Assembly (NCBI GenBank): GCA_041661405.1 | Contig: JBAZUL010000002.1 | Location: forward strand, 3,715 to 67,714 | Source of the DNA: Patescibacteria group bacterium | Lineage (GTDB): Bacteria; Patescibacteriota; Patescibacteriia; Patescibacteriales; JBAZCA01 | Length of the DNA stretch: 64,000 bases | Reading direction: 5' to 3' | Part shown: positions 1 to 64,000 of the stretch, in pieces | How the letters are laid out: each line of letters starts with the position of its first letter | How positions within the stretch are numbered: the stretch's first letter is position 1 | Program-made: the position numbers and the translations under genes | The notes under the pieces: model-generated | The model's database searches: none | What the model was told of the DNA's origin: nothing | The model's input: the letters and a program-made list of their open reading frames with translations, nothing else

Positions 1-317
1 GTCCGACTCATCCAAGGCTTTATTATTTGGATGAAAAGAAGAATATAATTCTGGCCAATGGTGATGAAAAAATGTCCACCAACATCCAGGCCTGGCGCTC
101 GGCCTATATTTTGAACGGCTGTTTTGTTTACATTATTAAGACTAAATCTTTCTTAAAAGAAAAAAACGTGATTATGAAAAATACCAAAGCGGTTATTTGC
201 GATAAATGGCGTTCGGTGGATTTGGATGAACCTGAAGACTGGGCTTTGGCTGAAATTTTGTTTAAAAATAAAAATAATCTGGCTAATCGGATAAAACAAA
301 TTTATGGAAAAAAATAA
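1..317 (+). CDS. Acylneuraminate/CMP-ulosonic acid cytidylyltransferase family protein, C-terminal fragment (gene starts upstream of window)
   Basis: The open frame runs from the window edge and its ATG-started part begins at 27. C-terminal motif ...ICDKWRSVDLDEPEDWALAEILFKN resembles the end of CMP-sugar cytidylyltransferases. It sits in a nonulosonic-acid gene cluster. Confidence 0.45.
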   Translation, partial: PTHPRLYYLDEKKNIILANGDEKMSTNIQAWRSAYILNGCFVYIIKTKSFLKEKNVIMKNTKAVICDKWRSVDLDEPEDWALAEILFKNKNNLANRIKQIYGKK

Positions 318-1320
318 GCTAAAATTTTTAATTATCGGCTTAGGTTCAATGGGGAAGCGAAGAATCCGCAACCTGATTTGTAACGGTCAAAAACTGATTA
401 TCGGATATGATATTCAGGCGAAACGGATGAAAGAGGCTAAAGAAAAATATGGCATTGAAACGGCCAACATAAAAAAAGCGGCCAAAAATGATTATGACGT
501 CATGATTATTTCCACCCCGCCCGATCAGCACGGCGATTACATCCGGATGGCTTTGCGGGATAAGAAGCATTTTTTCGTAGAGCATCCGACCAGCCTTGAC
601 GGCTATCCGGAGGTTTTGGCGGATAAAAATATAAAAATCGCCAAAGCGCCGTCTTGCACCCTGCTTTATTATTCGCCGATTAAGATGATGAAAAAAATAT
701 TAGAACAGGGAGAAATCGGCCGAGTGCTCGCTTTTCAGTATCATATGGGACAGTATCTGCCTGACTGGCATCCATGGGAAGATTATCGCCAGGTTTATTT
801 TTCAAAAAAAGAAACCGGGGCTTGCCGGGAAATGCTCCCTTTTGAATTAATCTGGCTGAACTGGCTTTTAGGCTCAAAAGTAAAAAATATCTCCGGCGCT
901 ATCAGTAAAGTATCGGACTTAAAAATGAAAGCCGACGACATTATTAACGCCAACGTTCAATATGGTAATGGCATCATGGGAAATATTATTATAGACGTTA
1001 TCGCGAGAAAGCCTTGCCGGACTTTACGGGTTCTCGGCTCCGAGGGCGTTATGGATTGGGAAAGGTTTGATTTTCAAATAAAAGTCTTTAACGCCAAAAC
1101 AAAAAAGACGAGAATTATTGACATCCCCAAAGGTCATCCGGAAACCGGTTATGTTAACGAGGAAGAAATGTATAATGAAGAAATTGGTGATTTTTTAAAA
1201 GCCATTGAGGGAAAAAAGAAATTCCCGCACAATTTTGAGGACAGCCGGCAGGTATTAAATACTTTATACGCCCTGGAAGAATTCTCGGCTAAAGGCAAGG
1301 TAATGATAGTAAAAAAATAA
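304..1320 (+). CDS. Gfo/Idh/MocA family NAD(P)-dependent oxidoreductase
   Basis: N-terminal Rossmann motif LIIGLGSMGKRRIRNL, length 338 aa, and typical position in nonulosonic-acid clusters. Confidence 0.65.
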   Translation: MEKNKLKFLIIGLGSMGKRRIRNLICNGQKLIIGYDIQAKRMKEAKEKYGIETANIKKAAKNDYDVMIISTPPDQHGDYIRMALRDKKHFFVEHPTSLDGYPEVLADKNIKIAKAPSCTLLYYSPIKMMKKILEQGEIGRVLAFQYHMGQYLPDWHPWEDYRQVYFSKKETGACREMLPFELIWLNWLLGSKVKNISGAISKVSDLKMKADDIINANVQYGNGIMGNIIIDVIARKPCRTLRVLGSEGVMDWERFDFQIKVFNAKTKKTRIIDIPKGHPETGYVNEEEMYNEEIGDFLKAIEGKKKFPHNFEDSRQVLNTLYALEEFSAKGKVMIVKK

Positions 1321-1480
1321 ATGTGTGGTTATAAAATTGGTAATAAGCGGAAAAATATGGCAATGAAAATAAAAATCGGAAGCAAGAACGTAGGATCGGG
1401 AAGTCCGGTTTTTAAATTCGGATCCGGCGATTTTACTAACCTACCGTTGTCGTCGGCTAATTAAATAAAAATAGATATTT

Positions 1481-2626
1481 ATGGTAGATGCCCAGAAAAA
1501 AATTTTAATAATCACCGGAACACGGGCCGAGTATGGGCTTTTAAAATCGACGATTGATGAGGTGCGCAAGAGTAAAAAATTAAGCCTGCAACTTTTAGTC
1601 ACCGGAATGCATACTTTAAGGAAATACGGCCATAGCTTAGATATGATTAAAGAGGATCGGGTTTTGATTAACGAAGTGGTGAAGATTAAAGAAAATGACA
1701 GCATGCCGGAGGCTTTAGCTAAGGAGATTATCGGGATTAGTAAATTTTGCGTTAAAAATCGTCCGGAGGTGATTGTTGTTCTGGGGGATCGGGATGAAGC
1801 TTTTGCCGGCGCGATTGTCGGCAGCCATCTCGGCATTCCAGTCGGGCATATTCACGGCGGCGATTATACCGGCACGATCGTTGACGGTTTGATTAGACAC
1901 GCGATTACTAAACTGTCGCATCTTCATTTTACCGCCTGCCGGAAAAGCTTTGAACGCGTAAAACTTTTGCAGGAAAACCCCAAAAATATTTTTTTAGTCG
2001 GCGCCCCGGGCTTGGATAATCTGAACAGCCGAAAATTACTAAGCCGCCAAGAGCTGGCCAAAAAATTGAATTTGCCAATCAACCGCCCCTGGCTGTTATT
2101 CTTGATGCATCCGACGCCTTTTTCGCCGATTTCGCTTAAAACGCAGATAAGCAATCCATTAAAAGCTATTAGCCGGCTGGAGTCATTTGAAAAAATTGTT
2201 ATTTATCCTAACGCGGATACGGGCAGCGATATTTTTATAAAGTCAATAAAAACTTATAAAAAAGACAATTCTTTCCGCATATTTTTCAACTTGCCGAGAT
2301 TGGATTATCTTTCATTATTAGACAAAGTTGAATTTATGGCAGGCAATTCCAGTTCCGGAGTTTTAGAATCAACCTATTTTAGACTGCCTGCAATTAATAT
2401 CGGCGACCGGCAAAAATACCGCGAGCGGGGAAAGAATGTAATTGACTGCGGTTATGGTTATAGCTCAATAATTAGAGCTATCAAGCTGGCCGCTACTCCG
2501 GCTTTCAGGAAGAAAGCGAAGAACGCGACTAATCCTTACGGCAATGGAGGCGCGGCAAAAAAAATAGTCAAAATTTTGGAAAACATAAAAGAAAAAAATT
2601 TAATTTTAGAAAAAACTTTTACCTAG
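1481..2626 (+). CDS. neuC: UDP-N-acetylglucosamine 2-epimerase (hydrolysing), NeuC/LegG/PseG-like
   Basis: ILIITGTRAEYGLL N-terminus. GDRDEAFAGAIV...GIPVGHIHGGD motif characteristic of hydrolysing UDP-sugar 2-epimerases. Confidence 0.7.
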   Translation: MVDAQKKILIITGTRAEYGLLKSTIDEVRKSKKLSLQLLVTGMHTLRKYGHSLDMIKEDRVLINEVVKIKENDSMPEALAKEIIGISKFCVKNRPEVIVVLGDRDEAFAGAIVGSHLGIPVGHIHGGDYTGTIVDGLIRHAITKLSHLHFTACRKSFERVKLLQENPKNIFLVGAPGLDNLNSRKLLSRQELAKKLNLPINRPWLLFLMHPTPFSPISLKTQISNPLKAISRLESFEKIVIYPNADTGSDIFIKSIKTYKKDNSFRIFFNLPRLDYLSLLDKVEFMAGNSSSGVLESTYFRLPAINIGDRQKYRERGKNVIDCGYGYSSIIRAIKLAATPAFRKKAKNATNPYGNGGAAKKIVKILENIKEKNLILEKTFT

Positions 2627-2630
2627 AATT

Positions 2631-3578
2631 ATGACCGCTCCGCGCTTAAACAACAATAAAATAATCTTCGTTACTTTTAACCGACTCGGTTATCTGTGCC
2701 TGGAAACGATCGCCCGATCCGGAGTTTTTAATATAAAACAAGCGTATACCCTGAAACCTGAGCTGACGGGAAAAATTTCCGATTATAAAGACATAGAACT
2801 TTTGTGCAAAAAGTTTGAATTTCCGGTTAAAAGGATTAAAAATATCAATAATGAAACAGATGAAATAAAAAAAATCAACCCGGACATTATTTTTATTATC
2901 GGCTGGTCCCAGATCATAAATGAAGAATTAATAAAAATTCCCAAGATTGGCTGCGTAGGTTTCCACCCGGCGCTGTTGCCAAAGAACAGAGGCCGGGCGG
3001 CCATACCCTGGCATTTTATAAATGAGGAGAAATATGGCGGCGCTACTTTATTTTTCATTGATGAGGGTTGTGACAGTGGCGATATTATCGCCCAGAAAAG
3101 ATTTGTTTTGACCGATAAAGATAACGCTAAAAGTTATTATGAAAAAATTGAAGAAGTTGCAGTTAAAATGCTTAAAAGTTGCGCGAGAGACCTGGTTCGG
3201 GATAAAATAAAAAGACGCCGGCAAGATCATCGCCGGGCAACCTGCCTTTTTTTAAGGAACGCGGATGACAGTTTTTTGGATTTTCAAAAATTGAATACCA
3301 GGCAAATTTTTAATCAAGTCCGGGCAGTCGCCGGCATTTATCCGGCCGCTTTCGCGGATTATGAAAAAAACAGAGTGGAGTCGCTGGCCGCGATGATAGT
3401 GCCGAAAAAGTTTTATATTTATTCGGCCGCACCCGGACAAATAATCAAGGTTTTGCCCGATGGCATCTGGGTGAAGACTATTGACGGTATTATTGAGTTA
3501 AGCAAGCTGTCGTCTGACGGCGCGGCAATTAATGATTGTCCCCGATTTTTTAAGTCCGGACATTATTTAAACAGATAA
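2631..3578 (+). CDS. Formyltransferase (Fmt/ArnA-N-like) probably acting on an amino-sugar nucleotide
   Basis: Formyl_trans_N core: IIGWSQII...GCVGFHPALLPKNRGRAAIPWHFINEEKYGGATLFFIDEGCDSGDII. Found in a sugar cluster. Confidence 0.65.
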   Translation: MTAPRLNNNKIIFVTFNRLGYLCLETIARSGVFNIKQAYTLKPELTGKISDYKDIELLCKKFEFPVKRIKNINNETDEIKKINPDIIFIIGWSQIINEELIKIPKIGCVGFHPALLPKNRGRAAIPWHFINEEKYGGATLFFIDEGCDSGDIIAQKRFVLTDKDNAKSYYEKIEEVAVKMLKSCARDLVRDKIKRRRQDHRRATCLFLRNADDSFLDFQKLNTRQIFNQVRAVAGIYPAAFADYEKNRVESLAAMIVPKKFYIYSAAPGQIIKVLPDGIWVKTIDGIIELSKLSSDGAAINDCPRFFKSGHYLNR

Positions 3579-3583
3579 AAAAT

Positions 3584-4243
3584 ATGCAAAAAATGCTTAT
3601 TTTTGCCCCCCATCCCGATGACGAAGTCTTAGGATGCGGCGGGACAATAAAAAAATATTCAAAGGCGGGTAATGAGGTGTTTCTCTGCGTAGTTACTAAA
3701 GCCTATTCGCCGGAGTGGTCAAAATCGTTTATCAAAAACCGGACCAAAGAAGTAGCCGCCGCAAACAAAATTTTGGGGATTAAAAAAACTTTCTTTTTGG
3801 ATTTTCCCACGGTTAAACTTGATACTGTCCCGCAAAAAGAATTAAATGAAGCTATTTTATCAGTTATAAGAGAAGTTAGGCCGCGAATTGTTTATTTGCC
3901 TCATTGCGGCGATATAAATAAAGACCATCGCCTGGTTTTTGAGGCCGGCCTGGTAGCTCTAAGACCGAGCAACAATACTTCGGTTAAAAAAATATTATCT
4001 TATGAATCATTGTCGGAAACGGCCGAAGGAAGAAGTATTAAAGAGTTTTCTCCGACCAGTTATGAAAAAATTGATAATGAATTAGCTAAAAAAATTCAGG
4101 CCATGAAAGCCTATAAAAGCGAAATTCGTAAATTTCCTCATCCCCGTTCGCTCGAGATGATGAAAGTACTGGCTAAAAAAAGGGGATCGGAAGCGGGTTA
4201 TAGATTAGCGGAAGCGTTTGTCTTAATCAGGGAAATATTATGA
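3584..4243 (+). CDS. PIG-L/LmbE family N-acetylglucosaminyl deacetylase
   Basis: MLIFAPHPDDEVLGCGGTI N-terminal signature of the PIG-L deacetylase family. Confidence 0.7.
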   Translation: MQKMLIFAPHPDDEVLGCGGTIKKYSKAGNEVFLCVVTKAYSPEWSKSFIKNRTKEVAAANKILGIKKTFFLDFPTVKLDTVPQKELNEAILSVIREVRPRIVYLPHCGDINKDHRLVFEAGLVALRPSNNTSVKKILSYESLSETAEGRSIKEFSPTSYEKIDNELAKKIQAMKAYKSEIRKFPHPRSLEMMKVLAKKRGSEAGYRLAEAFVLIREIL

Positions 4244-4296
4244 GTCAAAGGCCGGGGATCCGGCAGCGCTAACTTAGAAATAGAATAAATAAATTT

Positions 4297-4698
4297 ATGC
4301 AACCAAGATTCAACAATTGGCGCGCGCCGAAAATAACAGAAGGGAAGCTGACCAAATGGAATTGGCTAGTAAAACATAAAAATAATTTAAAGCTCGGTTC
4401 GCGATGCGATATCGGCGCGTTTACCTATATTAACGCGCGAAACGGAGTGGTTATTGAAGATGAGGTTCAAGTCGGATCGCATTGTTCTATTTATTCGGTT
4501 TCCACTATTGATAATAAAGAGGGAAGGGTAGCGTTGAAAAAAAACTGCCGCGTCGGATCGCACAGTGTAATTATGCCCGGCGTTACTATTGGAGAAAATT
4601 CTATCGTTGGAGCGTTTAGCTTTGTAAATCGCGACGTCCCGGCTAATGTGGTCGTTTGCGGCGTGCCGGTAAAAGTTATAAAAAAAATTAAGCCCTAA
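4297..4698 (+). CDS. Hexapeptide-repeat (left-handed beta-helix) sugar N/O-acetyltransferase
   Basis: Repeated [LIV]GxxxxI hexapeptides (VQVGSHCSIY, CRVGSHSVIMPGVTIGENSIVGAFSFV). Confidence 0.6.
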   Translation: MQPRFNNWRAPKITEGKLTKWNWLVKHKNNLKLGSRCDIGAFTYINARNGVVIEDEVQVGSHCSIYSVSTIDNKEGRVALKKNCRVGSHSVIMPGVTIGENSIVGAFSFVNRDVPANVVVCGVPVKVIKKIKP

Positions 4699-4702
4699 TC
4701 TT

Positions 4703-5827
4703 ATGAAAAAATATCCGGTAGCCAAGCCTTACATTACTGATGAAGACCGGGAAAGCGTCCTCGGGGTTTTAAAAACCGACTATTTGAGTCTCGGACCCAA
4801 ACTAGGGGAGTTTGAAAGGAAATTTGCGAGGAAACTGGGAGTGAAATTCGCCTGCGCCGTATCCAGCGGCACGGCCGGACTGCATCTAGCCTTAATCGCT
4901 TCAGGTATTGGTGAGGGCGATGAGGTAATTACGACTCCGTTTACTTTCGTGGCGTCAGCCAATACAATTGTTTCGGTTGGCGCTAAGCCGGTATTTGCCG
5001 ATATTGATCCCATAACTTATAACATTAATCCAGGACAACTGGAAAAAAAGATTACGAAACTCACCAAAGCTATTATGGTAGTGCATATCTTCGGCCAGCC
5101 ATGTGATATGGATCCTATAATGGCCATTGCGAAAAAAAACAGGCTATTAGTTATTGAAGACGCTTGTGAATCGCTTAACGCGGCTTATCGCGGAAAAAAA
5201 GCCGGAACTTTCGGTCAGGCCGGAGTATTCGCGTTCTACCCCAACAAGCAGATGACGACCGGCGAAGGTGGCATGATTATTACTAATAACAAAAAGATTT
5301 ACGACGCTTGCGCCAGCTTAAGGAATCAGGGACGGGATGAGAACGACCGCTGGCTGGAGCATAAATATTTTGGATACAATTACCGGTTGGATGAAATGAG
5401 CGCGGCTTTAGGGATAAGTCAGTTAAAAAAGCTTGATTTTATGATTAGTGAGCGCCGGAAAATCGCCGGATGGTATTCCGGGCTCCTAAAACCTTACGCC
5501 GATATTGTCCAGCATCCCGGAATTGCCGCCGATAATGACCACACCTGGTTCGTCTATGTTATTAAGATTAAAGATAAAAAAATCAGCCGCGATCGGTTGA
5601 TTGTGAGTTTAGAGAGAAAAGGCATATGCACCCGGCCATATCTTCCTTCGGTTCATTTATTTTCATTTTATAAAAAACGGTTTAGCTGCCGGGAGGGAGA
5701 TTTTCCGGTAAGTGAGGAAGCAAGCGCCTCCACCCTGGCTTTGCCGCTTTTTGTCGGTTTGACTAAGCGTGATTGCCAATATATAGTGAATAAACTAATA
5801 AAGGAAATCAATAATTTAAAGAAATAA
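4703..5827 (+). CDS. DegT/DnrJ/EryC1/StrS family aminotransferase (PseC/LegC-like sugar aminotransferase)
   Basis: N-terminal ITDEDRESVLGVLKTDYLSLGPKLGEFERKFA and PLP-fold motifs. 374 aa. Confidence 0.8.
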   Translation: MKKYPVAKPYITDEDRESVLGVLKTDYLSLGPKLGEFERKFARKLGVKFACAVSSGTAGLHLALIASGIGEGDEVITTPFTFVASANTIVSVGAKPVFADIDPITYNINPGQLEKKITKLTKAIMVVHIFGQPCDMDPIMAIAKKNRLLVIEDACESLNAAYRGKKAGTFGQAGVFAFYPNKQMTTGEGGMIITNNKKIYDACASLRNQGRDENDRWLEHKYFGYNYRLDEMSAALGISQLKKLDFMISERRKIAGWYSGLLKPYADIVQHPGIAADNDHTWFVYVIKIKDKKISRDRLIVSLERKGICTRPYLPSVHLFSFYKKRFSCREGDFPVSEEASASTLALPLFVGLTKRDCQYIVNKLIKEINNLKK

Positions 5828-5834
5828 AAAATAT

Positions 5835-6890
5835 ATGGCTAATGAATTTAAAAACAAAAGGATTTTAGTAACCGGCGGCACAGGTTCCATCGGCTCGGTA
5901 ATCGTTAAAAAATTATTGCAGTTTAATCCCAAACAAATCCGAATTTTAAGCCGGGATGAAACCAAACAGTTTAATTTAATTAATGAATTAAACCACAATT
6001 CTAAATTAAGGATGCTGATTGGCGACATAAGAAATAAGGATCGGGTGAATAAAGCCATGGAGAACGTTGATATTGTTTTTCACGCCGCCGCCATGAAACA
6101 CGTTTTATCCTGCGAAAACGACCCGTTTGAGGCCGTTGAAACTAATGTCCGCGGCATGCAAAATATAATAGATTGCGCCATGATTAATGATGTGGAAAAA
6201 GTAATCGGGATTTCAACCGATAAAGCGACTGATCCGACTTCTGTTATGGGTTGCACTAAACTTTTGGCGGAAAAAATTATGCTTTCGCATTACAGTGGGC
6301 CGCACCGGACTAAATTTTGTTTCGTCCGCTTTGGTAATGTTTTAAACTCGCGAGGTTCAGTCATCCCTTTATTTTATAAGCAAATTAAAGCCGGTGGCCC
6401 GGTAACCGTAACCGACAAGGACGTTTGTCGTTTTTTCATGTCAATAGATGATGCTGTTAACTTAGTTTTTAAAGCTTCAAATATAATGCGTGACCGGGAA
6501 ATTTTCGTTTTAAAACAGATGGCTATTTTGAAAATTATTGATTTAGCCCGGGCGATGATTGAACTTTACGCGCCTCAGTCAGGCTTAAACGCCAAAGATA
6601 TAAAGATAAAAATTACCGGTCTTAAAAGCGGAGAAAGGTTACATGAAAAATTATTGAGTAAGGATGAATCGGGCTATGCTCTGGAGAACGAAGAGATGTT
6701 TATAGTTCTGCCAGTTTTAAATTTTGATGTTAATCAGGCGGCTAAGCGCAAAAAATATTTAAACGCGGAGAAGAGCCGGATTGGCGACTTTAGCACTGAG
6801 AACAGGAAAGTTTTGCCGGTTGCCGAAATAAAAAAACTTCTTCTTAAGGATAGCGGTAACCTTTCACATGAGATTAATAATTTATCCTGA
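5835..6890 (+). CDS. UDP-N-acetylglucosamine 4,6-dehydratase (PseB/FlaA1/CapD family)
   Basis: KRILVTGGTGSIGSVIVKKLLQFNPKQIRILSRDETKQ signature of PseB/LegB-type short dehydratases. 351 aa. Confidence 0.75.
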   Translation: MANEFKNKRILVTGGTGSIGSVIVKKLLQFNPKQIRILSRDETKQFNLINELNHNSKLRMLIGDIRNKDRVNKAMENVDIVFHAAAMKHVLSCENDPFEAVETNVRGMQNIIDCAMINDVEKVIGISTDKATDPTSVMGCTKLLAEKIMLSHYSGPHRTKFCFVRFGNVLNSRGSVIPLFYKQIKAGGPVTVTDKDVCRFFMSIDDAVNLVFKASNIMRDREIFVLKQMAILKIIDLARAMIELYAPQSGLNAKDIKIKITGLKSGERLHEKLLSKDESGYALENEEMFIVLPVLNFDVNQAAKRKKYLNAEKSRIGDFSTENRKVLPVAEIKKLLLKDSGNLSHEINNLS

Positions 6891-8355
6891 CGCGGGTATG
6901 AATGTTTTTTTAATAAAATGGGATTATAATAACGAGGATAATCTGGCGATCGCAAAAGGGTTAGAAAACCAAGGCCATAAAATTAAGTATTGGGTTGGTA
7001 CCAGCCCCGAAGATGTTTCCTCGCCAAGCCGCAGAAATTTCACAAAGACGGTATTTCATAATATTTTTGACGCTATTGCCGGTCGACCGGCGGCTGAATT
7101 TAAGGATATCAGTTTTCCGCCGCCGGGCGAAAAAACTATAAAGGATTTTTTTGAGACTGAATCAATTCTCGCCACAATCAAGCAGTTTGAAAAATTGACG
7201 CCTAGCGTATTGGAAAAGAAAAGCGTTTATCACGGTTTTTTGGAGTACTGGTTTGGCATCATCAATAAACTAAAACCGGAAGCTGTTATTTTTTCAGTTC
7301 AGCCTCACGCTGGTTTTGATTTTGTCCTTTATTCCATCGCGAAGCATCTAAAAATCAAAACCGTTATTTTTGAATACACGGGCGTGTCTGACCGCCACTT
7401 CGTTATTAACGATTATAGCGTTGGTTGCGATAAATTAAGGAAGGAGATTGAAGACAACCGGGGCAAGGCCATAGGAATCAAAGATTTAAGTTCCGATATA
7501 AGAGAGTTTTATTTAAGGCAGGCGGATAGAGCTAGGCAGGCAATCAGCAAAGAAGTGGGAAATATCAAGAAAAGTTTCTCGGGGTTTAATTTAGTCTTAA
7601 TTAAATTAAGAATGCTGAAGCGCGCGATAGCCGATTTCTCATTTTTAAAAAAAAGTTATTTTTATTTTAAAAAAAAATTAGGAAAAAATTTTCGAAAGGA
7701 ATATATTGAAGTCCAAATCCAACCAGACTGGAATAAAAAATTTATTTATCTAGCCTTGCACTACCAGCCCGAAGCCGCCACCTCTCCTTTGGGGGGAGTT
7801 TTTGTTGATCAGCTTTTGATGATTAAAAATTTAGCTTACGCTCTCCCGGATAACTGGGTAATCTATGTTAAAGAACACCCGGTGCAGTGGCTGATTAGCG
7901 GGCTTAATTATACCTCTTTCCGTTATCCGGGCTACTATAAGTCAATCTCTGAAATAAAAAATGTGAAGATTGTGCCAATTGATACTTCAGCTGAAGAGTT
8001 GATAGAAAAATCGGAAGCGGTTGCCACTATTACCGGCTCGGCCGGACGGGAAGCCTTGCTCCGCAAGAAGCCGGTTATTATTTTTGGTTATCCGAACTAT
8101 CGCTACTGTCCGGGAGCGTTTAAGGTTAATGATGTTTTATCATGCCAGGCAGCGATCACTAAAATAAAATCCGGGTTTATATTGGAAGAGCGGGATATAC
8201 TGAATTATCTTTATAGTTTGGACAGAATAAGTATACATACTTACTTTGAAATTTCAGCAAAGAAATTATCAAAATTAACCCCGGCGGAACACGTTGAGAT
8301 TATGACGGGAGCAATTGTAAGGGAGCTGGAAGCTAAGCCATTTGGCGCGATATAA
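6868..8355 (+). CDS. Capsule polysaccharide biosynthesis protein family (KpsC/KpsS-like) putative ulosonic-acid glycosyltransferase
   Basis: Motif LHYQPEAATSPLGGVFVDQLLMIKNLAYALPDNWVIYVKEHP resembles the HxQPE core of the Capsule_synth family. The start may be the internal Met at 6898. Confidence 0.4.
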   Translation: MRLIIYPDAGMNVFLIKWDYNNEDNLAIAKGLENQGHKIKYWVGTSPEDVSSPSRRNFTKTVFHNIFDAIAGRPAAEFKDISFPPPGEKTIKDFFETESILATIKQFEKLTPSVLEKKSVYHGFLEYWFGIINKLKPEAVIFSVQPHAGFDFVLYSIAKHLKIKTVIFEYTGVSDRHFVINDYSVGCDKLRKEIEDNRGKAIGIKDLSSDIREFYLRQADRARQAISKEVGNIKKSFSGFNLVLIKLRMLKRAIADFSFLKKSYFYFKKKLGKNFRKEYIEVQIQPDWNKKFIYLALHYQPEAATSPLGGVFVDQLLMIKNLAYALPDNWVIYVKEHPVQWLISGLNYTSFRYPGYYKSISEIKNVKIVPIDTSAEELIEKSEAVATITGSAGREALLRKKPVIIFGYPNYRYCPGAFKVNDVLSCQAAITKIKSGFILEERDILNYLYSLDRISIHTYFEISAKKLSKLTPAEHVEIMTGAIVRELEAKPFGAI

Positions 8356-8394
8356 AACGTCTTGGTCAGCCGGTTGTTTAGTTAGAAGAAAACC

Positions 8395-9804
8395 CTACCG
8401 CCCCTCCCTGGAAACTACAGTCGCGATAGTCTTTAGAATAATGGACAGATCCAGGTAGAGGGATCTGTTTTTTATGTAAAAGAGATCGTATTGCAATTTT
8501 TTTAAGCTGTCTTCGTATGACGGGGAATGGTACTCTCCGGAAATCTGATCCCAGCCGGTAATTCCCGGCTTGACGAGCATCCGTTCCCGGTAAAAGGGGA
8601 TCTGTTTTTCCAGCTCTAAAATCAGTTCCGGACGTTCAGGCCGCGGTCCGACAAAACTCATGTCTCCGCGGAGGATGTTTAAGGCCTGCGGGATTTCATC
8701 AAGCCGGGTTTTTCTAAGGAACGAACCAAAACCGGTAATGCGGCGGTCGCCGGGCAGGGTAGGCGAGCGGTCGTTGCCAATTTCCCGCATAGAGCGGAAT
8801 TTAAGCATCCCGAACTCCGCGCCGTTTTTTCCCGAGCGGGGCATGCGGATAAAAACCGGCCCCTGACTTTCCATTTTTATAGCCAGGGCGATGAGCGGCC
8901 AGAAGGCCAAGGTGAGAACGAGAATGGCGAACGCGAGGATTATGTCGTAAACCCGTTTAAAGAGGTCAAAGCCGTTTTTTTTCCCTTCGTTCATATTTTC
9001 AAGAAACCACATCTCGCTTATGGCTTCAACAGGCACTTTGCCGGTAAGCTGTTCGTAAAAGTTCGCCAGACTCTGGTATTTGATGTTTAAGGGCAGACAG
9101 GAAAAAAGCGCTGTCCGAAGTTCGCCGGATTCGCGGGGATTTTCGGAAAAAATTAGCGCGGAAATTTTATTTTTTTCCGCCATATTTTTTAGCTCGCTGA
9201 TTCTAATGATTGGCGGGAAAACGAGCTTAAAACCTTTTTCATCAGCGGTTTCCGCCATGTTTTCGCCGGCTTGGTTTGCGTCGGCGCTATTTTTTCCTTC
9301 AACAATAAACTTAACGTCATATCCGAGATGGGGTTTTTTTATGAGATAAGCGATGAGTTCGCTGGCTTGGCGGTTTAAACCGGCAAAAGCCAGGCTGGTT
9401 TTTGGCAGGCGCGATTTTAAGAGCCAGTTACAGGCGCGCCGCCAGAGGACGAAAATTATGCCGTAGATAAAGATGAAAATGATCAGGTTGGTTTTCGGGG
9501 CAATGCCCATGCCGGGCGAGGCGTAAAAAAAGATTACCGAAAGAAGCGCGGCGACGGAGAGGCTTTGGGTTATTTTCCGGATGAACTCCGACCCGTTAAC
9601 TGCGGCTTTTAAATCGTAGAGGCCGGAAATGTAAAAAATAATTATCCAGCCGAAAAAAATGGCTGTAAAAGGAAAAAAATGATCCTGCCAGGTAGCGGCC
9701 GACGGCAGGCTTAAATACCGGAGGCTGAGGGCGAGGTAAAGCGCTAAATACAAAAAAACAAAGTCGCCGAAGAGTATGGTGAATTTTTTCAAACGGTTAT
9801 TCAT
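8395..9804 (-). CDS. Undecaprenyl-phosphate sugar phosphotransferase (WbaP/bacterial sugar transferase family)
   Basis: Four or five N-terminal TM helices. C-terminal FDLFKRVYDIILAFAILVLTL...FRSMR...PGITGWDQISG is typical of priming glycosylphosphotransferases. Confidence 0.75.
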   Translation of the reverse strand: MNNRLKKFTILFGDFVFLYLALYLALSLRYLSLPSAATWQDHFFPFTAIFFGWIIIFYISGLYDLKAAVNGSEFIRKITQSLSVAALLSVIFFYASPGMGIAPKTNLIIFIFIYGIIFVLWRRACNWLLKSRLPKTSLAFAGLNRQASELIAYLIKKPHLGYDVKFIVEGKNSADANQAGENMAETADEKGFKLVFPPIIRISELKNMAEKNKISALIFSENPRESGELRTALFSCLPLNIKYQSLANFYEQLTGKVPVEAISEMWFLENMNEGKKNGFDLFKRVYDIILAFAILVLTLAFWPLIALAIKMESQGPVFIRMPRSGKNGAEFGMLKFRSMREIGNDRSPTLPGDRRITGFGSFLRKTRLDEIPQALNILRGDMSFVGPRPERPELILELEKQIPFYRERMLVKPGITGWDQISGEYHSPSYEDSLKKLQYDLFYIKNRSLYLDLSIILKTIATVVSREGR

Positions 9805-9845
9805 GGTTTAGAAATACCATATTCTCGGCTAAAATTCAAGCTCGG

Positions 9846-10382
9846 TTAAAAGCTTAGAGCCTTCTTGGTCGCCGCGGTTTGGCTTTTTTTAGTGTAAGCC
9901 AAAGCCAGCTCATAGCTTCCGGCTAATGTCGCTGTATAAAAGAGATCGCCCATGAGACTATTTTTGAAAAACGGGATGGCCAATATGTAGCATTGATAAA
10001 GTCCGCTAAGACTATGTTCATACCAGCTGCCAAACGCCCAGACCGAAAAGTTAGTAAGAAGGAAAAACAAGATACTTCCCAAAACCGTTCCTCCGAGGAT
10101 GGTAGCGGCGTTTTTTTTCGTTTTTACAGCCATGCCCATAAGGGTCATGATAATAAAACCTGAGTAAACCGAAAGCATGATTGGCCAAGCGTAAAAACCG
10201 ATAAAAATATCGCTTAAAAACATGGCCATGAGCGGCAAAATAAACGCCCAGCGCCGCGGCAGATAAATACCCGAAAAAATCGCTACCGCGCCCAAGGCGG
10301 TGAAGTTCGCCGGATGCGGCAGAAAGCGGGTGGAAACGCCGAGAAGAATTAAGATGATAGCGGGCAAATAATATTTTTTCAT
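9846..10382 (-). CDS. Small polytopic membrane protein, possibly an ECF-transporter S-component-like substrate capture protein
   Basis: 178 aa with 5-6 predicted TM helices and no soluble domain. Own extended -10 promoter (TGaTATAAT) at about 10418-10426 on the minus strand. Assignment is by architecture only. Confidence 0.3.
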   Translation of the reverse strand: MKKYYLPAIILILLGVSTRFLPHPANFTALGAVAIFSGIYLPRRWAFILPLMAMFLSDIFIGFYAWPIMLSVYSGFIIMTLMGMAVKTKKNAATILGGTVLGSILFFLLTNFSVWAFGSWYEHSLSGLYQCYILAIPFFKNSLMGDLFYTATLAGSYELALAYTKKSQTAATKKALSF

Positions 10383-10466
10383 ACGGTTTTAGCTAAGGCC
10401 GGAACTTAAGTTTGCCGGCGATTGATTATTTTTATTATATCAGGCTGTTTTTGTTTTGTCATTCAA

Positions 10467-12635
10467 TTAGCGTCTTTTCGCGCCGCTATAGGCTATGGCG
10501 CGGACTATGTTCCAGTCTTCCAAGTTTTCCGGCGTCCGGCCATAAACCGCGATAAAGCTTTTCAGGGCCGCTGATTCGTCTTTCAGTTTTCTCGCGGGCA
10601 GAAGCCCGTAAGCCGCGATCGTAATAAAAGCGTTTTCATGGGGATCGTCCATATCGGCTTCATGCCGGTAAATTTTTAGAAATTTTTTTTTCGCGGCGGC
10701 CTCCCGGTCTTCGTTTCTCCGACCCGGCCAGCGTCCGCTCGCGATTTTTATTACATCCTCCCAATCAGCCTCGCTCTCCGGCGCGCGGCCAAAAGCCAGA
10801 CTGTAGGCGGAAAGCCCCGGTCGCAAAGCCTGATCCCGGAATTTTTTATCCAAAGCCGTTTCATCCTCGCCGGGATTACTGATTTTTTCTCCTAAAATCA
10901 TTTTTTCCAAATCTTCATCAGCCTCTTCTACTTGCGGCTCTTCATCTTCATTGCCTTCTTTATCATCGTCTTTATCGCTCTGCTCGCTTTCAGCGTTGAT
11001 ATTTTCAGAGTTTGTCCCGCTGTTTTCGTTTTCAGGATTCATGCCCGCCGGCAATGGAAAATCCATTAAAATATCAGTCCAGCTTTTTTTCAGACCGGCC
11101 GGCAGGGCGTAAGCCGAGGCCCAGACCCGGGTATTTTTGTCCGTAGCCGGCGAATCAAGGCCGCCGTCCGAATCCTGCAGGCTAGTGAGAAATTCAAGCG
11201 GGGTTTTCCCGTTTTTTTTCCAATCGTTTTCGTTTTCTCCCAAAGCGTAAATCGCCTGGAGCGCCCAGCTCGTGGAAAAACTGTTGCCAAATCCGGCGTC
11301 TTGCCCCTGCTTTTCTTTGAGATAAAGTTTGGCTCGGGTTATGGCGTTCTCCGCGCCTTCTCTGGCTCTAACCGATAAAAGCGCCTCAATCGCGGCGGCG
11401 GTCAAATCAACGCTCCCCCAGCCGTTATCCTGCCTCTGAGCCGAGAGGAGCTGGCTCAGGGCGCCAGTAAATATTGCATCTTCCGCAGTGTAACCGGCTT
11501 TTCTTAAAATCAAAATCGCAAAGATATCATCATTAAAGTTTTCCGCGTCCCCGGATTGACCGTTGGCGTATTGCTCAGTGATTTTACTTATATAGTTGGT
11601 TTTGGTTCCGTTGTATGGGTTAACGCGCAGACTCATCAAAGCCATGGCTCGGCGTTCGTAATCAGTTAACAAGTTGCCCGGGTGAGGATCGGTAAGCAAA
11701 TATTTTTTTATTTTTTCCGCATTACCGCCCTCAGCCGCCAGAGCGATAGCTGTCCAGTCGGTAATCATTATGTTCGGCATGGAGCCGTTTTCTTTCTGGT
11801 TAGCCAATAAGAAATTTGCCAGTTTTATACTGTCAATATTGGAAGGAGCGGGCGGAATAACCGTTCCTCCGCCATAACTGCCGCCGCCTCCGGAAGATCC
11901 GTGGTTTTGTTCTTCCTCTTCTTCCTCCTGTTCCGGTTCTTCTTCAACAACCAAAGGCAGGGGAGTTATAGTCAGGCTCCGGCTGTTTATGCAGCCGGCC
12001 CTTTCACCGTAAATTATATAAGGAGACGAAGTGCTGATAAAAAGTTCATAATTGCCGGTTGGATTATTGTATGCCGCGCCGTTTATATTTAAAGCGCTTT
12101 CGGCGGCCGGATTCCAGACCGGCATCCAGTTTTCGTCCAGCCCAAATTCAAAGAGGCTGATGGTTGAAGTGGCATTGACTTTTGGGGCGCTTTCCGATAT
12201 TTCCAGTTTTAAAGGGTTTACGCCGTAAGACAAAAGCAAGTCTTCTTCTTCGGTTAAAATATGGCTGTTTAAGGCAGTTTGTCCGTATTCCAGGTCAGAA
12301 AACCACTGCCAATAGATTCCGTTGCCGCCGCTATTATTCGCGTAGCCGCTGAGAGAGTCAAGAAAAGCCGATTCACCCCAATAACTCCAGTCGCTTTCCA
12401 GCCCTGACTGCATAATCGCGCACATGGCGTTTAAGGTGCTGGTCGCGCTATCGGCGGTCTCAGGGCAGGCCAAGACTTCAAGCGTATTATCGTAAACAAT
12501 TTCTTCTCCGGCCGCTACTTTGAGATGAATGCTGATTTTCTCTTCTTCCGCTTTTCCGGGGAGCGGGAAAAAAATCGCCAGAACGGCCAAAATCATCAAT
12601 CCTTTAAAAATTTGATTCTTCATATTTCCAGGCAA
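10467..12635 (-). CDS. Secreted protein with prenyltransferase/terpenoid-cyclase-like alpha/alpha-toroid repeats and an acidic Glu/Gly-rich linker
   Basis: Signal peptide. Repeated about 50-aa units with conserved aromatic residues (IMITDWTAIALAAEG, DDIFAILILRKAGY, SFSTSWALQAIYALG, TRVWASAYALPA). Two C-terminal about 30-aa repeats (..FGRAPESEADWEDVIKIASG / ..YGRTPENLEDWNIVRAIAYSGA). Confidence 0.55.
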   Translation of the reverse strand: MPGNMKNQIFKGLMILAVLAIFFPLPGKAEEEKISIHLKVAAGEEIVYDNTLEVLACPETADSATSTLNAMCAIMQSGLESDWSYWGESAFLDSLSGYANNSGGNGIYWQWFSDLEYGQTALNSHILTEEEDLLLSYGVNPLKLEISESAPKVNATSTISLFEFGLDENWMPVWNPAAESALNINGAAYNNPTGNYELFISTSSPYIIYGERAGCINSRSLTITPLPLVVEEEPEQEEEEEEQNHGSSGGGGSYGGGTVIPPAPSNIDSIKLANFLLANQKENGSMPNIMITDWTAIALAAEGGNAEKIKKYLLTDPHPGNLLTDYERRAMALMSLRVNPYNGTKTNYISKITEQYANGQSGDAENFNDDIFAILILRKAGYTAEDAIFTGALSQLLSAQRQDNGWGSVDLTAAAIEALLSVRAREGAENAITRAKLYLKEKQGQDAGFGNSFSTSWALQAIYALGENENDWKKNGKTPLEFLTSLQDSDGGLDSPATDKNTRVWASAYALPAGLKKSWTDILMDFPLPAGMNPENENSGTNSENINAESEQSDKDDDKEGNEDEEPQVEEADEDLEKMILGEKISNPGEDETALDKKFRDQALRPGLSAYSLAFGRAPESEADWEDVIKIASGRWPGRRNEDREAAAKKKFLKIYRHEADMDDPHENAFITIAAYGLLPARKLKDESAALKSFIAVYGRTPENLEDWNIVRAIAYSGAKRR

Positions 12636-13302
12636 TGACGTCGCCGGCTTTAGGGAAGTAGTTTGAGATTCCCGCTTTAGCCGGAGCGTTATTAATATAG
12701 TAAATCCAAAACATGCCTTTTAGCGGGCTGTTTTTCAGCCCGTTTATTTCTTCAATAAAATAGCCCATGCCGCTATATTCTTTGGCCTTAAAATTTAAGG
12801 CGTTTTGAGTCCTTAGTTTGTCCATTAAAGCATAAACATTATTTCCTTCCGCTAACTCTGCTTCGTATTTTTTATCTTCAACATAAATATTAATACTGAT
12901 ATTTTTTTCTTCCGAAATTTTTTGCTCATCAGCGTCCGGCGCTTCGTCTGTTTTTTTAATTATTCCCTCAACAACATCACCCATAACCTGTCCAGCTTTT
13001 GTCCCGGTTTTGTCCGGAGTTTTAATTAGAACATCCTTGTCTGGCTGGCTGTTAGCGGCAAAATCAGGTTGCAAGGCGCTGGCCAGCGGATCGCTGTCTT
13101 TTATATCCAATGAATCAGCTTCTTTACTTTCTTCTATTGACGGCGCGTTTTTTGATATTTCGGCTGTTTCCTTATTCGGGCTATTAAGTTGATGATCACT
13201 TTGGAGCGGATTTTTTTCTATGGATTTAAAGAAAAAAAACAGGGATATAAAAAATACCGCGATAAAAAGTGTTTTCAGGCCGTTTTTAAAAGTTGGTTTC
13301 AT
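12604..13302 (-). CDS. DUF4430 domain-containing secreted or membrane-anchored protein
   Basis: N-terminal TM/signal segment and low-complexity linker. The C-terminal about 90 aa (INIYVEDKKYEAELAEGNNVYALMDK...GMFWIYYINNAPAKAGISNYFPKAGDVIAWKY) match the DUF4430 fold family. Overlaps the downstream gene by 32 bp, indicating an operon. Confidence 0.5.
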   Translation of the reverse strand: MKPTFKNGLKTLFIAVFFISLFFFFKSIEKNPLQSDHQLNSPNKETAEISKNAPSIEESKEADSLDIKDSDPLASALQPDFAANSQPDKDVLIKTPDKTGTKAGQVMGDVVEGIIKKTDEAPDADEQKISEEKNISINIYVEDKKYEAELAEGNNVYALMDKLRTQNALNFKAKEYSGMGYFIEEINGLKNSPLKGMFWIYYINNAPAKAGISNYFPKAGDVIAWKYEESNF

Positions 13303-13495
13303 AAAAAAACCCGCTTACGAGCGGGATAAAAAATCCTTAAAAAGGATTCCTGGCCTTTTAAAAAAGGCTGTCCCTGCTCGGGGAAAATAAATTATAATTA
13401 AATTCAGCATTCTGGCTTTTCCCGCCCCTACGGTGCGGGATTTACAGTTGCGGCACAGCGCCTGATTTTCACAGGACTTTCCTGAATTTAATCTA
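13303..13495 (-). promoter_or_regulatory. Candidate cobalamin (B12) riboswitch leader ending in an intrinsic terminator immediately upstream of the DUF4430 gene
   Basis: Read on the minus strand: GGAAAGUCCUGUGAAAAUCAGGCGCUGUGCCGCAACUGUAAAUCCCGCACCGUAGGGGCGGGAAAAGCCAGAAUGCUG. This resembles the cobalamin riboswitch core and B12-box. It is followed by CCCGCUCGUAAGCGGG plus U7, directly abutting the ATG. Confidence 0.5.
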
Positions 13496-13501
13496 TTGTT
13501 A

Positions 13502-13530
13502 ATAGTAGCGGGTATAAATTTTACTGTCAA
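13502..13530 (-). promoter_or_regulatory. Sigma-70-like promoter driving the riboswitch leader
   Basis: On the minus strand: -35 TTGACA (13530-13525), 17-nt spacer, -10 TACTAT (13507-13502). Confidence 0.5.
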
Positions 13531-13571
13531 CGGGTTGAAAATTGCGATTCTAAATGCTAGACTAAAGTCAC

Positions 13572-14591
13572 ATGAAAGACGAGCTGGAACAAAGCGGCTG
13601 GCCGCTCATCGGCAATGAACGGGCCGGGGAATATCTCTTAAAAAGCGCGAGAAAGGGCGATGTTTCTGGCGCTTATATTTTTTGCGGGCCGGCCGACCTC
13701 GGAAAAGGAACGGCCGCCAGGTTTTTCGCCAGAGCCCTGCTTTGCGACAACCTGGGAAAAACTTCAGTTAAACTGCCTTGCGGCAAATGCCCATCGTGCG
13801 GAACCGGACTGGCGCACAGCGATTTGCTTGAAGTCCAAAAAGAAGAGGAAAAGAAAAATATTTCTATAGAGCAGATCCGGGAGTTCATCAGAAGGATGAG
13901 CATGGGATCGTTTTTAGGGGATTACAAGGTCGGGATAATTAAAGACGCGGACAGCCTGAGCATTGAGGCCGCGAACGCCCTTTTAAAAACTCTGGAAGAG
14001 CCGAAGAAGAAAACCGTGATAATCATGACCGTAACCGATTTGGACAAGATTCTTCCGACCATAATATCAAGAAGCCAGACGCTCCATTTTTTCCCGGTCA
14101 AGGCCGGAGTGATTCAGGATTTTCTTATCAGCCGCCATAAAGCCGGACGGAGCGACGCGAAAAATTTTTCCCGCCTCGCGCTCGGCCGGCCGGCTTTAGC
14201 CGTTAAAATGCTCATGGAAAAAGATTATTACGAGGATTACTTTGCCGTGGCCAACGCTTTTTTTAGAATGATACCGGCGGATATAAACGAGCGGCTGGAT
14301 ATTACGGAAAAACTGATCGGAAAAAAGGAAAGCGCCCAGGCGGCGGTACGTTCGGTCGGCCGAATCCTTGATATCTGGGAAGGGGCGGCTCGGGATCTTA
14401 TTCTTGAAGCCACCGGCCAGGCGGATTTAATCCGTCACGAAGTTGAAGAAAAAGCCATAAAATCAGCCGGAAGAGTTTACAGCCTGGAAAAGATTATGAA
14501 TTTTTTTGAACAAGTCGGCAAGGCTCGCGATTATTTAAGAGCCAACGTCAATCCGAAGATTGTTTTGGAGGAGATTGTTATAAACATATAA
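13572..14591 (+). CDS. holB: DNA polymerase III delta-prime subunit
   Basis: AAA+ clamp-loader motifs: GAYIFCGPADLGKGTAARFFARALLCDN, zinc module CGKCPSCG, SRC-like motif. 339 aa. Confidence 0.8.
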   Translation: MKDELEQSGWPLIGNERAGEYLLKSARKGDVSGAYIFCGPADLGKGTAARFFARALLCDNLGKTSVKLPCGKCPSCGTGLAHSDLLEVQKEEEKKNISIEQIREFIRRMSMGSFLGDYKVGIIKDADSLSIEAANALLKTLEEPKKKTVIIMTVTDLDKILPTIISRSQTLHFFPVKAGVIQDFLISRHKAGRSDAKNFSRLALGRPALAVKMLMEKDYYEDYFAVANAFFRMIPADINERLDITEKLIGKKESAQAAVRSVGRILDIWEGAARDLILEATGQADLIRHEVEEKAIKSAGRVYSLEKIMNFFEQVGKARDYLRANVNPKIVLEEIVINI

Positions 14592-14660
14592 TTCAGGTTT
14601 TGTGAAATGTGTTTTAGAATTTTTAATTTTTAAAATTTAGACATTAAAAATTTATTTTTT

Positions 14661-15731
14661 ATGTTTTTGACAAAAAAGAAAATACTTCAGTTCCTGGCGT
14701 TTACGGGCGGTTTGTTCATCTTAACCGGCTGTAGCGTAAGCTTTAATACCGGCGCGGGCGGAGGGGCGATTGACGGCGGGATTTTCCGCTCGGAGAATAA
14801 GGGAGCGATCTGGGCTCAGAAGACTCTGGCCTTAAGCGCCGGAGGCAGATCGCTTGATATCCGGGCGCTAGATATTGGAGTTTTGGAAATGGATCCTTCT
14901 GACCCGGCGGCGCTTTATCTTGGGAGCCTGGAAAACGGCGTTTATTACAGTTATGACCGGGGTGAAAGCTGGCAGGTTATCAGCCGTCTTGGAAAAACGG
15001 CTATTAATTCGCTCGCCGTTGACCCGGGCGACAAATGCATCATCTATGTTTCCTCAGCTAACCGGGTAATGAAATCGGTTGACTGCGGGCGTTTTTGGGA
15101 TCAGGCATATTTTGACAATGATCCGGCAATAATAATCAGATCTATTGCCGTTGATCCGGTTGAAAGCGCCTGGATTTTTATTACTACCAGCCGGGGAGAA
15201 GTGATAAAAAGCGTTGACGCGGGAAAAACCTGGCGAACCGTAGGACGGCTGGAAAGCGACGTGGTAAAAATAAAAATCAACCCCCATAATCCCGATATTA
15301 TTTTTGCCGGAACAAGGGACGCGGGAATTTTCCGTTCGTTTGATTCCGGAGAATCATGGCAGAGCCTTGAAGCGGAGCTTAAAGATTTTAAGGATAACAA
15401 GCGTTTCCGGGACTTAATCTGGAGCCAATCGGACGCGGGAACAGTTTTTCTCGCTAATGGTTACGGATTCCTAAAATCAACCGACAACGGCGATTCCTGG
15501 GTCAATATTGAACTGATTCCGCCGCAGGAAGAGACTGTGATTAATTCCATTGCCGTAAACCCCAAGAATGCCGAAGAATTGTATTATGTCACTAATACTA
15601 CTTTTTACCATTCAATTGACGGCGGAAAAAACTGGTCCTCAAAAAAATTGCCGACTACGCGGCTGGGCTGGCGGCTCGCGGTTGATCCAGAAAGACCGGA
15701 TATTGTTTATTTGGGGGTTAGAAAACGGTAA
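14661..15731 (+). CDS. BNR/Asp-box repeat lipoprotein (Ycf48/sialidase-like beta-propeller)
   Basis: Lipobox LTGCS. Six SxDxGxTW-type Asp-box repeats (YDRGESWQ, SVDCGRFWD, SVDAGKTWR, SFDSGESWQ, STDNGDSWV, SIDGGKNWS). Confidence 0.6.
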   Translation: MFLTKKKILQFLAFTGGLFILTGCSVSFNTGAGGGAIDGGIFRSENKGAIWAQKTLALSAGGRSLDIRALDIGVLEMDPSDPAALYLGSLENGVYYSYDRGESWQVISRLGKTAINSLAVDPGDKCIIYVSSANRVMKSVDCGRFWDQAYFDNDPAIIIRSIAVDPVESAWIFITTSRGEVIKSVDAGKTWRTVGRLESDVVKIKINPHNPDIIFAGTRDAGIFRSFDSGESWQSLEAELKDFKDNKRFRDLIWSQSDAGTVFLANGYGFLKSTDNGDSWVNIELIPPQEETVINSIAVNPKNAEELYYVTNTTFYHSIDGGKNWSSKKLPTTRLGWRLAVDPERPDIVYLGVRKR

Positions 15732-15913
15732 CACGGCGGTAAAACATTGACAATTTCTACTGCGGAAATGCACGCGTATTTGCTGAAAATTTGTTTAAGT
15801 GTTAATTTGGGCTATCATGAAAGGACTAATTGTTTCCGGCATACATGTCCTCGCACGAAATTGCCAATATTTTACCGCCATAACGTCATTATTAATTAAA
15901 ATAAACGAATAAT

Positions 15914-16468
15914 ATGAACAAGTATATCCAGGCTAAAAACAATGACTTAAAAGACGCGATTGAATTTTTTAAAAAAGACATATCAAGCCTCCGGACTGGC
16001 CGGGCTAACCCGTCGCTTTTGGACGGCGTGATGATTGATTCTTACGGGGTAAAAACTCCGATCCAGAACGTCGCGAGCATAACCGTTGCCGACGGCCGGA
16101 GCATGACCATCACTCCCTGGGACAAAAGCGTTCTAAAGGAAGCGGAAAAGGGAATCGTTGACGCGAATTTAGGAGTCGGCGTGGTTAACGAAGGCGACAA
16201 GCTCCGGATATCCATCCCGATGATGACCGAAGAGAACCGCCGGGAGCTCGTAAAAAAATTGAATGAAAAAATGGAAAAGGGTCGGGTTTCGCTCCGCCAG
16301 GCAAGGGATGATATAAAGAATTCCATTGAAGAGGCTTTTAAAAAAAAGGAAGTTTCCGAAGATGATAAATTTAAGTTCATTACCGAGCTGGACGAAGCGA
16401 TCAGGGATTATAATGAACAGCTGAAGGCTTTGAGGGATGGCAAGGAAAAAGATATAATGACAATATAA
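15914..16468 (+). CDS. frr: Ribosome recycling factor
   Basis: 184 aa. Motifs SSLRTGRANPSLLDGVMIDSYG and TITPWDKS typical of RRF. Confidence 0.9.
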   Translation: MNKYIQAKNNDLKDAIEFFKKDISSLRTGRANPSLLDGVMIDSYGVKTPIQNVASITVADGRSMTITPWDKSVLKEAEKGIVDANLGVGVVNEGDKLRISIPMMTEENRRELVKKLNEKMEKGRVSLRQARDDIKNSIEEAFKKKEVSEDDKFKFITELDEAIRDYNEQLKALRDGKEKDIMTI

Positions 16469-16476
16469 TTATATTT

Positions 16477-17676
16477 ATGCTATTTACTATATTGATTTTT
16501 ATCGCGGTTTTAAGCGTTCTCGTGTTCGTTCATGAATTCGGGCATTTTTTCGTAGCGAGAAAATTCGGCGTAAAGGCTGAGGAGTTTGGATTCGGTTTTC
16601 CGCCGCGGGCGTTTGGTTTTTATAAATCAATTTCCGGGCGCTGGAAGCGGGTGATCGGCAATAAGGAGGTGACGGACGCGGCTGATACGATTTATTCGGT
16701 AAACTATATTCCCATGGGCGGTTTTGTCCGGATTAAAGGCGAGCTCGGGCCGTCAGACGGCTCCATCCTCGGGGAATCTAAAGCGCTTACCGAAGACGAG
16801 GACAGTTTTTTCATGAAAAAAATCTGGCAGAGGGTGCTGATCATTTCCGCCGGAGTAGTTATGAACGTAGTTTTAGCGGCGGCTCTGCTTTCAATCGGTT
16901 TTATGGTCGGACTGCCCGGGGTGATTGACGAGAGCCTTGGAAAATCCGCCCGGGTAAGCGAGGAGAAAATCCAGGTAGTGGACGTTATTTCTGGTTCGCC
17001 GGCGGCCGAGGCCGGACTTCAAACCGGCGATATAATTGAAAGCGTTGACGGCAACGCGTTTTTAAAAATTGAGGATTTACAGGATTATGTCGGCGCCCGG
17101 GCGGGAAAAGAGCTTAGCTATAAAATTCAACGCTCCGGCGAGACTTTGGAAAAAGTTTTGATTCCCGAGACGATAAAAGAAACCGGCAAAGCCGGCATCG
17201 GCATCGGCATCGCTGAAACCGGACTGGTAAAATATCCTTGGTACATCGCGATCTGGAAAGGGATAGCGAGCGCCTTAACTCTTATCTGGGTCATAATCGC
17301 GGCCTTTTACGGCCTCATTAAATCCCTTATCATGGGCCAGGGCGTGTCCGGCGACTTAGCCGGCCCGGTCGGCATAGCGGTTTTAACCGGACAGGTGGCG
17401 CGGATGGGATTTATTTATCTTTTGCAGTTTACGGCTCTTCTTTCGGTCAATCTGGCGGTTGTTAATTTTCTTCCAATTCCGGCTTTAGACGGCGGCCGGG
17501 TGCTTTTCCTTATTATTGAGCGGATTAAAGGCAGTCCGGTAAGGCGCGAGGTAGAAGCCGTAATCCATAATATCGGCTTTATTCTTCTCATGATTTTAGT
17601 GGTTTTGGTAACTTTCAGGGATGTTCTTAATTTCAGGGAAGCTTTTATTAATCTTTGGCAGAGGATTGTCGGGTAA
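16477..17676 (+). CDS. rseP: RIP metalloprotease RseP (site-2 protease, M50 family, with PDZ domain)
   Basis: HEFGHFFVARK HExxH in the first TM region. PDZ-like segment VISGSPAAEAGLQTGDIIESVDG. C-terminal LDGGR motif. Confidence 0.8.
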   Translation: MLFTILIFIAVLSVLVFVHEFGHFFVARKFGVKAEEFGFGFPPRAFGFYKSISGRWKRVIGNKEVTDAADTIYSVNYIPMGGFVRIKGELGPSDGSILGESKALTEDEDSFFMKKIWQRVLIISAGVVMNVVLAAALLSIGFMVGLPGVIDESLGKSARVSEEKIQVVDVISGSPAAEAGLQTGDIIESVDGNAFLKIEDLQDYVGARAGKELSYKIQRSGETLEKVLIPETIKETGKAGIGIGIAETGLVKYPWYIAIWKGIASALTLIWVIIAAFYGLIKSLIMGQGVSGDLAGPVGIAVLTGQVARMGFIYLLQFTALLSVNLAVVNFLPIPALDGGRVLFLIIERIKGSPVRREVEAVIHNIGFILLMILVVLVTFRDVLNFREAFINLWQRIVG

Positions 17677-17754
17677 GGAAGGTATGGAATATTTTATGCT
17701 TGTTTTTGGTAAGATTAGTTGATTTCTAGCCGGGTTTGTTGTAAGATTACGGAT

Positions 17755-19449
17755 ATGCGGACTATTTACCTGCAATTCAGGGAAGCGGCCGAAAAATATA
17801 AAAGGCGGCCGATTGTGTTTTGGAAGCGGAATAATCGCTGGCATTCTTTAAGCTACGGTAAATTTCTTCGCAAAGTTGACTTGCTGGCCGGAGGTTTTAA
17901 GAAAGAGGGAATTAAAAAAGGGGATCGGGCGGCAATCATGAGCGAAAATTGCCCGGAGTGGCTCATGATTGACCTCGCGTTAAATAAAATCGGCGCCATA
18001 AGCGTCCCGATTCACATAACCGCCAACAAACCGTTCATAGAATATATCGTAAAAGATTCCATGAGCGGTTTTTTTATTGTTTCGGAAAAAGTTTTAAAAA
18101 ATAACACGGAAACCATAAGTGAAATCGCCCGGGGTTCTAAGGTGGCGGTGATAAGGCGGGGCGCAGACGGCAATGGCGCGGAAGCCGTTGGATTAAGGGA
18201 AGAGATCGGGAAAGAGTATCTGGATTTTGACAATTTGTTTCTAGAAGAAAACCCGGACGAACCGGCTGTTGCCGGAGAAATCTCCAGCCTCATATATACA
18301 TCCGGAACGACTGGCGACCCCAAAGGCGTCATGCTTACCAATGAAAACTTTTTATCCAACGCTCTCGGAGCCATGGAAAAAATAAAAATTTTTCCGCGGG
18401 ACGTATTTTTGTCTTTCCTGCCTTTATCTCACGTTCTTGAACGGCTGGCCGGAAATTATGTCCCGATTTTTTCCGGCGCGGGAATCGCTTACGCGCCGAG
18501 CATTAAGGAACTCGCCCGCAGTTTTTCGGAAGTCAGGCCGACTATTTTTACCGGCGTGCCGAAAATATTTGAGAACAGCTACGAGAAGATACGCGCCAAG
18601 CTGGAAAAGAGCAATCCTTTGGTTAAAAAGTTTTTTTATTATTCGCTTAATAAAAAAAGTCCGGCTTTTGTTAAGGCGCTCGCCGATAAATTCCTTTACG
18701 CGAAGATAAGAAAAAGCTTTGGCGGACGCTTGAGGTTTGCCATTTCCGGAGGGGCTGCCATTAACGAACGGATAATAAAATTTTTCCGGAAAATCGGCGT
18801 TAATATCGTTGAAGGCTACGGTTTAACCGAAACCTCGCCAATCGTGGCCATGAATACGCTGGAAGAGCCGATGACCGGATCGGTCGGTCGGCCGCTTCCG
18901 GGAGTGGAAGTAAAAATCGCTTTGGATAAGGAAATTTTCGTTCGGGGGAAGAATGTCATGGCCGGCTACTGGAATAAGGAGGAGATGACCCGCGTCCATA
19001 TTATTGAAGATGGCTGGTTTAAGACCGGCGACTTAGGCTTCCTGGATAGGGAAAATTTTTTAACCGTAATCGGGCGAAAAAAGGAAATGATAGTTACGAC
19101 TAACGGCAAGAATATCAGTCCGGAAAAGGTGGAGGCCATAATAAACTTAAATCCCCTGGTCGCCCAATGCCTCGTAGTTGGCCATAAAAAACCTTATTTA
19201 GCCTGCCTTATTGTCCCTGAACTTGATCGGATCAAAGAAAAGTTCGGAGCGGACTGCGACCTGAAAAAATGCCTGGCGGACGAGATGGAAGAAATAAATA
19301 ATCTTCTCATGTCCCATGAGCGGATAAAAAAATTCGCCATAATCGGAAATTCCTTTACAGTTGAAGCCGGAGAATTGACGCCGACCCTGAAAGTCCGGAG
19401 AAGCGTGATTGAGAATAAATACCAGCGGGAGGTTGAGCGGTTGTATTAA
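17755..19449 (+). CDS. AMP-dependent synthetase/ligase (long-chain fatty-acid-CoA ligase-like)
   Basis: AMP-binding motif YTSGTTGDPKGVMLTNENF. GYGLTET and C-terminal lysine region. The start is placed at internal ATG 17755 (MRTIYLQF); the ORF extends to 17719. Confidence 0.75.
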   Translation: MRTIYLQFREAAEKYKRRPIVFWKRNNRWHSLSYGKFLRKVDLLAGGFKKEGIKKGDRAAIMSENCPEWLMIDLALNKIGAISVPIHITANKPFIEYIVKDSMSGFFIVSEKVLKNNTETISEIARGSKVAVIRRGADGNGAEAVGLREEIGKEYLDFDNLFLEENPDEPAVAGEISSLIYTSGTTGDPKGVMLTNENFLSNALGAMEKIKIFPRDVFLSFLPLSHVLERLAGNYVPIFSGAGIAYAPSIKELARSFSEVRPTIFTGVPKIFENSYEKIRAKLEKSNPLVKKFFYYSLNKKSPAFVKALADKFLYAKIRKSFGGRLRFAISGGAAINERIIKFFRKIGVNIVEGYGLTETSPIVAMNTLEEPMTGSVGRPLPGVEVKIALDKEIFVRGKNVMAGYWNKEEMTRVHIIEDGWFKTGDLGFLDRENFLTVIGRKKEMIVTTNGKNISPEKVEAIINLNPLVAQCLVVGHKKPYLACLIVPELDRIKEKFGADCDLKKCLADEMEEINNLLMSHERIKKFAIIGNSFTVEAGELTPTLKVRRSVIENKYQREVERLY

Positions 19450-19485
19450 GAACATGTCCTGATGCCAAAAAAATGCCGCATTAAA

Positions 19486-19513
19486 AAACTTTCCCGTTTG
19501 GAAAGGTTTTTTG
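19486..19513. terminator. Bidirectional intrinsic terminator between the convergent ligase and ZIP genes
   Basis: AAAAACTTTCCCGTTTGGAAAGGTTTTTT: a 6-bp stem flanked by an A-run and a T-run. Confidence 0.6.
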
Positions 19514-19535
19514 CTTAATGGCGTATGTGGTTATT

Positions 19536-20366
19536 TTAATGCTCCAAAAATTTCAAAGCGTACATGAGGGATATCCCGATCATGATGAATAAAAACTGTT
19601 TTAAGGATTTTAGCGGGTCGGCGTCTTTTCTAAGTTCGGGAAGAAGGTCGGCCATGGCGATATAAATAAATCCGCCGGCCGCGAGCGGCAGGAGACTCGC
19701 GGAAACTTCTTCCGGCCGGATGCCGACGATTAAGACGACCATCGCGCCGAGAACAGCGGAAAGGGCGGTAAGGAAGTTAAGGGCAATCGCTTTGGTTCGG
19801 TTATATCCGGCGTAGATAAGCACGCCAAAGTCGCCGATTTCCTGCGGAATCTCATGGGCGATAACGGCGACTGTTGTAACGATCCCCAAGGGAAAACTTA
19901 TTAAAAACGATCCGGCGATTACCATGCCGTCAATAAAATTATGGAGGCCGTCGCCAACCAGGTTCATGATCCCGAGATGGTGCGGGTGAGCCGGAGAAGT
20001 CGGGATATGGCAATGGCGCCAGCAAACCAGCCGCTCCAGGATGAAAAAAATAATTATCCCGCCTAAAAACCAAAACCAGGGGATGGTTGAACCGCTGTTT
20101 TCAGAAAGCGCTTCGGGAAGGAGGTGAAGAACCGCGCCGCCGAGCATGGTTCCGGCCGAAAGGCTTACGAGAAGCATTACGGCTTTTTTTAGTTTTTCCG
20201 GCTGAAGGGCGAGTGAAATTACTCCCACAAAGGATATGAGAGAGACGATAAAAACCGCGGCAAGGGAATATATAGCAACCATAGTATTTGCGCGAGGAGT
20301 TAAGTAGATTAAACTTAACAGTATATTAGCATTATTTTTCGTTTTTCGGCAAGCGATTTTTTCCAT
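19536..20366 (-). CDS. zupT: ZIP family metal (zinc) transporter
   Basis: HHLGIMNLVGDGLHNFIDGMVIAGSF signature and multiple TM helices. The true start may be internal (MVAIYSLAAV at 20285). Confidence 0.7.
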   Translation of the reverse strand: MEKIACRKTKNNANILLSLIYLTPRANTMVAIYSLAAVFIVSLISFVGVISLALQPEKLKKAVMLLVSLSAGTMLGGAVLHLLPEALSENSGSTIPWFWFLGGIIIFFILERLVCWRHCHIPTSPAHPHHLGIMNLVGDGLHNFIDGMVIAGSFLISFPLGIVTTVAVIAHEIPQEIGDFGVLIYAGYNRTKAIALNFLTALSAVLGAMVVLIVGIRPEEVSASLLPLAAGGFIYIAMADLLPELRKDADPLKSLKQFLFIMIGISLMYALKFLEH

Positions 20367-20443
20367 TTTTCGGCTTTGACGCGGAGCGGTTTTTAGACTA
20401 TGATGTATTTACTTTAAGACTTCCAATTAAATCGCCCTTTATT

Positions 20444-20812
20444 ATGAAATTAACCGTAAAAATGAGCCAATTGCCGGCCAATCCCGAGCAATTTTTAAGA
20501 AGAGCCGGTTACGGCTATATTGAGGATCGGAGGCGGGGGACAAAAAGCTTTGTCCGGAGGTTAGGAGCCGGGTTTTACCCGAGACTGCATATGTACGCTG
20601 AGCGGGAAGGCGAGAGCGTGTCATTTAATCTCCATCTTGACCAAAAGCAGGCGAGCTACGCCGGAGCGCGCGCCCATAACGCCGAATACGGCGGATCGGT
20701 CGTTTCCGGAGAAATGGAGCGGATAAAAAATTTATTGCTTAACGCGGAACGGGCTGCGCCTGACCCAATTCCGGTCAGGGAAAAGGGATGGTGGAGAAAA
20801 ACATTTAGTTAG
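20444..20812 (+). CDS. Hypothetical protein (GC-richer than its neighbours)
   Basis: ORF only. No recognisable motifs. Confidence 0.3.
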   Translation: MKLTVKMSQLPANPEQFLRRAGYGYIEDRRRGTKSFVRRLGAGFYPRLHMYAEREGESVSFNLHLDQKQASYAGARAHNAEYGGSVVSGEMERIKNLLLNAERAAPDPIPVREKGWWRKTFS

Positions 20813-20819
20813 TTGAATG

Positions 20820-20859
20820 GTTGATTGGTTAATTAGGAATTACTAATTAACCAATCAAC
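20820..20859. promoter_or_regulatory. Perfect 17-bp inverted repeat (GTTGATTGGTTAATTAG-N6-CTAATTAACCAATCAAC) upstream of dnaG
   Basis: The reverse complement of the left arm equals the right arm. It lies 15 bp upstream of the dnaG ATG. Candidate operator or AT-rich hairpin. Confidence 0.4.
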
Positions 20860-20873
20860 TAATTAACCATTAC

Positions 20874-22781
20874 ATGCAGCCTTCTGAGGAGATAAAATCA
20901 AAATTGGATATCGTGGATGTCATCCGCGAATATATACCGCTCCGGCCAGCCGGGATGAATTTTCGCGCCAATTGCCCGTTTCATAACGAAAAGTCGCCTT
21001 CATTCATGGTTTCTTCGGAAAAGCAGATTTGGCATTGCTTTGGTTGCGGCAAGGGCGGCGATGTCCTTTCTTTTGTCATGGAAATGGAGGGGCTAAGCTT
21101 TGTTGAAACCCTTCGGGCGCTCGCTCCCCGGGCGGGCGTAGTTTTAAAGAAGACTGATTCAAAAATTGAGTCTAAACGGAACCGGCTCTTAGACATCCTT
21201 GAAATCTCGGCCGAATTTTACCATGAGGCGCTTATGAGCCGCCCGGAAGCCGAACCGGCTCGCGAATATTTAAAAAACCGGGGATTGAAAAAAGAAACTT
21301 TGGAAGATTGGAAAATCGGCTACAGTTTTGATTCATGGGATCGGCTGTTTCTTTTCCTGAAAAAGAGAGGTTATGAGGAAAATGAAATATTCATGGCCGG
21401 CATGGCGGTGCGGAAAGACAAAGGCGGCGGTTTTTACGACCGGTTCCGCGGCCGGATCATGTTTCCCATAAAAAATTTGAACGGCAATGTCGCCGGATTT
21501 TCCGCCCGGGTAAGTCCGGAAAAAGAAAAAACCGAGGTAATGGGAAAATACATCAACAGTCCGGCAACGCTGGTTTATGACAAGTCAAAAATCCTTTTCG
21601 GGCTCCATAAGGCCAAGATGGAAATAAAAAAGAAAAACTTGGCCATCATTACCGAAGGGCAGATGGATGTCATTACTTCCCATCAGGCCGGTTTTCAAAA
21701 CACTATTGCCTCGTCCGGAACGGCTCTTACTGAAGAGCAGGTAAAGCTCATAAAAAGATACACCCCGAATATCGCTCTGGCTTTTGATTCTGACGCGGCG
21801 GGCGAGATGGCGGCCGAGCGCGGAGCAGGGGAAGCTATGGCGGCCGGCATGAACATTTCGGTCATAGAGGTGCCTTTAGGAAAAGATCCGGATGAATGCA
21901 TAAAAAAAGATCCGGGCGAGTGGACTGGCGCGATTGCCAACGCCAAACCGATTATGCAGTATTTTTTTGACCAGACCTTTTCCCGCCTGGATCCGGATAA
22001 AATTGACGAAAAGCGCGAAGCCGCCGCTAAACTTATCGGCGTAATATCGCGCCTGGAAAATAGGATTGAAGAAGATTTCTGGCTAAGAAAACTCGGGCAG
22101 AAAATTGACGTTCCGGAAAATATTTTAAGGGAAACATTAGCTAAAATAAGGGAAAAACAAAAATCCCGCGAAGAAAAAAGGCCGCTTTCGGGTAATACTC
22201 TAAGACAGGCCGGGAAAATTGAAGAAAAGGGAGTTCTTTCGGCCGGCCGGAAGCCAAGACAGACCCGCGAAGAACTCTTGTCAGATATTTTTTTAGCTTT
22301 GCTTTTAAGGTTTCCGTCGCACCTTCCGCACGCCGTCGGCAACGTAAGTCTTGACTGCCTGGCGCGGAGTTCCAAGCCTATTTACAGCAACCTGATTTTT
22401 TATTATAATAATATTGGAAAAGAACTAATCTTTGAAGCAGACCCGGAGAACCTCAGTAAAATTTTTTACGAGGATTTTAAATGCTGGATCCGGGATCGCG
22501 ACGGCGGTGAAACATGCGATAGTCTTGATTTTTTATCCCTTTTAGGCGAGAGGGATTGTTATCATTTAGGAATTGACGACGCCGGAAAGGAAATACTCCG
22601 GATATCAATTGAGCTGAAAAAAAATTATCTTGCCGGACGGCTTAAGGAAATTGAAAAGCTAATTAGCGCCGCCGAAGCTGAGCCGGATGATTTTACTGAA
22701 AAAGAAAATGAGATGGCGTCACTCCTTAAAGAATTCAGCGAGCTCGTTGACGAAAAAAAGGGAATGGACGCGAGCGATTGA
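20874..22781 (+). CDS. dnaG: DNA primase
   Basis: Zinc-binding CPFHNEKSPSF...CFGCGKGGDVLSF. Toprim motifs (ITEGQMDV, AFDSDAAG). Confidence 0.85.
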   Translation: MQPSEEIKSKLDIVDVIREYIPLRPAGMNFRANCPFHNEKSPSFMVSSEKQIWHCFGCGKGGDVLSFVMEMEGLSFVETLRALAPRAGVVLKKTDSKIESKRNRLLDILEISAEFYHEALMSRPEAEPAREYLKNRGLKKETLEDWKIGYSFDSWDRLFLFLKKRGYEENEIFMAGMAVRKDKGGGFYDRFRGRIMFPIKNLNGNVAGFSARVSPEKEKTEVMGKYINSPATLVYDKSKILFGLHKAKMEIKKKNLAIITEGQMDVITSHQAGFQNTIASSGTALTEEQVKLIKRYTPNIALAFDSDAAGEMAAERGAGEAMAAGMNISVIEVPLGKDPDECIKKDPGEWTGAIANAKPIMQYFFDQTFSRLDPDKIDEKREAAAKLIGVISRLENRIEEDFWLRKLGQKIDVPENILRETLAKIREKQKSREEKRPLSGNTLRQAGKIEEKGVLSAGRKPRQTREELLSDIFLALLLRFPSHLPHAVGNVSLDCLARSSKPIYSNLIFYYNNIGKELIFEADPENLSKIFYEDFKCWIRDRDGGETCDSLDFLSLLGERDCYHLGIDDAGKEILRISIELKKNYLAGRLKEIEKLISAAEAEPDDFTEKENEMASLLKEFSELVDEKKGMDASD

Positions 22782-22794
22782 TATTTAAAAAAAA

Positions 22795-24075
22795 ATGGCA
22801 AAGAAAAAAAACAACTTCAAAAAAGTTAAAAAAATTTTGAAGAAGGCCGTTAACAATAAACCTCAAAAAAAGAAGGCTGTTTTTCGGCCGGCTAAGAAAA
22901 AGCCGTTTAAGCCTGGAAACATAAAAAAATTATTTTCCCGGACAACGAAGCCGGTGATAAAAAAAAGGGTGATTGAGGTTTTACCGATAAAGTTTCCCGG
23001 AACGGATGACATGAAAAAGCTCATAGAAAAAGGCCGGATGCGCGGATTCGTAACCGAGACCGAGCTGATTTATGTTTTTCCTGAAATTGAGGAATATGTT
23101 TTTGATTTTGAACTTTTTCTGGAATTATTGCAGAAAAACGGCATCCGCATCGTTGAATCGCCAAGGGGATTTCTTGAGGTCGGGCCGAAAAAAACCGAAA
23201 AAGAAATAAAAGCCGAAGAAAAATTAAAGATTGACCTGGCCGGACTCCACAGCGTTGATTCAATCCAGATGTACCTTAAGGAAATCGGCAAAGTGCCGCT
23301 ACTCACCCAGGAAGAGGAGGTTGAGCTTTCCAAGCGCAAGGAAAAAGGCGAAAAGGAAGCCGAGCGCCGGCTCATAGAAGCGAACTTAAGGCTCGTTGTT
23401 TCCATTGCCAAGAAATTCGTCGGCGCCAAAGGACTTTCGCTTTTGGATTTAATCCAGGAGGGAAATATCGGCCTTTTTCGAGCGGTGGAAAAATTTGAGT
23501 ACCGCAAAGGCTACAAATTTTCTACCTACGCCACCTGGTGGATCAGGCAGGCGATTACCCGGGCTTTAGCCGACCAGTCGCGGACGATTCGCATACCGGT
23601 CCATATGGTTGAGACTATTAACCGGTTCCAGCAGATAGAGCGGCAGTTAATCCAGGATCTCGGGCGCGAACCTTTGCCCGAAGAAATCGCCGCCGAAATG
23701 AACGAGGAAATTGACAAGGTGCGGCATATAATAAAAATCTCCCAGGATACAGTATCCTTGGGGACGAGCGTGGGCGAAGATGAAGACGATTCAACTTTAG
23801 AGGATTTTATTGAAGACGTAAAAAACGTAACTCCGGATCGGACCGCGGCTTTGAGCCTCTTAAAAGATTATGTTAAGCAGGTTATTTCGGATCTTTCCGC
23901 CAGAGAGCAGAAAATTTTAGAAATGCGCTTCGGATTGGCGGACGGCGTTACCCATACTTTAGAAGAAGTCGGCCAGGAGTTTGACGTTACCCGGGAGCGG
24001 ATCCGTCAGATTGAAGCCAAAGCCCTGGAGCGGATCCGGCGGCACGCTCAGATAAAAAAATTACAGGATTTTTAA
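22795..24075 (+). CDS. rpoD: RNA polymerase sigma-70 factor with Lys-rich N-terminal extension
   Basis: Regions 2 to 4 are present: [32 protein letters not shown], and region 4 [27 protein letters not shown]. Adjacent to dnaG, forming the classical operon. Confidence 0.9.
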
Positions 24076-24081
24076 AATTAA

Positions 24082-25488
24082 TTGAATAATACCATGCGAA
24101 GATTCCCCATGCTTTCGCTACTCATGGTAGCGACTCTCCTTTCTTCTTACCCCGCGCCAGTAATGGGCGAGGAAAATCTTATTTCAACTGCTGGCGACGA
24201 CTCGTCCGTCTCGGTTGAAGTTACAGCCGAAGATACCGGGCTTACCGTTGAGGCGACAAATAACGCCGCTACCGAACAAACCGAAGCCCTTGAAACAACC
24301 GGCGCTATGATTGAAATCGGCAACACGACTGCCGAAAGCACGACCGTTGTCGTTCGCCTGCCGGACGGAGCGGGCGGCACAACCGATGAGACCCTGGAAA
24401 TAAGCCGGGCGACCAGTCTTATCAACGGCGTTGGCCAAAAGACGTCGCTTGATGATTGGATTGCCGGCGACCAGCTTAAGTTCAGCGCTTTAAAAAACAA
24501 AAACAGCGGAGAAATAATCGCCAAAAAAATCGCGAATCTGGCCATGAAAAAAGGCTATAAAGGCGCGAACGGCTGGATTAAGGAAATCCGAGCTGATAAA
24601 AACGAGGTGGACGTTATTTACGGAAAAGTGATTTACACGCTTGACGTTTCCGGCGCGAAAATGGTGGCCGGCTTAAAAAATCCGGCGGCTATTACGGACT
24701 TAAAAACAGGCGACCGGATCAGGGCGAGAATTACCGAAGATAATGACGGAAACGGTCTTACCTGGGACGCGAAGACGCTCGTGGTTCTGCGCCGCGGGGA
24801 GACCTTATTCATGAAAGTAAGTCGCTGGGTAGTGCCGGGAAAAATCGTTAGTCTGCCGGATGATTTGTCCGTGACGGGCGGGGTAATGGTAATAGAAATT
24901 TTAGCCAATAAGTTTTACCAAAAAGGCGATGTCAATAATTTAATCGGCGAACCGGGCGAAAAATTGGAAGTGCTGGTTGACGAGAAAACTCAGCTTCGCC
25001 GGAAATTCATGGGCAAGTGTCTTTTAGGCGAATTTACCGAAGGCGATACAGTCCAGGTCTTAGGCCGTTTAAACGAAACAACCGGCCAGCTGGACGCGAA
25101 AATGATCCGGGATAATTCCATCCAGAAATTAGGTGTCGCGACCCGGGTGGCGAAAATCAACAGCGTCAACACAACGAACAATACCCTCACCGCTGTTTAC
25201 GGTAATAATAAAAAAGAGTTTACTGTCACCTTAGCCAAAGACGGAAAAGTGTACGAGCGGACAGTTGCCAATACTGAAGACGCCAAATCTGTTACGCTCA
25301 CAACAATTAATTTTTCCGATCTGGTTTCAGGAAGAAGAATCAGGATTAGGGGAGTAGCCAATAAAAGGAACGCGGCCATAACCGCCCAGGCGATAGTTAT
25401 GTTGCCGGAACAGTCAAGCGCGGATGGCAATCAGAACGATGACAGTAATACGCAAGAAAATTCCGATAATTCCAATTCCGGCCAGTAG
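24082..25488 (+). CDS. Secreted hypothetical protein with internal about 110-aa repeats and a Gln/Asn/Asp-rich C-terminus
   Basis: Signal peptide (MRRFPMLSLLMVATLLSSYPAPVMG). No recognisable catalytic motifs. Confidence 0.4.
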   Translation: MNNTMRRFPMLSLLMVATLLSSYPAPVMGEENLISTAGDDSSVSVEVTAEDTGLTVEATNNAATEQTEALETTGAMIEIGNTTAESTTVVVRLPDGAGGTTDETLEISRATSLINGVGQKTSLDDWIAGDQLKFSALKNKNSGEIIAKKIANLAMKKGYKGANGWIKEIRADKNEVDVIYGKVIYTLDVSGAKMVAGLKNPAAITDLKTGDRIRARITEDNDGNGLTWDAKTLVVLRRGETLFMKVSRWVVPGKIVSLPDDLSVTGGVMVIEILANKFYQKGDVNNLIGEPGEKLEVLVDEKTQLRRKFMGKCLLGEFTEGDTVQVLGRLNETTGQLDAKMIRDNSIQKLGVATRVAKINSVNTTNNTLTAVYGNNKKEFTVTLAKDGKVYERTVANTEDAKSVTLTTINFSDLVSGRRIRIRGVANKRNAAITAQAIVMLPEQSSADGNQNDDSNTQENSDNSNSGQ

Positions 25489-25522
25489 CTCCTTTGCCTA
25501 AAAAGATTATTGAAAGCAGAGA

Positions 25523-25553
25523 AGGGGAGAGGCTAAAATCTCTCCCCTTTAAT
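25523..25553 (+). terminator. Intrinsic terminator after the secreted-protein gene
   Basis: GAAGGGGAGAGGCTAAAATCTCTCCCCTTT: a GC-rich 8-bp stem followed by T's. Confidence 0.55.
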
Positions 25554-25559
25554 TAATTA

Positions 25560-25588
25560 TTGACTTTTAGGCGGGTATTTATTAATAT
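25560..25588 (+). promoter_or_regulatory. Sigma-70-like promoter for tRNA-Asn
   Basis: -35 TTGACT (25560-25565), 17-nt spacer, -10 TAATAT (25583-25588). It lies about 30 nt upstream of the tRNA. Confidence 0.5.
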
Positions 25589-25618
25589 ATGGTTAGTGCC
25601 AAACAGGCATTTTTTTAT

Positions 25619-25693
25619 TCCCGGGTAGCGCAGCGGTAGCGCAGCTCGCTGTTAACGAGTTGGTCGTCGGTTCGAATCCGACCCCGGGAGCCA
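25619..25693 (+). tRNA. tRNA-Asn (anticodon GUU)
   Basis: Manual fold: acceptor UCCCGGG/CCCGGGA. D-arm GCGC-AGCGGUA-GCGC. Anticodon arm GCUCG-CUGUUAA-CGAGU. T-arm GUCGG-UUCGAAU-CCGAC. Discriminator G, then an encoded CCA. Confidence 0.9.
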
Positions 25694-25781
25694 GATAAGA
25701 AAAGTTCTAAGCGACCCCTCCCTGTCATATTGCTTAAACAGGGAAGTAACTAAAAATAAAATAAAAAGTTAATAATTAAGT

Positions 25782-26141
25782 TTGACTAACATGCAATCAA
25801 GCGAATTGGCGGATAGGGTCTATTCAATTTTGAAAGAACGAGCCTTAATAAATCAGCCAATTTTTTATGGTGAATTATATAAAATGGTTGGGCTTGATCA
25901 CGGTAAAGTGGTTGATAGGAGTAAGGGTAGTGAGTTGCTAGAATCCGCAAATATTATAAGTGGTGAGGATTATATGATTTCCTCTTTTGCGGTAAGTAAG
26001 GAAGCAAATGGCCCTTACCACGGATTTTATGTTTTAGCCGAAAAATGGGGCAGAATTAAGCACGGATTAACCGAGCAGGAGAAAATGGTTTTTTGGGTGG
26101 AAGAAATGAAGAGAGTCCATAAAAAATGTAATAAGCTATAG
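25782..26141 (+). CDS. Hypothetical protein (first gene of the low-GC island)
   Basis: ORF with AT-rich codon usage that differs from the upstream genes. No motifs recognised. Confidence 0.3.
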   Translation: MTNMQSSELADRVYSILKERALINQPIFYGELYKMVGLDHGKVVDRSKGSELLESANIISGEDYMISSFAVSKEANGPYHGFYVLAEKWGRIKHGLTEQEKMVFWVEEMKRVHKKCNKL

Positions 26142-26184
26142 AATTTGAGAAAATTATGGAAATGTCATTAATTTTTTTAGTTAT

Positions 26185-26874
26185 ATGCATTTAGAAAGAT
26201 TTGATAGTTTTTTACAAACAGTGCCCTTAAAAGACTATAGGAAAAAATATAGTAGCATTAAAATTGTTGAGATGGATTTGCCTAAAGATATACAAGCAAT
26301 TAATCTTTTATATAAAGTCTATTGGGAGGAAAATAAATTTATTTCCTTTGAAAAATTTTATAAGAGATATTCAGAAGAAAAAAAGGAGTTACTCGAGAAA
26401 TTTAGAAAGAAAACAACAATGTGTAAAAATTGTTTCTATCGCGGAATAGAAGCAAGGACTTACAGGACCTGGGCTGGGTTAATAACCCAAATCCATGGCG
26501 GATATGTTGCCGAGTCTGTCTTTGGCAAAGGAACCGTAAGCATGTCAAGAGAATTAGACTCTTTGGGAGCCGATATAAGAGTTAAGTATAGAGACGATAT
26601 TTTAAATTATCAGGTTAAAAAAACGAGTTTTAGCGGAGTAATGAGCAGGGTTCCGCTTCCAAGAAAAAAGAAGACAGAAGGGGAAAATATTGACATAAAG
26701 TATGAAGTGCCTGCTTGTTTATCTGACCCAAAAACAAAAAAGGGAGAATTTAGAATACCATATTTGAGATTTTTAGAAGACAAGCGAATAAAGGCATTTA
26801 GCAACGGTTTTGTAGTTTTTACTCCTTACATTTTTGTAAGCAAAAAGAAAGAAATAGACAAAAGTTTAAAATAA
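26185..26874 (+). CDS. Hypothetical protein, candidate PD-(D/E)xK-type nuclease partner of the methyltransferase
   Basis: Possible D...(E/Q)xK arrangement (LGADIRVKYRDDILNYQVKK). Convergent with, and overlapping by 9 bp, the LexA-MTase gene. Weak. Confidence 0.25.
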   Translation: MHLERFDSFLQTVPLKDYRKKYSSIKIVEMDLPKDIQAINLLYKVYWEENKFISFEKFYKRYSEEKKELLEKFRKKTTMCKNCFYRGIEARTYRTWAGLITQIHGGYVAESVFGKGTVSMSRELDSLGADIRVKYRDDILNYQVKKTSFSGVMSRVPLPRKKKTEGENIDIKYEVPACLSDPKTKKGEFRIPYLRFLEDKRIKAFSNGFVVFTPYIFVSKKKEIDKSLK

Positions 26875-28398
26875 TTTTGGAATATATTTTGTATTATTTA
26901 GTATATGGTTAGCGATTTTAATATATTCAGGATTTATCTCAAAACCAATAAAAGATTGTCCTAATTCTTTCGCGGCAATACATTCAGAACCAGAACCAAC
27001 AAATGGCACCAACACGATGCCATTTTTTTGTGGCATTGCGGATTGAATTAATTTTCGCGATAACTCCAGCGGTTTTTGGGTGGGATGCTTTATAATATTA
27101 TGATCCTGATGTTTTTTGAGTTCTTTTGGCGAATAAATATTATTACAATCTTTGCATAAAAAATATCTTTCAGACATTCCAGCTCCTCCGGCCAGAGCGG
27201 GAATTTTTAATACATCTCTAGGGAGCGCGCCGTTCTCATGAGCATTATAAACTGTTTCTTTTCCGCTACTGCTAAAACGACCGGCGGTAGCCGCTCTTAT
27301 TTTACCCGCGGCCCCATTTAAAAATCCTTCGGTGTATGGTTCTCTAACTTCATCTCTATTAAAAATTGGTTGTTGTTTCCAGGCGCAAATAATTGCCTCA
27401 TGGCTTCTTTGCCAAAAATTTAAAGAAGCGACATTTTTATTAGTATAATGCCAGATGAGCCATCTTTTCGGTAAAGAAATTTCTACTGATAGATAAGCCA
27501 AAATTTCGCTAAAGCCGTAAATAAATATTGTTCCGTTTGGCTTCATTACGCGAATACATTCATTTATCCATTCATTACACCAAGCGATATATTCTTTTAA
27601 TTCTCTTTTGTCGTGATTATTACCGAAATCTTTGCCTATGTTGTAGGGCGGATCAGCGACGACGACATCGCAACTTTCGTCAGGAAGTTTTTTTATTTCG
27701 TTTATAACATCGCCACAAATGATTTGATTTAATGGTAAATTTTTATATTGTATTGTTTGTTTTTTTTCTGTCTGTAATTCGGGCGTTACATTTTTAATGA
27801 CATCAATTACAATTCCTTGAATCATTAAATTTTCCGGTTTAACATATATCGGGCTTATTCTTAAATTCGCCGGCTGTAAACGAATCCTACCTTTTTCTTT
27901 ATAGATTTTTTTTAGCGTTGCTTCGCTATTATCAATTAACGCTACAATTTTTTGTCCGTTAACCGCCGTGGTTTGACTTTTAATTATTACGATGTCTCCA
28001 TCGTTAATGTTTTCTCCGATCATACTGCTACCGCTTACGCGCAAGGCAAAAAGATCGGCTGATTTTGGTAAGTTAATTTTAGGCACGGCGATTGTTTCTC
28101 TTTCTTCTATCGCTTCAATTGGTTGCCCAGCGGCTATTGTGCCTTTTAATGGAATTTGGATAAAGTCATCTATTGTTTTCTTAATTTCTATACCCCTTGA
28201 TGAGTTTTCATTTTTTATTAAATAATCTTTATTTATCAACGCTTCAACATGTTGATGCACCGTAGAAAGCGCGGAAAGTTTAAATCGTTTCTTTATTTCT
28301 TCGTAAGTAGGGGATATACCACTTTTTTTAATATATTCAGCAATGAAGTCTAAAATTTGTTTTTGCCTTTTAGTTAAAGTTTGCATAGTGTTTGACAT
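26866..28398 (-). CDS. Fusion protein: LexA-like S24 autopeptidase repressor (wHTH + Ala-Gly/Ser/Lys peptidase domain) fused to a beta-class N6-adenine/N4-cytosine DNA methyltransferase
   Basis: N-terminus TKRQKQILDFIAEYIKKSGISPTYEEIKKRF matches the LexA wHTH. Cleavage-site-like IAAGQP. RVSGSSMIGENINDGDIVII (Ser) and ATLKK (Lys) mark the S24 peptidase. Then motif IV VVADPPYNIG, followed by C-terminal HPTQKP and FVGSGSE (motif I). Motif IV before motif I indicates a beta-class amino-methyltransferase. Confidence 0.7.
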   Translation of the reverse strand: MSNTMQTLTKRQKQILDFIAEYIKKSGISPTYEEIKKRFKLSALSTVHQHVEALINKDYLIKNENSSRGIEIKKTIDDFIQIPLKGTIAAGQPIEAIEERETIAVPKINLPKSADLFALRVSGSSMIGENINDGDIVIIKSQTTAVNGQKIVALIDNSEATLKKIYKEKGRIRLQPANLRISPIYVKPENLMIQGIVIDVIKNVTPELQTEKKQTIQYKNLPLNQIICGDVINEIKKLPDESCDVVVADPPYNIGKDFGNNHDKRELKEYIAWCNEWINECIRVMKPNGTIFIYGFSEILAYLSVEISLPKRWLIWHYTNKNVASLNFWQRSHEAIICAWKQQPIFNRDEVREPYTEGFLNGAAGKIRAATAGRFSSSGKETVYNAHENGALPRDVLKIPALAGGAGMSERYFLCKDCNNIYSPKELKKHQDHNIIKHPTQKPLELSRKLIQSAMPQKNGIVLVPFVGSGSECIAAKELGQSFIGFEINPEYIKIANHILNNTKYIPKLF

Positions 28399-28470
28399 TA
28401 TTTATCCACATGTTATATTTATAGTATATACCGAAAATTTACCGAAGTCAAAAATATTTTATAATTAATT

Positions 28471-29988
28471 ATGGATAATTATTCATTATACAAACCGCTG
28501 AAAAATCATTTAGGAAAACTTAGCATAAATGAATCATTTTATGTGATATGGGCTTATTCAAACCATTTGCAATTTGGAAATTCATTTCCTTCTGATATCG
28601 AGACCATACCAGAATTTATTAATGCAAAATCTTTACCTGAAAAAAAGATCTATCAATGGGAATTAGAACTTTTATTACGAGAGATTATAATTAATTCTCA
28701 AGATATTGAAAGAGGATTAAAAACATTAAGAAAATGGAATTATTTTATAGGTGCTATAAACAAAATAAAGGATATTGAAAATAAATTGATTTCTGTCAAC
28801 AAGAATAATGTTTTAAAAGAATTTTTTAGGCTAGCCCATAGACAGTTTCCGTGGCAACTGAATATAAATCTCATGTACTTTTATAGATATTATAGAATTT
28901 TTAATGAAACGGACATTGATAAAATACTATATAACAAAGTCGGCATTCACTACGAGAATTTATTTTTAATGGGAACGTCGTTGCTTGGCCATTTTCAGAA
29001 AAATTTTATTATTAAAGAACCATTCAGCACGAATATAAAAGGTATAGCTAATAATGAGGTAAAAAAATTATTTGATATGATTTCAGTTGAACTAGATGAT
29101 TTTAAAAAAATTATACAAAAAGAGCATACTGTTGATGAAAAATTTGCCTATAATACTTACATATTGAGATTATATCCGATAATAAAAAATAAATTTAAAG
29201 GAGATAATACATATTTTTGTCCTTTGACCACTTTATTGTATTGGCGATTTACCAGCGGAATATATTATGAAATTTGCCGTGAAAAAGATTTTGATAATCC
29301 TTTCGGATATGCTTTTAAAAAATATGTTGGGGACGTTTTAAATAAAGCTAATAAGAAAATGACTATTTACCCCGAAGAATATTATGGTTCAAAGAAAAAT
29401 AAAAAGAATACGGTTGATTGGATATTAGATGAAAAAGACGCCGCCCTATTTATTGAATGTAAGACAAAAAGGTTAATAGTACCGGCAAAAATAGAATTAA
29501 ATAATACAGAATTTTTAGATAAAGAACTAGAAAAAATTTCTGATGCAATAGCTCAGGTTTATAAAACCATAAAAGATCATATTGATAAACAATACCCAAG
29601 TTTTTCGTATGACGAAAAAAGGAAAATTTATCCAATTATTTTGACATTAGAGGAGTGGTATTCATTTCCTGACCCAATTAGTCAAGAAATAAATAAAAAA
29701 GTTAAAGAAAAATTTAATCAAAATGGACTGCCTCTTAAATGGTTGGAAGAAATGCCTTATTCTATATGTGGTATTCATGAATTTGAGGAAATTGTTCAAA
29801 TAATACAAACCGTGGGCATTAAAAAATTTATGGAAAGTAAGTTTTCAACCCCTGAATATGCAAGTTGGGATTTAGGCCCCTTCGTAAATTCTTTTTATAA
29901 AGAAGAAAGAAAAAGCGCGATATTTTTATTCCAAAAAGAGTTTGATGATATGTTAAGCGCAAGAGGTTGCCCGGTCATCAATCATTGA
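28471..29988 (+). CDS. Hypothetical 505-aa protein with a PD-(D/E)xK-like motif, candidate restriction endonuclease or other nuclease
   Basis: VDWILDEKDAALFIECKTKR contains a D...ExK arrangement typical of the PD-(D/E)xK core. Divergently transcribed from the LexA-MTase gene. Confidence 0.3.
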   Translation: MDNYSLYKPLKNHLGKLSINESFYVIWAYSNHLQFGNSFPSDIETIPEFINAKSLPEKKIYQWELELLLREIIINSQDIERGLKTLRKWNYFIGAINKIKDIENKLISVNKNNVLKEFFRLAHRQFPWQLNINLMYFYRYYRIFNETDIDKILYNKVGIHYENLFLMGTSLLGHFQKNFIIKEPFSTNIKGIANNEVKKLFDMISVELDDFKKIIQKEHTVDEKFAYNTYILRLYPIIKNKFKGDNTYFCPLTTLLYWRFTSGIYYEICREKDFDNPFGYAFKKYVGDVLNKANKKMTIYPEEYYGSKKNKKNTVDWILDEKDAALFIECKTKRLIVPAKIELNNTEFLDKELEKISDAIAQVYKTIKDHIDKQYPSFSYDEKRKIYPIILTLEEWYSFPDPISQEINKKVKEKFNQNGLPLKWLEEMPYSICGIHEFEEIVQIIQTVGIKKFMESKFSTPEYASWDLGPFVNSFYKEERKSAIFLFQKEFDDMLSARGCPVINH

Positions 29989-30067
29989 TTTATAATTTTA
30001 GTTTCAAAAGTAGATATGAATAAAAAAGAATTTGCCGCCAAATTGCCCCGCAGATGCGGAGCGGAGC

Positions 30068-30203
30068 GGGCTTTGCCCGCGGGGAAATCATTGCTTTTAA
30101 AAGCGGGGGCTGCGGGCGCTTTTAAAAGCTTTTTATAAAATAGTTTTAAACCTTTTTTTTAAATTCAATTTGAGCTTCGGCGTAAAATCGGAGCCAATAA
30201 AAA
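30068..30203 (+). repeat. Direct repeat copy A (about 135 bp) in the 3' UTR of the 505-aa gene, containing a promoter-like TTAAAT-18-TAAAAT
   Basis: Aligns at about 85% identity with 33641-33750 (GGGCTTTGCCCG...AAAAGCTTTTTATAAAATAGTTT...AATTCAATTYGAGCTTCGGCGTAWAATCGGAGCCAATAAAAA). Followed by its own terminator hairpin at 30204-30231. Confidence 0.6.
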
Positions 30204-30321
30204 TCAAGGCTAACATTGGCCTTGATTTTTTGTACCCAGGGAAGGAGTTAGAACCTAAGTAAAAAATTGACACTTGATGAATAGTTGGATACTCTTAGAA
30301 TAGATAATAACTCAGGAATAT

Positions 30322-31317
30322 ATGAAAGAAATATTAGATAATCCCTTGGAGCAATACCAAGAAATAGAATCTAAGACTGCTAAAAATGAAAATAAAAAAG
30401 AAAAGTGGACAGCAAAAATACGGAAAGCGTTGAGTATTTTTATTGCTACCGGCTTAGTTACTCTTTCCGCCGATCCGGTTCTTGACTCAAAAATTTATTT
30501 TAATGAAAACCATATAGGTAAATTTATTGAATATACGGGAGAAGATAATGAAATCAAGCAGCTGGAAATGGAATATAGGCTTAAGGAGTTGTGCGAAAAA
30601 TATTCAGTTAACATTGTAGGCTTTCTTAAAACGGCGGATGAAGGAGCAAGAGAAAATCGGGAAAAAGAAAAAGGGCCGTTAAAAGTAGAAGGATTTGAAT
30701 CTTTGGGCATTTTTAATGAAGATCTAAAAGAAATGTGGGATGAGACATATCCAAAGAACGCTTTAAATGAAGTTTCCAGAGTTGCTTATATATCCAAGTC
30801 TAAGCAGAATGTAGGGGATTATAATATATCAGGACAGATGATGGCGGCTGGAACGAATATATTAAGCAATGAAATAACATTTTTCAAAAGTTTAGAGGGC
30901 CACTCAAAAAAGAAAGACATAATAGGGACTGCGGATTGGTTTTTTAGTCATGAGCTTGGTCATATGAATGATTGGGCCCATACTGACAATTTAACGCCAG
31001 AGGAAAGAATAGAGTTTTTGCAGGAGGTAACACAATCATTTCTTATGGAAGGGTCGTTTAGAGATGTGTTAGGATATGTAGATTCGATAAATAATCCAGA
31101 CCAGCAGAAACAATTATTTTACAAAGTTGGAGAGTATTGGGCGGGTTTATGTGAATATTATTTTACTTTCCCCGATATTCAATTCAATAGCTTGGAGACG
31201 GCTTTAATTGAAAAATGGTTATTGAAGGGTGAAAAGTTTGATAACTTGGCAATGAAAGAAAAAAGAGTGGGCTATGTAAAAAAAATGCTTGAAACTAACT
31301 ATTATGATAAAAAATAG
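30322..31317 (+). CDS. Putative zinc metallopeptidase-like protein (HExxH)
   Basis: One TM segment near the N-terminus and an HELGH motif (FFSHELGHMNDWAHT). No further family assignment. Confidence 0.35.
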   Translation: MKEILDNPLEQYQEIESKTAKNENKKEKWTAKIRKALSIFIATGLVTLSADPVLDSKIYFNENHIGKFIEYTGEDNEIKQLEMEYRLKELCEKYSVNIVGFLKTADEGARENREKEKGPLKVEGFESLGIFNEDLKEMWDETYPKNALNEVSRVAYISKSKQNVGDYNISGQMMAAGTNILSNEITFFKSLEGHSKKKDIIGTADWFFSHELGHMNDWAHTDNLTPEERIEFLQEVTQSFLMEGSFRDVLGYVDSINNPDQQKQLFYKVGEYWAGLCEYYFTFPDIQFNSLETALIEKWLLKGEKFDNLAMKEKRVGYVKKMLETNYYDKK

Positions 31318-31819
31318 TAAGCTTTTTAGTTTTTTGTTGATTTTACCGTTGTTTATTTTAATCCTTGGCGGTTGCGGCAAAAGCGCTTCGGAGATAGCGG
31401 GCGAAAAAGCGGCTGAAAAAAATATAGAAAACCAAACGGGAGGCCAAGCTAATGTTGACATAAATAACGGCAGTATAAAAATTGAAGGTAGTCTGGGTAA
31501 GATTGAATCCGGCGATAATGTAAAATTGCCGGCATATTTCCCCGACGATGTTTATGTCATTGAGGGTAAAATAATTACTGCATTTTCCAACCAGGCTGAT
31601 AAAAGCATTACGCTTTCTATTGACTCCACCGCGAGCATAAAAGAAGCGTTTACTATATATCAAGAAAAATTAAAAGCCACCGGCTGGCTGATTACCGGAA
31701 TAATGAATTACGGCGATTCCGCGAATGTGATAGCCGAAAAAGATAAGCGCACAGCTTCAATATTTATGAATAAGAGTGGAGATAAAATAAGCGTAGTTCT
31801 TGTTATAGCGGAGAAATAA
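31289..31819 (+). CDS. Lipoprotein of unknown function
   Basis: Signal peptide with lipobox ILGGCGKS. 176 aa. Confidence 0.4.
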   Translation: MKLTIMIKNSKLFSFLLILPLFILILGGCGKSASEIAGEKAAEKNIENQTGGQANVDINNGSIKIEGSLGKIESGDNVKLPAYFPDDVYVIEGKIITAFSNQADKSITLSIDSTASIKEAFTIYQEKLKATGWLITGIMNYGDSANVIAEKDKRTASIFMNKSGDKISVVLVIAEK

Positions 31820-31874
31820 TTTAATTGAGCAGTTCGGAAAAGCTTAAATTTAGTTATTTTTTTTAATAATTTAT

Positions 31875-33572
31875 ATGACTAAGCTGAAAAAAATTAGCCT
31901 CATAATTTTAATAATTGTTACGGCGGCGGGATTTTTTTTATTAATATCATTAAGATCTTTTATCGGATCGGAATTTTTAGGAGTATTAAAAGAAGAGCTT
32001 AGTAAAAAAATGTCAGGTTCGCAAACCGTGGGGCAAGTAACCGCTAACCGCAACGCCGGCAAGTTAAGCATTGCCGAAGTAACTGCGCCGGAATGGAATC
32101 AAGCCGCGCTTTCCCCGGTTATCGGCCAAGCCTATAAAATAGAACGATTAAAAGATGATAATAAGCCCGTAGCCGTAGAGTTTACTTATAACCCGGCTGA
32201 AATAGGCAAAGGAATTCCGGAATCGTCTTTGCGCCTGTTTAAGTGGCACAGTAACGGCAAGAACGGTTTCTGGTCGTTCGTGCCTAGTACGGTAAATACT
32301 GACCAACATGTAGTAACTGCCAGCCTAACCTCGTTTTCAATTTTAGCCGTGCGCGCCCCGCTGATATATTATTTTAGTCCTGAAGAGGTCGGGGAAATCA
32401 ATAATGATTTGCAAAGATTAACCAAAGAAGTTCCGGCCGATACCTGCGGTATAATAATCATCGTTGACGAGGAACTGATTGAAATGAAGGATGGAGAAAA
32501 AATGGAAGATTATTCACGGCCTTTTAGCGAACGTGAAGAGTCTCACGATTGCATAAAAAATCCTAGTAATATTCCCCCGGTACGCCACGCCAGTATTTCT
32601 AAGGAGCGCGAACAGTCCTGGAATAATGAGCAGACGCGCTATGTTAGCTATTTCGTTAATGCAGATGTATTATGGCAAAGAGATCATGAAGAAAGCGTGG
32701 AAATAAAAGGTGCGGTGGTAAATCAAAAGAATAAACCGCTCGAGGGGGTTAATCTGGTTGCCAACAAACAAAACTATAGCACCGCACAAAAAAAGGCCAC
32801 TACGGATAAAGATGGAAAATTTGAGCTTAATTTGCACTCCGGAGAATACGCGTTAAAAATTACACCCGGCAGTAAAAATAAAAATTGTGCTGGTACCGAT
32901 TTTACGGAAAAATTTTTTGAATTCGGCACCTTGCCGGATGACTTGGATAATAAGGGGCAAGAAACTTACCGGCATGGGCCCTGGGATAAAACCATTACTT
33001 TGCAATGCTCGGAATATTATCTTGATGAAACCCTGCAATTGCCGATTAATTCCTCCGTATCGGGCATAAACGTAAAAGGCACGGAAAGCGCGCATATTAC
33101 CGGCCAATTAACTCAGCCAGCTTCCGGCGGCTACGGCTGGGAAGGCGTCTGGGAGATAGACCATGAGGTAAAGACCGAAATAAAAACCAGCGGCGTTATG
33201 AGTATTATGGGCGGCACTATCGCTATGCCCGAGGGAGCCAATCAAACACAGGGCCTTTATAAATATAAAATAAGAATACCGCTGGGCGCCAAAGCCGGAG
33301 ATACTTTTGCCGTTAGCGGCGCTTGGGTCGGGGCTAATTATAAAAGTTCAACGCAAACCAGCGCCGGCAATATGAATACTACGGCTAATGGCGGCCAAGC
33401 TTCGTGGGATATTGGCTCTAGTTCGACAAACGAGCAAAATGGTAAAAATATGCCTATTAATCGCGCTGGCCGGGTTGTATCAGTAGACGGCGAAAACGGC
33501 TTGACCATAGAATTGATATCAAATATGGCTAACGATTTGCCGAAAGTAAAGATAAAACATCAGGCAGAGTAA
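31875..33572 (+). CDS. Secreted/TM-anchored hypothetical protein with a carboxypeptidase-regulatory-like beta-sandwich segment
   Basis: N-terminal TM segment. Segment GAVVNQKNKPLEGVNLVANKQNYSTAQKKATTDKDGKFELNLHSGEYALKITPG resembles CarboxypepD_reg-like domains. Confidence 0.35.
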   Translation: MTKLKKISLIILIIVTAAGFFLLISLRSFIGSEFLGVLKEELSKKMSGSQTVGQVTANRNAGKLSIAEVTAPEWNQAALSPVIGQAYKIERLKDDNKPVAVEFTYNPAEIGKGIPESSLRLFKWHSNGKNGFWSFVPSTVNTDQHVVTASLTSFSILAVRAPLIYYFSPEEVGEINNDLQRLTKEVPADTCGIIIIVDEELIEMKDGEKMEDYSRPFSEREESHDCIKNPSNIPPVRHASISKEREQSWNNEQTRYVSYFVNADVLWQRDHEESVEIKGAVVNQKNKPLEGVNLVANKQNYSTAQKKATTDKDGKFELNLHSGEYALKITPGSKNKNCAGTDFTEKFFEFGTLPDDLDNKGQETYRHGPWDKTITLQCSEYYLDETLQLPINSSVSGINVKGTESAHITGQLTQPASGGYGWEGVWEIDHEVKTEIKTSGVMSIMGGTIAMPEGANQTQGLYKYKIRIPLGAKAGDTFAVSGAWVGANYKSSTQTSAGNMNTTANGGQASWDIGSSSTNEQNGKNMPINRAGRVVSVDGENGLTIELISNMANDLPKVKIKHQAE

Positions 33573-33640
33573 TTTTTTTACAAAAGCGCCTTGTCGCGGC
33601 AAGCGGTGTCAGGATAAAGAATTTGAAATCGCCCAAAGCC

Positions 33641-33750
33641 GGGCTTTGCCCGTGGGGAATTTTTGCTATTAAAAGCTTTTTATAAAATAGTTTCAAATCT
33701 TTTTTTGAATTCAATTCGAGCTTCGGCGTATAATCGGAGCCAATAAAAAA
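33641..33750 (+). repeat. Direct repeat copy B, with TTGAAT-18-TATAAT promoter-like hexamers, followed by a terminator hairpin (33751-33775)
   Basis: See copy A. Copy A carries an extra 22-bp internal duplication. Confidence 0.6.
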
Positions 33751-33857
33751 CCTCGCCATTGCGGCGGGGGTTTTTGTAATAACAGGGCAAGAGTATTTTA
33801 TGCGCATGGCGGGTATTTAATGCTTGAGCTGCCGGTTTGCCTGCTCGTCCCGCAGGT

Positions 33858-34406
33858 TCACCTCAATTCCGTAGCGTTCGCGCGTCTAAACAACAGCGCC
33901 GATATGATGAATAGCATGGCGAAAAACGCGTTTATAGCGAACACGCCAATAACGCCCGCCTCGCCCCAGGAGGCTTTGGCTGGCCAGACAGAGAGCGCGA
34001 TTATCGGGATTAGGATTTGAACCAGTGCTGCCGAAAACAATGTTCGCGCCATTCCGCGCGGCTTAAAGCGGGAGATAAGGGAACCGATGAGTCCGACGGT
34101 AAATACGGCTCCATACATCAAGTTGGCGGGATTGTTCTCGCTTCCGATAATACCAACGGCGCCGTTCGCCCAAAAGAGGAGGAAGGCTCCCGCAAGCCCG
34201 ATGCCAAAAGCAAAACGGTACGTACTGCTTCGCGTCTTTAGATATTGCCATAATTCATAAGCGCCGCCAGCGGCCAGCAGTATGACGCTATAAGCAATGG
34301 CTTCATTCCACTGCACTTCGTTAGTAAACCGCATTGCCAGAGGGATTATCAATATAAGCCCCGCGATAACAACCCATATAATCTGTCTTTTTGTCATGTT
34401 TAGCAT
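33858..34406 (-). CDS. Polytopic membrane protein (third gene of the DUF2975/HTH module)
   Basis: About 5 TM helices. The start is placed at the internal Met, because the longer ORF overlaps the upstream HTH gene. Confidence 0.4.
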   Translation of the reverse strand: MLNMTKRQIIWVVIAGLILIIPLAMRFTNEVQWNEAIAYSVILLAAGGAYELWQYLKTRSSTYRFAFGIGLAGAFLLFWANGAVGIIGSENNPANLMYGAVFTVGLIGSLISRFKPRGMARTLFSAALVQILIPIIALSVWPAKASWGEAGVIGVFAINAFFAMLFIISALLFRRANATELR

Positions 34407-34417
34407 AATAATATTGA

Positions 34418-34633
34418 TTAGATTTTTTTGTCGCTTTGGTATTCCAGTAATTCTCCGGGCTGGCAATTTAAAGCCTTGCAAATCGCTTCCAGGGTCGTAA
34501 GCCTAATCGCTTTGGCTTTTCCGTTTTTCAGTATGGAAACATTAGCCATGGTTATGCCGACTTTTTCCGTTAGTTCAGTAACGCTCATTTTCCTTTTCGC
34601 GAGCATTACGTCAATATTGATTATAATTGCCAT
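34418..34633 (-). CDS. XRE-family HTH transcriptional regulator (YozG-like)
   Basis: 71 aa. MSVTELTEKVGITMANVSILKNGKAKAIRLTTLEAICKALNCQPGELL is the typical YozG-like HTH pattern. Confidence 0.7.
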   Translation of the reverse strand: MAIIINIDVMLAKRKMSVTELTEKVGITMANVSILKNGKAKAIRLTTLEAICKALNCQPGELLEYQSDKKI

Positions 34634-34637
34634 ATTT

Positions 34638-35126
34638 TTAAACAGTTAAATCATTTTCAGACTTAATATCTACGGCGCTTTGCAAAAGTCTTTCAAAAAC
34701 GGCCGCGGCAGTAGCGACTACGATGGAAATAAAAATCAAAACAAGACCTATCATCACGCCACCCGCGATGTCCTCCTCCACTCTGCGCGCCACAACATTG
34801 ATATATCCTTCGGCTCCCACTAGAAAAGCGACAATGATTATCGCGCAGTATTTTATAGTCCTTAAGGCTTTTACGGCGCCTCCCGAAAATACCTCGTTCC
34901 GCCCTATGTACCGGAGCAGTTTAAATGCTTGAAAAAGCGCCACGAAAAAAGCAATGGAGCCGATGTATATATACGCCAAAAAGGGATCATCAAAATATAT
35001 ATCGTAGAGCGTGGTGGCGTGTGCGTTTACGCCCTCAACGCGAGGCTCCCAAAGCATAAGGCCAAAAGCGCCGATGCCGATGAGAATAATGACTGCCTGA
35101 AGAAACATTGTTGATCCTCGTTTCAT
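34638..35126 (-). CDS. DUF2975 family membrane protein
   Basis: Four TM helices with the DUF2975-typical pattern. Precedes the YozG-like HTH, which is the usual gene pair. Confidence 0.55.
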   Translation of the reverse strand: MKRGSTMFLQAVIILIGIGAFGLMLWEPRVEGVNAHATTLYDIYFDDPFLAYIYIGSIAFFVALFQAFKLLRYIGRNEVFSGGAVKALRTIKYCAIIIVAFLVGAEGYINVVARRVEEDIAGGVMIGLVLIFISIVVATAAAVFERLLQSAVDIKSENDLTV

Positions 35127-35289
35127 AAGAAGAGTCTTTAATTATTAATAGCTTTATTTTAATTCATCATTTATCGTTTGTCAATATATTATTATCGTTT
35201 GTATTTTTTTACCGGTTACTTCTTCTTTGACGCAACGTCAATGTCAAGCGGGGTTTTAATATTGGTTTTAGCCGTGATATAATAATTTC

Positions 35290-36546
35290 ATGCGATACGA
35301 CATAATAGTAATCGGCGGCGGGCCGGCCGGAATGATGGCGGCCGGACGAGCCGGGGAGCTTAAAGCCCGGACGCTTCTAGTTGAAAAAAATAGAAACCTG
35401 GGAGTAAAGCTTTTGATTACCGGCCACGGCCGCTGTAACCTTACTAACGAAAAGCATAAGCCCGGGGAATTTATTAGCCAGTTTGGAAAAAACGGTAAAT
35501 TTTTATTTTCCTCGCTTTACCAATTCGGCGCTAAGGACGCGATGGATTTTTTTGAGCGCCGCGGAATAAAACTGAAAATTGAGCCGGGCGGAAAAGTATT
35601 TCCGCAAAGCGACAAAGCGCGAGACATATTAAGCGCCTTAATCGGTTATCTAAAAGATTCAAAAGTGGCGATAAAAACGGGCGCTGAAGTAAAACGGATA
35701 GTAAAAAAAGGCCGCCTGATAAGCGGGATAATCCTTGGCGACGGGACTGAAATGAACGCCAGCGCCTATATAATCGCGACCGGCGGCCGAGCCTATCCTC
35801 AGACCGGATCAACCGGCGACGGCTACAAATGGGCGAGGGAGCTTGGGCATACGGTTATTGAGCCATTGCCGGCGCTAACTCCGATTATTTTAAAAGATAA
35901 ATTCATAAAAAGCCTGCAGGGATTAAGTTTTAGTAATGTTAAAATAAGCGCGCTTAAAGATAATAAAAAAATTCATTCTTTAGCCGGCGATATAATTTTT
36001 ACTGATAACGGCATTTCCGGGCCAATAATCTTAAATTTAAGCCGGCTAATCGCCCGGGAAAAAAGCCCGGAAATAACGTTCGCGATTGATTACTTCCCGG
36101 AAGAGGATTTTGCCGCCTTGGACCGGAAACTGCAAGATAACTTTAAAAGCGAACCCAATAAGTTATTAAAAAATTTACTTCAAAACTTTGTTCCTCCGAG
36201 ACTCGCGGAAGTAATATTAAAATTGGCGGCTGTTAACCCGGAAAAAAAGGCAAACATAGTCACGAAAGATGAGAGAAAAAAACTCGCCAGTCTATTAAAA
36301 GAATTTAACCTTTCTATAAAAAGTTTGTACGGCTTTGAATTGGCCTACATTACTTCGGGCGGGGTGGCCTTAAATGAAGTTGACCCGAAAACCATGCGTT
36401 CAAAATTTGTGAACAACCTGTATTTTGCCGGAGAAGTCCTTGACTTGGACGGTCCGACCGGCGGCAATAATCTTCAGGTTGCCTGGACGACCGGCTTCGC
36501 GGCCGGGGCGGGAGCGGCCGGGGCAATCTTTCCGGATTCAGACTAA
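35290..36546 (+). CDS. BaiN/HI0933-family FAD-dependent flavoprotein (aminoacetone-oxidase-like)
   Basis: N-terminal YDIIVIGGGPAGMMAA dinucleotide fold. Length 418 aa. HI0933-like C-terminus. Confidence 0.75.
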   Translation: MRYDIIVIGGGPAGMMAAGRAGELKARTLLVEKNRNLGVKLLITGHGRCNLTNEKHKPGEFISQFGKNGKFLFSSLYQFGAKDAMDFFERRGIKLKIEPGGKVFPQSDKARDILSALIGYLKDSKVAIKTGAEVKRIVKKGRLISGIILGDGTEMNASAYIIATGGRAYPQTGSTGDGYKWARELGHTVIEPLPALTPIILKDKFIKSLQGLSFSNVKISALKDNKKIHSLAGDIIFTDNGISGPIILNLSRLIAREKSPEITFAIDYFPEEDFAALDRKLQDNFKSEPNKLLKNLLQNFVPPRLAEVILKLAAVNPEKKANIVTKDERKKLASLLKEFNLSIKSLYGFELAYITSGGVALNEVDPKTMRSKFVNNLYFAGEVLDLDGPTGGNNLQVAWTTGFAAGAGAAGAIFPDSD

Positions 36547-36592
36547 ATAAAAAAGGCGGATGTTTTGTTATCCGCCTTTTTAAGGTTAGCAG

Positions 36593-37090
36593 TTAGCCCC
36601 GATAGAGGACCGCGATTTCGTTGCAAAGATGGATGCCTCCTTCCATTCTGTTTTTCGGGCATTCCGCGCAATCCATGAGCACCTTTGAACTAAATAGCTG
36701 GATGCCTACCTTAATAAATCCCGAGGGAAAGAAAAGGTTAGCGGCAAGGTTCTCGGTGGTCAAGGCGAAGATTCTTAGTCTTGGCCAGCTTCTTAGATCC
36801 CGAATCTTTTGTTTCAGGAGCATCTTTGCCAGTCCCTGTTGCTGGTATTCGGGAATGACTTTGAGCGCGATTATTTCCGCGTCAAAGTCATAAAATTTAG
36901 AGCCGACGCAGGCCACTACTTTACCTTTTTGGTTTAGAGCCACAAGGAAATTGGATCTTTGGCTGTCAATTTCCTCCGGCGGCCGGTAGCGTAAGTTCTC
37001 GCCCCGGGTAAGTTCGCTGATCGTCAAAATGTGTTTTTTTTGCGCTTCAACGATCGTGATTGCGTCATTTTTTGTTTCCAGGATTTTCAT
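36593..37090 (-). CDS. GNAT family N-acetyltransferase
   Basis: Acetyl-CoA binding region QQQGLAKMLLKQ and the GNAT fold pattern. 165 aa. Confidence 0.55.
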   Translation of the reverse strand: MKILETKNDAITIVEAQKKHILTISELTRGENLRYRPPEEIDSQRSNFLVALNQKGKVVACVGSKFYDFDAEIIALKVIPEYQQQGLAKMLLKQKIRDLRSWPRLRIFALTTENLAANLFFPSGFIKVGIQLFSSKVLMDCAECPKNRMEGGIHLCNEIAVLYRG

Positions 37091-37149
37091 GACTTTCTCC
37101 TTTTAAGGAACTTAAAATTTGAAGGATCATTACGAGATTTCCATATACA

Positions 37150-37445
37150 AAAAAGCCTCAATGGTCTTGAGGCTGACTGGAAGAGTTTAAAGTTATACAT
37201 TTTAAGCGCTCGCAAACAACCTCAAGAATTTTCTCGGGTTTCTGCGGCGAAGGGCTATTGCCGTTGATTGTTTATGCTTTATATGTTTCATAGCCTTTAA
37301 AAAATGATTAATAAAAAACGCAACCCCGTTTGAGGTTGCGTGTATGAGTTTAAATTATGGAATAATTTTTTTAATCACAATCAAACAACCTCAAGCGGAT
37401 TATTGAGGTTCTGCGGCGGCTATTGCCTGAAATTGTTTGATTAAA
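37150..37445. repeat. Cluster of four related hairpin repeats sharing the CCTCAA...TTGAGG core, including two about 65-bp units (37211-37276, 37378-37442)
   Basis: Both units share CAAACAACCTCAAG...TTCTGCGGCG...CTATTGCC...ATTGTTTG. Additional hairpins GCCTCAATGGTCTTGAGGC (37155-37173) and CGCAACCCCGTTTGAGGTTGCG (37319-37340). Confidence 0.55.
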
Positions 37446-37636
37446 TATTTTCATATTTTCTAACTGTTTTTACAGGATAACAATCATGAGCCATCCTGTC
37501 AAATTGCGGAAAATAAGAAAAATGCGTTAGGTGTAATCGCTGTTTGCAAAACCCGTCTTGTCTATAATGAGGCGGGCTTTTTAATAGGTCTTATATATAG
37601 CCCGGCCAACTTTACTAATTTAGAATAAACAACGAT

Positions 37637-38077
37637 ATGAGCAATGATAACATGTCCGCTAAAGGCGGAAATCCGGTCGTGCATTTTGAAATGCCGGCCG
37701 AAGATAAAAAACGCATGGCCGATTTTTATGAAAAAACTTTCGGCTGGAAAACTAAAATGCTCGGCCCGGAAATGGGGGAATATGTCGTCGTTACTACGAC
37801 CGAGACCGATGATAAAGGAATGGTTAAAACGCCCGGGACGATTAACGGCGGGTTTTATGAGAAAACCGCTGATATGGGGGAGATGCATCCGTCCATCGTT
37901 ATCGCGGTGAAAGACATAAAGGCAAGCATGAAAATGGTGGAAGAAGCCGGCGGCAAGGTCTTGGGCGGCCAGTACAAATCCGGAGAGCCGGATGACATTC
38001 CGGGAGTCGGGCTTTATGTTTCTTTCATAGACACCGAAGGCAATCGGGTCGGGATGCTAGAGCCGAAAGGCATGTAA
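37637..38077 (+). CDS. VOC family protein (glyoxalase/bleomycin-resistance fold)
   Basis: 146 aa with paired beta-alpha-beta-beta-beta module pattern (VVHFEMPAEDKKRMADFYEKTFGW ... GVGLYVSFIDTEGNRVGMLEP). Confidence 0.65.
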   Translation: MSNDNMSAKGGNPVVHFEMPAEDKKRMADFYEKTFGWKTKMLGPEMGEYVVVTTTETDDKGMVKTPGTINGGFYEKTADMGEMHPSIVIAVKDIKASMKMVEEAGGKVLGGQYKSGEPDDIPGVGLYVSFIDTEGNRVGMLEPKGM

Positions 38078-38102
38078 GCAATAAATTAGAATAATAAATT
38101 TT

Positions 38103-38345
38103 ATGATGTGGAATAACGGATACAATCCAATGTTCTGGGGAGGGTTTGGACCAATATTTATGATTATATTTTGGATACTGATAATAGCCGGCATAGTTTA
38201 TTTTATCAAATGGTCTTTAGGCCAACCCGGGGATTCGTCCGTCGCGCGGCACGGCCACACTCCGTTAGAGATTTTGAAAGAGCGCTATGCCAAAGGCGAA
38301 ATAAATAAGCAGGAATTTGAAGAGAAGAAAAAAGATTTGGCTTAA
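38103..38345 (+). CDS. SHOCT domain-containing small membrane protein
   Basis: One TM helix, then C-terminal LEILKERYAKGEINKQEFEEKKKDL SHOCT motif. Confidence 0.6.
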   Translation: MMWNNGYNPMFWGGFGPIFMIIFWILIIAGIVYFIKWSLGQPGDSSVARHGHTPLEILKERYAKGEINKQEFEEKKKDLA

Positions 38346-38439
38346 AGGCTTTCCGGCTTGTTTAATCTTAAGTGAGCGCTTGACAACGGAGCCAACGGCT
38401 TCCTGTTTATTGCGTTCAAGAAGGGAATAAGCGCAAAAA

Positions 38440-38468
38440 AATACTGATTATTAGTCAGTATTTTTTGT
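38440..38468. terminator. Intrinsic terminator (A-run, hairpin TACTGA-N7-TCAGTA, T-run)
   Basis: GCGCAAAAAAATACTGATTATTAGTCAGTATTTTTTG. Confidence 0.5.
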
Positions 38469-38481
38469 TGGCAATTCGGGT

Positions 38482-38652
38482 TCAGGCGGGTTTTTCCGTT
38501 TCTTTGCGAATAGCGTGAATATAGTCGTTAAATTCGTTTACCGCCGAGAGGACTTCAATTTTTTTGTCCGCCAGATTCAGCTTTCCGGCTTCAAGAAAAT
38601 ACAAAGCCAGACTGTCAGAAATAATCTGGCAGGTTTGCATGCTTAAACGCAT
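38482..38652 (-). CDS. Small hypothetical protein (56 aa)
   Basis: Minus-strand ORF MRLSMQTCQIISDSLALYFLEAGKLNLADKKIEVLSAVNEFNDYIHAIRKETEKPA. GGTGA lies 7 nt upstream of the ATG. Below the ORF-track length cutoff. Confidence 0.25.
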   Translation of the reverse strand: MRLSMQTCQIISDSLALYFLEAGKLNLADKKIEVLSAVNEFNDYIHAIRKETEKPA

Positions 38653-38983
38653 AATTTTTCACCGATGCTTGCCCGAAGTAAGAGCGTCCTCCCAACTAAA
38701 AGGCCCTCACCAGTTTTAACAGCTCCGAAGAGCCGTTTCCACGCGCAAACGTAAGACCTGATGAGGGCTTTGTAACACGTTTGCGCGCGGATATTAAATT
38801 GTTATTAGTATTTTAACATAATTGCGGCAAAGGGCAAGCGGGCGGGATCAGCTATAGACAAATACCGGGAGTAAGGGTTTAGTTAAGGGTTTAGTTATTG
38901 ACTAATGAAGAGATAAAGAATAAGCTATATGGGTAATATATGAATATACCCAGCAAAACCAGAATAAATACATAATTCAATGG

Positions 38984-39007
38984 CCGGCTTTTTTGCCGGT
39001 TTTTTTT
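38984..39007 (+). terminator. Intrinsic terminator-like hairpin (CCGGC-T6-GCCGG + T8) immediately upstream of the DUF3761 gene
   Basis: Seen directly. It overlaps the 5' end of the long ORF-track call, which is why the gene start is set at 39053. Confidence 0.5.
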
Positions 39008-39052
39008 GTAAATTTAAGGGTTACGTTGCATGCTTGTCGTAACGCAAAAAAC

Positions 39053-39454
39053 ATGAAATTGCGTTACTTTGGTTTATTGTTTAGCGTTTTTTTGCTTACT
39101 GCTTGTACTGAAGCGAGTTTACCTCAAAGCCAGGTTCCAGCAGAGCAGAAACAGGTTGCTCCAGTTGAAGAAAGAGTTGAAGTAAAAGATAAGATCGTTG
39201 CTCCTGAAAAGGTTGAAGTTAAAAAGAAAGTAGAAGGGGTAAAAGTTGAAACAAAAAAAGAAATTCCGGCCGAGGTTCCGCTTTCAAACGATAATACTTA
39301 TATCAATTCCGCCGGCAACGAAGTCCATTCCCCAGCTTTTGCGCCATCAATCCCAGCGGGAGCATCCGCCAAGTGCCGGGACGGAAGTTATAGTTTCAGC
39401 CAATCCAGACGCGGCACTTGCTCGCATCACGGCGGGGTAGCGGAGTGGTATTAA
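39053..39454 (+). CDS. DUF3761-family lipoprotein
   Basis: Signal/lipobox MKLRYFGLLFSVFLLTAC. Lys/Glu/Val-rich linker. C-terminal CRDGSYSFSQSRRGTCSHHGGVAEW Cys motif typical of DUF3761. Confidence 0.5.
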   Translation: MKLRYFGLLFSVFLLTACTEASLPQSQVPAEQKQVAPVEERVEVKDKIVAPEKVEVKKKVEGVKVETKKEIPAEVPLSNDNTYINSAGNEVHSPAFAPSIPAGASAKCRDGSYSFSQSRRGTCSHHGGVAEWY

Positions 39455-39469
39455 ATATAACTAATATAT

Positions 39470-40498
39470 ATGGACAAAATTACTCTAGAAAATGTTTTTG
39501 AAGTAGACGTTCCAAAATTGGCTTTAGATAGTCGTTTTGGAAGCTTAATATTTGAAGATGCAAGCAAAAAACTTTTGAAGTCACAAATCTTATTAAAAGA
39601 AGCAACGGATTTAAATTATATACAACTTTTGCCTCCGGCTGATGTAAAATTAGTTAAGGATTATTTAATTAAATTAACTGAACATTTAGAGTGGCTAAGA
39701 CAATTTGATATCGGTTCTGTTGCTAATGCCAAACAAGAACATGACAATTTCAATGGGCGCGTAGAGAGCTTTTATAATAATATTTATTCTCAAGTTTTTA
39801 TGAGGTTATTGCCGTTTTTACGAGAAGAACGACGGCGAGAAAGGCCTGATCAAAAGCAACTTGATGAAGAAATAACCAAGGTAGTTCAAATTAGAGCTGA
39901 TCTTGAAAATGAGTTAAAAATCATAAAAGAAGAAACCCAAAAAATTAGAACCGCAGATAAAAAGGTGGTTTCGGCAAAAGGTGAGCGGGCTGCGGTGCGC
40001 ATGGCAGTCCATTTTGATGGGGAAGTAGACAGATATGAAGGATTATCCCGACGCTGGTTTATTGGAGTGATTATTGGTTATTTATTTGTACTTGGCGTAT
40101 TAATTTGGCTGGGAGTAGTTACTACTACGTTTGTGAGTAAAATAGTTACAATGCCTGAAATATTTAATAAAAACGCGATATGGAACGCTTTGATTTCAAA
40201 ACTAGTAATTCTCGCCGCCCTTTGGTATGGACTTTCGTTTATAGTAAAAAACTATAACGTTAATTCCCAGCTCGCTGCAGTTAATCGCCATCGAGCAGCG
40301 GTTGCAAAAACTCTTGAAGATTTTGTTGCCGTAGAACAAAAACAAGATAAACCTCGCCTCTCTGAGATCTTGCAAAATGCTACTGATGCAATGTTTAAGC
40401 ATGTATTAATCGGCTTCGTTTCTAAAACCGAGAAGGAAAATAGTAATCCCGTATTACAGATTGTTAATGATCTTATGGGCGTACGCAATCATAATTAA
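39470..40498 (+). CDS. Hypothetical protein with a cytoplasmic N-domain and two adjacent TM helices (AT-rich gene)
   Basis: 342 aa. Two TM helices around aa 200-260 (WFIGVIIGYLFVLGVLIWLGVV / LISKLVILAALWYGLSFIV). No catalytic motifs. Confidence 0.3.
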   Translation: MDKITLENVFEVDVPKLALDSRFGSLIFEDASKKLLKSQILLKEATDLNYIQLLPPADVKLVKDYLIKLTEHLEWLRQFDIGSVANAKQEHDNFNGRVESFYNNIYSQVFMRLLPFLREERRRERPDQKQLDEEITKVVQIRADLENELKIIKEETQKIRTADKKVVSAKGERAAVRMAVHFDGEVDRYEGLSRRWFIGVIIGYLFVLGVLIWLGVVTTTFVSKIVTMPEIFNKNAIWNALISKLVILAALWYGLSFIVKNYNVNSQLAAVNRHRAAVAKTLEDFVAVEQKQDKPRLSEILQNATDAMFKHVLIGFVSKTEKENSNPVLQIVNDLMGVRNHN

Positions 40499-40595
40499 TT
40501 AAAGTTTTGAGAGCGGAAAAAAGTTATGCAAAAAAGAATACGAAATTTTACTTCCTCTCAATTCTCAGTTCATAAAATTTCCGGTAAGTAAAATT

Positions 40596-40835
40596 ATGTA
40601 CTACCTCTATATCCTCCAATGTTCGGATAAAACTTTATATACCGGGATTACGACCGATCTCAACCGGAGAATAGGGGAGCATAACAGCGGAAGTAGAGGG
40701 GCCAAATATACGAGAGCCCGGCGGCCGGTTAAGCTCGTATATTCCCGGAAGTTTAAAAGCCGGGCGTTGGCGCAGGCGGCCGAATACAGGATAAAGAAAC
40801 TATCCCGGGCGGAAAAAATGGCAATGATAAAGTAA
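40596..40835 (+). CDS. GIY-YIG nuclease-domain protein (UPF0213/YhbQ-like)
   Basis: MYYLYILQCSDKTLYTGITTDLNRRIGEHN is the canonical GIY-x10-YIG plus R...E arrangement. 79 aa. Confidence 0.7.
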   Translation: MYYLYILQCSDKTLYTGITTDLNRRIGEHNSGSRGAKYTRARRPVKLVYSRKFKSRALAQAAEYRIKKLSRAEKMAMIK

Positions 40836-40880
40836 AGTTATGATTCGCTCGCCAGCTCCATTTTAAATATTCTCCAAAAA

Positions 40881-41717
40881 ATGCTAAAATATAGTAAAAT
40901 GAAAATAGAATTTAAAAATATTGATAAGTTGACTGACAACGTGGCAGTTGGAGCAATAATAGATTTGTCCGGCGTGGATTTTATGGATCCGTGGGCGGTA
41001 GTTTGGGTCTGTTTGAAACTGGTTAATAATCACGGTCTTGAGGATAAGGCGGTAAAACTGCCGGTTAATAACGATCTATTGTGTTATTTAAAAAGAATAC
41101 ATTTTGGCAGTTTTTTGTCCGAATTGGGATACGCGGAAGAGTCAGGGCGGTTAAAGAATTTGATAATGCCGGAAAGGGAAAACATAAATGTTCAGGAATT
41201 GGTACACTGTAATTATAGGGATGAGTTTGACGGAAGACTGGGAAGATTTATTCAGATGTTTGGGAATTTTGGATTAAATTCCGGCGATGCCACCTTGGCA
41301 GCCACTTTAGTGGGCGAACTAGGCAATAATTCCTTTGACCATAATTTGGGCAGCTGGCCGACCGATATCAGCGGCAACATAATAATTGCGCAAAATTACC
41401 CCAAACTAAAAAAAATTCAAATTGTCGTAGGCGATCCGGGCGTTGGCTTTTTGGGGTCAATGAGGCCGGCTTTTCCGGAACTTAGCTCGGATTTAGAAGC
41501 CATAGAAAAGGGCTTAAGCGGTTTCACCGGCCGAATTGATGAAAGAAGGGGCAACGGGTTGCGGCTTATTCAGGAGTGGACAATCAAAAATTTTTATGGC
41601 ACACTATCTATCCAGTCCGGAACAGGCTTAATTAACGTAAGCGCGAAAGGAATGAAAAAGACGGAAGTAAAGCCGATTTTAGGCACAATGGCTCAATTAA
41701 TGATAGAATATAGGTAA
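40881..41717 (+). CDS. STAS-like N-domain fused to a GHKL (histidine-kinase-like/RsbW-like) ATPase
   Basis: N-terminal IDLSGVDFMDPWAVVWVCLKL resembles the STAS LDLSGVxFxDSSG motif. GHKL N-box GELGNNSFDH. G1 box IVVGDPGVGF. G2 box GNGLRL. Confidence 0.5.
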   Translation: MLKYSKMKIEFKNIDKLTDNVAVGAIIDLSGVDFMDPWAVVWVCLKLVNNHGLEDKAVKLPVNNDLLCYLKRIHFGSFLSELGYAEESGRLKNLIMPERENINVQELVHCNYRDEFDGRLGRFIQMFGNFGLNSGDATLAATLVGELGNNSFDHNLGSWPTDISGNIIIAQNYPKLKKIQIVVGDPGVGFLGSMRPAFPELSSDLEAIEKGLSGFTGRIDERRGNGLRLIQEWTIKNFYGTLSIQSGTGLINVSAKGMKKTEVKPILGTMAQLMIEYR

Positions 41718-41722
41718 CAAAT

Positions 41723-41992
41723 ATGACTATTCAAATGATAAAATTCGGAGAGATTCTAAACAGCAGAACTGCCGCCCGGGAGGCGGTTTTACGCGTTAAA
41801 CAAATAGTAAATGGTTCGCCGGAAGATATAATTTTAGATTTTTCCAAAGTTACGCTTTTAACGCCGTCTTTCGCTGATGAAATTATAAAAGGCATTAAAG
41901 AATATTATCCCGATAAAAAAATCACTTACAGCGGCACTGAACACAATGAAGCATTGGTTAGCACTCTAAAAGGAATTGGAGCAATCTATTGA
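41723..41992 (+). CDS. STAS-like domain protein (DUF4325-type)
   Basis: 89 aa. ILDFSKVTLLTPSFADEI pattern typical of DUF4325/STAS. Gene is 5 bp downstream of the GHKL gene. Confidence 0.5.
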   Translation: MTIQMIKFGEILNSRTAAREAVLRVKQIVNGSPEDIILDFSKVTLLTPSFADEIIKGIKEYYPDKKITYSGTEHNEALVSTLKGIGAIY

Positions 41993-42224
41993 AAGGACAG
42001 TGTGTGTATTTGACAAAAAAATAAATTTGTGCTATTGTTAGGCCTTAATTATACGCCGTGCTTTAAACGGTTAAACACCCCATAAATAAGGGGCTCTCCT
42101 TTAAAAAGGGGGTAGCCCGGCATACGCCGGGTAGAGACTCGGACTTGTTTTGTCATTAGGATTTCCATCTGCTGGTGGTATTGGTGACTTACTAAAGGTA
42201 CTCGGGTCACCAATAATTCTAAAT

Positions 42225-43829
42225 ATGATAAAAACACAAACAGAAGCTTTGAGCTTCTCGGGTCTTGGCATAGCGCCGAGGCTTTTAGACATTTTAACGC
42301 AGTTAAATTATACCACTCCGACGCCGATCCAGGTGCAATCCATTCCGACGAGCCTTGAAGGGAAAGATTTAGTCGGCATCGCCCAGACCGGAACCGGGAA
42401 AACTTTGGCTTTCGGCATTCCGATGCTGCAGCTTTTAGCTACTAACAAAGGCAAAGGACTCGTAGTTTTACCGACCCGGGAACTGGCTTTGCAGGTGGAT
42501 GAAAGCCTTCGGGTTATCGGTAATAAAATCGGTTTGCGGACCGCGGTTTTAATCGGCGGAGAAGCCATGGGTCGGCAGTTATTCGCTTTAAGGCGCAACC
42601 CGCACATTATCGTCGCGACGCCAGGACGGCTCGCTGATCACGCCAAGCGGGGAACGGTTAAATTGAATGACGTGAAAATTTTAGTTTTGGACGAAGCGGA
42701 CATGATGCTGGATATGGGATTTTTGCCGCAGATCAAGGAAATTTTAAAACTCGTGCCTAAGAACAGGCAAACCATGCTTTTTTCCGCTACCATGCCGAAC
42801 CAGATCATGAAAATCGCCGCCGAATACATGGCTCTGCCGATTCGGATTGAAGTGGCGCCGGCCGGGACAGCCGCGGAAAACGTGGAACATGAAATTATCG
42901 TCATTGACCGGGATTCAAAATTCCCGCAATTAAAAAAAATACTGGAAGAAACCAAAGGCTCGGTTTTGATGTTCTGCCGGACCAAGCATAGCGTAAAAAA
43001 TTTAACCCAGAAAATCCGCTTGGCCGGATTCAGCGCGACGGAAATCCATTCCAACCGTTCCTTAGTCCAACGGCGGGCGGCCTTAAACGGCTTTAAGCTC
43101 GGGCAATTCCGGGTATTGGTGGCGACTGATATAGCGGCTCGGGGAATTGATGTTAAAGGTATTGAGCTGGTTATAAACTATGACCTGCCGGAGAATTCGG
43201 AAGACTACGTCCATCGCATCGGCCGGACCGGGCGGGCGGGTCAAAGCGGCAAAGCGATTTCTTTTGCCTTGCCAAGCCAGATGCGGGATATCCGGGCGAT
43301 TGAAAGATTAATTAAAAAGACTTTGAATATTACCAGGCCGAATGGGGAAGCTCTTGATCCGGCCAGCATGAAGCAGGCTTTTGCCCGAGCCACTTTAGAA
43401 AAGTATGTAGAAGGAAAAGCCCGGAGAACAGGCAGGGGCGGCGCCCGGCCGGCGAGATTCGCGGAGAGAAATGTCGGCGGCGTAAAGCACAGGATAGATT
43501 CGCATACCAATTCAAGGATGTATCATAGCCCGAAAAAAGAGGCAGGCGGGCAAAAGCCTTACGAGGAGCAGGGAAAACGGGTAAAAAGTTATAGCAGGCC
43601 GGGTTCAAGTTTCGGGTCTAAACCTGGTAATAATTTTGGTAGTAAGTTTGCCAAGCCGGGAGGCAAGCCGGGCGGATTTGGCCGGCGGTTTAATGACAGC
43701 GATAATGTTACCAATTCTTATAGCGACGTGGAAAATTCGCCGGATCGCTATAATCCGCATAATCGTCCGAAGAGAAAACCCGCCAGCCGCGGTTTCAGCA
43801 AATGGGGAATGAGAAAGAAAAAATACTAA
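42225..43829 (+). CDS. DEAD-box ATP-dependent RNA helicase with Arg/Gly-rich C-terminal tail
   Basis: Q-motif TPTPIQ. Motif I AQTGTGKT. PTRELA. DEAD (VLDEADMMLDMGF). SAT. HRIGRTGRAG. Start placed at MIKTQTEALSFSGLG; the ORF extends to TTG at 42150. Confidence 0.85.
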   Translation: MIKTQTEALSFSGLGIAPRLLDILTQLNYTTPTPIQVQSIPTSLEGKDLVGIAQTGTGKTLAFGIPMLQLLATNKGKGLVVLPTRELALQVDESLRVIGNKIGLRTAVLIGGEAMGRQLFALRRNPHIIVATPGRLADHAKRGTVKLNDVKILVLDEADMMLDMGFLPQIKEILKLVPKNRQTMLFSATMPNQIMKIAAEYMALPIRIEVAPAGTAAENVEHEIIVIDRDSKFPQLKKILEETKGSVLMFCRTKHSVKNLTQKIRLAGFSATEIHSNRSLVQRRAALNGFKLGQFRVLVATDIAARGIDVKGIELVINYDLPENSEDYVHRIGRTGRAGQSGKAISFALPSQMRDIRAIERLIKKTLNITRPNGEALDPASMKQAFARATLEKYVEGKARRTGRGGARPARFAERNVGGVKHRIDSHTNSRMYHSPKKEAGGQKPYEEQGKRVKSYSRPGSSFGSKPGNNFGSKFAKPGGKPGGFGRRFNDSDNVTNSYSDVENSPDRYNPHNRPKRKPASRGFSKWGMRKKKY

Positions 43830-43846
43830 AAATTGAGCCAAAATAA

Positions 43847-43877
43847 AACATCCCGCCTCTTTGGCGGGATGTTTTTA
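43847..43877. terminator. Bidirectional intrinsic terminator between the helicase and cold-shock genes
   Basis: AAAACATCCCGCCTCTTTGGCGGGATGTTTTT. Confidence 0.65.
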
Positions 43878-43894
43878 TGTGATGCAAAAAAGTG

Positions 43895-44089
43895 TTAAAC
43901 TTTTTGTACATTGACGGCGGCGTTGCCTTTCGGAGTTTTTTCAATCTCGAAAGTAACCGCGTCGCCTTCCCGGAGCTGGTTGAATTCAACACCGGACAAG
44001 TTGTTGGCGTGGAAGAATAAATCGTCTCCGCCATCCTGAGCGATAAAACCGAAGTTTTTATCAGTCAGTTTTTTGATAGTTCCTTGCAT
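43895..44089 (-). CDS. cspA: Cold-shock protein (CspA family)
   Basis: MQGTIKKLTDKNFGFIAQDGGDDLFFHANNL with RNP1/RNP2 motifs (GFGFI, LFFH). Followed upstream by a long 5' UTR (44090-44400), as usual for csp genes. Confidence 0.9.
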   Translation of the reverse strand: MQGTIKKLTDKNFGFIAQDGGDDLFFHANNLSGVEFNQLREGDAVTFEIEKTPKGNAAVNVQKV

Positions 44090-44443
44090 GTGAATGTAAA
44101 GATAGAGTTTATTAATCAAATACTATGAAGTAGAAATTCGACTTTATCTCTACACTCAAAATATTCGTCACCCCGGGTCGCTTTGGGCGGTTTGCGGGGC
44201 GGATAGTAATTAAACTAACTCTTTGAGACTAACACAAAGAAAAATTTTTGTCAATTGACTTTTCCAGCATTTAGAGTATACTTCCAGTATTAGTGAGTAG
44301 CGGGAAAAATGGTTGCTATTTGGGATTCCCGGAGAATTTTATCAGAAAAGGCTAGCAGGCAACTCATGTTATTCGGGTTGCTTTTTTATTTATAATGGCG
44401 GGATGGCAGTAAAAGGGTTTTTATCGCCCTCCCAAACGAATAT

Positions 44444-44662
44444 ATGATTACAAAAGAAGAATTCTTAAATGAACATAACAAACTATCGCCAATAAATTTA
44501 AAGGCTACGATGGATATGCTTACCCGTTTCAGAGAAGAAAAACCGGCCCTTTTTAAGGGCAAAGACTGGCCGATTGATAAAATCCGGCGGCCGTTTATTT
44601 TCTGGCTTACCTCGCTTTCCAGGGTGAAAAAAGAAGAAATATACAACTGCGGGAAAAAATAA
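44444..44662 (+). CDS. Small hypothetical protein (72 aa)
   Basis: ORF only. Followed by a terminator. Confidence 0.3.
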   Translation: MITKEEFLNEHNKLSPINLKATMDMLTRFREEKPALFKGKDWPIDKIRRPFIFWLTSLSRVKKEEIYNCGKK

Positions 44663-44716
44663 GAAAGTTTCGTTTGTTTCGGAGTTGGCTTGGCCTGATA
44701 AACAATTTTAACCGCT

Positions 44717-44744
44717 AAATCCCCTAATCGGGGATTTTTTGTTT
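44717..44744 (+). terminator. Intrinsic terminator (ATCCCC-TAATC-GGGGAT + T-run)
   Basis: AAATCCCCTAATCGGGGATTTTTTGTTTT. Confidence 0.6.
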
Positions 44745-44786
44745 TCCCGGACTGGAAACCTGAATTAATCGTGCTACAATTGGAGT

Positions 44787-45926
44787 ATGGAAAAATATCC
44801 CAAACACCTGATTATAATTTCCGCCTTGCTGGCTTTGGCCGGCGTTTTGGCGGTTTTAGTATTTTACCAATTCCCGGGAGGCGGCCGTTCGGAAAGTCCG
44901 GAAAGGAAACAAGCTGAACTCAGTACTGCCGGCGGGGACGGAGAGGAGCCGCAAATTGCCGAAGAAGTTGACAAAGCCGTTGAAGAAGAATTGCCGGAAA
45001 AGGCGAGCCTGGTTTTTGTTGGCGATATCATGCTTGATAGAAATGTTTACCTTAAAGCTAGGGCTAAGGGCGATTACGGTTTTGCTTTTAAAAAAGCCGG
45101 GTCGATTTTTTCCGGAGCGGATTTTCCCATTGCCAACCTTGAAGGGCCGATAACGGACAATAAGTCCGTCAGTCTGGAAAAAGACCGGATGGTTTTTACT
45201 TTTTCGCCCGAATACCTGCCGGTTTTAAAAAAATATTTCAGCGCTTTCAGCCTGGCCAATAACCATACCCTGAACTTCGGGCAAAAAGGGCTCGCGACCA
45301 GCCGCCAATATCTAGAGGAGTCAGGGATGGAATATTTTGGTGATCCGAGTAATGACGAAGAAAACCTCTCTACTGTAATTGAAAAAAACGGCTTTAAAAT
45401 CGGGCTGGCGGGCTATCACAGCCTCTACCGCGACGAGCCGGAAAAAATTGTCAGGGAAATTGAAAAACTCAGGCCGAATTGCGACCTGGTCGTTATCTTT
45501 CCTCACTGGGGCATAGAGTACGCGAGAAAGCCTTCTAAGACTCAGGCGAATGACGCGCGCAAATTTATTGACGCCGGGGCGGATTTAATTATCGGTACGC
45601 ACCCGCACGTAATTCAGACGGTTGAAGTTTACAAAGGCAAGTATGTTTTTTACAGCCTGGGAAATTTTATTTTTGACCAGTATTTTTCCAAAGAAACCAT
45701 GGAGGGCCTCGCGATCAGACTGGATCTCATAAGAACGGGCGGGGAGCTAAAAATGTACTATCGGATCCTTCCTGTCACTATCAGTAAGGAAAGTCAGGCG
45801 GAATTGGCCGGCGAAGAAAGGAGAAGGGAAACTTTAGACTGGCTGGCGGCTAATTCGGAAGTAAGCGAAACAGTCAGGGAGGAAATAAAAACCGGCGCGC
45901 TCAAAGGGGAGCTTTCGGTTAATTGA
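44787..45926 (+). CDS. CapA/PGA_cap family metallophosphatase-fold protein
   Basis: N-terminal TM anchor. Motifs VFVGDIMLDR, ANLEGPIT, LANNHTLNFG, HWGIEY, GADLIIGTHPHVIQ. Confidence 0.7.
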   Translation: MEKYPKHLIIISALLALAGVLAVLVFYQFPGGGRSESPERKQAELSTAGGDGEEPQIAEEVDKAVEEELPEKASLVFVGDIMLDRNVYLKARAKGDYGFAFKKAGSIFSGADFPIANLEGPITDNKSVSLEKDRMVFTFSPEYLPVLKKYFSAFSLANNHTLNFGQKGLATSRQYLEESGMEYFGDPSNDEENLSTVIEKNGFKIGLAGYHSLYRDEPEKIVREIEKLRPNCDLVVIFPHWGIEYARKPSKTQANDARKFIDAGADLIIGTHPHVIQTVEVYKGKYVFYSLGNFIFDQYFSKETMEGLAIRLDLIRTGGELKMYYRILPVTISKESQAELAGEERRRETLDWLAANSEVSETVREEIKTGALKGELSVN

Positions 45927-46170
45927 TTAAATCTCGTCTTCGCGGCTGAATGGTTTTTAGTTTTTCGCGAAGCCCCATTTTCTCGCGCCTCTGGCAGAGA
46001 TAAAAAGAAAAGCGAAAAAGTAGAGAAGCGCCAGTTCGCCCTGATTAACGATAGGGAGGAAGTTGAGCGGAAGATGCGCGCTAATATAAGCGTAAGCTAT
46101 CTCTATCGCGGCAATCGCGGCGAGAGCGCGGGTATGGCTTCTATCGGAGCCGCCAATATGAATAAAAATA

Positions 46171-46208
46171 AAGAGCGACTGCTTTTTTAAGAGTCGCTCT
46201 TTTTCCTT
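46171..46208. terminator. Bidirectional terminator hairpin (AAGAGCGACT-N11-AGTCGCTCTT flanked by A- and T-runs)
   Basis: Seen directly, downstream of prs on the minus strand. Confidence 0.45.
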
Positions 46209-46273
46209 TTAGTCCTCACCCCAACCCCTCTCCATTAACCGATGTTTATAGAGAGGGGTGCTAAAGAATGAGT

Positions 46274-47146
46274 TTAATCAAGCAGATTCCAGCTTATGAG
46301 TCCGCTTATGTCAATATTGGCTTGTTTATTCTTAATTGTGTTGGTGAGATAAAGGCCGTCGTATTTTTCGGCGATGCGTTTTATGCCTTTTTTTAAGACT
46401 CCGTGAGTAATAAGCGCGGAAACTTTTTTCGCGCCGCGCGACTTACATTCATCGTAGAATTTGGTCATTGTTCCGCCGGTTTCTAAAAGATCGTCAATAA
46501 CACCGATGTCTTTGTCGTTAACGGTTTCGGAGAGCCAGTCAGCGCTTTTTTCTTTCATCCGGGTTTCAAATGAATTCAGTCTTTCTTTTTCCACGCCCGC
46601 GATTCCGGTCCGTCTTTGCGATCCCATGTCCGGGGTGATAAAAACCATGTCCGGATTATCTTTTAAGGCCGCTTGTTTTAAAATTTCAACAGCGCTCAGG
46701 TTTTTAATCGGATAATTATTCGTAAAATCTCTACCCCAGAAATGGGCGTCCACTGTCCAAATTTTTTGAACAGCATAATAATGAACCAATTCCTTTAAAA
46801 TATTTTCAGCCGCGTTAATCGCGCCGTCCTGATCAGCGTGATCCTGCATGCCATAAGCAAAGTAGCTGAAAAACACTTCCGGTTGGATATGGTTTTCTTT
46901 TAAGATTTCCAAAACCATTTTCAGCTCCACGAGTCCGTCGTTCGGCCGGGGCATGCCGGAGTGGAGGACTATTGTCTTTCCTTCTAAGGTTTTTATATCG
47001 GGCAGACGGGCGTAAATTTCGCCGTCCGGAAAATATTGCTTCTTATCCTTGTTTTTCCCGACAAAAAAAACTTTAAAATTTTTCTTATCTTTTTTTAAAG
47101 ACTTTCCCAGGTGTTCGGCCTGGGAGGTGGTGATAATATTTACCAT
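46274..47146 (-). CDS. prs: Ribose-phosphate pyrophosphokinase (PRPP synthetase)
   Basis: PRPP-binding loop GVIDDLLETGGTM and the N-terminal ribose-5-P binding region. 290 aa. Confidence 0.8.
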   Translation of the reverse strand: MVNIITTSQAEHLGKSLKKDKKNFKVFFVGKNKDKKQYFPDGEIYARLPDIKTLEGKTIVLHSGMPRPNDGLVELKMVLEILKENHIQPEVFFSYFAYGMQDHADQDGAINAAENILKELVHYYAVQKIWTVDAHFWGRDFTNNYPIKNLSAVEILKQAALKDNPDMVFITPDMGSQRRTGIAGVEKERLNSFETRMKEKSADWLSETVNDKDIGVIDDLLETGGTMTKFYDECKSRGAKKVSALITHGVLKKGIKRIAEKYDGLYLTNTIKNKQANIDISGLISWNLLD

Positions 47147-47148
47147 AT

Positions 47149-47796
47149 TTAGGCTTTAAATGATCTTAGTTTTTCAATGGCTTTAATCCGGTCTTTGGAC
47201 TTAAAAATATAGGATCCGGCGACAATATTATTGGCTCCGGCTTTGATAGCCAGAGGGGCGGTAATATTATCCATTCCGCCGTCAATTTTAATTTCAATAT
47301 CAGGAAATTTTTTCCTTAAGTAAGTCGCCTTAGAGAGTTCTTTGGCCATGAATTTTTGCCCGCCAAAACCGGGAGTAACCGTCATGATGACATAATAGTC
47401 CGCCAAACCAAAGTAAGGGAACAATTCTTCAACCGGGGTTTTCGGGCTGATGGCTACCCCGGCCGGTTTGCCAAATTTTTTAGTAGTTTCAAGGCTGAGT
47501 TTAGTCATTTCTTCTCCGAGTTCTACGTGGGTGGCAATCCGAGCCGCTCCGGATTCTATGAAATGGTGGATATGCTTGGCCGGATTTTCTATCATTAAAT
47601 GGCAATCAAGGGGCAGTTTGGATTTGATGCAATTTAAAATTGTATAGCCGAAAGTGATGTTCGGGACAAAATGGCCGTCCATGACATCAACATGGAGATA
47701 ATCGGCGTAATCTTCAACCGATTTGATTTCCTCATTTAAGCGGCCAAAATCGGCCGCTAAGATGGACGGAGAGATTTTTATTCGCTGTTTTGGCAT
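47149..47796 (-). CDS. rpe: Ribulose-phosphate 3-epimerase
   Basis: ISPSILAADFGRLNEEI...HVDVMDGHFVPNITFG...DGG signature. Confidence 0.85.
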   Translation of the reverse strand: MPKQRIKISPSILAADFGRLNEEIKSVEDYADYLHVDVMDGHFVPNITFGYTILNCIKSKLPLDCHLMIENPAKHIHHFIESGAARIATHVELGEEMTKLSLETTKKFGKPAGVAISPKTPVEELFPYFGLADYYVIMTVTPGFGGQKFMAKELSKATYLRKKFPDIEIKIDGGMDNITAPLAIKAGANNIVAGSYIFKSKDRIKAIEKLRSFKA

Positions 47797-47923
47797 TTGA
47801 GAGTTTATTATTATTATATTGAAACAATATCACAACGCGCGCCTGAATTCAAGGCGCGAGGCATTTACAAATGGCGAATAAATAGGGTAATATGGAGTTA
47901 AGATAATAACTAATACTAAAATT

Positions 47924-48859
47924 ATGGACAGAAATCTAGCTTTGGAGTTTGTCCGGGTTACTGAGGCGGCGGCTATCGCGGCGGCTAAATGGATTGGAAA
48001 AGGCGAGGGAAAAAAGGCTGACGGCGCGGCCGTGGACGAGATGCGCGACCGTTTTAACCAGATTAATTTTAAAGGCAAGGTGGTAATCGGCGAAGGCGCT
48101 AAAGACGAAGCGCCTGAGCTCTATACCGGGGAAATCGTTGGAAAAGGGAAAGGCCCGGTCATGGACTTAGCCATTGATCCTTTGGAGTGCACCGACTCGG
48201 TCGCTTTCGGGCGCTATAACGCCATTACCGTGATCACCGCCGGAGCGCCAAAATCACTCATGTCCGCGCCGGACGCTTATATGGAAAAAATAGCGGCCGG
48301 GCCCAAAGCTGCTAAAGTGATAAGGCTGGACGCGCCGGTTAAGGTGAATATTGAAAGAACCGCTAAAGCCTTAGGGAAGAAAAAGAGCGACATTACCGTC
48401 TGCATATTAGACCGGGAACGCCATGAGGATTTAATAAAAGAAGTCCGGCAAGCCGGAGCCCGGGTAAGGCTTATAACCGACGGGGATGTCGCCGGCGGAA
48501 TCGCCCCTTCCATGCCGGATACGGGGATTGACCTTCTTATGGGAATCGGATCGTCAACCGAAGCGGTTTTAGCCGCGGCGGCCATTAAAATTCTCGGCGG
48601 AGAAATTCAGGCCCGCTTTAAGCCGATAAATGAGACGAGCGAGAAGGTTATTAAAAAAGCCGGCATGTCGTTAAATAGAATTTACCGGACCGAAGATCTG
48701 GCTAAAGGAAAGCAATTAACTTTTACCGCCACCGGCGTAATAGACGGCCCGCTACTTTCCGGGGTACGGATTACCGATAACGCCATTATTACTCATTCTA
48801 TTGTCATGCGGGGCATGTCCGGGACTATCCGCTATATTACAACCCATCACCATAAATAG
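47924..48859 (+). CDS. glpX: Class II fructose-1,6-bisphosphatase (GlpX type)
   Basis: MDRNLALEFVRVTEAAAIAAAKWIGKG...DGAAVDEMRD closely parallels the GlpX N-terminus. VIGEGAKDEAPELYTGE and DPLECT motifs. Confidence 0.8.
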   Translation: MDRNLALEFVRVTEAAAIAAAKWIGKGEGKKADGAAVDEMRDRFNQINFKGKVVIGEGAKDEAPELYTGEIVGKGKGPVMDLAIDPLECTDSVAFGRYNAITVITAGAPKSLMSAPDAYMEKIAAGPKAAKVIRLDAPVKVNIERTAKALGKKKSDITVCILDRERHEDLIKEVRQAGARVRLITDGDVAGGIAPSMPDTGIDLLMGIGSSTEAVLAAAAIKILGGEIQARFKPINETSEKVIKKAGMSLNRIYRTEDLAKGKQLTFTATGVIDGPLLSGVRITDNAIITHSIVMRGMSGTIRYITTHHHK

Positions 48860-48860
48860 A

Positions 48861-48982
48861 AGGACTTCCAGGTTTGGCGCATTTCTTCGTTGGCGCCTGC
48901 GATACTCACTCGTCGTAGCTTCAAGTACGCCTCGTTCCGTTTCTCGGCGCCGCCTAGAACTGCATCCAAACCTTAAAGTCCT
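48861..48982 (+). repeat. GC-rich about 120-bp element with terminal inverted repeat (AGGACTTCC ... AAAGTCCT), copy 1, in the glpX-fba spacer
   Basis: Homologous (about 70% identity) to 58510-58693. Local GC content is well above the flanks. Internal hairpin GGCGC-N12-GCGCC. Confidence 0.55.
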
Positions 48983-48992
48983 CAATTCTAAT

Positions 48993-50024
48993 ATGTTAGA
49001 CCCTCAAAAAATCCAAAAACTAAAAGCGACGGCCAAAGCCATGGTGGCGCCCGGAAAGGGAATATTGGCCGCTGACGAAAGTACGGCCACGATTGAAAAA
49101 CGGTTCGCTAAAATCAATGTTCCTTCAACCGAGGATAATCGCCGTCGTTACCGGGAAATGCTTTTTACTACGCCGGGACTAAATAGCCATATCAGCGGAG
49201 TAATTCTTTTTGATGAGACTTTCCGGCAGTCCGGTTCGGACGGTAGGACATTTGTGTCATTTTTAAAAGAGGTCGGAATCATGCCCGGGATTAAGGTGGA
49301 CAAAGGCTTGGACGCTATGCCGGATTCGCCGACGGAAAAAATTACCAAAGGCCTTGACGACCTTGAAGACCGGCTCAGAGAATACGCCGAACTCGGCGCC
49401 CATTTTGCCAAATGGCGGGCGGTAATAACCATTACCGATACGACCCCAACGGACGCCAATATTGAAAAAAACGCCAAAGATTTGGCCGCTTACGCTCTGG
49501 CCTGCCAGCGCGCCGGGATTGTGCCGATTGTTGAGCCGGAAGTCTTAATGGACGGCGTCCATAGCCTTAAAAGATGCGAGGAAGTAAGCGGAAAAGTCCT
49601 GGAAGCGGTCTTCCGCGAGCTGGAGGCCGTTGGAGTAGAAATGGAAGGGATTATTTTAAAGCCTAACATGGTTTTGCCAGCTAAAGAATCCGGAGAAACT
49701 GCTCATCCGGAACATGTTGCCTCAGCGACTTTAAGGATATTTAATAAGCACTTGCCGAAAAATTTGCCGGGCGTGGCTTTTCTTTCCGGCGGACAGTCGG
49801 AAATTGAAGCGACCGAAAACCTTCACGCCATAAACAAGCTCGGGCCGCACCCCTGGACACTTTCCTTTTCTTACGGCCGGGCTCTGCAGGACAGCGCCTT
49901 AAAAACCTGGGCCGGAAAAGAGGAGAACATTAAAGCCGCCCAGGAAAAGTTATTGCACCGGGCGAAGATGAAAGGTCTCGCGGCCAAAGGCGAATACGAC
50001 CGGGAATTGGATTGGAAAGAGTAA
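48993..50024 (+). CDS. fba: Class I fructose-bisphosphate aldolase
   Basis: GKGILAADESTATIEKRF class I aldolase signature. Start set at ATG 48993; the upstream in-frame extension covers the repeat element and is not coding-like. Confidence 0.8.
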   Translation: MLDPQKIQKLKATAKAMVAPGKGILAADESTATIEKRFAKINVPSTEDNRRRYREMLFTTPGLNSHISGVILFDETFRQSGSDGRTFVSFLKEVGIMPGIKVDKGLDAMPDSPTEKITKGLDDLEDRLREYAELGAHFAKWRAVITITDTTPTDANIEKNAKDLAAYALACQRAGIVPIVEPEVLMDGVHSLKRCEEVSGKVLEAVFRELEAVGVEMEGIILKPNMVLPAKESGETAHPEHVASATLRIFNKHLPKNLPGVAFLSGGQSEIEATENLHAINKLGPHPWTLSFSYGRALQDSALKTWAGKEENIKAAQEKLLHRAKMKGLAAKGEYDRELDWKE

Positions 50025-50037
50025 AGTTTCTGTAATG

Positions 50038-50916
50038 TTAAGCCAGTAATTTTACCAATTTTTCTTTTACGCCGGCCGGAGTAAGGCCGATGCATTGGTC
50101 ATGCTCTTCTGCCTGGCCGTATTTGTTTAAGAATTCTATTGGCACGCCGACGGTTTCTACCTGGATGGCCCGGCCGGTTAAAGTTTCCATCACTTCCGGC
50201 AAAATCGCGCCGCGGTAATAGGGCTCGCAAATGAGAATTTTACCTGAAGCAGAATTGGCTTTGAGCGTTTCTTTGTCAAAAGGCGCGACTGTCGTGTAAT
50301 AGAGAATAGTGACATTCATATCCCGAGCCGCTTCCAGAACCGGTTTAAGGCTCGGGCCGACGGCAATAACCGTGGCCTTGGAACCGGTCTTAATAATATG
50401 CGCCTGGCCGAATTTTACCGGATAACTTTCCGGATTGCTTTTTTCTGACAAACGGAAATAAGTCGGCTTTCCATCGCTATAGGCTTGGAGAAATAAGTCG
50501 TGGAATTCCTGGGCCGTTCCCGGCAAAACGATTTCCATGCCTGGGATGTGTTTTAAAATTCCGACATCGCCGGGGCAGTGGTGCGTGCATCCTAAGGCCG
50601 CGTAGTCGTAAGAGCCGCCGATAGAGATAAAGTTGCCGCCTAATTTCTGGTAGCCGAAATCCAGCTTTAACTGTTCGTAAGTCCTTTCAATTAAAAACGG
50701 GGCAATGGTGTGAAAAATCGGAGTAAAGCCGGTCATAGCGAGGCCGGCCGCCAGCCCTACCGTTGCCTGCTCCAGGATGCCGATATTATAGGCGCGGCCG
50801 GGATATTTTTTTATGGTGTCAACAAAACCTTTGACGCTTATGTCGCCGAGTAAAAGAACGGCCTTTTCGTCTTTTTCAATCACGTCTGTGATGGTGGTAA
50901 AAAATTGTTTTCTCAT
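50038..50916 (-). CDS. Transketolase, C-terminal (pyrimidine-binding + C-terminal domain) subunit
   Basis: 292 aa with transketolase Pyr/C-terminal domain motifs. Together with the adjacent upstream gene it forms a split transketolase. Confidence 0.8.
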   Translation of the reverse strand: MRKQFFTTITDVIEKDEKAVLLLGDISVKGFVDTIKKYPGRAYNIGILEQATVGLAAGLAMTGFTPIFHTIAPFLIERTYEQLKLDFGYQKLGGNFISIGGSYDYAALGCTHHCPGDVGILKHIPGMEIVLPGTAQEFHDLFLQAYSDGKPTYFRLSEKSNPESYPVKFGQAHIIKTGSKATVIAVGPSLKPVLEAARDMNVTILYYTTVAPFDKETLKANSASGKILICEPYYRGAILPEVMETLTGRAIQVETVGVPIEFLNKYGQAEEHDQCIGLTPAGVKEKLVKLLA

Positions 50917-50920
50917 AATT

Positions 50921-51727
50921 TTATCCCCTGTTATTTAATTCACCCAGAAATTCATCCAGCTCCTCGTCGTTCGGCATTTTATGGTGCCAGGCGAGCATGT
51001 CGCTTTCAATCTTTTTTATTCCCCGGCCTTTAACCGTATTGGCGATTATAGCTTTGGGTCTGCCGCCCGGATCTTTCATAAAAGCCTGGTAGAGCGCTTC
51101 CTGGTCATGCCCGTCAGCCTCAAAACTTTCCCAGCCGAAGGCTTTAAATTTTTCCGTAAAATCATGGACTTTAATGGCCGGGTCGGTTGAATGGTTGTAA
51201 TCAACAATGCAGGTAAGGTTGTCTAGCTTATGGTGGCCGGCGAGCAGCGCCGCTTCCCAGATAGTCCCTTCGTTTGATTCGCCGTCGCCGATAATGGTAT
51301 AGACTTTAACGTCGGATTTTTTTATTTTTTCCCCCAGGGCGACGCCGACCGCGATTGGCATGCCATGACCGAGCGAACCGGTAGAAGCTTCAACACCCGG
51401 GACTTTGTTGCAGTCCGGATGGCCGCCCAGCTTTGAGTCGTAAGCGGCGAAATTTTCAAATTCGCTAAAGTCAAAAAAGCCTTTGTTCGCGAGGATGGCA
51501 AACAGTCCGATTGAGGCGTGGCCTTTGCTTAAAATAAAGCGGTCCCGATCCGGGGCGTTGGGATTTTTCGGGTCAATCCGGAGCACCCGGTCGTAGAGCG
51601 CGAACATGATGTCAAGAATGGAAAAGGCGCTCGGAATATGGCCTTCTTTTTTTGAGTGGACGGTTTTCAGGATGATTTTTTTTAGGTCAATTATGTTTTC
51701 TTTCATAAAATTTTTATGTTCAGCCAA
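50921..51727 (-). CDS. Transketolase, N-terminal (thiamine-diphosphate-binding) subunit
   Basis: GHASIGLFAILANKG, GSLGHGMPIAVGVALG and the TPP motif IGDGESNEG. 268 aa. Confidence 0.8.
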   Translation of the reverse strand: MAEHKNFMKENIIDLKKIILKTVHSKKEGHIPSAFSILDIMFALYDRVLRIDPKNPNAPDRDRFILSKGHASIGLFAILANKGFFDFSEFENFAAYDSKLGGHPDCNKVPGVEASTGSLGHGMPIAVGVALGEKIKKSDVKVYTIIGDGESNEGTIWEAALLAGHHKLDNLTCIVDYNHSTDPAIKVHDFTEKFKAFGWESFEADGHDQEALYQAFMKDPGGRPKAIIANTVKGRGIKKIESDMLAWHHKMPNDEELDEFLGELNNRG

Positions 51728-52160
51728 TTTTTTTTATTCTTCTTTCATGTCGGCCGCCTTCAAATTTCGTGGTAAGCCAAAGATCAATAGCTTCTTTTAC
51801 CTGGTTAAAAGAAATAAACTTAGCGCCGATTGACAAAACATTCGCGTTATTATGTTGGCGGGACAATTTAATTATTTCCAGATTATATCCGTAATACAAG
51901 GCCGCTCGCACTCCTTTTATTTTGTTGGCGGCAATAGCTTCGCCTTGTCCGCTCATACCTAAAATTATTCCTTTATCTTCCGGATTGCCGGCGCTGACTT
52001 TGGTCGCGCAAGGGATGATAAAATCAGGATAGTCGTCATTTTTATCATAAGAATGCGGTCCGCAATCCTCCACTTTATAGTCCTTTGATTTTAAATAATC
52101 CGTGATCTGATTTTTTAATTCAAACCCGGCGTGATCCGAGGCAATGTAAATGGTACTCAT
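51720..52160 (-). CDS. rpiB: Ribose-5-phosphate isomerase B
   Basis: IYIASDHAGFELK, CGPHSYDKNDDYPDF and GMSGQGEAIAANK motifs of RpiB/LacAB. Confidence 0.85.
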   Translation of the reverse strand: MSTIYIASDHAGFELKNQITDYLKSKDYKVEDCGPHSYDKNDDYPDFIIPCATKVSAGNPEDKGIILGMSGQGEAIAANKIKGVRAALYYGYNLEIIKLSRQHNNANVLSIGAKFISFNQVKEAIDLWLTTKFEGGRHERRIKKIG

Positions 52161-52183
52161 AGCGCTTATCTTAGCATAATTAT

Positions 52184-53530
52184 TTATTTTTTTCCATTGA
52201 GCGAAGCCGCCAGTTTTTTCGCGTCCATGAGATCATCCAAAACTTTCTTTTCCACTCCTTCTTTTTTCAAAACCTCCCGAATATCCAGATCGCGATTGCT
52301 GTTTAAATCTTTTATTATCCGAGCCACTTTGTCATAGCCCAAAATCGGGGTGAGGGAAGTAAGCCGGGTGGTATTTTTCATGGCGTAATTCTCGCAGTTT
52401 TCTTTATTGGCTTTAATTCCGTCAACGCAACCCTCGGCCAATATTTTTACGCCTTTGGCAAAAAACCGGAGCGACTCAATGAGGTTATGGGCGAGGACGG
52501 ACATGAAAACGTTTAATTCCAGCTGGCCATGTTCAACCACCATAGTTACGGCGAGATCATTGCCGTAAACATGAAAAGCGATCTGGTTGATAAGCTCGGG
52601 AATAACCGGATTAACTTTGCCGGGCATGATACTGGAGCCTTTTTGCATTTCCGGCAGTTTGATTTCGTAAAAACCGCAAGTCGGGCCGCTCGCGAGAAGC
52701 CTTAAGTCGTTGGCGTTTTTAGTAATGGCCGCCAGGGTAGTTTTAATCCCGGCCGAAACATCCGAGAAAGAATCAACGTTCTGAGTAGCGTCAACCAAAT
52801 CTTCGGCCGATCGGACCGGCAGGCCGGTATTTTTTCTTAAGTGCTTTATGGTTAATTCCGTGTATTTTTTTCCCGCGTTAACTCCGGTGCCGGTCGCCGT
52901 GCCACCAATGCTTAAATCCAGCATTCCCTGGCGCACCCGGTTTAAGCGAGCCGCCCCGCGCCGGGCTACCATTTTATAGGCGTTAAATTCCTGGCCAAGG
53001 GTCATGGGAACGGCATCCTGCAGATGGGTTCGGCCGGTTTTAACAATTCCGGAAAATTCTTTAGCTTTTTTATCCAATGATTTTTCTAAAATTTTTAATG
53101 ATTCAATGCAATCTTCGGTTAATACGTAGATGGCCATTTTCAGGGCGGTAGGGAGGACGTCGTTAGTGGATTGGGAAAGGTTGACATCATTCAAATAATG
53201 GATTTTTACTTTTCCGCCGGAGAGCTCGGTTGCCAGTCCGGCAATTACTTCATTAACGTTCATGTTAATGCTCGTTCCGGCGCCGCCCTGGATAGCCGGA
53301 GTAACAAACTGGTCGTCGTAGGTTCCGGTCTGGATTTTTTTAATGGCTTTTTCAATCAGTTCGTAGCGTTCCCGGGAAATTTTTTTCAGCTCGTAGTTGG
53401 CCTGATTGGCCGCCCGCTTCACTTCAACGATTTGTTTTACCCAGTAAAGGGAAACTTTTTGCCGGGAGACATTGAAGTTTTTCAAAGCCAGTTCGGTCTG
53501 CTCGCCGTAGTACTTTTTTTGGTTTGGCAT
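52184..53530 (-). CDS. aspA: Aspartate ammonia-lyase-like class II fumarase/aspartase family lyase
   Basis: GSSIMPGKVNPVIPEL signature (the VNPV-IPE variant favours aspartase over fumarase C) and TGRTHLQDA. Confidence 0.65.
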   Translation of the reverse strand: MPNQKKYYGEQTELALKNFNVSRQKVSLYWVKQIVEVKRAANQANYELKKISRERYELIEKAIKKIQTGTYDDQFVTPAIQGGAGTSINMNVNEVIAGLATELSGGKVKIHYLNDVNLSQSTNDVLPTALKMAIYVLTEDCIESLKILEKSLDKKAKEFSGIVKTGRTHLQDAVPMTLGQEFNAYKMVARRGAARLNRVRQGMLDLSIGGTATGTGVNAGKKYTELTIKHLRKNTGLPVRSAEDLVDATQNVDSFSDVSAGIKTTLAAITKNANDLRLLASGPTCGFYEIKLPEMQKGSSIMPGKVNPVIPELINQIAFHVYGNDLAVTMVVEHGQLELNVFMSVLAHNLIESLRFFAKGVKILAEGCVDGIKANKENCENYAMKNTTRLTSLTPILGYDKVARIIKDLNSNRDLDIREVLKKEGVEKKVLDDLMDAKKLAASLNGKK

Positions 53531-53558
53531 AGATGATATTTTTTTAAGCTATTTAAGA

Positions 53559-54154
53559 TTAGTTTTGTTCTTCATCATGTTTTTCCGGCAGTTTCTCAAA
53601 TATCCAGATAAAGGCGTTGTAATTACGCATGTTTTTTTCGTTTTCCAATAGATTCCAATCAGGATCCTCATTAAATTCTTGCAGATTTCCAATATTTATT
53701 TCATTGATCAGCTTGAATTTTTTTGTTAGCATGCCAAAATATGGTTTTGCTGTCATCGGAGTGTATAATTCAATAACTCTTAGGTGTCCACCATCTTTTA
53801 ATATCCTAAAAATTTCTTCCAGTAGTTTTTCGGTAAGGGCAGGGTATCCTATAACATTTGCTAATACTACTTCATCAGCCACATTATTTCTAACCGGAAA
53901 TTCAAAAGCTGACGACAGGGTCAGTATAATTCTATTGTTAGCGCCTGAAACTTCAGTCGCATTTTGGTCTAGCTGTTTTTTAGATCCTTTAAGCTCTTCT
54001 TCACAAATATCAATCCCAATATATTTTTGATGGTTATTTTCAAATTGTTTCTTTCTTCCGAAGTCATGATTACCGGAGACATGCCTGTGCCGATTTCTAC
54101 GGTTATTTTATTATCAAGTGTTGTTTCTTTTTTTTCTACGATTCTTTCTAACAT
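53559..54154 (-). pseudogene. Class I SAM-dependent methyltransferase interrupted by a frameshift (fragments 54154-53969 and 53882-53559)
   Basis: The N-terminal fragment carries motif I (VEIGTGMSPV). The next frame continues with KYIGIDICEEELKGSKK...ADEVVLANVIGYPALTEKLLEEIFRILKDGGHL (post-I and II/III motifs). The frames switch at an A5 run around 54020-54035. Confidence 0.5.
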
Positions 54155-54158
54155 ATTT

Positions 54159-55091
54159 TTAGGTAGTCAGCGCTTTATGCAGTAAGGCCATGCGGACGTA
54201 AAGGCCGTTTTTGGCCTGGCGAAAATAAGCGGCGCGGGAATCGGCGTCTACGGCCGGGTCAATTTCGTAGATTCGGGGCATGACATGCAAAATTATGGAC
54301 TTGGCTTTCATTCGGTTTACCATGGCCTGATCTATGAACAGGGATTTTTTCAGCCTTTCGTATTCAGCCGGATCGGAAAAGCGCTCTTTAAAAACCCGTG
54401 TAACGTATAAGACATCCAGCTGGCCGATTATCCGGTCAATGTTTTCCAGTTCTTCGTATTTAATTCCAGCCCGATCCAGCTGATCTTTGTATTCGTTCGG
54501 CAGGCGCAGTTCCGGCGGGGAAACAAAGAATAATTCAATTTTTTTAAACAAAGGGAAGAGAGGGATTAAAGAGTGGATATTCCTTTGGTAGCGGAAGTCC
54601 GCGAGAAAAGCTATTTTCAGGCCGTCAATTTTTCCGAGTTCTTTTTCAATCGTGTATAAATCATACAAGGCCTGGGTCGGATGTTCGTTATAGCCGTCGC
54701 CGCCGTTAATAATCGGAACAGTGGAAACTTTAGCCGCGGTTTCGGCCGCGCCATTTTCCGGGTGGCGCAATACAATGGCATCGCAGTAGCCGGAAACCAC
54801 CTTAATCGTGTCAGTAAGACTTTCGCCCTTAGAAGCCGAAGATGCGGCCGCGTTGGCCGTTGAAAGGACGTTAGCGCCGAGCTTAAAAGCGGCGGATTCA
54901 AAAGACAGCCGGGTGCGGGTGGAGGATTCGTAAAAAAGCGTGGCGACGATTTTTCCAGCGCAGTCTTTTTTTATCGCGCCAATTTCGTCCAGCTTTTGGA
55001 ACTTCGCGGCTTTAACGAAGATTTCTTTTAATAATTTTTTGTCGGCGAACTGGGGGCCGTTTAGAACGTGAAACATATAGATAATTTCCAA
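54159..55091 (-). CDS. pyrB: Aspartate carbamoyltransferase catalytic subunit
   Basis: YESSTRTRLSFE, HPTQAL and the carbamoyl-P/aspartate binding motifs. 310 aa. Confidence 0.85.
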   Translation of the reverse strand: MEIIYMFHVLNGPQFADKKLLKEIFVKAAKFQKLDEIGAIKKDCAGKIVATLFYESSTRTRLSFESAAFKLGANVLSTANAAASSASKGESLTDTIKVVSGYCDAIVLRHPENGAAETAAKVSTVPIINGGDGYNEHPTQALYDLYTIEKELGKIDGLKIAFLADFRYQRNIHSLIPLFPLFKKIELFFVSPPELRLPNEYKDQLDRAGIKYEELENIDRIIGQLDVLYVTRVFKERFSDPAEYERLKKSLFIDQAMVNRMKAKSIILHVMPRIYEIDPAVDADSRAAYFRQAKNGLYVRMALLHKALTT

Positions 55092-55227
55092 TTCCTAATT
55101 TCTAATTTCCAATAAAATGTCTAATTTTTAATGTCCAAAAAAACAAAATTTAATTTTTTACATTGGACACTTGGACTTTCATTGGTAATTAGTAATTGGA
55201 AATTAGATATTCAAATAAGATTTAAAA

Positions 55228-58200
55228 TTATATATCCATCTTACCCTTAGGCATATACTCCCGCCAGGACTTAATTTCCAGGTCGTCAAGCGATTTTTCG
55301 GTAAGGGCTTTTATAAAGGAGCGGGCTAATTGCAAATCCGTAAAAAGCGGGATATGCGAATCAACCGCGGCTCGGCGGATAAGATAGCCGTCGGTAACTT
55401 CGCCGCCGACTTTTTTTACTTTTTCGCCGTTCTGTTCGCTCAGGTTAATAACAAAGGCGACTTTTTTTTCATTGATCAGGTCAATGACACTGGGCATCTT
55501 TCCGTCGTTCAGTTTGTAAACTATTTCAGCCGGAATCTCGCGCTCTTTTAAGAAATCATAAGTCGCGCCGGTGGCGTAGAGTTTATAGCCGGCGTCGGAG
55601 AGGAGTTTAGTAGCTTCAAAAAGCCTGCGTTTATTAACCGGGCCGCCGAGAGTTAAAAGGGCGGATTTTTTTTCAGTCAGGTTGTTGGAAGCGAGAATGG
55701 CTTTTAAGAGGGCTTCGCCGAGATCAGCGCCGAAAGCGGCGACTTCGCCGGTTGAAGACATCTCAACTTTTAAGACCGGGTCGGCGCCAGCGAGGCGGGC
55801 AAAAGAAAACTGGGGCGATTTTACGGCTACGTGATCCGGATAAGAAAGCCGAACCGGCGATCCTTTCTTGTAAAAAGAGTCAACAATCAGGCGGGCGAAA
55901 TTAACTCCCGAGGCTTTTGAAATAAAAGGCAGGGTGCGGCTCGCGCGCAAATTTATTTCTATAACGTAAACTTTGTTTTCTTTAACGAGAAACTGAATAT
56001 TATACGGGCCGGTGATGTTTAAGGATTTGGCCAGCTTGCGGCTCGTACTTTTTATTTCTTCCTCGGTTGAAGAAAAGACTTTTTGAGTCGGGTATGCGAT
56101 AGTGGCGTCGCCGGAGTGGACGCCGGCGTTTTCCAGGTGTTCGGAAATTGCGTAAACGAGCGTAACCCCGTCCTGAGCCACGGCGTCGTATTCTATCTCT
56201 TTGGCGTTAACCATGAATTTTGACACGGTAACCGAATATTTTTTCGCCGTGAGCCCCAAGGCTTTTTCCACGAAATTTTCAATGTCAGCGTCGTTAAAGC
56301 AAACGCTCATGGCCGAGCCGGAAAGGACATAAGACGGCCGGACGAGAACCGGATAATCCACCTTGGCGGCGAAAGTTTTCGCTTCGGCGATTGAAGCGCA
56401 ATTGGCCCATTCGGGCTGGGGGATGGAAAGCTCGTCGCAGAGCGCGGAAAATTTTCCCCGGTCTTCGGCCCGGTTTATGTTTTCGGGCGCGGTGCCTAAG
56501 ATTGGCACTTTATTTTCATGGAGTTTTCCCGCGAGATTATTCGGGCGCTGGCCGCCGACGGAGATCGCGACGCCGCCGGATTTTTCAAAATCATAAATGT
56601 CCAGCACGGTTTCAAGATTCAGGTCTTCAAAGTAAAGCCGGTCAGACATGTCATAATCGGTAGAAACGGTTTCCGGATTACAGTTGACGATGATTGATTT
56701 TTTCCGGTATTTCTTTAAAGAAAGGGCGGTATTGACGCAGGACCAGTCAAACTCAACCGAAGAGCCGATATGGTAAGGGCCGGAGCCTAAAACCATGACC
56801 GAGTTTTTGCCGAGCGGTTTAACGTCATTATGCGAGCCGTGGTAAGTAAGATAAAGGTAGTTGGTTTTGGCCGGCGCTTCGCCCGCCAGAGTATCAATCT
56901 GGAAAACCGAAGGCGTTATTTTCAGTTTTTTTCTTAAGTACCGGACTTCGGCTTCGGTTTTTCCCGCGAGCTTGCCGATAATTTTATCCGAAATTCCAGC
57001 TTGCTTGGATTTTAAGAGGCTCTCTTTATCAAGTTTTTTCTTTTCGCCGAGTTCTTTTTCAATCTCTACGATATTTTTCAGGCGATAAAGGAACCAGGGG
57101 TCAATGCCGGTCATCTCATGAATTTTCTCCGCGTCCATCCCGCGCTTAAAGCCTTCAGCTAAAGCGAAAATTCTTTTCGGGGTCGGGATTTTAATCCATC
57201 TTTCCAGATCAGGCGTTGCCGTATTAAAACCGGCGTAAGAGATGCCCCGGGCTTTTGAAGCGAGCATGCGCACGGCCTTCTGCAAGGCTTCTTCAAAGGA
57301 GCGGCCGATAGCCATCACTTCGCCGACCGATTTCATGGCCGAACCGATAGTTTCTTCGGCGCCGGAAAATTTTTCTAAATCCCAGCGCGGAATTTTTACG
57401 GCGACGTAATCAAGAGCCGGTTCAAAAAAGCTCTGCGTAATTTTGGTCACCTGGTTTTTAACTTTGTTCAGGGTGATGCCGAGCGCCAGTTTGGCGGCGA
57501 CGTAAGCTAAAGGGTAGCCCGTGGCCTTGGATGCCAATGCCGATGAACGCGAAAGTCTGGCGTTTACCTCTATGACATAATATTCAATTTTTGTATTTAG
57601 TATTTTGTATTTTGTATTTTGTATTTGTTCTTGATTTTGTCCCTTACTTTGCATGAGATCAGTATTCGGATTTTTCGGTTTTGGGTTTAGAGCAAATTGA
57701 ACATTACACTCGCCCACGATGCCAAGACTTTGGACTATTTTAATAGAGATCTGTCTTAGAGCGTGATACTCGTCATTAGTTAAAGTCTGCGAAGGCGCGA
57801 CCACTATGGATTCGCCGGTATGGATGCCCAAAGGATCCATGTTTTCCATATTGCAGACCGTAACGCAGTTGCCGGCCGAGTCGCGAACCACTTCGTACTC
57901 AATTTCTTTGAAATGATGGAGATATTTTTCAACTAAAACTTGCGGAGAGACAGCCAGAGCGGCGGAAACAATTTCAATAAGCTGTTTTTCATCATAAGCC
58001 ACGCCGGATTTTTGTCCGCCCAAAGTAAAGGCGGCCCGAACCATCACCGGATAGCTGATTTTTTCGGCTATGGCTTTTGCCTGTTCCAGTGTTCCGCAGG
58101 CTTCGCTCGGAGGCACGCTTACATTCATGCCGCGCAGATGGTCGGCGAATTTTTGCCGGTCTTCGGTAAGCTCAATAGCCGAAACCGGGGTGCCTAAAAC

Positions 58201-58710
58201 TTTTACCCCGTATCTTTTTAAGATGCCCTTGTCGTATAATTCCAGGCCGCAGTTTAAGGCCGTCTGGCCGCCGAAAGATAAAAGTATGCCGTCGGGTTTT
58301 TCTTTGGCGATTATTTTTTCCACGAAATAAGGCGTGACCGGCAGGAAATATATCTCGTCGGCGAGAAGCGGGGAAGTCTGGATTGTAGCAATATTGGGAT
58401 TAACTAAAACTGTTTTAATCCCTTCCTCTTTTAAAGCTTTCAGGCCTTGCGAACCCGAATAATCAAATTCTCCGGCTTCGCCGATTTTTAGGGCGCCGGA
58501 ACCAAGGACTAAGACTTTTTTTATTTTGTAGGACTTCCGCGCCAGTCGCCCGTCGGCGGGCAAAGCCCGCCCTCTGGCGACTTTTTGGCCAATTTCTTCG
58601 TTGGAACCTCCGCTTGGGCCTCGCCGTAGATGGACTACGCCGTCGGCCCAATGCTCGGTTCCGCCTTGAACTTGGCTCAAACGCGAAAGTCCTATTTTCT
58701 TTGATTTCAT
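55228..58710 (-). CDS. carB: Carbamoyl-phosphate synthase large subunit, with a 63-aa atypical N-terminal extension and an internal about 33-aa low-complexity insert
   Basis: Duplicated ATP-grasp halves (VLVLGSGALKIGEAGEFDYSG ... VMVLGSGPYHIGSSVEFDWS) and an MGS-like C-terminus. 1160 aa. The N-terminal 63 codons coincide with the GC-rich repeat element. The insert is encoded by a heptanucleotide array. Confidence 0.9.
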   Translation of the reverse strand: MKSKKIGLSRLSQVQGGTEHWADGVVHLRRGPSGGSNEEIGQKVARGRALPADGRLARKSYKIKKVLVLGSGALKIGEAGEFDYSGSQGLKALKEEGIKTVLVNPNIATIQTSPLLADEIYFLPVTPYFVEKIIAKEKPDGILLSFGGQTALNCGLELYDKGILKRYGVKVLGTPVSAIELTEDRQKFADHLRGMNVSVPPSEACGTLEQAKAIAEKISYPVMVRAAFTLGGQKSGVAYDEKQLIEIVSAALAVSPQVLVEKYLHHFKEIEYEVVRDSAGNCVTVCNMENMDPLGIHTGESIVVAPSQTLTNDEYHALRQISIKIVQSLGIVGECNVQFALNPKPKNPNTDLMQSKGQNQEQIQNTKYKILNTKIEYYVIEVNARLSRSSALASKATGYPLAYVAAKLALGITLNKVKNQVTKITQSFFEPALDYVAVKIPRWDLEKFSGAEETIGSAMKSVGEVMAIGRSFEEALQKAVRMLASKARGISYAGFNTATPDLERWIKIPTPKRIFALAEGFKRGMDAEKIHEMTGIDPWFLYRLKNIVEIEKELGEKKKLDKESLLKSKQAGISDKIIGKLAGKTEAEVRYLRKKLKITPSVFQIDTLAGEAPAKTNYLYLTYHGSHNDVKPLGKNSVMVLGSGPYHIGSSVEFDWSCVNTALSLKKYRKKSIIVNCNPETVSTDYDMSDRLYFEDLNLETVLDIYDFEKSGGVAISVGGQRPNNLAGKLHENKVPILGTAPENINRAEDRGKFSALCDELSIPQPEWANCASIAEAKTFAAKVDYPVLVRPSYVLSGSAMSVCFNDADIENFVEKALGLTAKKYSVTVSKFMVNAKEIEYDAVAQDGVTLVYAISEHLENAGVHSGDATIAYPTQKVFSSTEEEIKSTSRKLAKSLNITGPYNIQFLVKENKVYVIEINLRASRTLPFISKASGVNFARLIVDSFYKKGSPVRLSYPDHVAVKSPQFSFARLAGADPVLKVEMSSTGEVAAFGADLGEALLKAILASNNLTEKKSALLTLGGPVNKRRLFEATKLLSDAGYKLYATGATYDFLKEREIPAEIVYKLNDGKMPSVIDLINEKKVAFVINLSEQNGEKVKKVGGEVTDGYLIRRAAVDSHIPLFTDLQLARSFIKALTEKSLDDLEIKSWREYMPKGKMDI
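57594..57628. repeat. Heptanucleotide tandem array (TATTTWG)x5 inside the carB coding sequence
   Basis: TATTTAG TATTTTG TATTTTG TATTTTG TATTTGT. Encodes the ...NTKYKILNTKIEY... insert in the CarB oligomerisation/ATP-grasp region. Confidence 0.6.
58510..58693 (+). repeat. GC-rich TIR element copy 2 (184 bp), located inside the first 63 codons of the carB ORF
   Basis: AGGACTTCC...AAAGTCCT termini. Homologous to copy 1. Contains extra nested hairpins (GGCGGGCAAAGCCCGCC). Confidence 0.55.
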
Positions 58711-58712
58711 AG

Positions 58713-59753
58713 TTATATTTTTTTCAAAAATTCATCAAACAGCCAGCCGGTATCTAACGGCCCCGGCCGGGATTCAGGATGGAACTGGACCGACATGAAC
58801 GGCAGATTGCCATGGATTATGCCTTCGTTGGTATTATCGTTAGCGTTATAAAACCATTCGCGAAATCCTTTGGGAATTTTACCGACGGCAAAGCCGTGAT
58901 TTTGCGTGGTTAAATAGCATTTATCCGTTCCTTTAATTACTGCCGGTTGGTTCTGACCCCGGTGGCCGAATTTTAATTTGTAAGTATCGCCGCCAGCCGC
59001 CAAAGCTAGAATCTGGTTTCCCAGGCAAATGCCAAACGTCGGAATTTTTTTCGCCAAAAGTTTCCTTACGTTGGCGATGGTTTTATTCGCCATTTTCGGA
59101 TCGCCCGGGCCGTTGGAAATTACACAGCCGTCAAATTTAATATTGGCATTTAAAAAATCATAGTCCCAGGGGACTATGATGACTTCGACATTTCTTGCCG
59201 AGAGCTCGCGGGCGATGTTGGCTTTGGCGCCGCAATCTATTAAGACAATAGTTTTATTGCCACTGCCATAGGACTCTATTGTAAATATTTTTTTAGTAGA
59301 TACCCGGGCGACGAGATTTTCCTTATTCGGATCGGCGAATTGGATTTTTTCTCCCAATTCAATTTTTCCGAGCATGGCGCCTTTGGTTCTTAATTTTTGC
59401 GTGAGAGCCCTCGTATCTTTAATTTCCAAAGCCGGAATGCCTTCGTCTTTCAGCCAGTCGCCTAATGTCCTTTCGCTTTGATGATGGGACGGCGTCTTTA
59501 TATAAGAGGAAACAATCAAGCCGGAAACCTGAATTTTATCCGATTCCCAATATTCTTTGGATGGAACACCGTAATTTCCCTGAAGCGGGTAGGTCATGAC
59601 GAGAATCTGCCCGGCATAAGACGGGTCAGTAAGGCTTTCCGGATAACCGACCATGCCGGTCGCGAAAACCACCTCTCCGGCAATGGATTTTTCTTTGCCA
59701 AAAGAATATCCGGAAATTTCGGTCCCGTCTTTTAGTATGAGTTTGCCTGTCAT
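58713..59753 (-). CDS. carA: Carbamoyl-phosphate synthase small (glutamine amidotransferase) subunit
   Basis: CPSase_sm N-domain and GATase motifs (GICLGNQILALAAGG, catalytic Cys, HGFAV). Confidence 0.9.
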   Translation of the reverse strand: MTGKLILKDGTEISGYSFGKEKSIAGEVVFATGMVGYPESLTDPSYAGQILVMTYPLQGNYGVPSKEYWESDKIQVSGLIVSSYIKTPSHHQSERTLGDWLKDEGIPALEIKDTRALTQKLRTKGAMLGKIELGEKIQFADPNKENLVARVSTKKIFTIESYGSGNKTIVLIDCGAKANIARELSARNVEVIIVPWDYDFLNANIKFDGCVISNGPGDPKMANKTIANVRKLLAKKIPTFGICLGNQILALAAGGDTYKLKFGHRGQNQPAVIKGTDKCYLTTQNHGFAVGKIPKGFREWFYNANDNTNEGIIHGNLPFMSVQFHPESRPGPLDTGWLFDEFLKKI

Positions 59754-59902
59754 GGGTTCGTTAAGTTAATAGCGACTAGGCTTATGGGCGCTATTTTCCT
59801 TTATTGAAGCTTTTAATATCTTTATAAGAGAATAACACATATTATCAGGCTTGTGAAGACGTGATATACTGAATTTATTAACTGTCGAGCACGACTATTT
59901 TT

Positions 59903-60787
59903 ATGCCGAAAAAACTGGTTTATTGGTACGCCGCCATGTTTGCCACCTATATTTTTTGGGGCACGCAGATACCAGCCCTAAAGGCTTTGAGCGGGCAGGT
60001 TCCGTTAACCCTAATCGTTTTTTTTAGGTATTTAATGGCGGTGCTGGCGCTTCTTCCTTTTTTTGTCATGATGAAGGGAAGGAAGACGGTCTCAAAAGAA
60101 GATTTTAGAATTTTGGTGCTGTTGGGATTTTTGGGGGTGGCGCTTTATGGTATTTTAAACATCTTCGGCATTAAACATACCACCGGCGTTAACACCTCAA
60201 TCATCCTTCATACCTGGCCGTTGGTTATGACCCTCTTCGCCCCCATGCTGATCGGCGAAAAAGTCGGCAAGGGGTCTTATGTCGGGCTGGTGCTGGGATT
60301 TGCCGGACTGGTGGCGGTAGTTTCCGAAGGTAATTTAAGTTCAATATGGGAAACAAAATACCTTTTAGGAAATATTTTGATATTTTTGAGCGGAATATGC
60401 ATAGCCCTTTATACTATTTTTAACAAGAGGTTTAACCATAAATACGGCGGACTAAACGTGACTTTTCTTTCTTTCGCCACCGGTTCGGTCTTCCTCTTCC
60501 TTTTTTCTTTATTTTCCGGCGACCTGCCCAAGGCCGTTTTGATTACCCCGAAAGAATGGTTTTTGCTTTTTTGGGCCGGCGTCCCGACCCTGGCCCTGAC
60601 CTGGATGATCTGGTTTAACGCCATGCGGAAAATTGGCCTAGTTAAAGCTAATTCTTTTTTTCTTCTAATCGCTCCGGCTGGAATATTTTTTTCCATAATA
60701 TTACTAGGTGAAACTATTGCCCCGATAAAATTAATCGGCACTGGTCTCATCCTTTCCGGGCTTTATATTGTACAGACGAGGAAGTAA
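59903..60787 (+). CDS. EamA/DMT family transporter
   Basis: Ten TM helices in two EamA halves. 294 aa. Confidence 0.7.
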   Translation: MPKKLVYWYAAMFATYIFWGTQIPALKALSGQVPLTLIVFFRYLMAVLALLPFFVMMKGRKTVSKEDFRILVLLGFLGVALYGILNIFGIKHTTGVNTSIILHTWPLVMTLFAPMLIGEKVGKGSYVGLVLGFAGLVAVVSEGNLSSIWETKYLLGNILIFLSGICIALYTIFNKRFNHKYGGLNVTFLSFATGSVFLFLFSLFSGDLPKAVLITPKEWFLLFWAGVPTLALTWMIWFNAMRKIGLVKANSFFLLIAPAGIFFSIILLGETIAPIKLIGTGLILSGLYIVQTRK

Positions 60788-60808
60788 ACTAATTTTAAAC
60801 ATAACAAT

Positions 60809-61642
60809 ATGGAGGAGGCAACAAAAATCGCCCTATTCAAGGGCAAAGAAATCAGAAAAACCATTCATAACAATGAATGGTGGTTTTCGGTCGTGGATGT
60901 GGTCGGAGTATTGACTGACAGCGTCAACCCTCGGGATTATTGGTTTAAGATGAAAATCAGGGTGAAAAGTGAGGATGGTATTGAGTTGTCGACAAATTGT
61001 CGACAACTGAAATTGGAATCTTCAGACGGAAAGAAGTATGAAACCGATTGTGCCAACACCGAAGGCATATTCCGCATTATCCAGTCCATCCCGTCTCCCA
61101 AGGCCGAACCGTTCAAGCGTTGGCTGGCGAAAGTCGGTTATGAGCGGATTCAGGAAATTGAGAATCCGGAATTGGCTACCAAACGGACAAGAATGCTTTA
61201 TAAGCTAAAAGGCTACAGCGACGACTGGATTGAAAAGCGGATGCGGGGCATTGCCATCCGCGAAGAATTGACGGATGAATGGCAGAAGCGAGGGGCGCGG
61301 GAGCAAAGAGATTATGAAATTTTAACCGCTGAAATATCCAAAGCGACTTTTGGCATTACGCCAAGCCGGTACAAAAAAATCAAAGGGCTGAAGCGGGAAA
61401 ACCTGCGCGATCACATGGACGACTTTGAACTGATTTTCACCATGCTCGGCGAGCGCTCAACCACGGAAATCCATCGCAATGAAAATTCCCAAGGTCGGGC
61501 AAAACTTAAGAGCGACGCCAAGGCTGGAGGCGATATTGCCGGAGGAGCCAGGGAAAAATTAGAAAAACGCCTTGGCCGGAGCATTGTTTCAAAAAAGAAT
61601 TATTTAAAAAAACTGGAGGATAAGAAGAGACTGGTCAAATAG
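60809..61642 (+). CDS. Bro-N domain plus RhuM/DinD-like family protein (phage-associated antirepressor-like)
   Basis: N-terminal NNEWWFSVVDVVGVL is the Bro-N signature. The C-terminal ENPELATKRTRMLYKLKGYSDDWIEKRMRGIAIREELTDEWQKRG pattern resembles RhuM-family proteins. Confidence 0.5.
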   Translation: MEEATKIALFKGKEIRKTIHNNEWWFSVVDVVGVLTDSVNPRDYWFKMKIRVKSEDGIELSTNCRQLKLESSDGKKYETDCANTEGIFRIIQSIPSPKAEPFKRWLAKVGYERIQEIENPELATKRTRMLYKLKGYSDDWIEKRMRGIAIREELTDEWQKRGAREQRDYEILTAEISKATFGITPSRYKKIKGLKRENLRDHMDDFELIFTMLGERSTTEIHRNENSQGRAKLKSDAKAGGDIAGGAREKLEKRLGRSIVSKKNYLKKLEDKKRLVK

Positions 61643-61730
61643 TAGTTATGATTTCGGGCTTTACATTAAGGAAAAAGTGAGGTAAATTAGAGGAAATGCT
61701 AATTTTATTTCTATGTAAAAGAGACTATTT

Positions 61731-62645
61731 ATGGCAAATCTCTCACTGACGTTTTTAGGCGCAAAAATAAAAAACCCCATTGTTTTGGCATCCGGAATAT
61801 TGGGAGTAACGAAAGCATCACTAGCGAATGTCGTTAAAAACGGGGCGGGCGCGGTAACTATCAAATCAATAAGCAAAGACAAGCGAAAAGGCCACAATAA
61901 TCCCATCATTATTACCTTTGAGACAGGCATGATGAACGCCGTCGGCTATTCAAATCCCGGCATAGACGCGGCGAAAGAAGAATTCGCGAACTTAAATGAA
62001 GTTGGAGCGCCGGTTTTCGCGAGTATAATCGGAACCGCTCCGGAAGACTTCGCCTACATGGCGGAGAATTTTTTATCGGATGAGTATGCCGCCGTTGAAG
62101 TTCCGCTGTCTTGTCCGCATACTCCCGGTTTCGGAACGCTTGCCGGCCAGGGGACTCCTGAGGCGATTTTTAACATAACGAAAGCTATCAAAGAAAAGAC
62201 CGACTTGCCGATAATCATCAAACTGTCGCCCAATTCGCAAAACTTGGGCGAAGTGGCCAAGGCCGCCGAGAGCGCGGGAGCGAGCGCTATTAATATGGGA
62301 AACACTCACGGGCCGGGAATGGTTATAAATTTGGAAACTAGAAAACCCATTCTTGACTTTAAGGTGGGCGGCGTTAGCGGACCGGCAATTCGTCCGATAA
62401 CTGTCAGATGTATTTATGACGTTTATAAGGCCGTAAAGATCCCGATCATAGGCACCGGGGGCGTTAATACCGGAAGAGACGCGATTGAGATGATGATGGC
62501 CGGGGCGAGCATGGTCGGCGTTGGTACTGCCGTTTATTACCGCGGCATAAGCGTTTTTAAACAAATATGCGACGAAATGAAAGAATGGATGGAAGGCGCT
62601 GGCGTTAAGTCGGTGGAAGAGATCATCGGGGCGGCGCATGAATAA
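61731..62645 (+). CDS. pyrD: Dihydroorotate dehydrogenase catalytic subunit (class 1B)
   Basis: NPIVLASGILG, FETGMMNAVGYSNPG and IIGTGGV motifs. 304 aa. Confidence 0.85.
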   Translation: MANLSLTFLGAKIKNPIVLASGILGVTKASLANVVKNGAGAVTIKSISKDKRKGHNNPIIITFETGMMNAVGYSNPGIDAAKEEFANLNEVGAPVFASIIGTAPEDFAYMAENFLSDEYAAVEVPLSCPHTPGFGTLAGQGTPEAIFNITKAIKEKTDLPIIIKLSPNSQNLGEVAKAAESAGASAINMGNTHGPGMVINLETRKPILDFKVGGVSGPAIRPITVRCIYDVYKAVKIPIIGTGGVNTGRDAIEMMMAGASMVGVGTAVYYRGISVFKQICDEMKEWMEGAGVKSVEEIIGAAHE

Positions 62646-62672
62646 TTTGTAATATTAAAACTTGAAATTTTT

Positions 62673-63485
62673 ATGCAAATACAGCGCAGGGTGGAGCAAC
62701 CGATAATGTTGCCGATAAAAAAAATAATAGAGGACAATAAAGACTTTAAGACATTTGTTTTTGAAGGGCAGCTGGGCGCGAAACCCGGCCAATTCATAAT
62801 GTTATGGATTCCGCGCGTTAACATGAAGCCGTTCAGCATTTCAAATCAGACAGAGGATGAATTCCATATTACCGTGATGAAGGTGGGAGAATTTACCGCA
62901 AAGTTATTTGAACTAAAAGTTGGAGAGCTACTCGGCATACAAGGGCCTTACGGGCGGCCTTTTAGCTTTAAAGCGCACGGAGAAAATGTAGCCATAGTGG
63001 GAGGCGGTTGCGGCATAGCTCCGGTGAACTTCCTGATTTACGATGCAATAAGCAAAGGAAAACAGGTTTATTTTATAGGCGGTTGCCGGAATAAGGATCT
63101 TTTCATAAAAGCGGATGAAATTAAATCGCTTCCGGTAGAAACTAGTTTTGTTACTGACGATGGTTCCTATGGCGAAAAAGGTTTTACCACCGACGCCTTG
63201 AAGAGACTTTTGGAAAAAGAAAAGATTGATCAGATATTTGCCTGCGGCCCCGAAAAAATGCTGGTCGCGATTGGTAAAATCGCCCTGGAGCGCGGCATAC
63301 CATGCCAAATTTCCATGGAAAGATATATGAAGTGCGGATTTGGCGTATGCGGACAGTGTTGCGTTGACGATACTGGCTTAAGAGTCTGCCATGAAGGGCC
63401 GGTATTTGAAGCTCGGACGTTATTAGATTTAAAGGAATTTGGTGCGTATAAAAGGGATGGCAGCGGAACAAAACAGAAAATTTAA
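62673..63485 (+). CDS. pyrK: Dihydroorotate dehydrogenase electron-transfer subunit (FAD/NAD-binding, 2Fe-2S)
   Basis: Ferredoxin-reductase-type fold plus C-terminal cluster CGFGVCGQCCVD. Confidence 0.8.
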   Translation: MQIQRRVEQPIMLPIKKIIEDNKDFKTFVFEGQLGAKPGQFIMLWIPRVNMKPFSISNQTEDEFHITVMKVGEFTAKLFELKVGELLGIQGPYGRPFSFKAHGENVAIVGGGCGIAPVNFLIYDAISKGKQVYFIGGCRNKDLFIKADEIKSLPVETSFVTDDGSYGEKGFTTDALKRLLEKEKIDQIFACGPEKMLVAIGKIALERGIPCQISMERYMKCGFGVCGQCCVDDTGLRVCHEGPVFEARTLLDLKEFGAYKRDGSGTKQKI

Positions 63486-63584
63486 ATAAAAATTTGTATT
63501 CAAGAGAATCACAAAATTATATCAATGATATAATCTCATTCGCTCGTCCCGCCGCCAAGCTGGCGGGGCTCGCTCATATCGATT

Positions 63585-64000
63585 ATGAATTATCAAAAAG
63601 AAGCAGCCAAAGCGCAAATAAAAATCGGAGCAGTCGGGTTTCGGCCCGGAGATCCGATTACTTTTGTTTCGGGTTTAATTTCGCCGATTTATGTTGATAA
63701 CCGGAAATTCCCGTTTTATCCGGAAGAGTTTAAAAAAGTGATTGGCGGTTTTCAGGGCACAATTAAGGAGAAAGAACTGGATTTTGACATTATCGCCGGG
63801 ATTGAGGCCGGCGGAATTCCGTACAGTTCGGTTTTGGGTTACGCCATGAATAAGCCGTCAATATTCATCCGGAAAAAAATAAAAGACCATGGAACAAAGA
63901 GCCGGATAGAGGGCGGGAAGGTGGAAGGTAAAAAAGTATTGCTCGTTGAAGACCTGGCGTCAACCGGACTCTCAAGCATTAACGGCGTGAACGCTCTGCG
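63585..64000 (+). CDS. pyrE: Orotate phosphoribosyltransferase (partial, continues beyond the window)
   Basis: Frame open to the window end: MNYQKEAAKAQIKIGAVGFRPGDPITFVSGLISPIYVDNRKF...KVLLVEDLASTGLS, the PRPP-binding motif. The ORF-track call 63494-63697 is in a different frame and is not supported. Confidence 0.7.
   Translation, partial: MNYQKEAAKAQIKIGAVGFRPGDPITFVSGLISPIYVDNRKFPFYPEEFKKVIGGFQGTIKEKELDFDIIAGIEAGGIPYSSVLGYAMNKPSIFIRKKIKDHGTKSRIEGGKVEGKKVLLVEDLASTGLSSINGVNAL

Follow-up and report, generated by a model that had tools for sequence, protein, structure and literature searches.

A three-gene operon in a Patescibacteria (CPR) bacterium is probably a B12-repressed module for capturing extracellular corrinoid and importing it. 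All components of the module belong to uncharacterised families. A preliminary description of the locus had proposed it as a candidate B12-scavenging module, and this reading is supported by riboswitch, protein and comparative-genomic evidence. The operon lies in the window, which is the whole 64-kb stretch of DNA that was analysed. Its features are as follows:

13303-13571: spacer upstream of the DUF4430 gene, 269 bp
13502..13530, minus strand: sigma-70-type promoter TTGACA-17 nt-TACTAT, 10/12 consensus positions, driving the leader
13397..13495, minus strand: cobalamin riboswitch aptamer, compact and class-II-like (Rfam RF01689 match, covariation)
13372..13383, minus strand: antiterminator 5' arm CCCCGAGCAGGG, with the sequence-conserved platform motif (C)CCGAGCAGG(A)
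13325-13310, minus strand: intrinsic terminator hairpin CCCGCTCGTAAGCGGG / CCCGCUCGUAAGCGGG, followed by T7 (U7) at 13309-13303, with the ATG at 13302 coming next without a gap
12604-13302, minus strand: gene 1, 232 aa, DUF4430 (PF14478, E 3e-14; domain at about aa 135-232, nt 12607-12900)
10467-12635, minus strand: gene 2, 722 aa, overlapping gene 1 by 20-32 nt
gene 2, aa 1-29: signal peptide
gene 2, about aa 33-137: DUF4430-like beta domain (hhalign against the DUF4430 profile, 93.9% probability, E 1.6e-7)
gene 2, about aa 140-225: Ig-like beta domain, then a Gly/Glu linker
gene 2, about aa 265-530 (nt 11046-11843): single alpha/alpha toroid, then an acidic linker
gene 2, about aa 594-717: helical C-terminal domain
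10434..10462, minus strand: promoter-like site ATGACA-17-TATAAT, TG-extended, 11/12 consensus positions, inside the 84-nt gap between genes 2 and 3
9846-10382, minus strand: gene 3, 178 aa, DUF6580 (PF20221, E 7e-50)

The gene set described earlier (a DUF4430 gene, a 722-aa gene and a small membrane protein gene) was found again through ORFs and Pfam matches. The minus-strand promoter in the spacer was confirmed, as were the leader of roughly 190 nt that ends in a terminator touching the ATG (about 193 nt by our count; leader region 13303-13530, minus strand) and the gap before gene 3 with a promoter-like site of its own. No terminator was predicted in this gap. The 722-aa reading frame is present, but its start is probably the ATG at 12623, which gives 718 aa; an NCBI protein of that length, 100% identical to the gene 2 product, begins there, four codons in. 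In L001, the closest relative, nearly every base of the leader promoter is the same.

The B12 riboswitch in the leader is genuine. Its aptamer is made up of P1, a P5-type hairpin (loop UGAAAAU), the core CUGUGCCGCAACUGUAA, a variable hairpin and the B12 box AGCCAGAAUG, and it has no peripheral P6 extension. The region 13397-13495 on the minus strand scores 40.4 bits on RF01689 (AdoCbl-II, clan CL00101), for which the gathering score is 36.5. The E-value of 3.5e-6 refers to both strands of the whole 64-kb window, in which this was the sole covariance-model match apart from tRNAs. The leaders of relatives score 44-61 bits on RF01482, several of them falling just under its threshold. The cobalamin riboswitch core and B12 box proposed earlier are thus borne out by a significant match within the clan and by covarying helices, but the best family is RF01689 (RF01482 in the relatives) and not RF00174.

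A covariance model, R1, was built from the leaders of 41 relatives. It scored the window aptamer at 78.5 bits (E 3e-20), and its 48 matches with E < 1e-7 were all on the operon strand and directly upstream of a DUF4430 gene. No core nucleotide varies among the 41 divergent leaders, and their helices covary, with pairing in 91.2% of cells compared to 37-50% with slid partners and 150 double-sided changes versus 23-45 in controls. The observed covariation score was reached by none of 500 shuffles.

Downstream of the aptamer, the antiterminator and the terminator are mutually exclusive. When the full leader is folded, the MFE structure pairs the antiterminator 5' arm with CCCGCUCG (13325-13318), which is the 5' arm of the terminator. 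Folding shows that the two states compete and are nearly isoenergetic, with -28.1 kcal/mol for the terminator state and -28.2 kcal/mol for the antiterminator state, 0.1 apart. The platform motif was found in about 40 of 48 related leaders, and nearly all of these leaders have a terminator hairpin and a U-run ahead of the start codon. The CPR leaders have the core, B12 box, P1 and P5-type hairpin in common with RF01689 and RF01482 (AdoCbl), both of CL00101. Unlike those families, the CPR set has an extra conserved platform motif, CCGAGCAGG, from which the antiterminator is built, and a kissing loop between L5 of the aptamer and the platform found no support in it (mean duplex energy of -2.32 for a leader's own pair vs -2.31 for cross pairs, with 278 of 500 permutations at least as good). 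Cobalamin riboswitches usually work through such an L5 kissing loop.

Comparative genomics supports a corrinoid role independently. The three genes are a unit conserved across Patescibacteria, always with the riboswitch in front: it was present in 45/45 three-gene loci of other Patescibacteria that had enough upstream sequence. The order DUF4430, toroid, DUF6580 recurs in about 50 loci, and DUF4430 is followed directly by DUF6580 in about 14. Among 13 such two-gene loci, 11 were without a detectable riboswitch. In Bacteroidota, canonical RF00174 riboswitches (80-114 bits) stand immediately upstream of DUF6580, and these loci carry a second riboswitch and a TonB-dependent receptor downstream. 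In five loci the gene immediately upstream, in the same orientation, encodes a BtuR/CobO adenosyltransferase (PF02572, E 1e-49 to 1e-58). Within the window, the scan of the 40 of 51 ORFs with at least 150 aa returned no B12-dependent enzyme, cob/cbi gene or ECF module.

The proteins point in the same direction. The product of gene 1, which opens the conserved operon, has an N-terminal membrane anchor or signal sequence, a low-complexity linker of about 100 aa and the C-terminal DUF4430 domain. When the profile of this domain was compared to all PDB sequences, the matches were to intrinsic factor (8.6e-5), haptocorrin (3e-4) and transcobalamin (0.038). They were limited to the C-terminal B12-binding beta domains of these three carriers, and nothing else was significant. 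On profile evidence, the DUF4430 domain of gene 1 and the DUF4430-like domain at the N-terminus of gene 2 are homologous to those beta domains, in line with the relatedness to corrinoid binders anticipated earlier.

The AF2 model of gene 2 has pLDDT > 90 in the beta region and the toroid, with an uncertain inter-domain arrangement (pTM 0.51). The signal peptide and alpha/alpha toroid of the earlier description are borne out, the toroid by AF2 and Foldseek. The best Foldseek matches of the toroid model include haptocorrin, transcobalamin and intrinsic factor, although Foldseek does not set transcobalamin-type toroids apart from those of the cyclase or complement TED type. The preliminary description had also seen in the two proteins a split mimic of the transcobalamin/intrinsic factor fold. 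Both the toroid and the beta domain are indeed related to the carriers, but the system is not simply split, since gene 2 has a DUF4430-like domain of its own. The order in gene 2 is beta then alpha, and gene 1 adds a second, free-standing beta domain. Like transcobalamin, intrinsic factor and haptocorrin (PF01122 and PF14478), the system is exported and pairs an alpha/alpha toroid with a small DUF4430-family beta domain; the toroids are similar in structure, at about 17-18% identity in Foldseek alignments. Unlike the eukaryotic carriers, it is bacterial, its order is permuted (beta, Ig-like, toroid), it has the extra tethered beta domain as well as Ig-like and C-terminal helical domains, and the Cobalamin_bind score of gene 2 is 21.3, below the Pfam cut-off of 25.

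Gene 3 encodes a six-helix membrane protein with an ECF S-component/BtuM-like fold and the invariant motif RFLPHPANF. Its closest structural match is the cobalamin transporter BtuM, a solitary S-component-like protein of Thiobacillus denitrificans (PDB 6FFV, 8OVV; PMC6072759). No sequence similarity of DUF6580 to BtuM or CbrT was detectable. The essential cobalt ligand of BtuM, Cys80, is absent; DUF6580 has the conserved LPHPANF instead, and its invariant His23 is a candidate cobalt ligand. BtuM belongs to Proteobacteria, whereas DUF6580 occurs in Patescibacteria and Bacteroidota. DUF6580 also resembles ECF-CbrT, the ECF-type B12 transporter of Lactobacillus delbrueckii (PDB 6FNP; PMC5997447), in its S-component fold, predicted role in B12 import and B12-related gene context. 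It is possible, if less favoured, that DUF6580 is a conventional S-component like CbrT that needs an EcfAA'T module elsewhere in the genome, which would be a variant of the main explanation and not another function. Against this, no ECF module was found in the window and none recurs near the operon across 80 loci. To our knowledge, Bacteroidota, where DUF6580 adjoins TonB-dependent receptors, generally lack ECF modules, which also argues against it. BtuM itself shows that the S-component fold can act alone (PMC6072759).

For this operon we infer B12 binding, transport and coupling of the ligand to the terminator. Plentiful intracellular cobalamin would bind the aptamer, the terminator would form and transcription would end ahead of the ATG. 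When cobalamin is scarce, the antiterminator (CGAGCAGGG with CCCGCUCG) would form and the operon would be transcribed. The toroid protein, once exported, and the tethered DUF4430 protein may then clamp corrinoid between the toroid face and the beta domain in the manner of transcobalamin. Fedosov et al. reportedly observed that isolated alpha and beta fragments of intrinsic factor reassemble around cobalamin. The captured corrinoid would be handed to DUF6580 and cross the membrane. For this step DUF6580 may act alone, by the toppling suggested for BtuM, or rely on an ECF module from another part of the genome. The logic is like that of the Bacteroides surface relay of BtuG, BtuH, BtuJ and BtuK with BtuB (PMC6143338, PMC10404256, PMC13616437), in which riboswitch-repressed operons provide surface-exposed, high-affinity corrinoid binders (here predicted) that feed a membrane transporter. 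The folds differ: beta-propeller, jellyroll (DUF4465) and BtuH fold there, DUF4430 and alpha/alpha toroid here. Since the Patescibacteria cell probably lacks an outer membrane, no TonB-dependent step is expected.

Corrinoid handling other than uptake is unlikely. Here, extracellular B12 would be sequestered or stored against neighbours or a host, or corrinoids presented for remodelling, with DUF6580 as an anchor or exporter. Two exported binder proteins with long flexible linkers would suit such a role, Bacteroides surface binders such as BtuJ act as extracellular reservoirs (PMC13616437), and the present data do not fix the direction of transport by DUF6580. However, a terminator that forms at abundant ligand suits uptake better than storage, and an adjoining btuR suits salvage of imported corrinoid. 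The position of DUF6580 beside riboswitch-controlled TonB-dependent receptors in Bacteroidota is that of an inner-membrane importer, and it has the fold of S-components that serve import.

Another reading, quite improbable, takes the gene 2 product for an exported member of the terpene-cyclase, prenyltransferase or TED toroid superfamily, as enzyme or binder. Its substrate would be something else, such as an envelope lipid, a glycan or a host molecule, and B12 would control it only indirectly. In sequence and in fold, the toroid stands about as near to the squalene-hopene-cyclase type as to the transcobalamin type. In the profile comparison the cyclase is nearer in sequence, with matches of 5e-10 for squalene-hopene cyclase, the best found, versus 0.0095 for haptocorrin. 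The identical NCBI protein is named 'prenyltransferase/squalene oxidase repeat-containing protein', and a near-invariant NDD motif in the family resembles part of the cyclase DxDD. Among 48 family members, Pfam matches were to SQHop_cyclase_C in 39, Cobalamin_bind in 33 and DUF4430 in 17. A plain terpene cyclase is nevertheless not what was found: the toroid has no DxDD, DDxxD or CGEQ thioester motif, and there is just one toroid, about 265 aa long, in place of the two-domain cyclase architecture. The signal peptide, the fusion to DUF4430 (the family of the transcobalamin beta domain) and the strict co-occurrence with the riboswitch in 45/45 loci argue further against another substrate.

That the RNA is a decayed or repurposed relative that no longer senses B12, or senses another ligand, is highly improbable: the score just 4 bits over the gathering score, the relatives just under the RF01482 threshold and the missing P6 extension would fit, but the core is invariant, the helices covary in 41 divergent leaders and the element always fronts genes of B12-linked families.

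In the capture and import reading, a B12 switch in an ultra-small bacterium controls a modular bacterial counterpart of the human B12 carriers together with a small putative importer. If true, this would be an uncharted route of vitamin scavenging in Patescibacteria/CPR.

All Rfam families were searched against the whole 64-kb window at their gathering thresholds. Two matches were returned: one tRNA and RF01689 (AdoCbl-II), a member of the cobalamin clan (CL00101). The RF01689 match lies in the leader of a three-gene operon on the minus strand. The features of the leader and the operon are as follows.

13303-13571: 269-bp spacer between a plus-strand holB-like gene (DNA_pol3_delta2) and the minus-strand operon
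13530..13502, minus strand: promoter TTGACA-17-TACTAT, found by promoter scan
13399-13495, minus strand: aptamer match to RF01689 (AdoCbl-II), 40.4 bits against a gathering score of 36.5, E 3.5e-6
13372-13383, minus strand: antiterminator 5' arm (C)CCGAGCAGG(A)
13325..13303, minus strand: terminator hairpin CCCGCTCGTAAGCGGG and a run of seven T's up to the ATG at 13302
12604-13302, minus strand: gene 1, 232 aa, DUF4430 protein
10467-12635, minus strand: gene 2, 722 aa, toroid protein
9846-10382, minus strand: gene 3, 178 aa, DUF6580 protein

The preliminary description had proposed a cobalamin riboswitch in this leader, and the covariance model supports it with a significant cobalamin-clan score. 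The riboswitch core quoted in that description is the core of the RF01689 match. The promoter, the hairpin with its seven T's touching the ATG, and the open reading frames of the operon are also present as described.

Related loci were collected with a DUF6580 alignment, which was scanned against GTDB genomes, one for each species. This gave 80 loci, nearly all from MAGs of Patescibacteria (CPR), and the core CUGUGCCGCAAC.GUAA was seen again upstream of the operon in most of them. Rfam assigns the leaders of these relatives to RF01482 with scores of 44-61 bits (gathering score 50), and the closest relative, L001, has 61.1 bits. They are members of the cobalamin clan, although their scores straddle the curated threshold. 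Since the CPR riboswitches score at or just under the Rfam thresholds, they are easy to overlook in automated surveys of B12 regulons.

Forty-one leaders were aligned for a covariation analysis. Owing to a register shift, RNAalifold did not recover the P5-type hairpin from the raw MAFFT alignment. The structure was set by hand and then verified by pair counts. It contains an 8-bp P1, a P5-type hairpin with an extra covarying closing pair, two 3-bp core helices, and a variable hairpin. The GGAA junction, the GCCACUG-type core (CUGUGCCGCAAC.GUAA), and the B12 box (AG(U/C)C(C/A)G) show little or no variation among the 41 leaders. The helix pairing expected of a riboswitch is conserved, with double-sided changes at 16 of the 21 pairs. 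Standard pairs fill 91.2% of cells, compared to 37-50% after a shift of the 3' partners by 1-3 columns, and 150 cells carry double-sided changes, compared to 23-45 in these shifted controls. The covariation score was 0.496 (at most 0.133 in controls), and none of 500 shuffles attained it.

A covariance model made from this alignment was searched against the window and the 80 loci. It gave 48 matches at E <1e-7, all on the operon strand and directly upstream of the first gene. Among loci with enough upstream sequence, the riboswitch was found in all 45 that carry three genes (DUF4430, toroid, DUF6580) and in 2 of the 13 that carry two (DUF4430, DUF6580).

The leader contains a switchable terminator downstream of the sensor. 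The MFE fold of the complete leader retains the aptamer. In this fold, the 5' arm of the terminator, CCCGCUCG (13325-13318), is paired with CGAGCAGGG, a segment within 13383-13372. By constrained folding, the terminator (-28.1 kcal/mol) and the antiterminator (-28.2 kcal/mol) are mutually exclusive structures, so the competition looked for between them is present, and their nearly equal energies indicate a bistable design. Nearly all related leaders have a common layout: the aptamer, sometimes an extra hairpin, (C)CCGAGCAGG(A), a spacer hairpin, the terminator hairpin, a U-run, and the start codon. The 5' arm and loop of the terminator hairpin are complementary to (C)CCGAGCAGG(A) in nearly all of them. 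This motif is present in about 40 of 48 CPR leaders, 5-40 nt past P1, with the variant UUCGAGCAAAG in L003, L008, L010, and L013, and its sequence itself is kept, beyond pairing. Cobalamin would be expected to repress the operon because of this layout and because nearly all known cobalamin riboswitches behave in this way.

The usual link between aptamer and platform in cobalamin riboswitches is an L5-L13 kissing loop. A candidate of this kind, between GAAAAU in L5 and AUUUUC just 5' of the antiterminator (13388-13383), was dropped as the coupling mechanism since there was no own-versus-cross signal among 38 leaders. The mean own energy was -2.32 kcal/mol compared to -2.31 kcal/mol for cross pairs, and 278 of 500 permutations were at least as good. 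The test is a crude one, and a kissing loop may still exist. By eye, no conserved aptamer segment complementary to CCGAGCAGG was found.

The gene 1 product begins with a hydrophobic anchor and ends with a DUF4430 domain (PF14478, E 3e-14), and a long linker of low complexity joins the two. Single-sequence PDB searches with all three operon proteins returned nothing relevant, and profiles alone were informative. A DUF4430 domain profile, built from 18 loci and searched against all PDB sequences, matched only three proteins: gastric intrinsic factor (8.6e-5, residues 306-389, the C-terminal beta domain), haptocorrin (3e-4), and transcobalamin (0.038). These matches agree with the description of DUF4430 as the transcobalamin C-terminal domain (PMC4350170). 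The DUF4430 beta domains are homologous to B12-binding domains, and a search with the domain found at least 10 homologous proteins. In some lineages, a small ORF of about 125 aa lies between the toroid gene and DUF6580 (L067:4068-4460, L027:3983-4372, L028:4092-4466, and L038:3979-4341). It has a lipoprotein-type signal (LLLNTGC) and no Pfam match, and its C-terminus resembles a further DUF4430 domain (W.IYIND...DEIKITYE).

The gene 2 product is identical to a Patescibacteria protein (718 aa) named 'prenyltransferase/squalene oxidase repeat-containing protein' at NCBI. Its structural model has pLDDT >90 in an all-beta region (aa 30-235) and in an alpha/alpha toroid (aa 265-530), which is followed by a helical C-terminal domain of lower confidence. 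The first beta domain resembles DUF4430 (hhalign 93.9%, E 1.6e-7), and its two invariant cysteines are in keeping with export. The order within gene 2 is beta, Ig-like, toroid, with the additional beta domain on a separate polypeptide, gene 1. The preliminary description had seen in the two proteins a split form of the two-domain architecture of transcobalamin. The beta domains support this and the toroid fold is compatible with it, but the split is not a simple one, as a second DUF4430-like domain sits inside gene 2.

Foldseek placed haptocorrin, transcobalamin, and intrinsic factor among the best PDB fold matches of the toroid. Similar scores were obtained for squalene-hopene cyclase, drimenyl diphosphate synthase, and complement TED domains, and Foldseek with the whole 722-aa protein could not separate the three kinds of toroid. 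Family membership was thus not assigned by fold alone. In profile searches, the toroid matched cyclase QW repeats at 5e-10 and haptocorrin at 0.0095. The squalene-hopene cyclase profile match spans only about 115 residues of QW-type repeats, and the toroid scored 21.3 bits on PF01122 (Cobalamin_bind), under the Pfam cut-off of 25. Among 48 members of the gene 2 family, Pfam matches were to SQHop_cyclase_C in 39, Cobalamin_bind in 33 (at E up to 1e-3), and DUF4430 in 17.

A plain terpene cyclase was one reading that would have undone the proposal, and the lack of catalytic motifs argues against it. No DxDD, DDxxD, or thioester motif is present in the toroid (aa 265-530); DxDD occurs in the gene 2 product only in an acidic linker and the C-terminal domain. 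A class II terpene cyclase of the squalene-hopene type is unlikely on this ground and because gene 2 has a single toroid of about 265 aa, not two fused barrels. The toroid is treated here as transcobalamin-like by function and domain company, and as a putative member of the family.

The C-terminal helical domain of the gene 2 product (10485-10856, minus strand, aa 594-717) has two or three internal repeats, e.g. GRAPESEADWEDVIKIASGRWP and GRTPENLEDWNIVRAIAYSG. It has no Pfam match, is kept in L001, L005, L006, L008, and L013, and may be a cell-envelope anchoring module. In one related locus (L003:1867-3123), the toroid protein carries a tandem duplication of its DUF4430-like and Ig-like N-terminal part. 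Family members are between about 550 and 1137 aa long, and the number of beta modules may vary accordingly.

Gene 3 is a DUF6580 protein (E 7e-50), a family with 5,806 clusters at 50% identity (E up to 1e-3). DUF6580 is about 60% identical across CPR, with an invariant RFLPHPANF motif. The protein has the six-helix S-component-like fold found in the BtuM family and in ECF S-components. BtuM is a solitary cobalamin transporter with such a fold (PMC6072759). The two share no detectable sequence homology: no BtuM chain was matched among the PDB sequences by single sequence or profile, even at E up to 10. BtuM also has an essential cysteine, Cys80, as axial cobalt ligand, whereas an alignment of 21 DUF6580 sequences contains no conserved cysteine. 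The sole cysteine of the window protein, C131, is not conserved. The S-component fold is also common to CbrT, and BtuM and CbrT are the known small S-component-type B12 importers. Basal transcription of gene 3 from a promoter-like site of its own is possible.

Synteny was examined by tblastn with the three operon proteins as queries. Of the 80 loci, about 50 keep DUF4430, toroid, and DUF6580 in this order, and DUF4430 directly precedes DUF6580 in about 14. Two independent contexts link DUF6580 to B12. In three loci from Bacteroidota (L066, L079, and L080), DUF6580 directly follows a canonical RF00174 riboswitch (80-114 bits) and has another riboswitch on its downstream side. The downstream riboswitch of L079 and L080 is followed by a TonB-dependent receptor, the layout expected for an inner-membrane partner of BtuB. 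In L061, L065, L071, L072, and L074, which have no riboswitch, a BtuR/CobO ATP:corrinoid adenosyltransferase gene (PF02572, E 1e-49 to 1e-58) is immediately upstream on the same strand. A Pfam scan of 40 of the 51 window ORFs of at least 150 aa found no cob/cbi genes, B12-dependent enzymes, or ECF module, and EcfA/A'/T is not a recurrent neighbor in the 80 loci.

Several other features were recorded. In 22 loci (e.g. L033:3615-5120, minus strand), the gene next to DUF6580 on its downstream side is convergent with it and encodes a conserved protein of about 470 aa that has membrane segments at its N-terminus and matches no Pfam family; the window has no homolog. tRNA genes often flank DUF4430/DUF6580 immediately up- or downstream (L002, L007, L009, L010, L011, L040, L054, and L064), especially in two-gene loci without a riboswitch. 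One DUF6580 gene without a DUF4430 partner is preceded, at a distance of about 1.5 kb, by a SAM-I/IV riboswitch match (L077:2875-2985, 41.9 bits; gathering score 41.1). In the window, an ORF at 26866-28398 (minus strand) fuses a LexA DNA-binding domain and an S24 peptidase domain to an N6/N4 DNA methyltransferase, and it adjoins a TaqI-like restriction endonuclease gene (26185-26874, plus strand). From its domains, 26185-28398 would be a restriction-modification system whose methylase bears a LexA-type repressor or autocleavage module. Adjoining the operon, 304-9804 is a nucleotide-sugar/polysaccharide biosynthesis cluster (GFO/IDH oxidoreductase, UDP-GlcNAc 2-epimerase, formyltransferase, PIG-L deacetylase, DegT aminotransferase, Polysacc_synt_2, capsule synthesis protein, and bacterial sugar transferase); this adjacency is not conserved in other loci.

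In the mechanism we propose, a corrinoid would be captured at the cell surface between the toroid and the DUF4430 domain, passed to DUF6580, and then imported. Transcobalamin, intrinsic factor, and haptocorrin share the PF14478 beta domain with gene 1, and a second copy is at the N-terminus of gene 2. The transcobalamin family is a single chain with the alpha domain before the beta domain, whereas gene 2 has beta before the toroid and the extra beta domain is separate. The regulatory logic is like that of Bacteroides, in which the surface binders BtuG, BtuH, BtuJ, and BtuK feed a transporter (PMC13616437), but the CPR protein families are different and uncharacterised.

Database names already hint at parts of this assignment, with DUF4430 as a transcobalamin C-terminal domain and DUF6580 as a 'putative transport protein' at NCBI. 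In the literature, DUF4430 was found only as the transcobalamin C-terminal domain. No paper was found that mentions DUF6580, links bacterial DUF4430 or toroid proteins to B12, or describes how CPR bacteria obtain B12, and nothing was found on 'transcobalamin-like' together with riboswitch or on a cobalamin riboswitch in Patescibacteria. The operon assignment is a solid, testable functional prediction. The chances seem even to us that this is a new B12 acquisition system of three uncharacterised families, found in Patescibacteria and partly in other phyla: a modular counterpart of transcobalamin, intrinsic factor, and haptocorrin, with DUF6580 importers and a compact riboswitch subclass. On that evenly balanced reading, DUF4430 beta domains, some free and some fused, would close over the alpha/alpha toroid, these modular carriers would possibly be the evolutionary source of the eukaryotic ones, and DUF6580 would be a new family of S-component-fold cobalamin transporters without the cysteine chemistry of BtuM. 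The sequence-conserved antiterminator motif CCGAGCAGG would likewise imply that aptamer and platform are coupled in some way other than by the canonical kissing loop.

CPR bacteria are an abundant group with reduced genomes that relies on other cells for its cofactors. The riboswitch-marked operon provides a concrete functional hypothesis for three families that are now named DUF or 'prenyltransferase repeat'. If it is true, DUF6580 would be the third S-component-type B12 importer after BtuM and CbrT, one that also occurs beside TonB-dependent (BtuB-type) receptors in Bacteroidota, and the bacterial DUF4430 and transcobalamin-like toroid proteins bear on the origin of the animal B12 carriers.

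Follow-up and report, generated by a model that had tools for sequence, protein, structure and literature searches.

A defence-gene island at the 3' end of a tRNA-Asn gene in a Patescibacteria bacterium, with repeats that look like end modules of integrative elements

Results

The window analysed here is a 64-kb stretch of DNA from an ultra-small Patescibacteria bacterium, in which an AT-rich segment of foreign origin, about 5.6 kb long and with anti-virus genes, lies directly 3' of a tRNA gene. This gene, tRNA-Asn(GTT) on the forward strand (25619..25693; ARAGORN; Rfam RF00005, 69.7 bits), is the putative integration target. Its last seven nucleotides, GGAGCCA (25687..25693, forward strand, found by string search), are the left copy of a shared core and represent the attL side. 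The GC content is 0.28-0.36 across 26001-32000 versus about 0.45 elsewhere in the window, and 0.324 in the inserted block versus 0.445 in the remaining window. At gene level the deviation is significant, with the five inserted genes ranking below the 50 other ORFs in GC (p = 5e-6) and GC3 (p = 4e-5; Mann-Whitney). A preliminary description of this DNA had placed a shift to AT-rich composition directly 3' of tRNA-Asn(GUU), which these values bear out. Its extension of the AT-rich sequence through seven genes holds up to about 32000, where the low-GC stretch stops, but not for the gene of a 565-aa secreted protein, which has an ordinary GC content (0.438, z = -0.3).

The cargo of the island is defensive. 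A 119-aa hypothetical protein without a family match in profile searches (25782..26141, forward strand) is followed by a TaqI-like type II restriction endonuclease (26185..26874, forward strand; Pfam PF09573 RE_TaqI, E 2.6e-29; PADLOC REase_II, E 3.5e-25). The next gene, on the reverse strand (26866..28398), encodes a LexA-type protein with HTH and S24 peptidase domains fused to an N6/N4 DNA methyltransferase (Pfam PF01726, PF00717 and PF01555; TIGR00498 lexA, E 1e-50; N6_N4_Mtase, E 4.6e-41). The endonuclease and methyltransferase genes are convergent and overlap with their 3' ends at 26866-26874, the adjacency expected of a Type II restriction-modification pair. The 505-aa protein encoded at 28471..29988 (forward strand) matches the NCBIfam model NF047931 antiphage_GapS1 with an E-value of 2e-25 and 89.6 bits, under the curated cut-off of 320, and is therefore only a candidate distant relative of the GapS1 family of PD-(D/E)xK anti-phage nucleases (for GAPS1 biology, see bioRxiv 10.1101/2023.03.28.534373). 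A D…ECK motif was also spotted by eye in this protein. The last gene of the block is an ORF for a 331-aa HExxH protein (30322..31317, forward strand) with its own promoter-like site, for which neither a family match nor a homolog in any fetched locus of the relatives was found.

Among the relatives, which are numbered with L in the following, LexA-methyltransferase fusions of a like kind are cargo in L003, L021 and L023, where they occur together with a restriction enzyme beside a copy of the repeat module described below. In L007, only a LexA-domain ORF is seen beside the module because this ORF runs off the contig. The arrangement of a whole LexA-like repressor/peptidase fused to a methyltransferase was not found described in the literature.

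The extent of the insertion was determined by comparison with an empty site. L016 and L017 are collinear with the window via dnaG, rpoD, a 463-aa gene and tRNA-Asn, followed about 105 nt later by a lipoprotein gene. As these two are essentially one contig from two samples, the number of clean empty sites is one. The tRNA-Asn genes of the window and L016 are 100 % identical (blastn, window 25617-25693 corresponding to L016 6151-6227). Collinearity covers window 20050-25693 (L016 1-6227) and window 31300-33572 (L016 6332-8632), and divergence begins at the base right after the tRNA end …GGGAGCCA, leaving the tRNA intact. Since the two sequences match as far as the final base of tRNA-Asn and then again from the lipoprotein gene onwards, the DNA missing from L016 (blastn, GC statistics) spans 25694 to approximately 31299. 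It consists of cargo and the first repeat, copy A (25694-30196), and of the hairpin after this copy with the HExxH gene (30197-31299).

The empty site supports the insertion at a tRNA gene that had been proposed, although an island of seven genes at 25619-33800 is too large. The lipoprotein gene (31304..31819, forward strand), the first gene after tRNA-Asn in L016 and also present in L014 (tblastn identity 68-69 %; gene maps), lies outside the insertion. The gene of the 565-aa secreted protein (31875..33572, forward strand), which has a CarboxypepD_reg domain (Pfam) and 80 % amino-acid identity to its counterparts in L014 and L016, is likewise a conserved resident beside tRNA-Asn. Synteny also breaks at tRNA-Asn in L010, L012, L013 and L014 with different cargo in each, as at an insertion hot spot. 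In total, five relatives have five different contents at this tRNA, and in L010 and L013 the gene of a large serine recombinase (LSR) overlaps its 3' end.

No recombinase domain was detected among the island proteins (Pfam), and no recombinase gene was found across the 64-kb window with six LSR queries (tblastn). The block is therefore a remnant and not an autonomous element. Directly after the tRNA, 25694-25740 resembles the 3'-end arm of LSR genes (about 45 nt) significantly in a pairwise test; a profile search did not recover this stretch.

The two direct repeats that had been noticed are real: their blocks share 88-95 % identity, and a 32-nt core has two matches where shuffles give an expectation of 0. 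Their limits had to be revised, as the 5' ends lie further out and both copies break off sharply at GGAGCCA. Copy A (30025..30196, forward strand; alignment, nhmmer E 5e-47) is an end module of a type termed terminal here. It starts with a recombinase-gene fragment (30025-30042) and contains two GCTTTTAAAAGC palindromes (30093-30104 and 30118-30129), GC hairpins, an AT-rich tract, a -35-like TTAAAT (30159-30164), a -10-like TAAAAT (30184-30189) and the terminal core (30190-30196). Copy B (33616..33742, forward strand; alignment, nhmmer E 5e-38) is a terminal-type module minus one palindrome, with a -35-like TTGAAT (33705-33710), a -10-like TATAAT (33729-33734) and the core at 33736-33742. The supposed 22-bp duplication in copy A is instead the family state, since the family consensus has two GCTTTTAAAAGC palindromes and copy B lost one through a deletion of about 26 nt.

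Each copy thus holds the reported promoter-like pair TTGAAT/TTAAAT-18-TATAAT/TAAAAT, and behind each stands a separate hairpin with a T-run, unrelated to that of the other copy. After core A comes AATAAAAA, then a hairpin (30204-30225) with a T-run (30197..30231, forward strand). This flank is homologous to the one after the second copy in L014 (window 30146-30244 corresponding to L014 7436-7534, 83 %). After core B comes AATAAAAAA, then a bidirectional hairpin terminator at 33751-33770 (33743..33775, forward strand). The duplicated tRNA 3' segment that had been missed earlier exists; it is just 7 nt long (GGAGCCA) and closes each repeat. About 1.1 kb separates copy A from the point where the inserted block gives way to sequence homologous to L016 and L014, and copy B lies beyond the two genes that the relatives also carry at this locus. 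The repeats therefore do not bracket the island, and a role as brackets of the secreted-protein genes as an island unit is not supported.

The family to which the repeats belong has 22 copies, spread over 14 contigs from related Patescibacteria; 19 copies were included in the module alignment. The module has a length of about 130-190 bp, and its best-conserved part is the stretch of about 45 bp beside the core that holds the promoter-like hexamers. All copies diverge from one another past …G(A/T)GCCA. The window modules are 92-95 % identical to the copy in L013, compared to just 68-72 % for rpoD and dnaG, which would point to horizontal spread. Most copies adjoin a recombinase gene, restriction-modification cargo or the tRNA-Asn locus; on a few short contigs (L004, copy 2 of L007) the neighbours are solely secreted-protein or unannotated genes. 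Direct arrays of terminal-type modules, spaced by secreted or membrane protein genes, occur in L005, L007 and L014. L014 has a module at the spot equivalent to copy B (7434-7486), of which a remnant is found in L016 (8680-8730).

A second, internal type of copy is inverted and located directly upstream of the recombinase gene, pointing at this gene, and is bordered by the perfect 24-nt inverted repeat AAAAAAGAAAAGTTTGCTTTTGGC…GCCAAAAGCAAACTTTTCTTTTTT. On either side of the recombinase gene lie inverted repeats of about 85-95 nt. At its 5' edge (TAAAG), the module invariably adjoins a short piece of the recombinase gene, of which there are two kinds: terminal copies have sense nt ~83-120, whereas internal copies have antisense nt 138-157. 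Between these two pieces, an intact recombinase gene has a 17-nt hairpin with compensatory changes. The inverted internal copy and the gene fragments at the 5' edge are not accounted for by reading the window block as the remnant of an element.

The junctions in relatives relate the module to tRNA 3' ends. The first copy in L014 ends …CCGAGCCA, followed by CGTCGCATGCGCCTG(T/C)CTTTGGCAGGCGTTTTTTAATTATG…, which is the native downstream flank of tRNA-Asn in the empty site L016, matching up to the lipoprotein gene. The hairpin after this module is hence the native terminator of the tRNA. In L006 and L023, tRNA-Asn ends with …GGGAGCCA|/…GGAGCCA| and is directly followed by the 3' end of an LSR gene. 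In L020, the 3' end of the LSR gene follows a tRNA-Trp ending …CCCGTGCCA|, and both modules end …TCTGTGCCA or …TCTGTGCTA and not …TCGGAGCCA, so that this tRNA-Trp variant closes in GTGCCA. L022 deviates from this pattern: its LSR abuts a tRNA-Tyr (…CCCACCA), yet its internal module ends in GGAGCCA, and therefore core and target do not always match. Since the stretch shared by tRNA and module is just 6-7 nt long, the att assignment rests on these comparative junctions and not on a long duplication; likewise, the far-junction repeat of only 7 nt draws its significance from the L014 junction. The recombinases have Resolvase, Recombinase and Zn_ribbon_recom domains. The window shares the conserved end module with the LSR elements of L006, L020, L021 and L023 (nhmmer), whereas the LSR abutting the tRNA 3' end is present in relatives and absent in the window.

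Discussion

The AT-rich block is probably the remnant of an integrative element that entered the tRNA gene at its last bases through site-specific recombination, and the repeats look like att-bearing end modules of elements inserting at tRNA 3' ends. Intact relatives of this element have an LSR gene against the tRNA 3' end, followed by defence cargo, usually restriction-modification and often with a LexA-fused methyltransferase, and by a conserved module of about 130-190 bp at the far end, which closes in the same GGAGCCA. The tRNA stays intact upon insertion, and module plus core form the far junction (attR). The window retains the cargo (TaqI-like enzyme, LexA-methyltransferase, GapS1-like nuclease) and one end module, repeat A. 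Its recombinase would have been lost, and the element could thus not move on its own. Insertion at this locus was presumably catalysed by an LSR as recombination of the tRNA 3' end with the module core, and the crossover may have occurred within GAGCCA.

Repeat B is a further end module of this type, located 3.5 kb further on and past the two genes shared with relatives. Most likely, it is either the end mark of an older insertion or an ancestral module. The former case would imply tandem accretion at the locus, a process described in PMC5357655 and in Pavlovic 2004 as cited therein. The hairpin terminators lie past the core, outside the conserved module, and do not belong to it. Several findings speak against the remnant of an element. 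The native tRNA flank of L014 and L016 is not what comes after repeat A, where another hairpin and the HExxH gene are found instead, and this requires an extra, unreconstructed event. The missing recombinase gene, the stretch of just 6-7 nt shared by tRNA and module, the mismatch of core and target in L022, the LSR-like stretch at 25694-25740 that the profile search did not recover, and the inverted internal copy and recombinase-gene fragments of the module also count against it.

Three options had been considered earlier for the repeats, of which att-like sites fit best in view of the L014 junction and the Trp-variant core. Another option was a duplicated regulatory cassette. Promoter-like sequence is indeed present, so that a regulatory role is conceivable, and the promoter in the module may be active. 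It is nevertheless unlikely that the repeats are mainly a portable promoter cassette with a UP-like AT tract, hexamers and palindromic operators, and that their match to the tRNA end is incidental. Such a cassette would drive secreted-protein operons or the recombinase gene, and the LexA-type part of the methyltransferase encoded nearby might perhaps bind its palindromes. The near-consensus hexamers with 18-nt spacing in both window copies, the -10 region among the best-conserved alignment columns, the internal copies aimed at the recombinase gene and the same-strand genes after copies in the window, L005 and L007 are consistent with this, as are the palindromes in L021 and L022, which occupy the same module position with different sequences. 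However, a strong hairpin with a T-run follows each window copy within about 10 nt, the HExxH gene has its own promoter-like site, and copy B faces convergent genes and so has nothing to drive. Furthermore, the L023 module lost its -10 (CATATC) but kept the core and a TTCG block, and a promoter role alone leaves the L014 junction and the Trp-variant core unexplained. Promoter and att roles are mutually compatible.

It is also rather improbable that the module, instead of being a passive end of the element, is a two-sided recombination platform, with its 3' edge recombining with tRNA 3' ends and serine recombinases exchanging cassettes in an integron-like manner. Defence cargo (restriction-modification with LexA-methyltransferase or RadC-methyltransferase) would then be swapped between two inverted modules. 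The joining of the 5' edge to two pieces of the recombinase gene would fit such a platform.

The remaining option, a ubiquitous genome-wide repeat, conflicts with the linkage of most copies to recombinases, restriction-modification genes or tRNA-Asn and with the lack of copies in four loci of relatives of about 20 kb each (L010, L012, L016, L018). A small non-autonomous transposable repeat of the MITE or REP kind, with coincidental tRNA proximity, would explain a multi-copy family that is highly similar between genomes and internal copies within a perfect inverted repeat, but is quite improbable. The window copies have neither terminal inverted repeats nor target-site duplications, amount to two in the 64 kb, neither of them more than 8 kb from tRNA-Asn, and have a 3' boundary that equals the tRNA-end core and, in L014, adjoins the native tRNA flank.

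A small RNA or conserved 3'-UTR element ending at the downstream terminator is very improbable, even though each copy has a stop codon before it and a terminator hairpin after it, and local hairpins are predicted. The repeats have no Rfam match at the gathering threshold or E <= 1, folding z-scores are merely -2.5 and -1.9, and the consensus fold of eight diverse copies reaches -3.5 kcal/mol with 5 pairs and a covariation term of 0.3. Moreover, the terminators of the two copies are unrelated and conservation peaks in the unstructured 45-nt block beside the core. Finally, differential loss of an ancestral block in L016 would agree with the single clean empty site but is extremely improbable given the strongly deviant GC and GC3, the defensive cargo without homologs in any relative's locus, the five contents at the same tRNA in five relatives and the tRNA-end core on both sides of the block.

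The genomes of Patescibacteria (CPR) are tiny, and the mobile DNA and defence systems of this group have been charted only poorly. The island in the window is real, smaller than proposed and immobile, and its repeats appear to be element ends instead of brackets around secreted-protein genes. Together with its relatives, the locus suggests a family of integrative elements that move restriction-modification and anti-phage genes among Patescibacteria via tRNA 3' ends, with the LexA-type repressor-methyltransferase fusion as recurrent cargo and not as a one-off. The junction signature (module)…GGAGCCA| can be used to spot such islands in fragmentary metagenome assemblies, and candidate att-site pairs are supplied for LSRs aimed at tRNA ends. 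The genomic island itself is of a familiar kind, while the element family was not found described in the literature.

Several known systems share features with this locus. As in tRNA 3'-end islands (ICESt1/CIME-type; Islander/TIGER-type), a relative has an empty site, the insertion lies at the 3' end of an intact tRNA gene, the core is repeated at the far junction and the composition deviates. Cargo at one tRNA varies by strain there as well, and recombinase-less remnants lie beside newer arrivals. Most islands of this kind rely on tyrosine integrases and generate duplications of tens of tRNA bases. In the present case the shared stretch is only 6-7 nt long, the recombinases encoded by intact relatives are LSRs and a conserved module of 130-190 bp abuts the core; an integrase or recombinase inside the element, as usual for such islands, was not detected in the window. 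The tRNA targets of integrative elements are treated in PMC12884075.

With LSR elements (phiC31/Bxb1-type; TnpX of Tn4451; Ccr of SCCmec), the relatives have in common the Resolvase/Recombinase/Zn_ribbon_recom architecture and a gene beside the att site. A very short shared core fits the dinucleotide crossover of this recombinase family. In contrast to these elements, insertion is directed at a tRNA gene at its CCA end, the relatives add an inverted module upstream of the recombinase gene and long inverted repeats around it, and the window itself has no recombinase gene. Clustering of a Type II restriction-modification pair and a GapS1-like candidate in acquired DNA resembles defence islands and mobile RM cassettes, from which the window differs by the fusion of its methyltransferase to a full LexA-like repressor/peptidase.

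Integron attC and Vibrio cholerae repeat (VCR) arrays similarly have direct repeats of about 120-135 bp between small same-orientation gene sets. An integron cassette array was rejected, as there is no IntI tyrosine integrase and the repeat ends lack R''/R' GTTRRRY cores; in addition, the repeat does not form a single imperfect inverted repeat and its boundary matches a tRNA end. Lastly, Correia/NEMIS-type MITEs are also short intergenic repeats with promoter-like hexamers followed by terminators, but terminal inverted repeats and target duplication are missing from the window copies, and the family does not occur in dispersed form.

Results

A single tRNA-Asn(GTT) was located by ARAGORN and Rfam at 25619-25693 on the plus strand. 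In 1-kb windows, GC lies at 0.43-0.50 before 26001, takes values of 0.32, 0.36, 0.29, 0.28, 0.36 and 0.34 over 26001-32000 and is back at 0.44-0.48 from 32001. In a comparison based on a crude set of ORFs, the five within 25694-31320 fell below the remaining 50 in GC (Mann-Whitney p = 5.5e-6) and in GC3 (p = 4.3e-5), with z-scores between -1.8 and -4.1; the 565-aa gene was normal (z = -0.3). The shift to AT-rich sequence 3' of tRNA-Asn, claimed in the preliminary description, is supported by both the plot and the ORF statistics. Island-like low GC was also seen in two ORFs elsewhere, at 53629-54030 and 39470-40498 (0.336 and 0.357; GC3 0.25-0.27), which may represent small acquisitions as well. 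On the minus strand at 13399-13495, an AdoCbl-II (cobalamin) riboswitch aptamer exceeded the gathering threshold of Rfam with 40.4 bits.

The best matches of RpoD and of the flavoprotein downstream were in Parcubacteria/Falkowbacteria-like genomes, which places the window in the Patescibacteria. Among the loci fetched from related Patescibacteria, an empty site was found in L016/L017, whose core genes share 74-86% nucleotide identity with the window. This relative is collinear with window 20050-25693 up to a tRNA-Asn that is 100% identical, and about 105 nt past it follow a lipoprotein gene, a 566-aa gene, an M10 peptidase and a flavoprotein; window 31300-33572 aligns to L016 6332-8632. Because collinearity reaches the tRNA-Asn and then resumes at the lipoprotein gene, the inserted DNA was delimited to 25694 to about 31299 (5.6 kb, GC 0.324). 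Insertion at a tRNA gene, as previously suggested, is thus borne out by this site and by synteny with relatives. The island had been drawn as seven genes over 25619-33800; its low GC and tRNA anchor hold, but this extent is too large, since L014 and L016 also carry the lipoprotein and the 565-aa protein at this locus (68-80% amino-acid identity), which makes both of them conserved residents. In L016, the tRNA-Asn is separated from its promoter region by about 250 extra GC-rich, hairpin-rich bases (5899-6150), which are absent from the window.

The segment begins with a 119-aa protein without a family match. A Type II restriction endonuclease of the TaqI-like kind (match to RE_TaqI, E 2.6e-29) comes next, and then, on the minus strand opposite to its neighbours (26866-28398), an N6/N4 methyltransferase to which a LexA DNA-binding domain and an S24 peptidase are fused. 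The next gene (28471-29988, GC 27.8%) encodes a 505-aa protein whose only match, to the NCBIfam GapS1 anti-phage model (E 2e-25), falls far short of the curated cut-off. The PD-(D/E)xK anti-phage system GAPS1 consists of one protein (bioRxiv 10.1101/2023.03.28.534373), and a D…ECK motif (DWILDEKDAALFIECK) was spotted by eye in the 505-aa protein. As the single-sequence structure prediction was unusable (pLDDT 36), the assignment leans on the NCBIfam match, which makes this protein a distant GapS1-family anti-phage candidate. A 331-aa HExxH protein without a family match, the lipoprotein and a secreted protein of 565 aa that contains a CarboxypepD_reg domain complete the segment. The HExxH protein was considered as a relocated homolog of the L016 M10 peptidase and rejected, as tblastn gave no match. 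No recombinase was found in the island or elsewhere in the 64-kb window.

In other relatives too, synteny stops exactly at tRNA-Asn and the content beyond differs in each, which marks this gene as an integration hot spot in the clade. L012 carries phage-like genes there, and in L014 an element running from a large serine recombinase (LSR) gene to RusA fills the space upstream of the lipoprotein gene, the fetched stretch ending short of the tRNA. LSR genes overlap the tRNA-Asn 3' end in L010 and L013. These two further recombinases (L010 11439-13217, 581 aa; L013 7352-9016, 543 aa) overlap its 3' 40 nt or so and are only about 30% identical, so several recombinase lineages use one tRNA gene. 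A second variable spot follows the 565-aa gene and precedes the flavoprotein gene (window 33858-35126, minus strand; L014 7544-9799; L016 8789-9862), where content starts to differ at the core of the repeat described below; it holds a 207-aa membrane protein, HTH_26 and DUF2975 in the window, DUF4153, HTH_26 and DUF2975 in L014, and an M10 peptidase in L016.

The two direct repeats that had been reported exist, as copies A (30025-30196) and B (33616-33742), with blocks 88-95% identical and a 32-nt core that occurs exactly twice (0 occurrences in 100 shuffles). They belong to a module that was sought in genome and metagenome collections, first with exact-pattern scans and then with an nhmmer profile. 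In related bacteria, 14 contigs yielded 22 copies, of which one (in L023) was recognised only by eye. No copies were found in four loci of relatives of about 20 kb each (L010, L012, L016, L018). The promoter core alone, suggested as the repeat unit by a short L007 copy, was rejected because that copy is truncated by an IS3-family insertion. Two GCTTTTAAAAGC palindromes are part of the family consensus, so that copy A, thought to carry an internal duplication, is in fact typical and copy B has lost about 26 nt. With the L013 copy the window copies share 92-95% identity, against only 68-72% for rpoD and dnaG of the two genomes; this difference points to horizontal spread. A phage or plasmid origin was rejected: the core of the module had no exact match in IMG/VR, and the module had no blastn match in phage and plasmid collections.

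Both window copies contain the TTGAAT/TTAAAT-18-TATAAT/TAAAAT pair and are followed by their own hairpin and T-run terminators, as described before, the two terminators being unrelated to each other. A promoter or other regulatory element is compatible with these hexamers and with the palindromes. However, the terminators begin within about 10 nt after each window copy, copy B faces convergent genes, and the L023 copy has lost its -10 while its core is kept. A role as sRNA is not supported: Rfam yielded no match on the repeats, whether the gathering threshold or E <= 1 was applied, single-sequence folds were unremarkable, and the consensus fold of eight diverse copies gave no structure. Readings as an integron attC or a MITE were rejected since their defining features are missing.

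The 3' boundary of the module argues for an att core. In an alignment of 19 copies, homology stops at one column, …TAAAATCGGAGCCA, past which at least eight unrelated sequences follow. The tRNA-Asn ends …CCCCGGGAGCCA and the module …ATCGGAGCCA, and the duplicated tRNA 3' segment that had earlier been sought is the GGAGCCA closing tRNA-Asn, copy A and copy B. Between the LSR…RusA element and the lipoprotein gene of L014, a module copy ends …CCGAGCCA and is followed by CGTCGCATGCGCCTGTCTTTGGCAGGCGTTTTTTAATTATG…, which corresponds with few substitutions to the L016 sequence behind tRNA-Asn up to the lipoprotein start codon. An element that had inserted at the tRNA end would be expected to leave such a far junction. 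Of the proposed roles of the repeats, that of att-like sites is therefore retained on the basis of the tRNA-end core and the L014 junction, and that of island brackets needed correcting.

Among 8,000 candidates scored, 7,845 proteins were LSR homologs at E <= 1e-40. Homologs of the LSR that lies next to modules abut tRNA 3' ends with their own 3' ends. In L006/L023, tRNA-Asn closes with …GGGAGCCA or …GGAGCCA immediately before the LSR end, and in L020 tRNA-Trp does so with …CCCGTGCCA. Both module copies of this tRNA-Trp element end …TCTGTGCCA or …TCTGTGCTA, not …TCGGAGCCA. A strict rule that the module core equals the target tRNA end is broken by the internal copy of an element at tRNA-Tyr (L022), which is still GGAGCCA. 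In the window, a possible remnant of the LSR 3' end right after tRNA-Asn was suggested by pairwise comparison (p <= 0.002) and was not recovered with an nhmmer profile.

Intact elements share a common order (L003, L005, L006, L020, L021, L023): the CCA end of the tRNA, an LSR gene reading towards it, an internal module copy oriented towards the start of the LSR, and cargo of an Xre-type HTH gene and a restriction-modification system, often with a DUF4238 protein. A terminal, outward-pointing, core-ended copy is present in L003, L005, L020 and L021; both window copies are of this terminal type. The cargo methyltransferase is either RadC-fused C5 type with Vsr or LexA-fused. The fusion of a complete LexA-like repressor (HTH plus S24 peptidase) to a methyltransferase recurs as cargo in this family (window 26866-28398, minus strand; L003 2417-5107; L021 7361-8806; L023 7271-8764; L007 9318-end; L006 5537-6142), the LexA part of the window being 58-67% identical to the L007 and L003 proteins. 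Its partner varies between the N6/N4 type and an 896-aa protein whose C-terminal part was judged by eye to be an Eco57I-like methyltransferase, as does the restriction enzyme (TaqI-like, ScaI-like or Endonuclease_7-like). Such a fusion suggests damage- or signal-triggered control of restriction-modification. As alternative cargo, L002 (1814-3592) and L005 (1542-3221) encode RadC (JAB-like) fused to a C5 cytosine methyltransferase, accompanied by a restriction enzyme and a Vsr-like very-short-patch-repair endonuclease gene (assigned by eye).

LSR 5'-region fragments abut every module copy (for example window 30025-30042 and 33616-33633; L009 6597-6616). What adjoins the 5' edge of the module (TAAAG) differs by copy type: LSR-gene nt ~83-120 in sense orientation for terminal copies, and nt 138-157 as reverse complement for internal ones. 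In the intact gene (nt 83-157; L009 5730-5656), the two fragments are separated by a 17-nt hairpin in which substitutions are compensatory (GCCTCC…GGAGGC versus GCCTCG…CGAGGC). Upstream of the LSR start codon, a perfect 24-nt inverted repeat, AAAAAAGAAAAGTTTGCTTTTGGC, delimits the internal unit, in which about 70 nt of the LSR 3' end are duplicated. Due to this duplication, the LSR gene lies between core-ended inverted repeats of about 85-95 nt (L002 4164-4276 and 5700-5815; L009 4328-6462; L013 13800-15400; L020 9357-11443). Together, fragments and inverted repeats hint at a possible second recombination reaction.

Discussion

The finding is real and ordinary in kind, a decayed, tRNA-anchored defence island. 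The stretch from tRNA-Asn…GGAGCCA through the cargo to module A…GGAGCCA is probably the recombinase-less remnant of an LSR-type element, with the 119-aa protein, the restriction enzyme, the LexA-methyltransferase and the GapS1-like protein as its cargo. The circle junction of this island would read module…GGAGCCA and then GATAAGAAAAG. The following part, comprising hairpin A, the HExxH gene, the lipoprotein gene, the 565-aa gene, module B…GGAGCCA and hairpin B, is most likely an older unit or an ancestral arrangement. A module or remnant is also found after the 566-aa gene in L014 and L016, so copy B is older than the split of these genomes and the window. Behind copy A and copy B, the flanks share homology except for the hairpin, and flank A matches the flank behind L014 copy 2. 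Upstream of the lipoprotein gene, the window has hairpin A and the HExxH gene in place of the native tRNA flank; no single-step history placing these two between repeat A and the lipoprotein gene could be reconstructed.

The remnant belongs to a family of serine-recombinase elements of Patescibacteria whose architecture is partly unusual. In a literature search of limited reach, neither this family nor the LexA-methyltransferase fusions were found described. Direct arrays of terminal copies with secreted or membrane protein genes between them occur in L005, L007 and L014. Tandem accretion at a single att site would give rise to such arrays; the process is documented for integrative elements elsewhere (PMC5357655).

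What the first reader, a model, noticed from the sequence alone, without database searches (positions are those of the whole stretch)
26185..29988. Complete LexA-type autopeptidase repressor fused to a DNA methyltransferase, flanked by PD-(D/E)xK candidates
**LexA half.** The 510-aa minus-strand protein begins with a full LexA-like module. It has the wHTH, an Ala-Gly cleavage site (IAAGQP), the nucleophile Ser (GSSM) and the Lys (TLKK).

**Methyltransferase half.** It then continues without a break into a beta-class N6A/N4C DNA methyltransferase: DPPY motif IV, followed by C-terminal TQKP and FxGxGS.

**Neighbours.** The divergent partner is a 505-aa protein with a D...ExK nuclease-like motif. 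A 229-aa gene overlaps the MTase 3' end convergently.

R-M systems normally use small C-proteins or an N-terminal HTH on the MTase for control. A self-cleaving LexA/CI-type domain on the methyltransferase suggests SOS- or RecA*-responsive switching of methylation versus restriction. This could act as a damage-triggered suicide or abortive defence, or as a phage/ICE-style regulator. I do not recognise this architecture as a described system.
Basis: partly seen in the sequence, partly recalled or inferred. Interest (0 to 1): 0.8.

Follow-up and report, generated by a model that had tools for sequence, protein, structure and literature searches.

The report
Self-cleaving LexA repressor fused to restriction-modification methyltransferase
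A candidate-phyla (Patescibacteria) bacterium carries a TaqI-type restriction-modification system whose protective methyltransferase is fused to a complete, apparently cleavable LexA repressor that sits on its own promoter; this undescribed design recurs with unrelated methyltransferase classes and probably links DNA-damage sensing to control of restriction and neighbouring defence genes.

Summary
Window 26866-28398(-) encodes LexA DNA-binding domain + S24 autopeptidase + beta-class N6_N4 DNA methyltransferase. It is not an artefact: there are at least 523 relatives in metagenomes plus an independent assembly. The neighbours were misassigned. The 229-aa convergent gene is the cognate TaqI-family restriction enzyme, conserved beside the fusion in 79 of 84 loci. 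TCGA is the most depleted palindromic tetramer in the host DNA (obs/exp 0.12). The 505-aa divergent gene is a distant GapS1-like defence protein occupying a variable cargo slot; it is not a system component. New findings: (1) complete LexA modules are fused to beta, gamma, Dam-like and C5 methyltransferases, with cleavage-site Gly, Ser and Lys kept in all 85 modules examined; (2) the fusion's promoter carries an 11-bp-period direct repeat between -35 and -10 that covaries with the LexA recognition helix; (3) this promoter overlaps a stronger divergent promoter facing assorted defence genes. Best explanation: an autorepressing regulatory methyltransferase whose repressor is removed by RecA-stimulated self-cleavage. 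Cleavage and its physiological outcome are inferred, not shown. No published description was found.

The parts
26866..28398 (-). LexA-MTase fusion gene (longest ORF 510 aa; probable true start is the ATG at 28386, giving 506 aa). LexA wHTH aa 5-69 (nt 28386-28192); Ala90-Gly91 cleavage site (nt 28131-28126); S24 domain aa 84-198 (nt 28149-27805) with Ser125 and Lys163; disordered linker aa 204-214; beta-class N6_N4 MTase aa ~223-510 (nt 27732-26869).
   Evidence: Pfam and NCBIfam; PDB sequence matches to LexA and beta-class MTases; invariant residues in 29 homologues; AF2 model with pLDDT 70 and low-confidence linker 204-214; start codon.
26185..26874 (+). Cognate restriction endonuclease, TaqI family, 229 aa. 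Convergent with the MTase gene and overlapping its 3' end by 9 nt (26866-26874).
   Evidence: PF09573 RE_TaqI E=2.6e-29; PADLOC REase_II; convergent and abutting the fusion in 79 of 84 full-length fusion loci; TCGA obs/exp 0.12 in host DNA.
28429..28446 (-). Predicted LexA operator: direct repeat TTCGGTA-N4-TTCGGTA (11-bp period) filling the spacer of promoter P1.
   Evidence: Only exact copy in the 64-kb window. The repeat sequence covaries with the recognition helix across 71 unique loci. It has the same geometry as the alphaproteobacterial LexA box GTTC-N7-GTTC (PMC4951493).
28423..28451 (-). Promoter P1 of the fusion gene: TTGACT-17-TATACT.
   Evidence: Consensus scan 10/12; an equivalent promoter scores at least 9/12 in 64 of 71 unique loci.
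28392..28419 (+). Divergent promoter P2: TTGACA-16-TATATT with TG-extended -10. Its -35 is the conserved 'GTCAA' element next to the fusion's start codon, and it points at the cargo gene.
   Evidence: Best-scoring promoter in the region, 11/12. It scores at least 10/12 in 50 of 71 unique loci against 3 of 71 shuffled controls.
28402..28410 (-). TGTGGATAA box (reverse complement of the DnaA-box consensus TTATCCACA). It is a conserved cassette element of unknown role.
   Evidence: Only exact copy in the window; present in 62 of 71 unique cassettes; 59 of 75 exact copies in 676 kb of loci lie in the cassette.
28438..28465 (+). Additional promoter-like site P3 (TTTACC-16-TATAAT) directly upstream of the cargo gene. 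Its -35 lies inside the operator.
   Evidence: Consensus scan 10/12; consensus match only.
28471..29988 (+). Variable cargo gene of this locus: a distant GapS1-like protein with a PD-(D/E)xK-type motif (D316...E329-x-K331), 505 aa. It is not a conserved partner of the fusion.
   Evidence: NF047931 GapS1 E=2e-25, 89.6 bits, below the cutoff of 320; no Pfam or PADLOC hit; a relative found only in L053/L054 at 22% identity; GAPS1 biology from bioRxiv 10.1101/2023.03.28.534373.
25619..25693 (+). tRNA-Asn at the left edge of the low-GC island (~25.7-31.9 kb) that carries the system; probable island insertion site.
   Evidence: ARAGORN finds it as the only tRNA in the window; GC 0.29-0.35 against ~0.45; roughly 10 related loci also abut tRNA genes.
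25782..26141 (+). 119-aa ORF upstream of the REase, in the position where about 40 of 65 related loci carry an XRE-type C (controller) protein. It is unrelated to those proteins and has no family hit.
   Evidence: No Pfam, NCBIfam or PADLOC hit; absent from all other loci; C-protein genes in relatives.

Best explanation
This is a Type II restriction-modification system of probable TCGA specificity (TaqI-family REase plus beta-class, probably N6-adenine, MTase). Its MTase is a 'regulatory methyltransferase' whose N-terminal repressor module is a complete LexA. Proposed mechanism: the fusion dimerises through its S24 domain and its two winged-helix domains bind the direct repeat TTCGGTA-N4-TTCGGTA in the spacer of its own promoter P1, so MTase synthesis is autorepressed. 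The operator abuts the -10 regions of the overlapping divergent promoter P2 (and P3), so the same binding should also hold down the divergent cargo gene, here a GapS1-like defence protein. When RecA-ssDNA filaments form, the S24 domain cleaves Ala90-Gly91 and releases the DNA-binding domain. Such filaments could arise from DNA damage, including breaks made by the system's own REase or by restriction of invading DNA. P1 and P2 are then derepressed, giving more MTase (a Type II analogue of restriction alleviation) and expression of the cargo defence gene. Status of each step: domain content, conservation of catalytic residues, R-M pairing, promoter/operator anatomy and operator-helix covariation are shown. 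DNA binding at the repeats is strongly inferred. RecA-dependent cleavage, the fate of the S24-MTase fragment and the physiological outcome are inferred.
For: Domains and catalytic motifs. All key residues are invariant in 29 fusions. The cleavage-site Gly, GxSM and T(L/V/I)K are kept in all 85 LexA modules examined, 45 of them fused, and the residue before the Gly is Ala in 81 of 85. The fusion is real and common: 120 listed full-length homologues, at least 523 relatives in metagenomes, and an identical independent Logan assembly. The REase partner is conserved in 79 of 84 loci, and TCGA is depleted to 0.12 of expectation in host DNA and 0.49 in pooled loci, the lowest palindromic 4-mer in both. 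Promoter and operator. Helix-operator association: HFH/HFY with TTCTAY in 51 of 56, HQH with TTCGGT in 6 of 6, HEH with MTCGGG in 3 of 3, no cross-class cases. Both repeat copies change together. The same cassette occurs in C5, gamma, D12 and other beta fusions. The operator is single-copy in the window and in 37 of 39 loci. A bona fide LexA binds an 11-bp-period direct repeat in Alphaproteobacteria, and helix alpha-3 residues set LexA specificity (PMC4951493). Regulatory MTases with an operator between overlapping promoters are an established class (PMC12707154). Cargo genes are defence-related. An unfused 60%-identical MTase works with a TaqI-like REase elsewhere, so the MTase domain is autonomous. 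The linker between S24 and MTase is predicted to be disordered.
Against: There is no experimental evidence for cleavage, DNA binding, methylation specificity or promoter activity. The helix-operator association could partly reflect co-inheritance of a linked DBD and operator, with only about 4-6 independent classes. The one-residue rule breaks outside the family: L093 has helix HEH but TTTCGGT repeats. RecA was not found in the 64-kb window and the rest of the genome was not available. P2's control by the fusion is inferred from geometry only. The window lacks the C-protein found in most relatives, so REase control here is unknown. The conserved TGTGGATAA box is not explained by this model.
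Confidence: 0.6

Rival explanations
1. Damage-triggered suicide or abortive defence. Cleavage destabilises or inactivates the MTase part, for example through degrons exposed on LexA fragments. Methylation then lapses, and the stable REase kills the damaged or infected cell.
For: The same invariant cleavage machinery. The new C-terminus after cleavage would be ...IAA, resembling the E. coli LexA ...VAA ClpXP signal (from memory, not tested). R-M systems are known to kill post-segregationally (PMC12707154). The neighbouring cargo genes are often abortive-infection-type effectors.
Against: Cleavage removes the repressor domain, which by itself predicts more transcription of the fusion gene. The MTase domain is joined by a disordered linker and is autonomous in unfused relatives. 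Killing the host at every DNA-damage episode would be costly for small-genome symbionts. No data address fragment stability.
Confidence: 0.15
2. The LexA module serves only as a dimeric autorepressor (a C-protein or SsoII-like homeostat for establishment in new hosts). Self-cleavage is not used physiologically, or it is RecA-independent slow turnover.
For: Autorepression explains the operator position without any need for cleavage. Known regulatory MTases work this way. RecA dependence is untested.
Against: The cleavage-site Gly, the Ser nucleophile and the Lys base are kept in 85 of 85 modules (Ala before the Gly in 81), across at least 45 clusters at 50% identity and four MTase classes, while the DBD has diverged to 54% mean identity. 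Unused catalytic residues would be expected to decay.
Confidence: 0.15
3. The fusion is the organism's genuine SOS master regulator (its only LexA) that has picked up an MTase domain. The R-M linkage would be secondary.
For: It passes the LexA equivalog model. NCBI names it 'transcriptional repressor LexA'. No second S24 protein is present in the 64-kb window.
Against: It lies in a low-GC island next to a tRNA. Its operator occurs once in 64 kb and once per locus. Operator and helix differ between close relatives. The module is attached to four MTase classes, always beside REases. Standalone ~200-aa LexAs are among its closest relatives.
Confidence: 0.07
4. A prophage or ICE CI-type repressor module with a hitch-hiking MTase.
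For: S24 repressors are typical of temperate phages. LexA-like repressor genes flank defence cargo in Thermus prophages (PMC11437467).
Against: No integrase, structural or replication genes lie around the fusion in the window or in the loci inspected. None of the best 80 viral-contig relatives carries the LexA part. The fusion is absent from PLSDB plasmids.
Confidence: 0.03

Closest known systems
Regulatory (dual-function) methyltransferases: M.SsoII, M.Ecl18kI, M.EcoRII (PMC12707154)
   Same: A sequence-specific DNA-binding domain is fused to the N-terminus of an R-M methyltransferase through a flexible linker. The operator lies in the MTase's own promoter, within a pair of overlapping, mutually exclusive divergent promoters, and the MTase is autorepressed.
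   Different: Here the repressor is a complete LexA (wHTH plus S24 autopeptidase with cleavage site) instead of a small HTH. The divergent promoter faces a variable defence gene instead of the REase. The REase is convergent and, in most relatives, has its own C protein. The module is attached to beta, gamma, alpha (D12) and C5 MTases.
LexA, the SOS repressor (TIGR00498; E. coli, T. maritima and other structures)
   Same: Same domain order, 31-39% identity to canonical LexAs and E about 1e-32 to T. maritima LexA. Ala-Gly site, Ser-Lys dyad and their spacing are preserved. It autoregulates its own promoter. The direct-repeat operator has the 11-bp period of alphaproteobacterial GTTC-N7-GTTC.
   Different: It carries about 300 extra C-terminal residues forming a DNA MTase. 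It is encoded in a mobile low-GC island. The operator is single-copy and locus-specific, and specificity has diversified between close relatives. No evidence was found that it controls DNA-repair genes.
C-protein-controlled Type II R-M systems with convergent M and C-R units (e.g. Esp1396I; arrangement recalled from memory)
   Same: About 40 of 65 related loci have an XRE-type C gene directly upstream of the REase, convergent with the MTase gene.
   Different: The window copy has no C gene. MTase control is by its own fused LexA and not by C.
DNA-damage-responsive regulators of defence systems (CapH/CapP of CBASS, BrxR/WYL; recalled from memory) and restriction alleviation of Type I systems (PMC11109961 abstract)
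   Same: The concept of tuning immunity or self-protection when damaged or unmethylated DNA appears. A repressor is removed by proteolysis.
   Different: Those are separate regulator proteins, or ClpXP proteolysis of the restriction subunit. None is a LexA fused to the modification enzyme.
GAPS1 (Vibrio and E. coli single-protein PD-(D/E)xK antiphage system; bioRxiv 10.1101/2023.03.28.534373)
   Same: The 505-aa neighbour aligns over nearly the whole GapS1 profile (positions 61-429 of 455). It has D316/K331 where GAPS1 has the essential D313/K328.
   Different: The score is far below the family cutoff (89.6 against 320). It comes from a Patescibacteria host and is untested.

Membership tests
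LexA repressor (S24 autopeptidase repressor) | N-terminal LexA-type winged HTH | tested here: met
   PF01726 55.1 bits against cutoff 23.7; AF2 helices 10-26, 32-39 and 44-56 at pLDDT ~85.
LexA repressor (S24 autopeptidase repressor) | S24 domain with Ser nucleophile, Lys general base and Ala-Gly scissile bond at canonical spacing | tested here: met
   PF00717 95.5 bits. A90-G91, S125 and K163 are invariant in 29 of 29 fusions. Gly, Ser and Lys are kept in 85 of 85 modules.
LexA repressor (S24 autopeptidase repressor) | Passes the curated equivalog model | tested here: met
   TIGR00498 172.1 bits against cutoff 110.95, aa 5-204.
LexA repressor (S24 autopeptidase repressor) | RecA*-stimulated self-cleavage | not testable with these tools
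   Needs biochemistry.
LexA repressor (S24 autopeptidase repressor) | Controls a regulon of DNA-repair genes through shared operators | tested here: inconclusive
   Only one operator copy in the 64-kb window and one per locus in 37 of 39 loci, but the full genomes were not available.
Type II restriction-modification system | DNA MTase with SAM-binding FxGxG and catalytic (D/S)PP(Y/F) motifs | tested here: met
   PF01555 141.6 bits; DPPY 249-252 followed by FVGSG 466-470, the beta-class order; PADLOC MTase_II E=3.5e-52.
Type II restriction-modification system | Adjacent cognate restriction endonuclease, co-conserved with the MTase | tested here: met
   PF09573 RE_TaqI 102.7 bits against cutoff 26.1; adjacent in 79 of 84 loci; also paired with the unfused MTase relative.
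Type II restriction-modification system | Defined recognition sequence that is methylated and cleaved | tested here: inconclusive
   Indirect only: TCGA is the most depleted palindromic 4-mer (0.12 in the window host DNA, 0.49 in pooled loci), and the REase belongs to the TaqI family. There is no methylome or enzyme assay.
Regulatory MTases (SsoII/Ecl18kI/EcoRII type) | N-terminal DNA-binding domain fused to the MTase, with its operator in the MTase promoter | tested here: met
   Architecture. The direct repeat lies in the P1 spacer and covaries with the recognition helix. Binding itself is not shown.
Regulatory MTases (SsoII/Ecl18kI/EcoRII type) | Divergent overlapping promoter drives the REase gene, so MTase binding switches M to R | tested here: not met
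   The REase is convergent downstream. The divergent gene is variable cargo.
Regulatory MTases (SsoII/Ecl18kI/EcoRII type) | Homology of the DNA-binding domain to the small HTH of SsoII-type MTases | tested here: not met
   The domain is LexA_DNA_bind plus S24.
C-protein-controlled R-M | XRE-type controller gene directly upstream of, and co-oriented with, the REase gene | tested here: not met
   The window has an unrelated 119-aa ORF. About 40 of 65 relatives do have the C gene.
GapS1 antiphage family (for the 505-aa neighbour) | Score above the NCBIfam NF047931 cutoff | tested here: not met
   89.6 bits against cutoff 320, although E=2e-25 over profile positions 61-429 of 455.
GapS1 antiphage family (for the 505-aa neighbour) | C-terminal PD-(D/E)xK active site (D313 and K328 in GAPS1) | tested here: inconclusive
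   The motif D316...E329-C-K331 is present at an equivalent position (paper). The fold was not modelled.

The most novel reading that the evidence does not exclude
The LexA-MTase cassette may be a portable, damage-sensing control hub for defence islands in Patescibacteria. One cleavable repressor, built into the modification enzyme, would sit on a symmetric bidirectional promoter. When RecA filaments form, for example after the REase cuts invading or self DNA, it would simultaneously boost self-protective methylation and switch on whichever second-line defence gene occupies the adjacent cargo slot (GapS1-like, CBASS cyclase, TIR, GIY-YIG, Schlafen-like and others). Diversification of the recognition helix and operator would then insulate co-resident cassettes from each other and from the SOS regulon. 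The conserved DnaA-box-like 9-mer at the cassette edge would add replication coupling or act as the cargo-exchange junction.
Probability: 0.3. Interest if true: 0.85.

Novelty: new variant of a known kind. Interest (0 to 1): 0.74.

Why it matters
If correct, this would be the first case of an R-M system wired directly to the RecA/LexA damage signal through its own methyltransferase. That is a Type II counterpart of restriction alleviation and a possible route by which first-line restriction alerts second-line defences.

It is common in Patescibacteria, which largely lack CRISPR and are thought to rely on R-M (general knowledge, not tested here). It therefore bears on how these minimal cells avoid autoimmunity.

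It also has practical consequences:
- These proteins are annotated as 'transcriptional repressor LexA' by NCBI, or as plain methyltransferases by JGI. Either label can mislead SOS-regulon reconstructions and defence-system censuses.
- The helix/operator classes form a natural set of possibly orthogonal, cleavable repressor-operator pairs that can be tested directly in E. coli.

Tried and rejected
The alignment-based metagenome scan replaced it.
- The PDB sequence search for the REase found nothing, so its fold stays untested.
- The key Patescibacteria SOS paper (Sanchez-Osuna 2017, PMID 28618189) is not held. I therefore could not compare the operators with the published Patescibacteria LexA motif.
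- My recollection that Verrucomicrobia LexA binds a direct repeat was wrong; the motif is palindromic. The correct precedent is alphaproteobacterial GTTC-N7-GTTC.
- A strict one-residue recognition code is rejected: L093 has helix HEH but TTTCGGT repeats.
- The idea that TGTGGATAA is a general promoter element or the LexA operator is rejected. It has one exact copy in 64 kb and stays invariant across operator classes.
- The idea that GTCAA before the ATG is a ribosome-binding signal was replaced by its identification as the -35 of divergent promoter P2.
- The idea that the 505-aa, 119-aa or 331-aa neighbours are conserved components is rejected.
- Assembly or frameshift artefact is rejected.
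- Phage or plasmid carriage of the fusion was not found.
- No fold search was run on the AF2 model, because the sequence-level domain assignments were already unambiguous.

Full report

Yes. The minus-strand ORF at 26866-28398 encodes 510 aa. Pfam finds three domains, all far above their cutoffs:
- LexA_DNA_bind, aa 5-69
- Peptidase_S24, aa 84-198
- N6_N4_Mtase, aa 244-497

NCBIfam's LexA equivalog model TIGR00498 scores 172 bits against a cutoff of 111 over aa 5-204. The two halves match solved LexA structures (T. maritima 3k2z, E=1.4e-32; E. coli 1jhh and others) and beta-class MTases (9c3u, M.MboIIA, M.RsrI, CcrM).

In an alignment of 29 fusion homologues, A90-G91, S125, K163, D249-P-P-Y252, T440-Q-K-P and F466-V-G-x-G are all invariant. 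The spacings from the cleavage site to the serine (35 aa) and from the serine to the lysine (38 aa) match E. coli LexA (A84/S119/K156, from memory).

An AlphaFold2 model (pLDDT 70) gives confident DBD, S24 and MTase cores joined by a low-confidence linker at aa 204-214. The family N-terminus (M-[LI]-T-K-[RK]-Q-K) and NCBI's own gene call favour the ATG at 28386, giving 506 aa.

**2. Is the fusion an artefact?**

No.
- A search of 5.8 billion proteins listed 120 full-length (~505-510 aa) homologues with the same three Pfam domains. Nearly all are 64-70% identical, and every source name that gives a taxon places them in Patescibacteria lineages (Falkowbacteria, Nealsonbacteria, Gribaldobacteria, Parcubacteria, Minisyncoccales).
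- A metagenome scan confirmed at least 523 relatives. All 80 loci fetched were full-length fusions.
- The window's own island was assembled independently in a Logan run, with identical gene order.
- The window belongs to a 105,926-bp contig of a 'Patescibacteria group bacterium' MAG. There NCBI names the protein 'transcriptional repressor LexA' and JGI names it 'site-specific DNA-methyltransferase'.

**3. What are the neighbours?**

*The 229-aa convergent gene (26185-26874).* This is a TaqI-family restriction endonuclease (PF09573, E=2.6e-29; PADLOC REase_II). It overlaps the MTase stop region by 9 nt. Across 84 full-length fusion loci, a homologue lies convergent and abutting in 79. One of the five exceptions is a contig end.

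TCGA, the TaqI site, is by far the most depleted palindromic tetramer in the non-island part of the window (obs/exp 0.12; the next lowest is CTAG at 0.59). It is also the most depleted across 676 kb of pooled related loci (0.49). This is indirect but strong support for TCGA specificity and for long exposure of these genomes to it.

An unfused MTase that is 60% identical sits in tandem with a TaqI-family REase elsewhere. The LexA module is therefore an add-on to an otherwise ordinary R-M pair.

*The 505-aa divergent gene (28471-29988).* This is not a conserved partner. A relative appears in only two loci, at 22% identity. It matches NCBIfam's GapS1 antiphage family over almost the whole profile, but far below the cutoff (89.6 against 320 bits). 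It has D316...E329-x-K331, where GAPS1 has the essential D313 and K328 of its PD-(D/E)xK site. GAPS1 is an experimentally shown single-protein defence triggered by phage capsid protein (bioRxiv 10.1101/2023.03.28.534373).

*Other neighbours.* The 119-aa and 331-aa ORFs are unique to this locus.

*The island.* It spans about 25.7-31.9 kb, has GC of 0.29-0.35 against about 0.45 elsewhere, and begins right after the only tRNA in the window (tRNA-Asn, 25619-25693).

**4. The fusion is one member of a multi-class family.**

An exhaustive search of 1.84 billion cluster representatives returned many 430-890 aa proteins that share only the LexA part, at 45-60% identity. Ten were scanned, and all ten are LexA_DNA_bind + Peptidase_S24 fused to a DNA methyltransferase of some class:
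- gamma N6_Mtase/Eco57I, with or without TaqI_C
- alpha D12 (Dam-like)
- C5 cytosine
- other beta N6_N4 enzymes

Among the best 150 representatives, 45 clusters at 50% identity carry at least 150 residues after the LexA module. All 85 LexA modules examined (fused or not) keep the cleavage-site Gly, G-x-S-M and T-(L/V/I)-K. The residue before the Gly is Ala in 81 of 85.

One of these other fusions is convergent and overlapping with an MwoI-family REase. Another has a convergent 302-aa partner inside an AbiE/HicA/NYN island.

In viral contigs only the unfused MTase is found: 279 relatives, and none of the best 80 carries the LexA part. No plasmid in PLSDB carries the fusion.

**5. The promoter cassette.**

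Aligning the 150 nt upstream of 71 unique fusion genes shows a conserved cassette. In the window it consists of:
- **P1** on the minus strand, TTGACT-17-TATACT (28451 to 28423).
- **Direct repeat** TTCGGTA-N4-TTCGGTA (28429-28446), filling the P1 spacer.
- **P2** on the plus strand, TTGACA-16-TATATT with a TG extension (28392-28419). This is the best promoter match in the region. Its -35 is the conserved 'GTCAA' next to the fusion's start codon.
- **TTATCCACA** (28402-28410) inside the P2 spacer.

Across loci, P2 scores at least 10 of 12 in 50 of 71, against 3 of 71 shuffled controls. In the main class, P1 and P2 share a palindromic ATTATAAT -10, so the promoter is symmetric and bidirectional.

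The repeat occurs once in the 64-kb window and once per locus in 37 of 39 loci. It is therefore a private operator and not an SOS box shared with repair genes, as far as the available sequence shows.

**6. Evidence that the LexA domain binds the repeat.**

Both copies of the repeat change together between loci, and the change tracks the recognition helix. Among the TaqI-type fusions:
- helix ...H-F-H/Y... goes with TTCTAY repeats in 51 of 56 loci (none detected in the other 5)
- ...H-Q-H... goes with TTCGGT in 6 of 6, including the window
- ...H-E-H... goes with (C/A)TCGGG in 3 of 3
- there are no cross-class cases

The same pairing recurs in other MTase classes. HQH goes with TTCGGT in a C5 fusion and a gamma fusion, and HYH goes with TTCGA in gamma and D12 fusions.

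The variable residue aligns with E45 of E. coli LexA, a base-contacting position (from memory). The literature states that LexA motif changes are determined mainly by helix alpha-3 residues, and that bona fide LexA in Alphaproteobacteria binds a direct repeat, GTTC-N7-GTTC, with the same 11-bp period (PMC4951493). L004's operator is literally GTTC-N7-GTTC.

Two caveats apply. The classes are few and the DBD and operator are linked, so co-inheritance contributes to the association. One outside-family case (L093, HEH with TTTCGGT) shows that more than one residue matters.

Within the family, mean pairwise identity is 54% for the DBD, 71% for S24 and 82% for the MTase. The DNA-binding domain diverges fastest.

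**7. The divergent side is a cargo slot.**

In 55 of 60 loci the nearest upstream gene is divergent. 40 of those 55 start 60-105 nt from the fusion's ATG. The proteins are unrelated to each other. Of 38 scanned:
- 9 have GIY-YIG domains
- 5 match PDC-S14
- 4 have DUF4209/PDC-S39
- 3 are CBASS-type cyclases (E=5e-105)
- 3 are trypsin-like proteases
- 3 have SEC-C motifs
- single cases have TIR/SEFIR, Schlafen-AlbA_2, DUF4145 and GNAT

The window's GapS1-like gene is this locus's occupant. Because the operator abuts the -10 regions of P1 and P2, and contains the -35 of a third promoter-like site just before the cargo ATG, a bound repressor should affect both directions. This is inferred from geometry only.

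**8. The REase side.**

About 40 of 65 unique relatives have an XRE-type C (controller) gene (...QSYISKIERGERR...) ending just before the REase start. Three more keep only a 3' remnant of it. About 10 abut a tRNA gene instead. The window has neither.

**9. Mechanism.**

The best-supported model is a regulatory methyltransferase in the sense of M.SsoII, M.Ecl18kI and M.EcoRII (PMC12707154). The difference is that the repressor module is a cleavable LexA.
- *Steady state:* the fusion autorepresses P1 and probably damps P2.
- *When RecA filaments form:* self-cleavage at A90-G91 releases the DBD, derepresses MTase synthesis and probably derepresses the cargo gene.

Strict conservation of the catalytic machinery across four MTase classes argues that cleavage is used.

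Whether the net outcome is protective or suicidal cannot be decided here. Protective would mean more methylation when repair or self-restriction creates unmethylated sites, a Type II analogue of restriction alleviation. I favour the protective reading because cleavage removes the repressor while leaving an autonomous MTase domain on a flexible linker.

**10. Novelty.**

Five full-text searches found no description of a LexA- or S24-fused methyltransferase. A 2025 review of R-M biology that covers regulatory MTases and C proteins does not contain the word LexA.

I class this as a new variant of a known kind. The known parts are the regulatory MTase and the LexA-type cleavable repressor. The combination, the multi-class distribution and the cargo-slot promoter architecture appear to be undescribed.

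**11. Unresolved.**
- The role of the TG(T/G)GGATAA box is unknown. It is identical to the DnaA-box consensus from general knowledge, is present in 62 of 71 cassettes, and lies at the outer edge next to the cargo start codon.
- The invariant C415/C418/H430/H433 pattern in the MTase is unexplained.
- It is not known whether the same genomes hold a separate canonical LexA and RecA.

Noticed in passing
window 28402-28410 (and 62 of 71 related cassettes): TGTGGATAA, the exact reverse complement of the canonical DnaA-box 9-mer TTATCCACA, is a conserved cassette element. The window holds only one exact copy. In most loci it lies at the outer edge of the cassette, 2-25 nt from the start codon of the variable cargo gene. 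It stays invariant while the LexA operator classes differ.
   Followed up: partly
window 26866-28398(-), aa 415-433 (nt ~27156-27100): There is an invariant Cys-x2-Cys...His-x2-His pattern (C415, C418, H430, H433) inside the MTase between motif IV and TQKP. It may be a zinc-binding element of the target-recognition region.
   Followed up: no
window 25619-25693: tRNA-Asn, the only tRNA in the window, lies exactly at the left border of the low-GC island (~25.7-31.9 kb). About 10 related loci also have a tRNA gene directly next to the REase gene.
   Followed up: partly
window 30322-31317 and 31289-31819: Two further island ORFs have no family hits. The 331-aa protein has an HELGH (HExxH metalloprotease-like) motif. 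The overlapping 176-aa protein has a lipobox-like LGGCG near its N-terminus.
   Followed up: no
window 1-25700 and 31900-64000: TCGA is depleted extremely in the host DNA (18 sites per strand against ~156 expected, ratio 0.12). CATG is over-represented (1.4).
   Followed up: partly
L001 10211-10456; about 40 of 65 related loci: An XRE-type controller (C) protein gene lies directly upstream of the TaqI-like REase in most relatives but is absent from the window. The window copy therefore has a different, unknown REase control.
   Followed up: partly
L097-L176 (IMG/VR): Unfused relatives of this MTase (48-58% identity) are frequent in viral contigs, including many giant-virus MAGs (GVMAG).
   Followed up: no
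window 26866-28398; NCBI MFA6106260.1: Public annotation is split: NCBI says 'transcriptional repressor LexA' and JGI says 'site-specific DNA-methyltransferase'. Such entries could contaminate LexA/SOS regulon surveys of Patescibacteria.
   Followed up: no
L093 3012-4539; L091 6859-9241: Other LexA-MTase fusions pair with different nucleases. One beta-class fusion is convergent with an MwoI_N REase followed by an Mrr_N protein. One gamma-class fusion is followed by a 302-aa unknown protein and AbiEii.
   Followed up: partly
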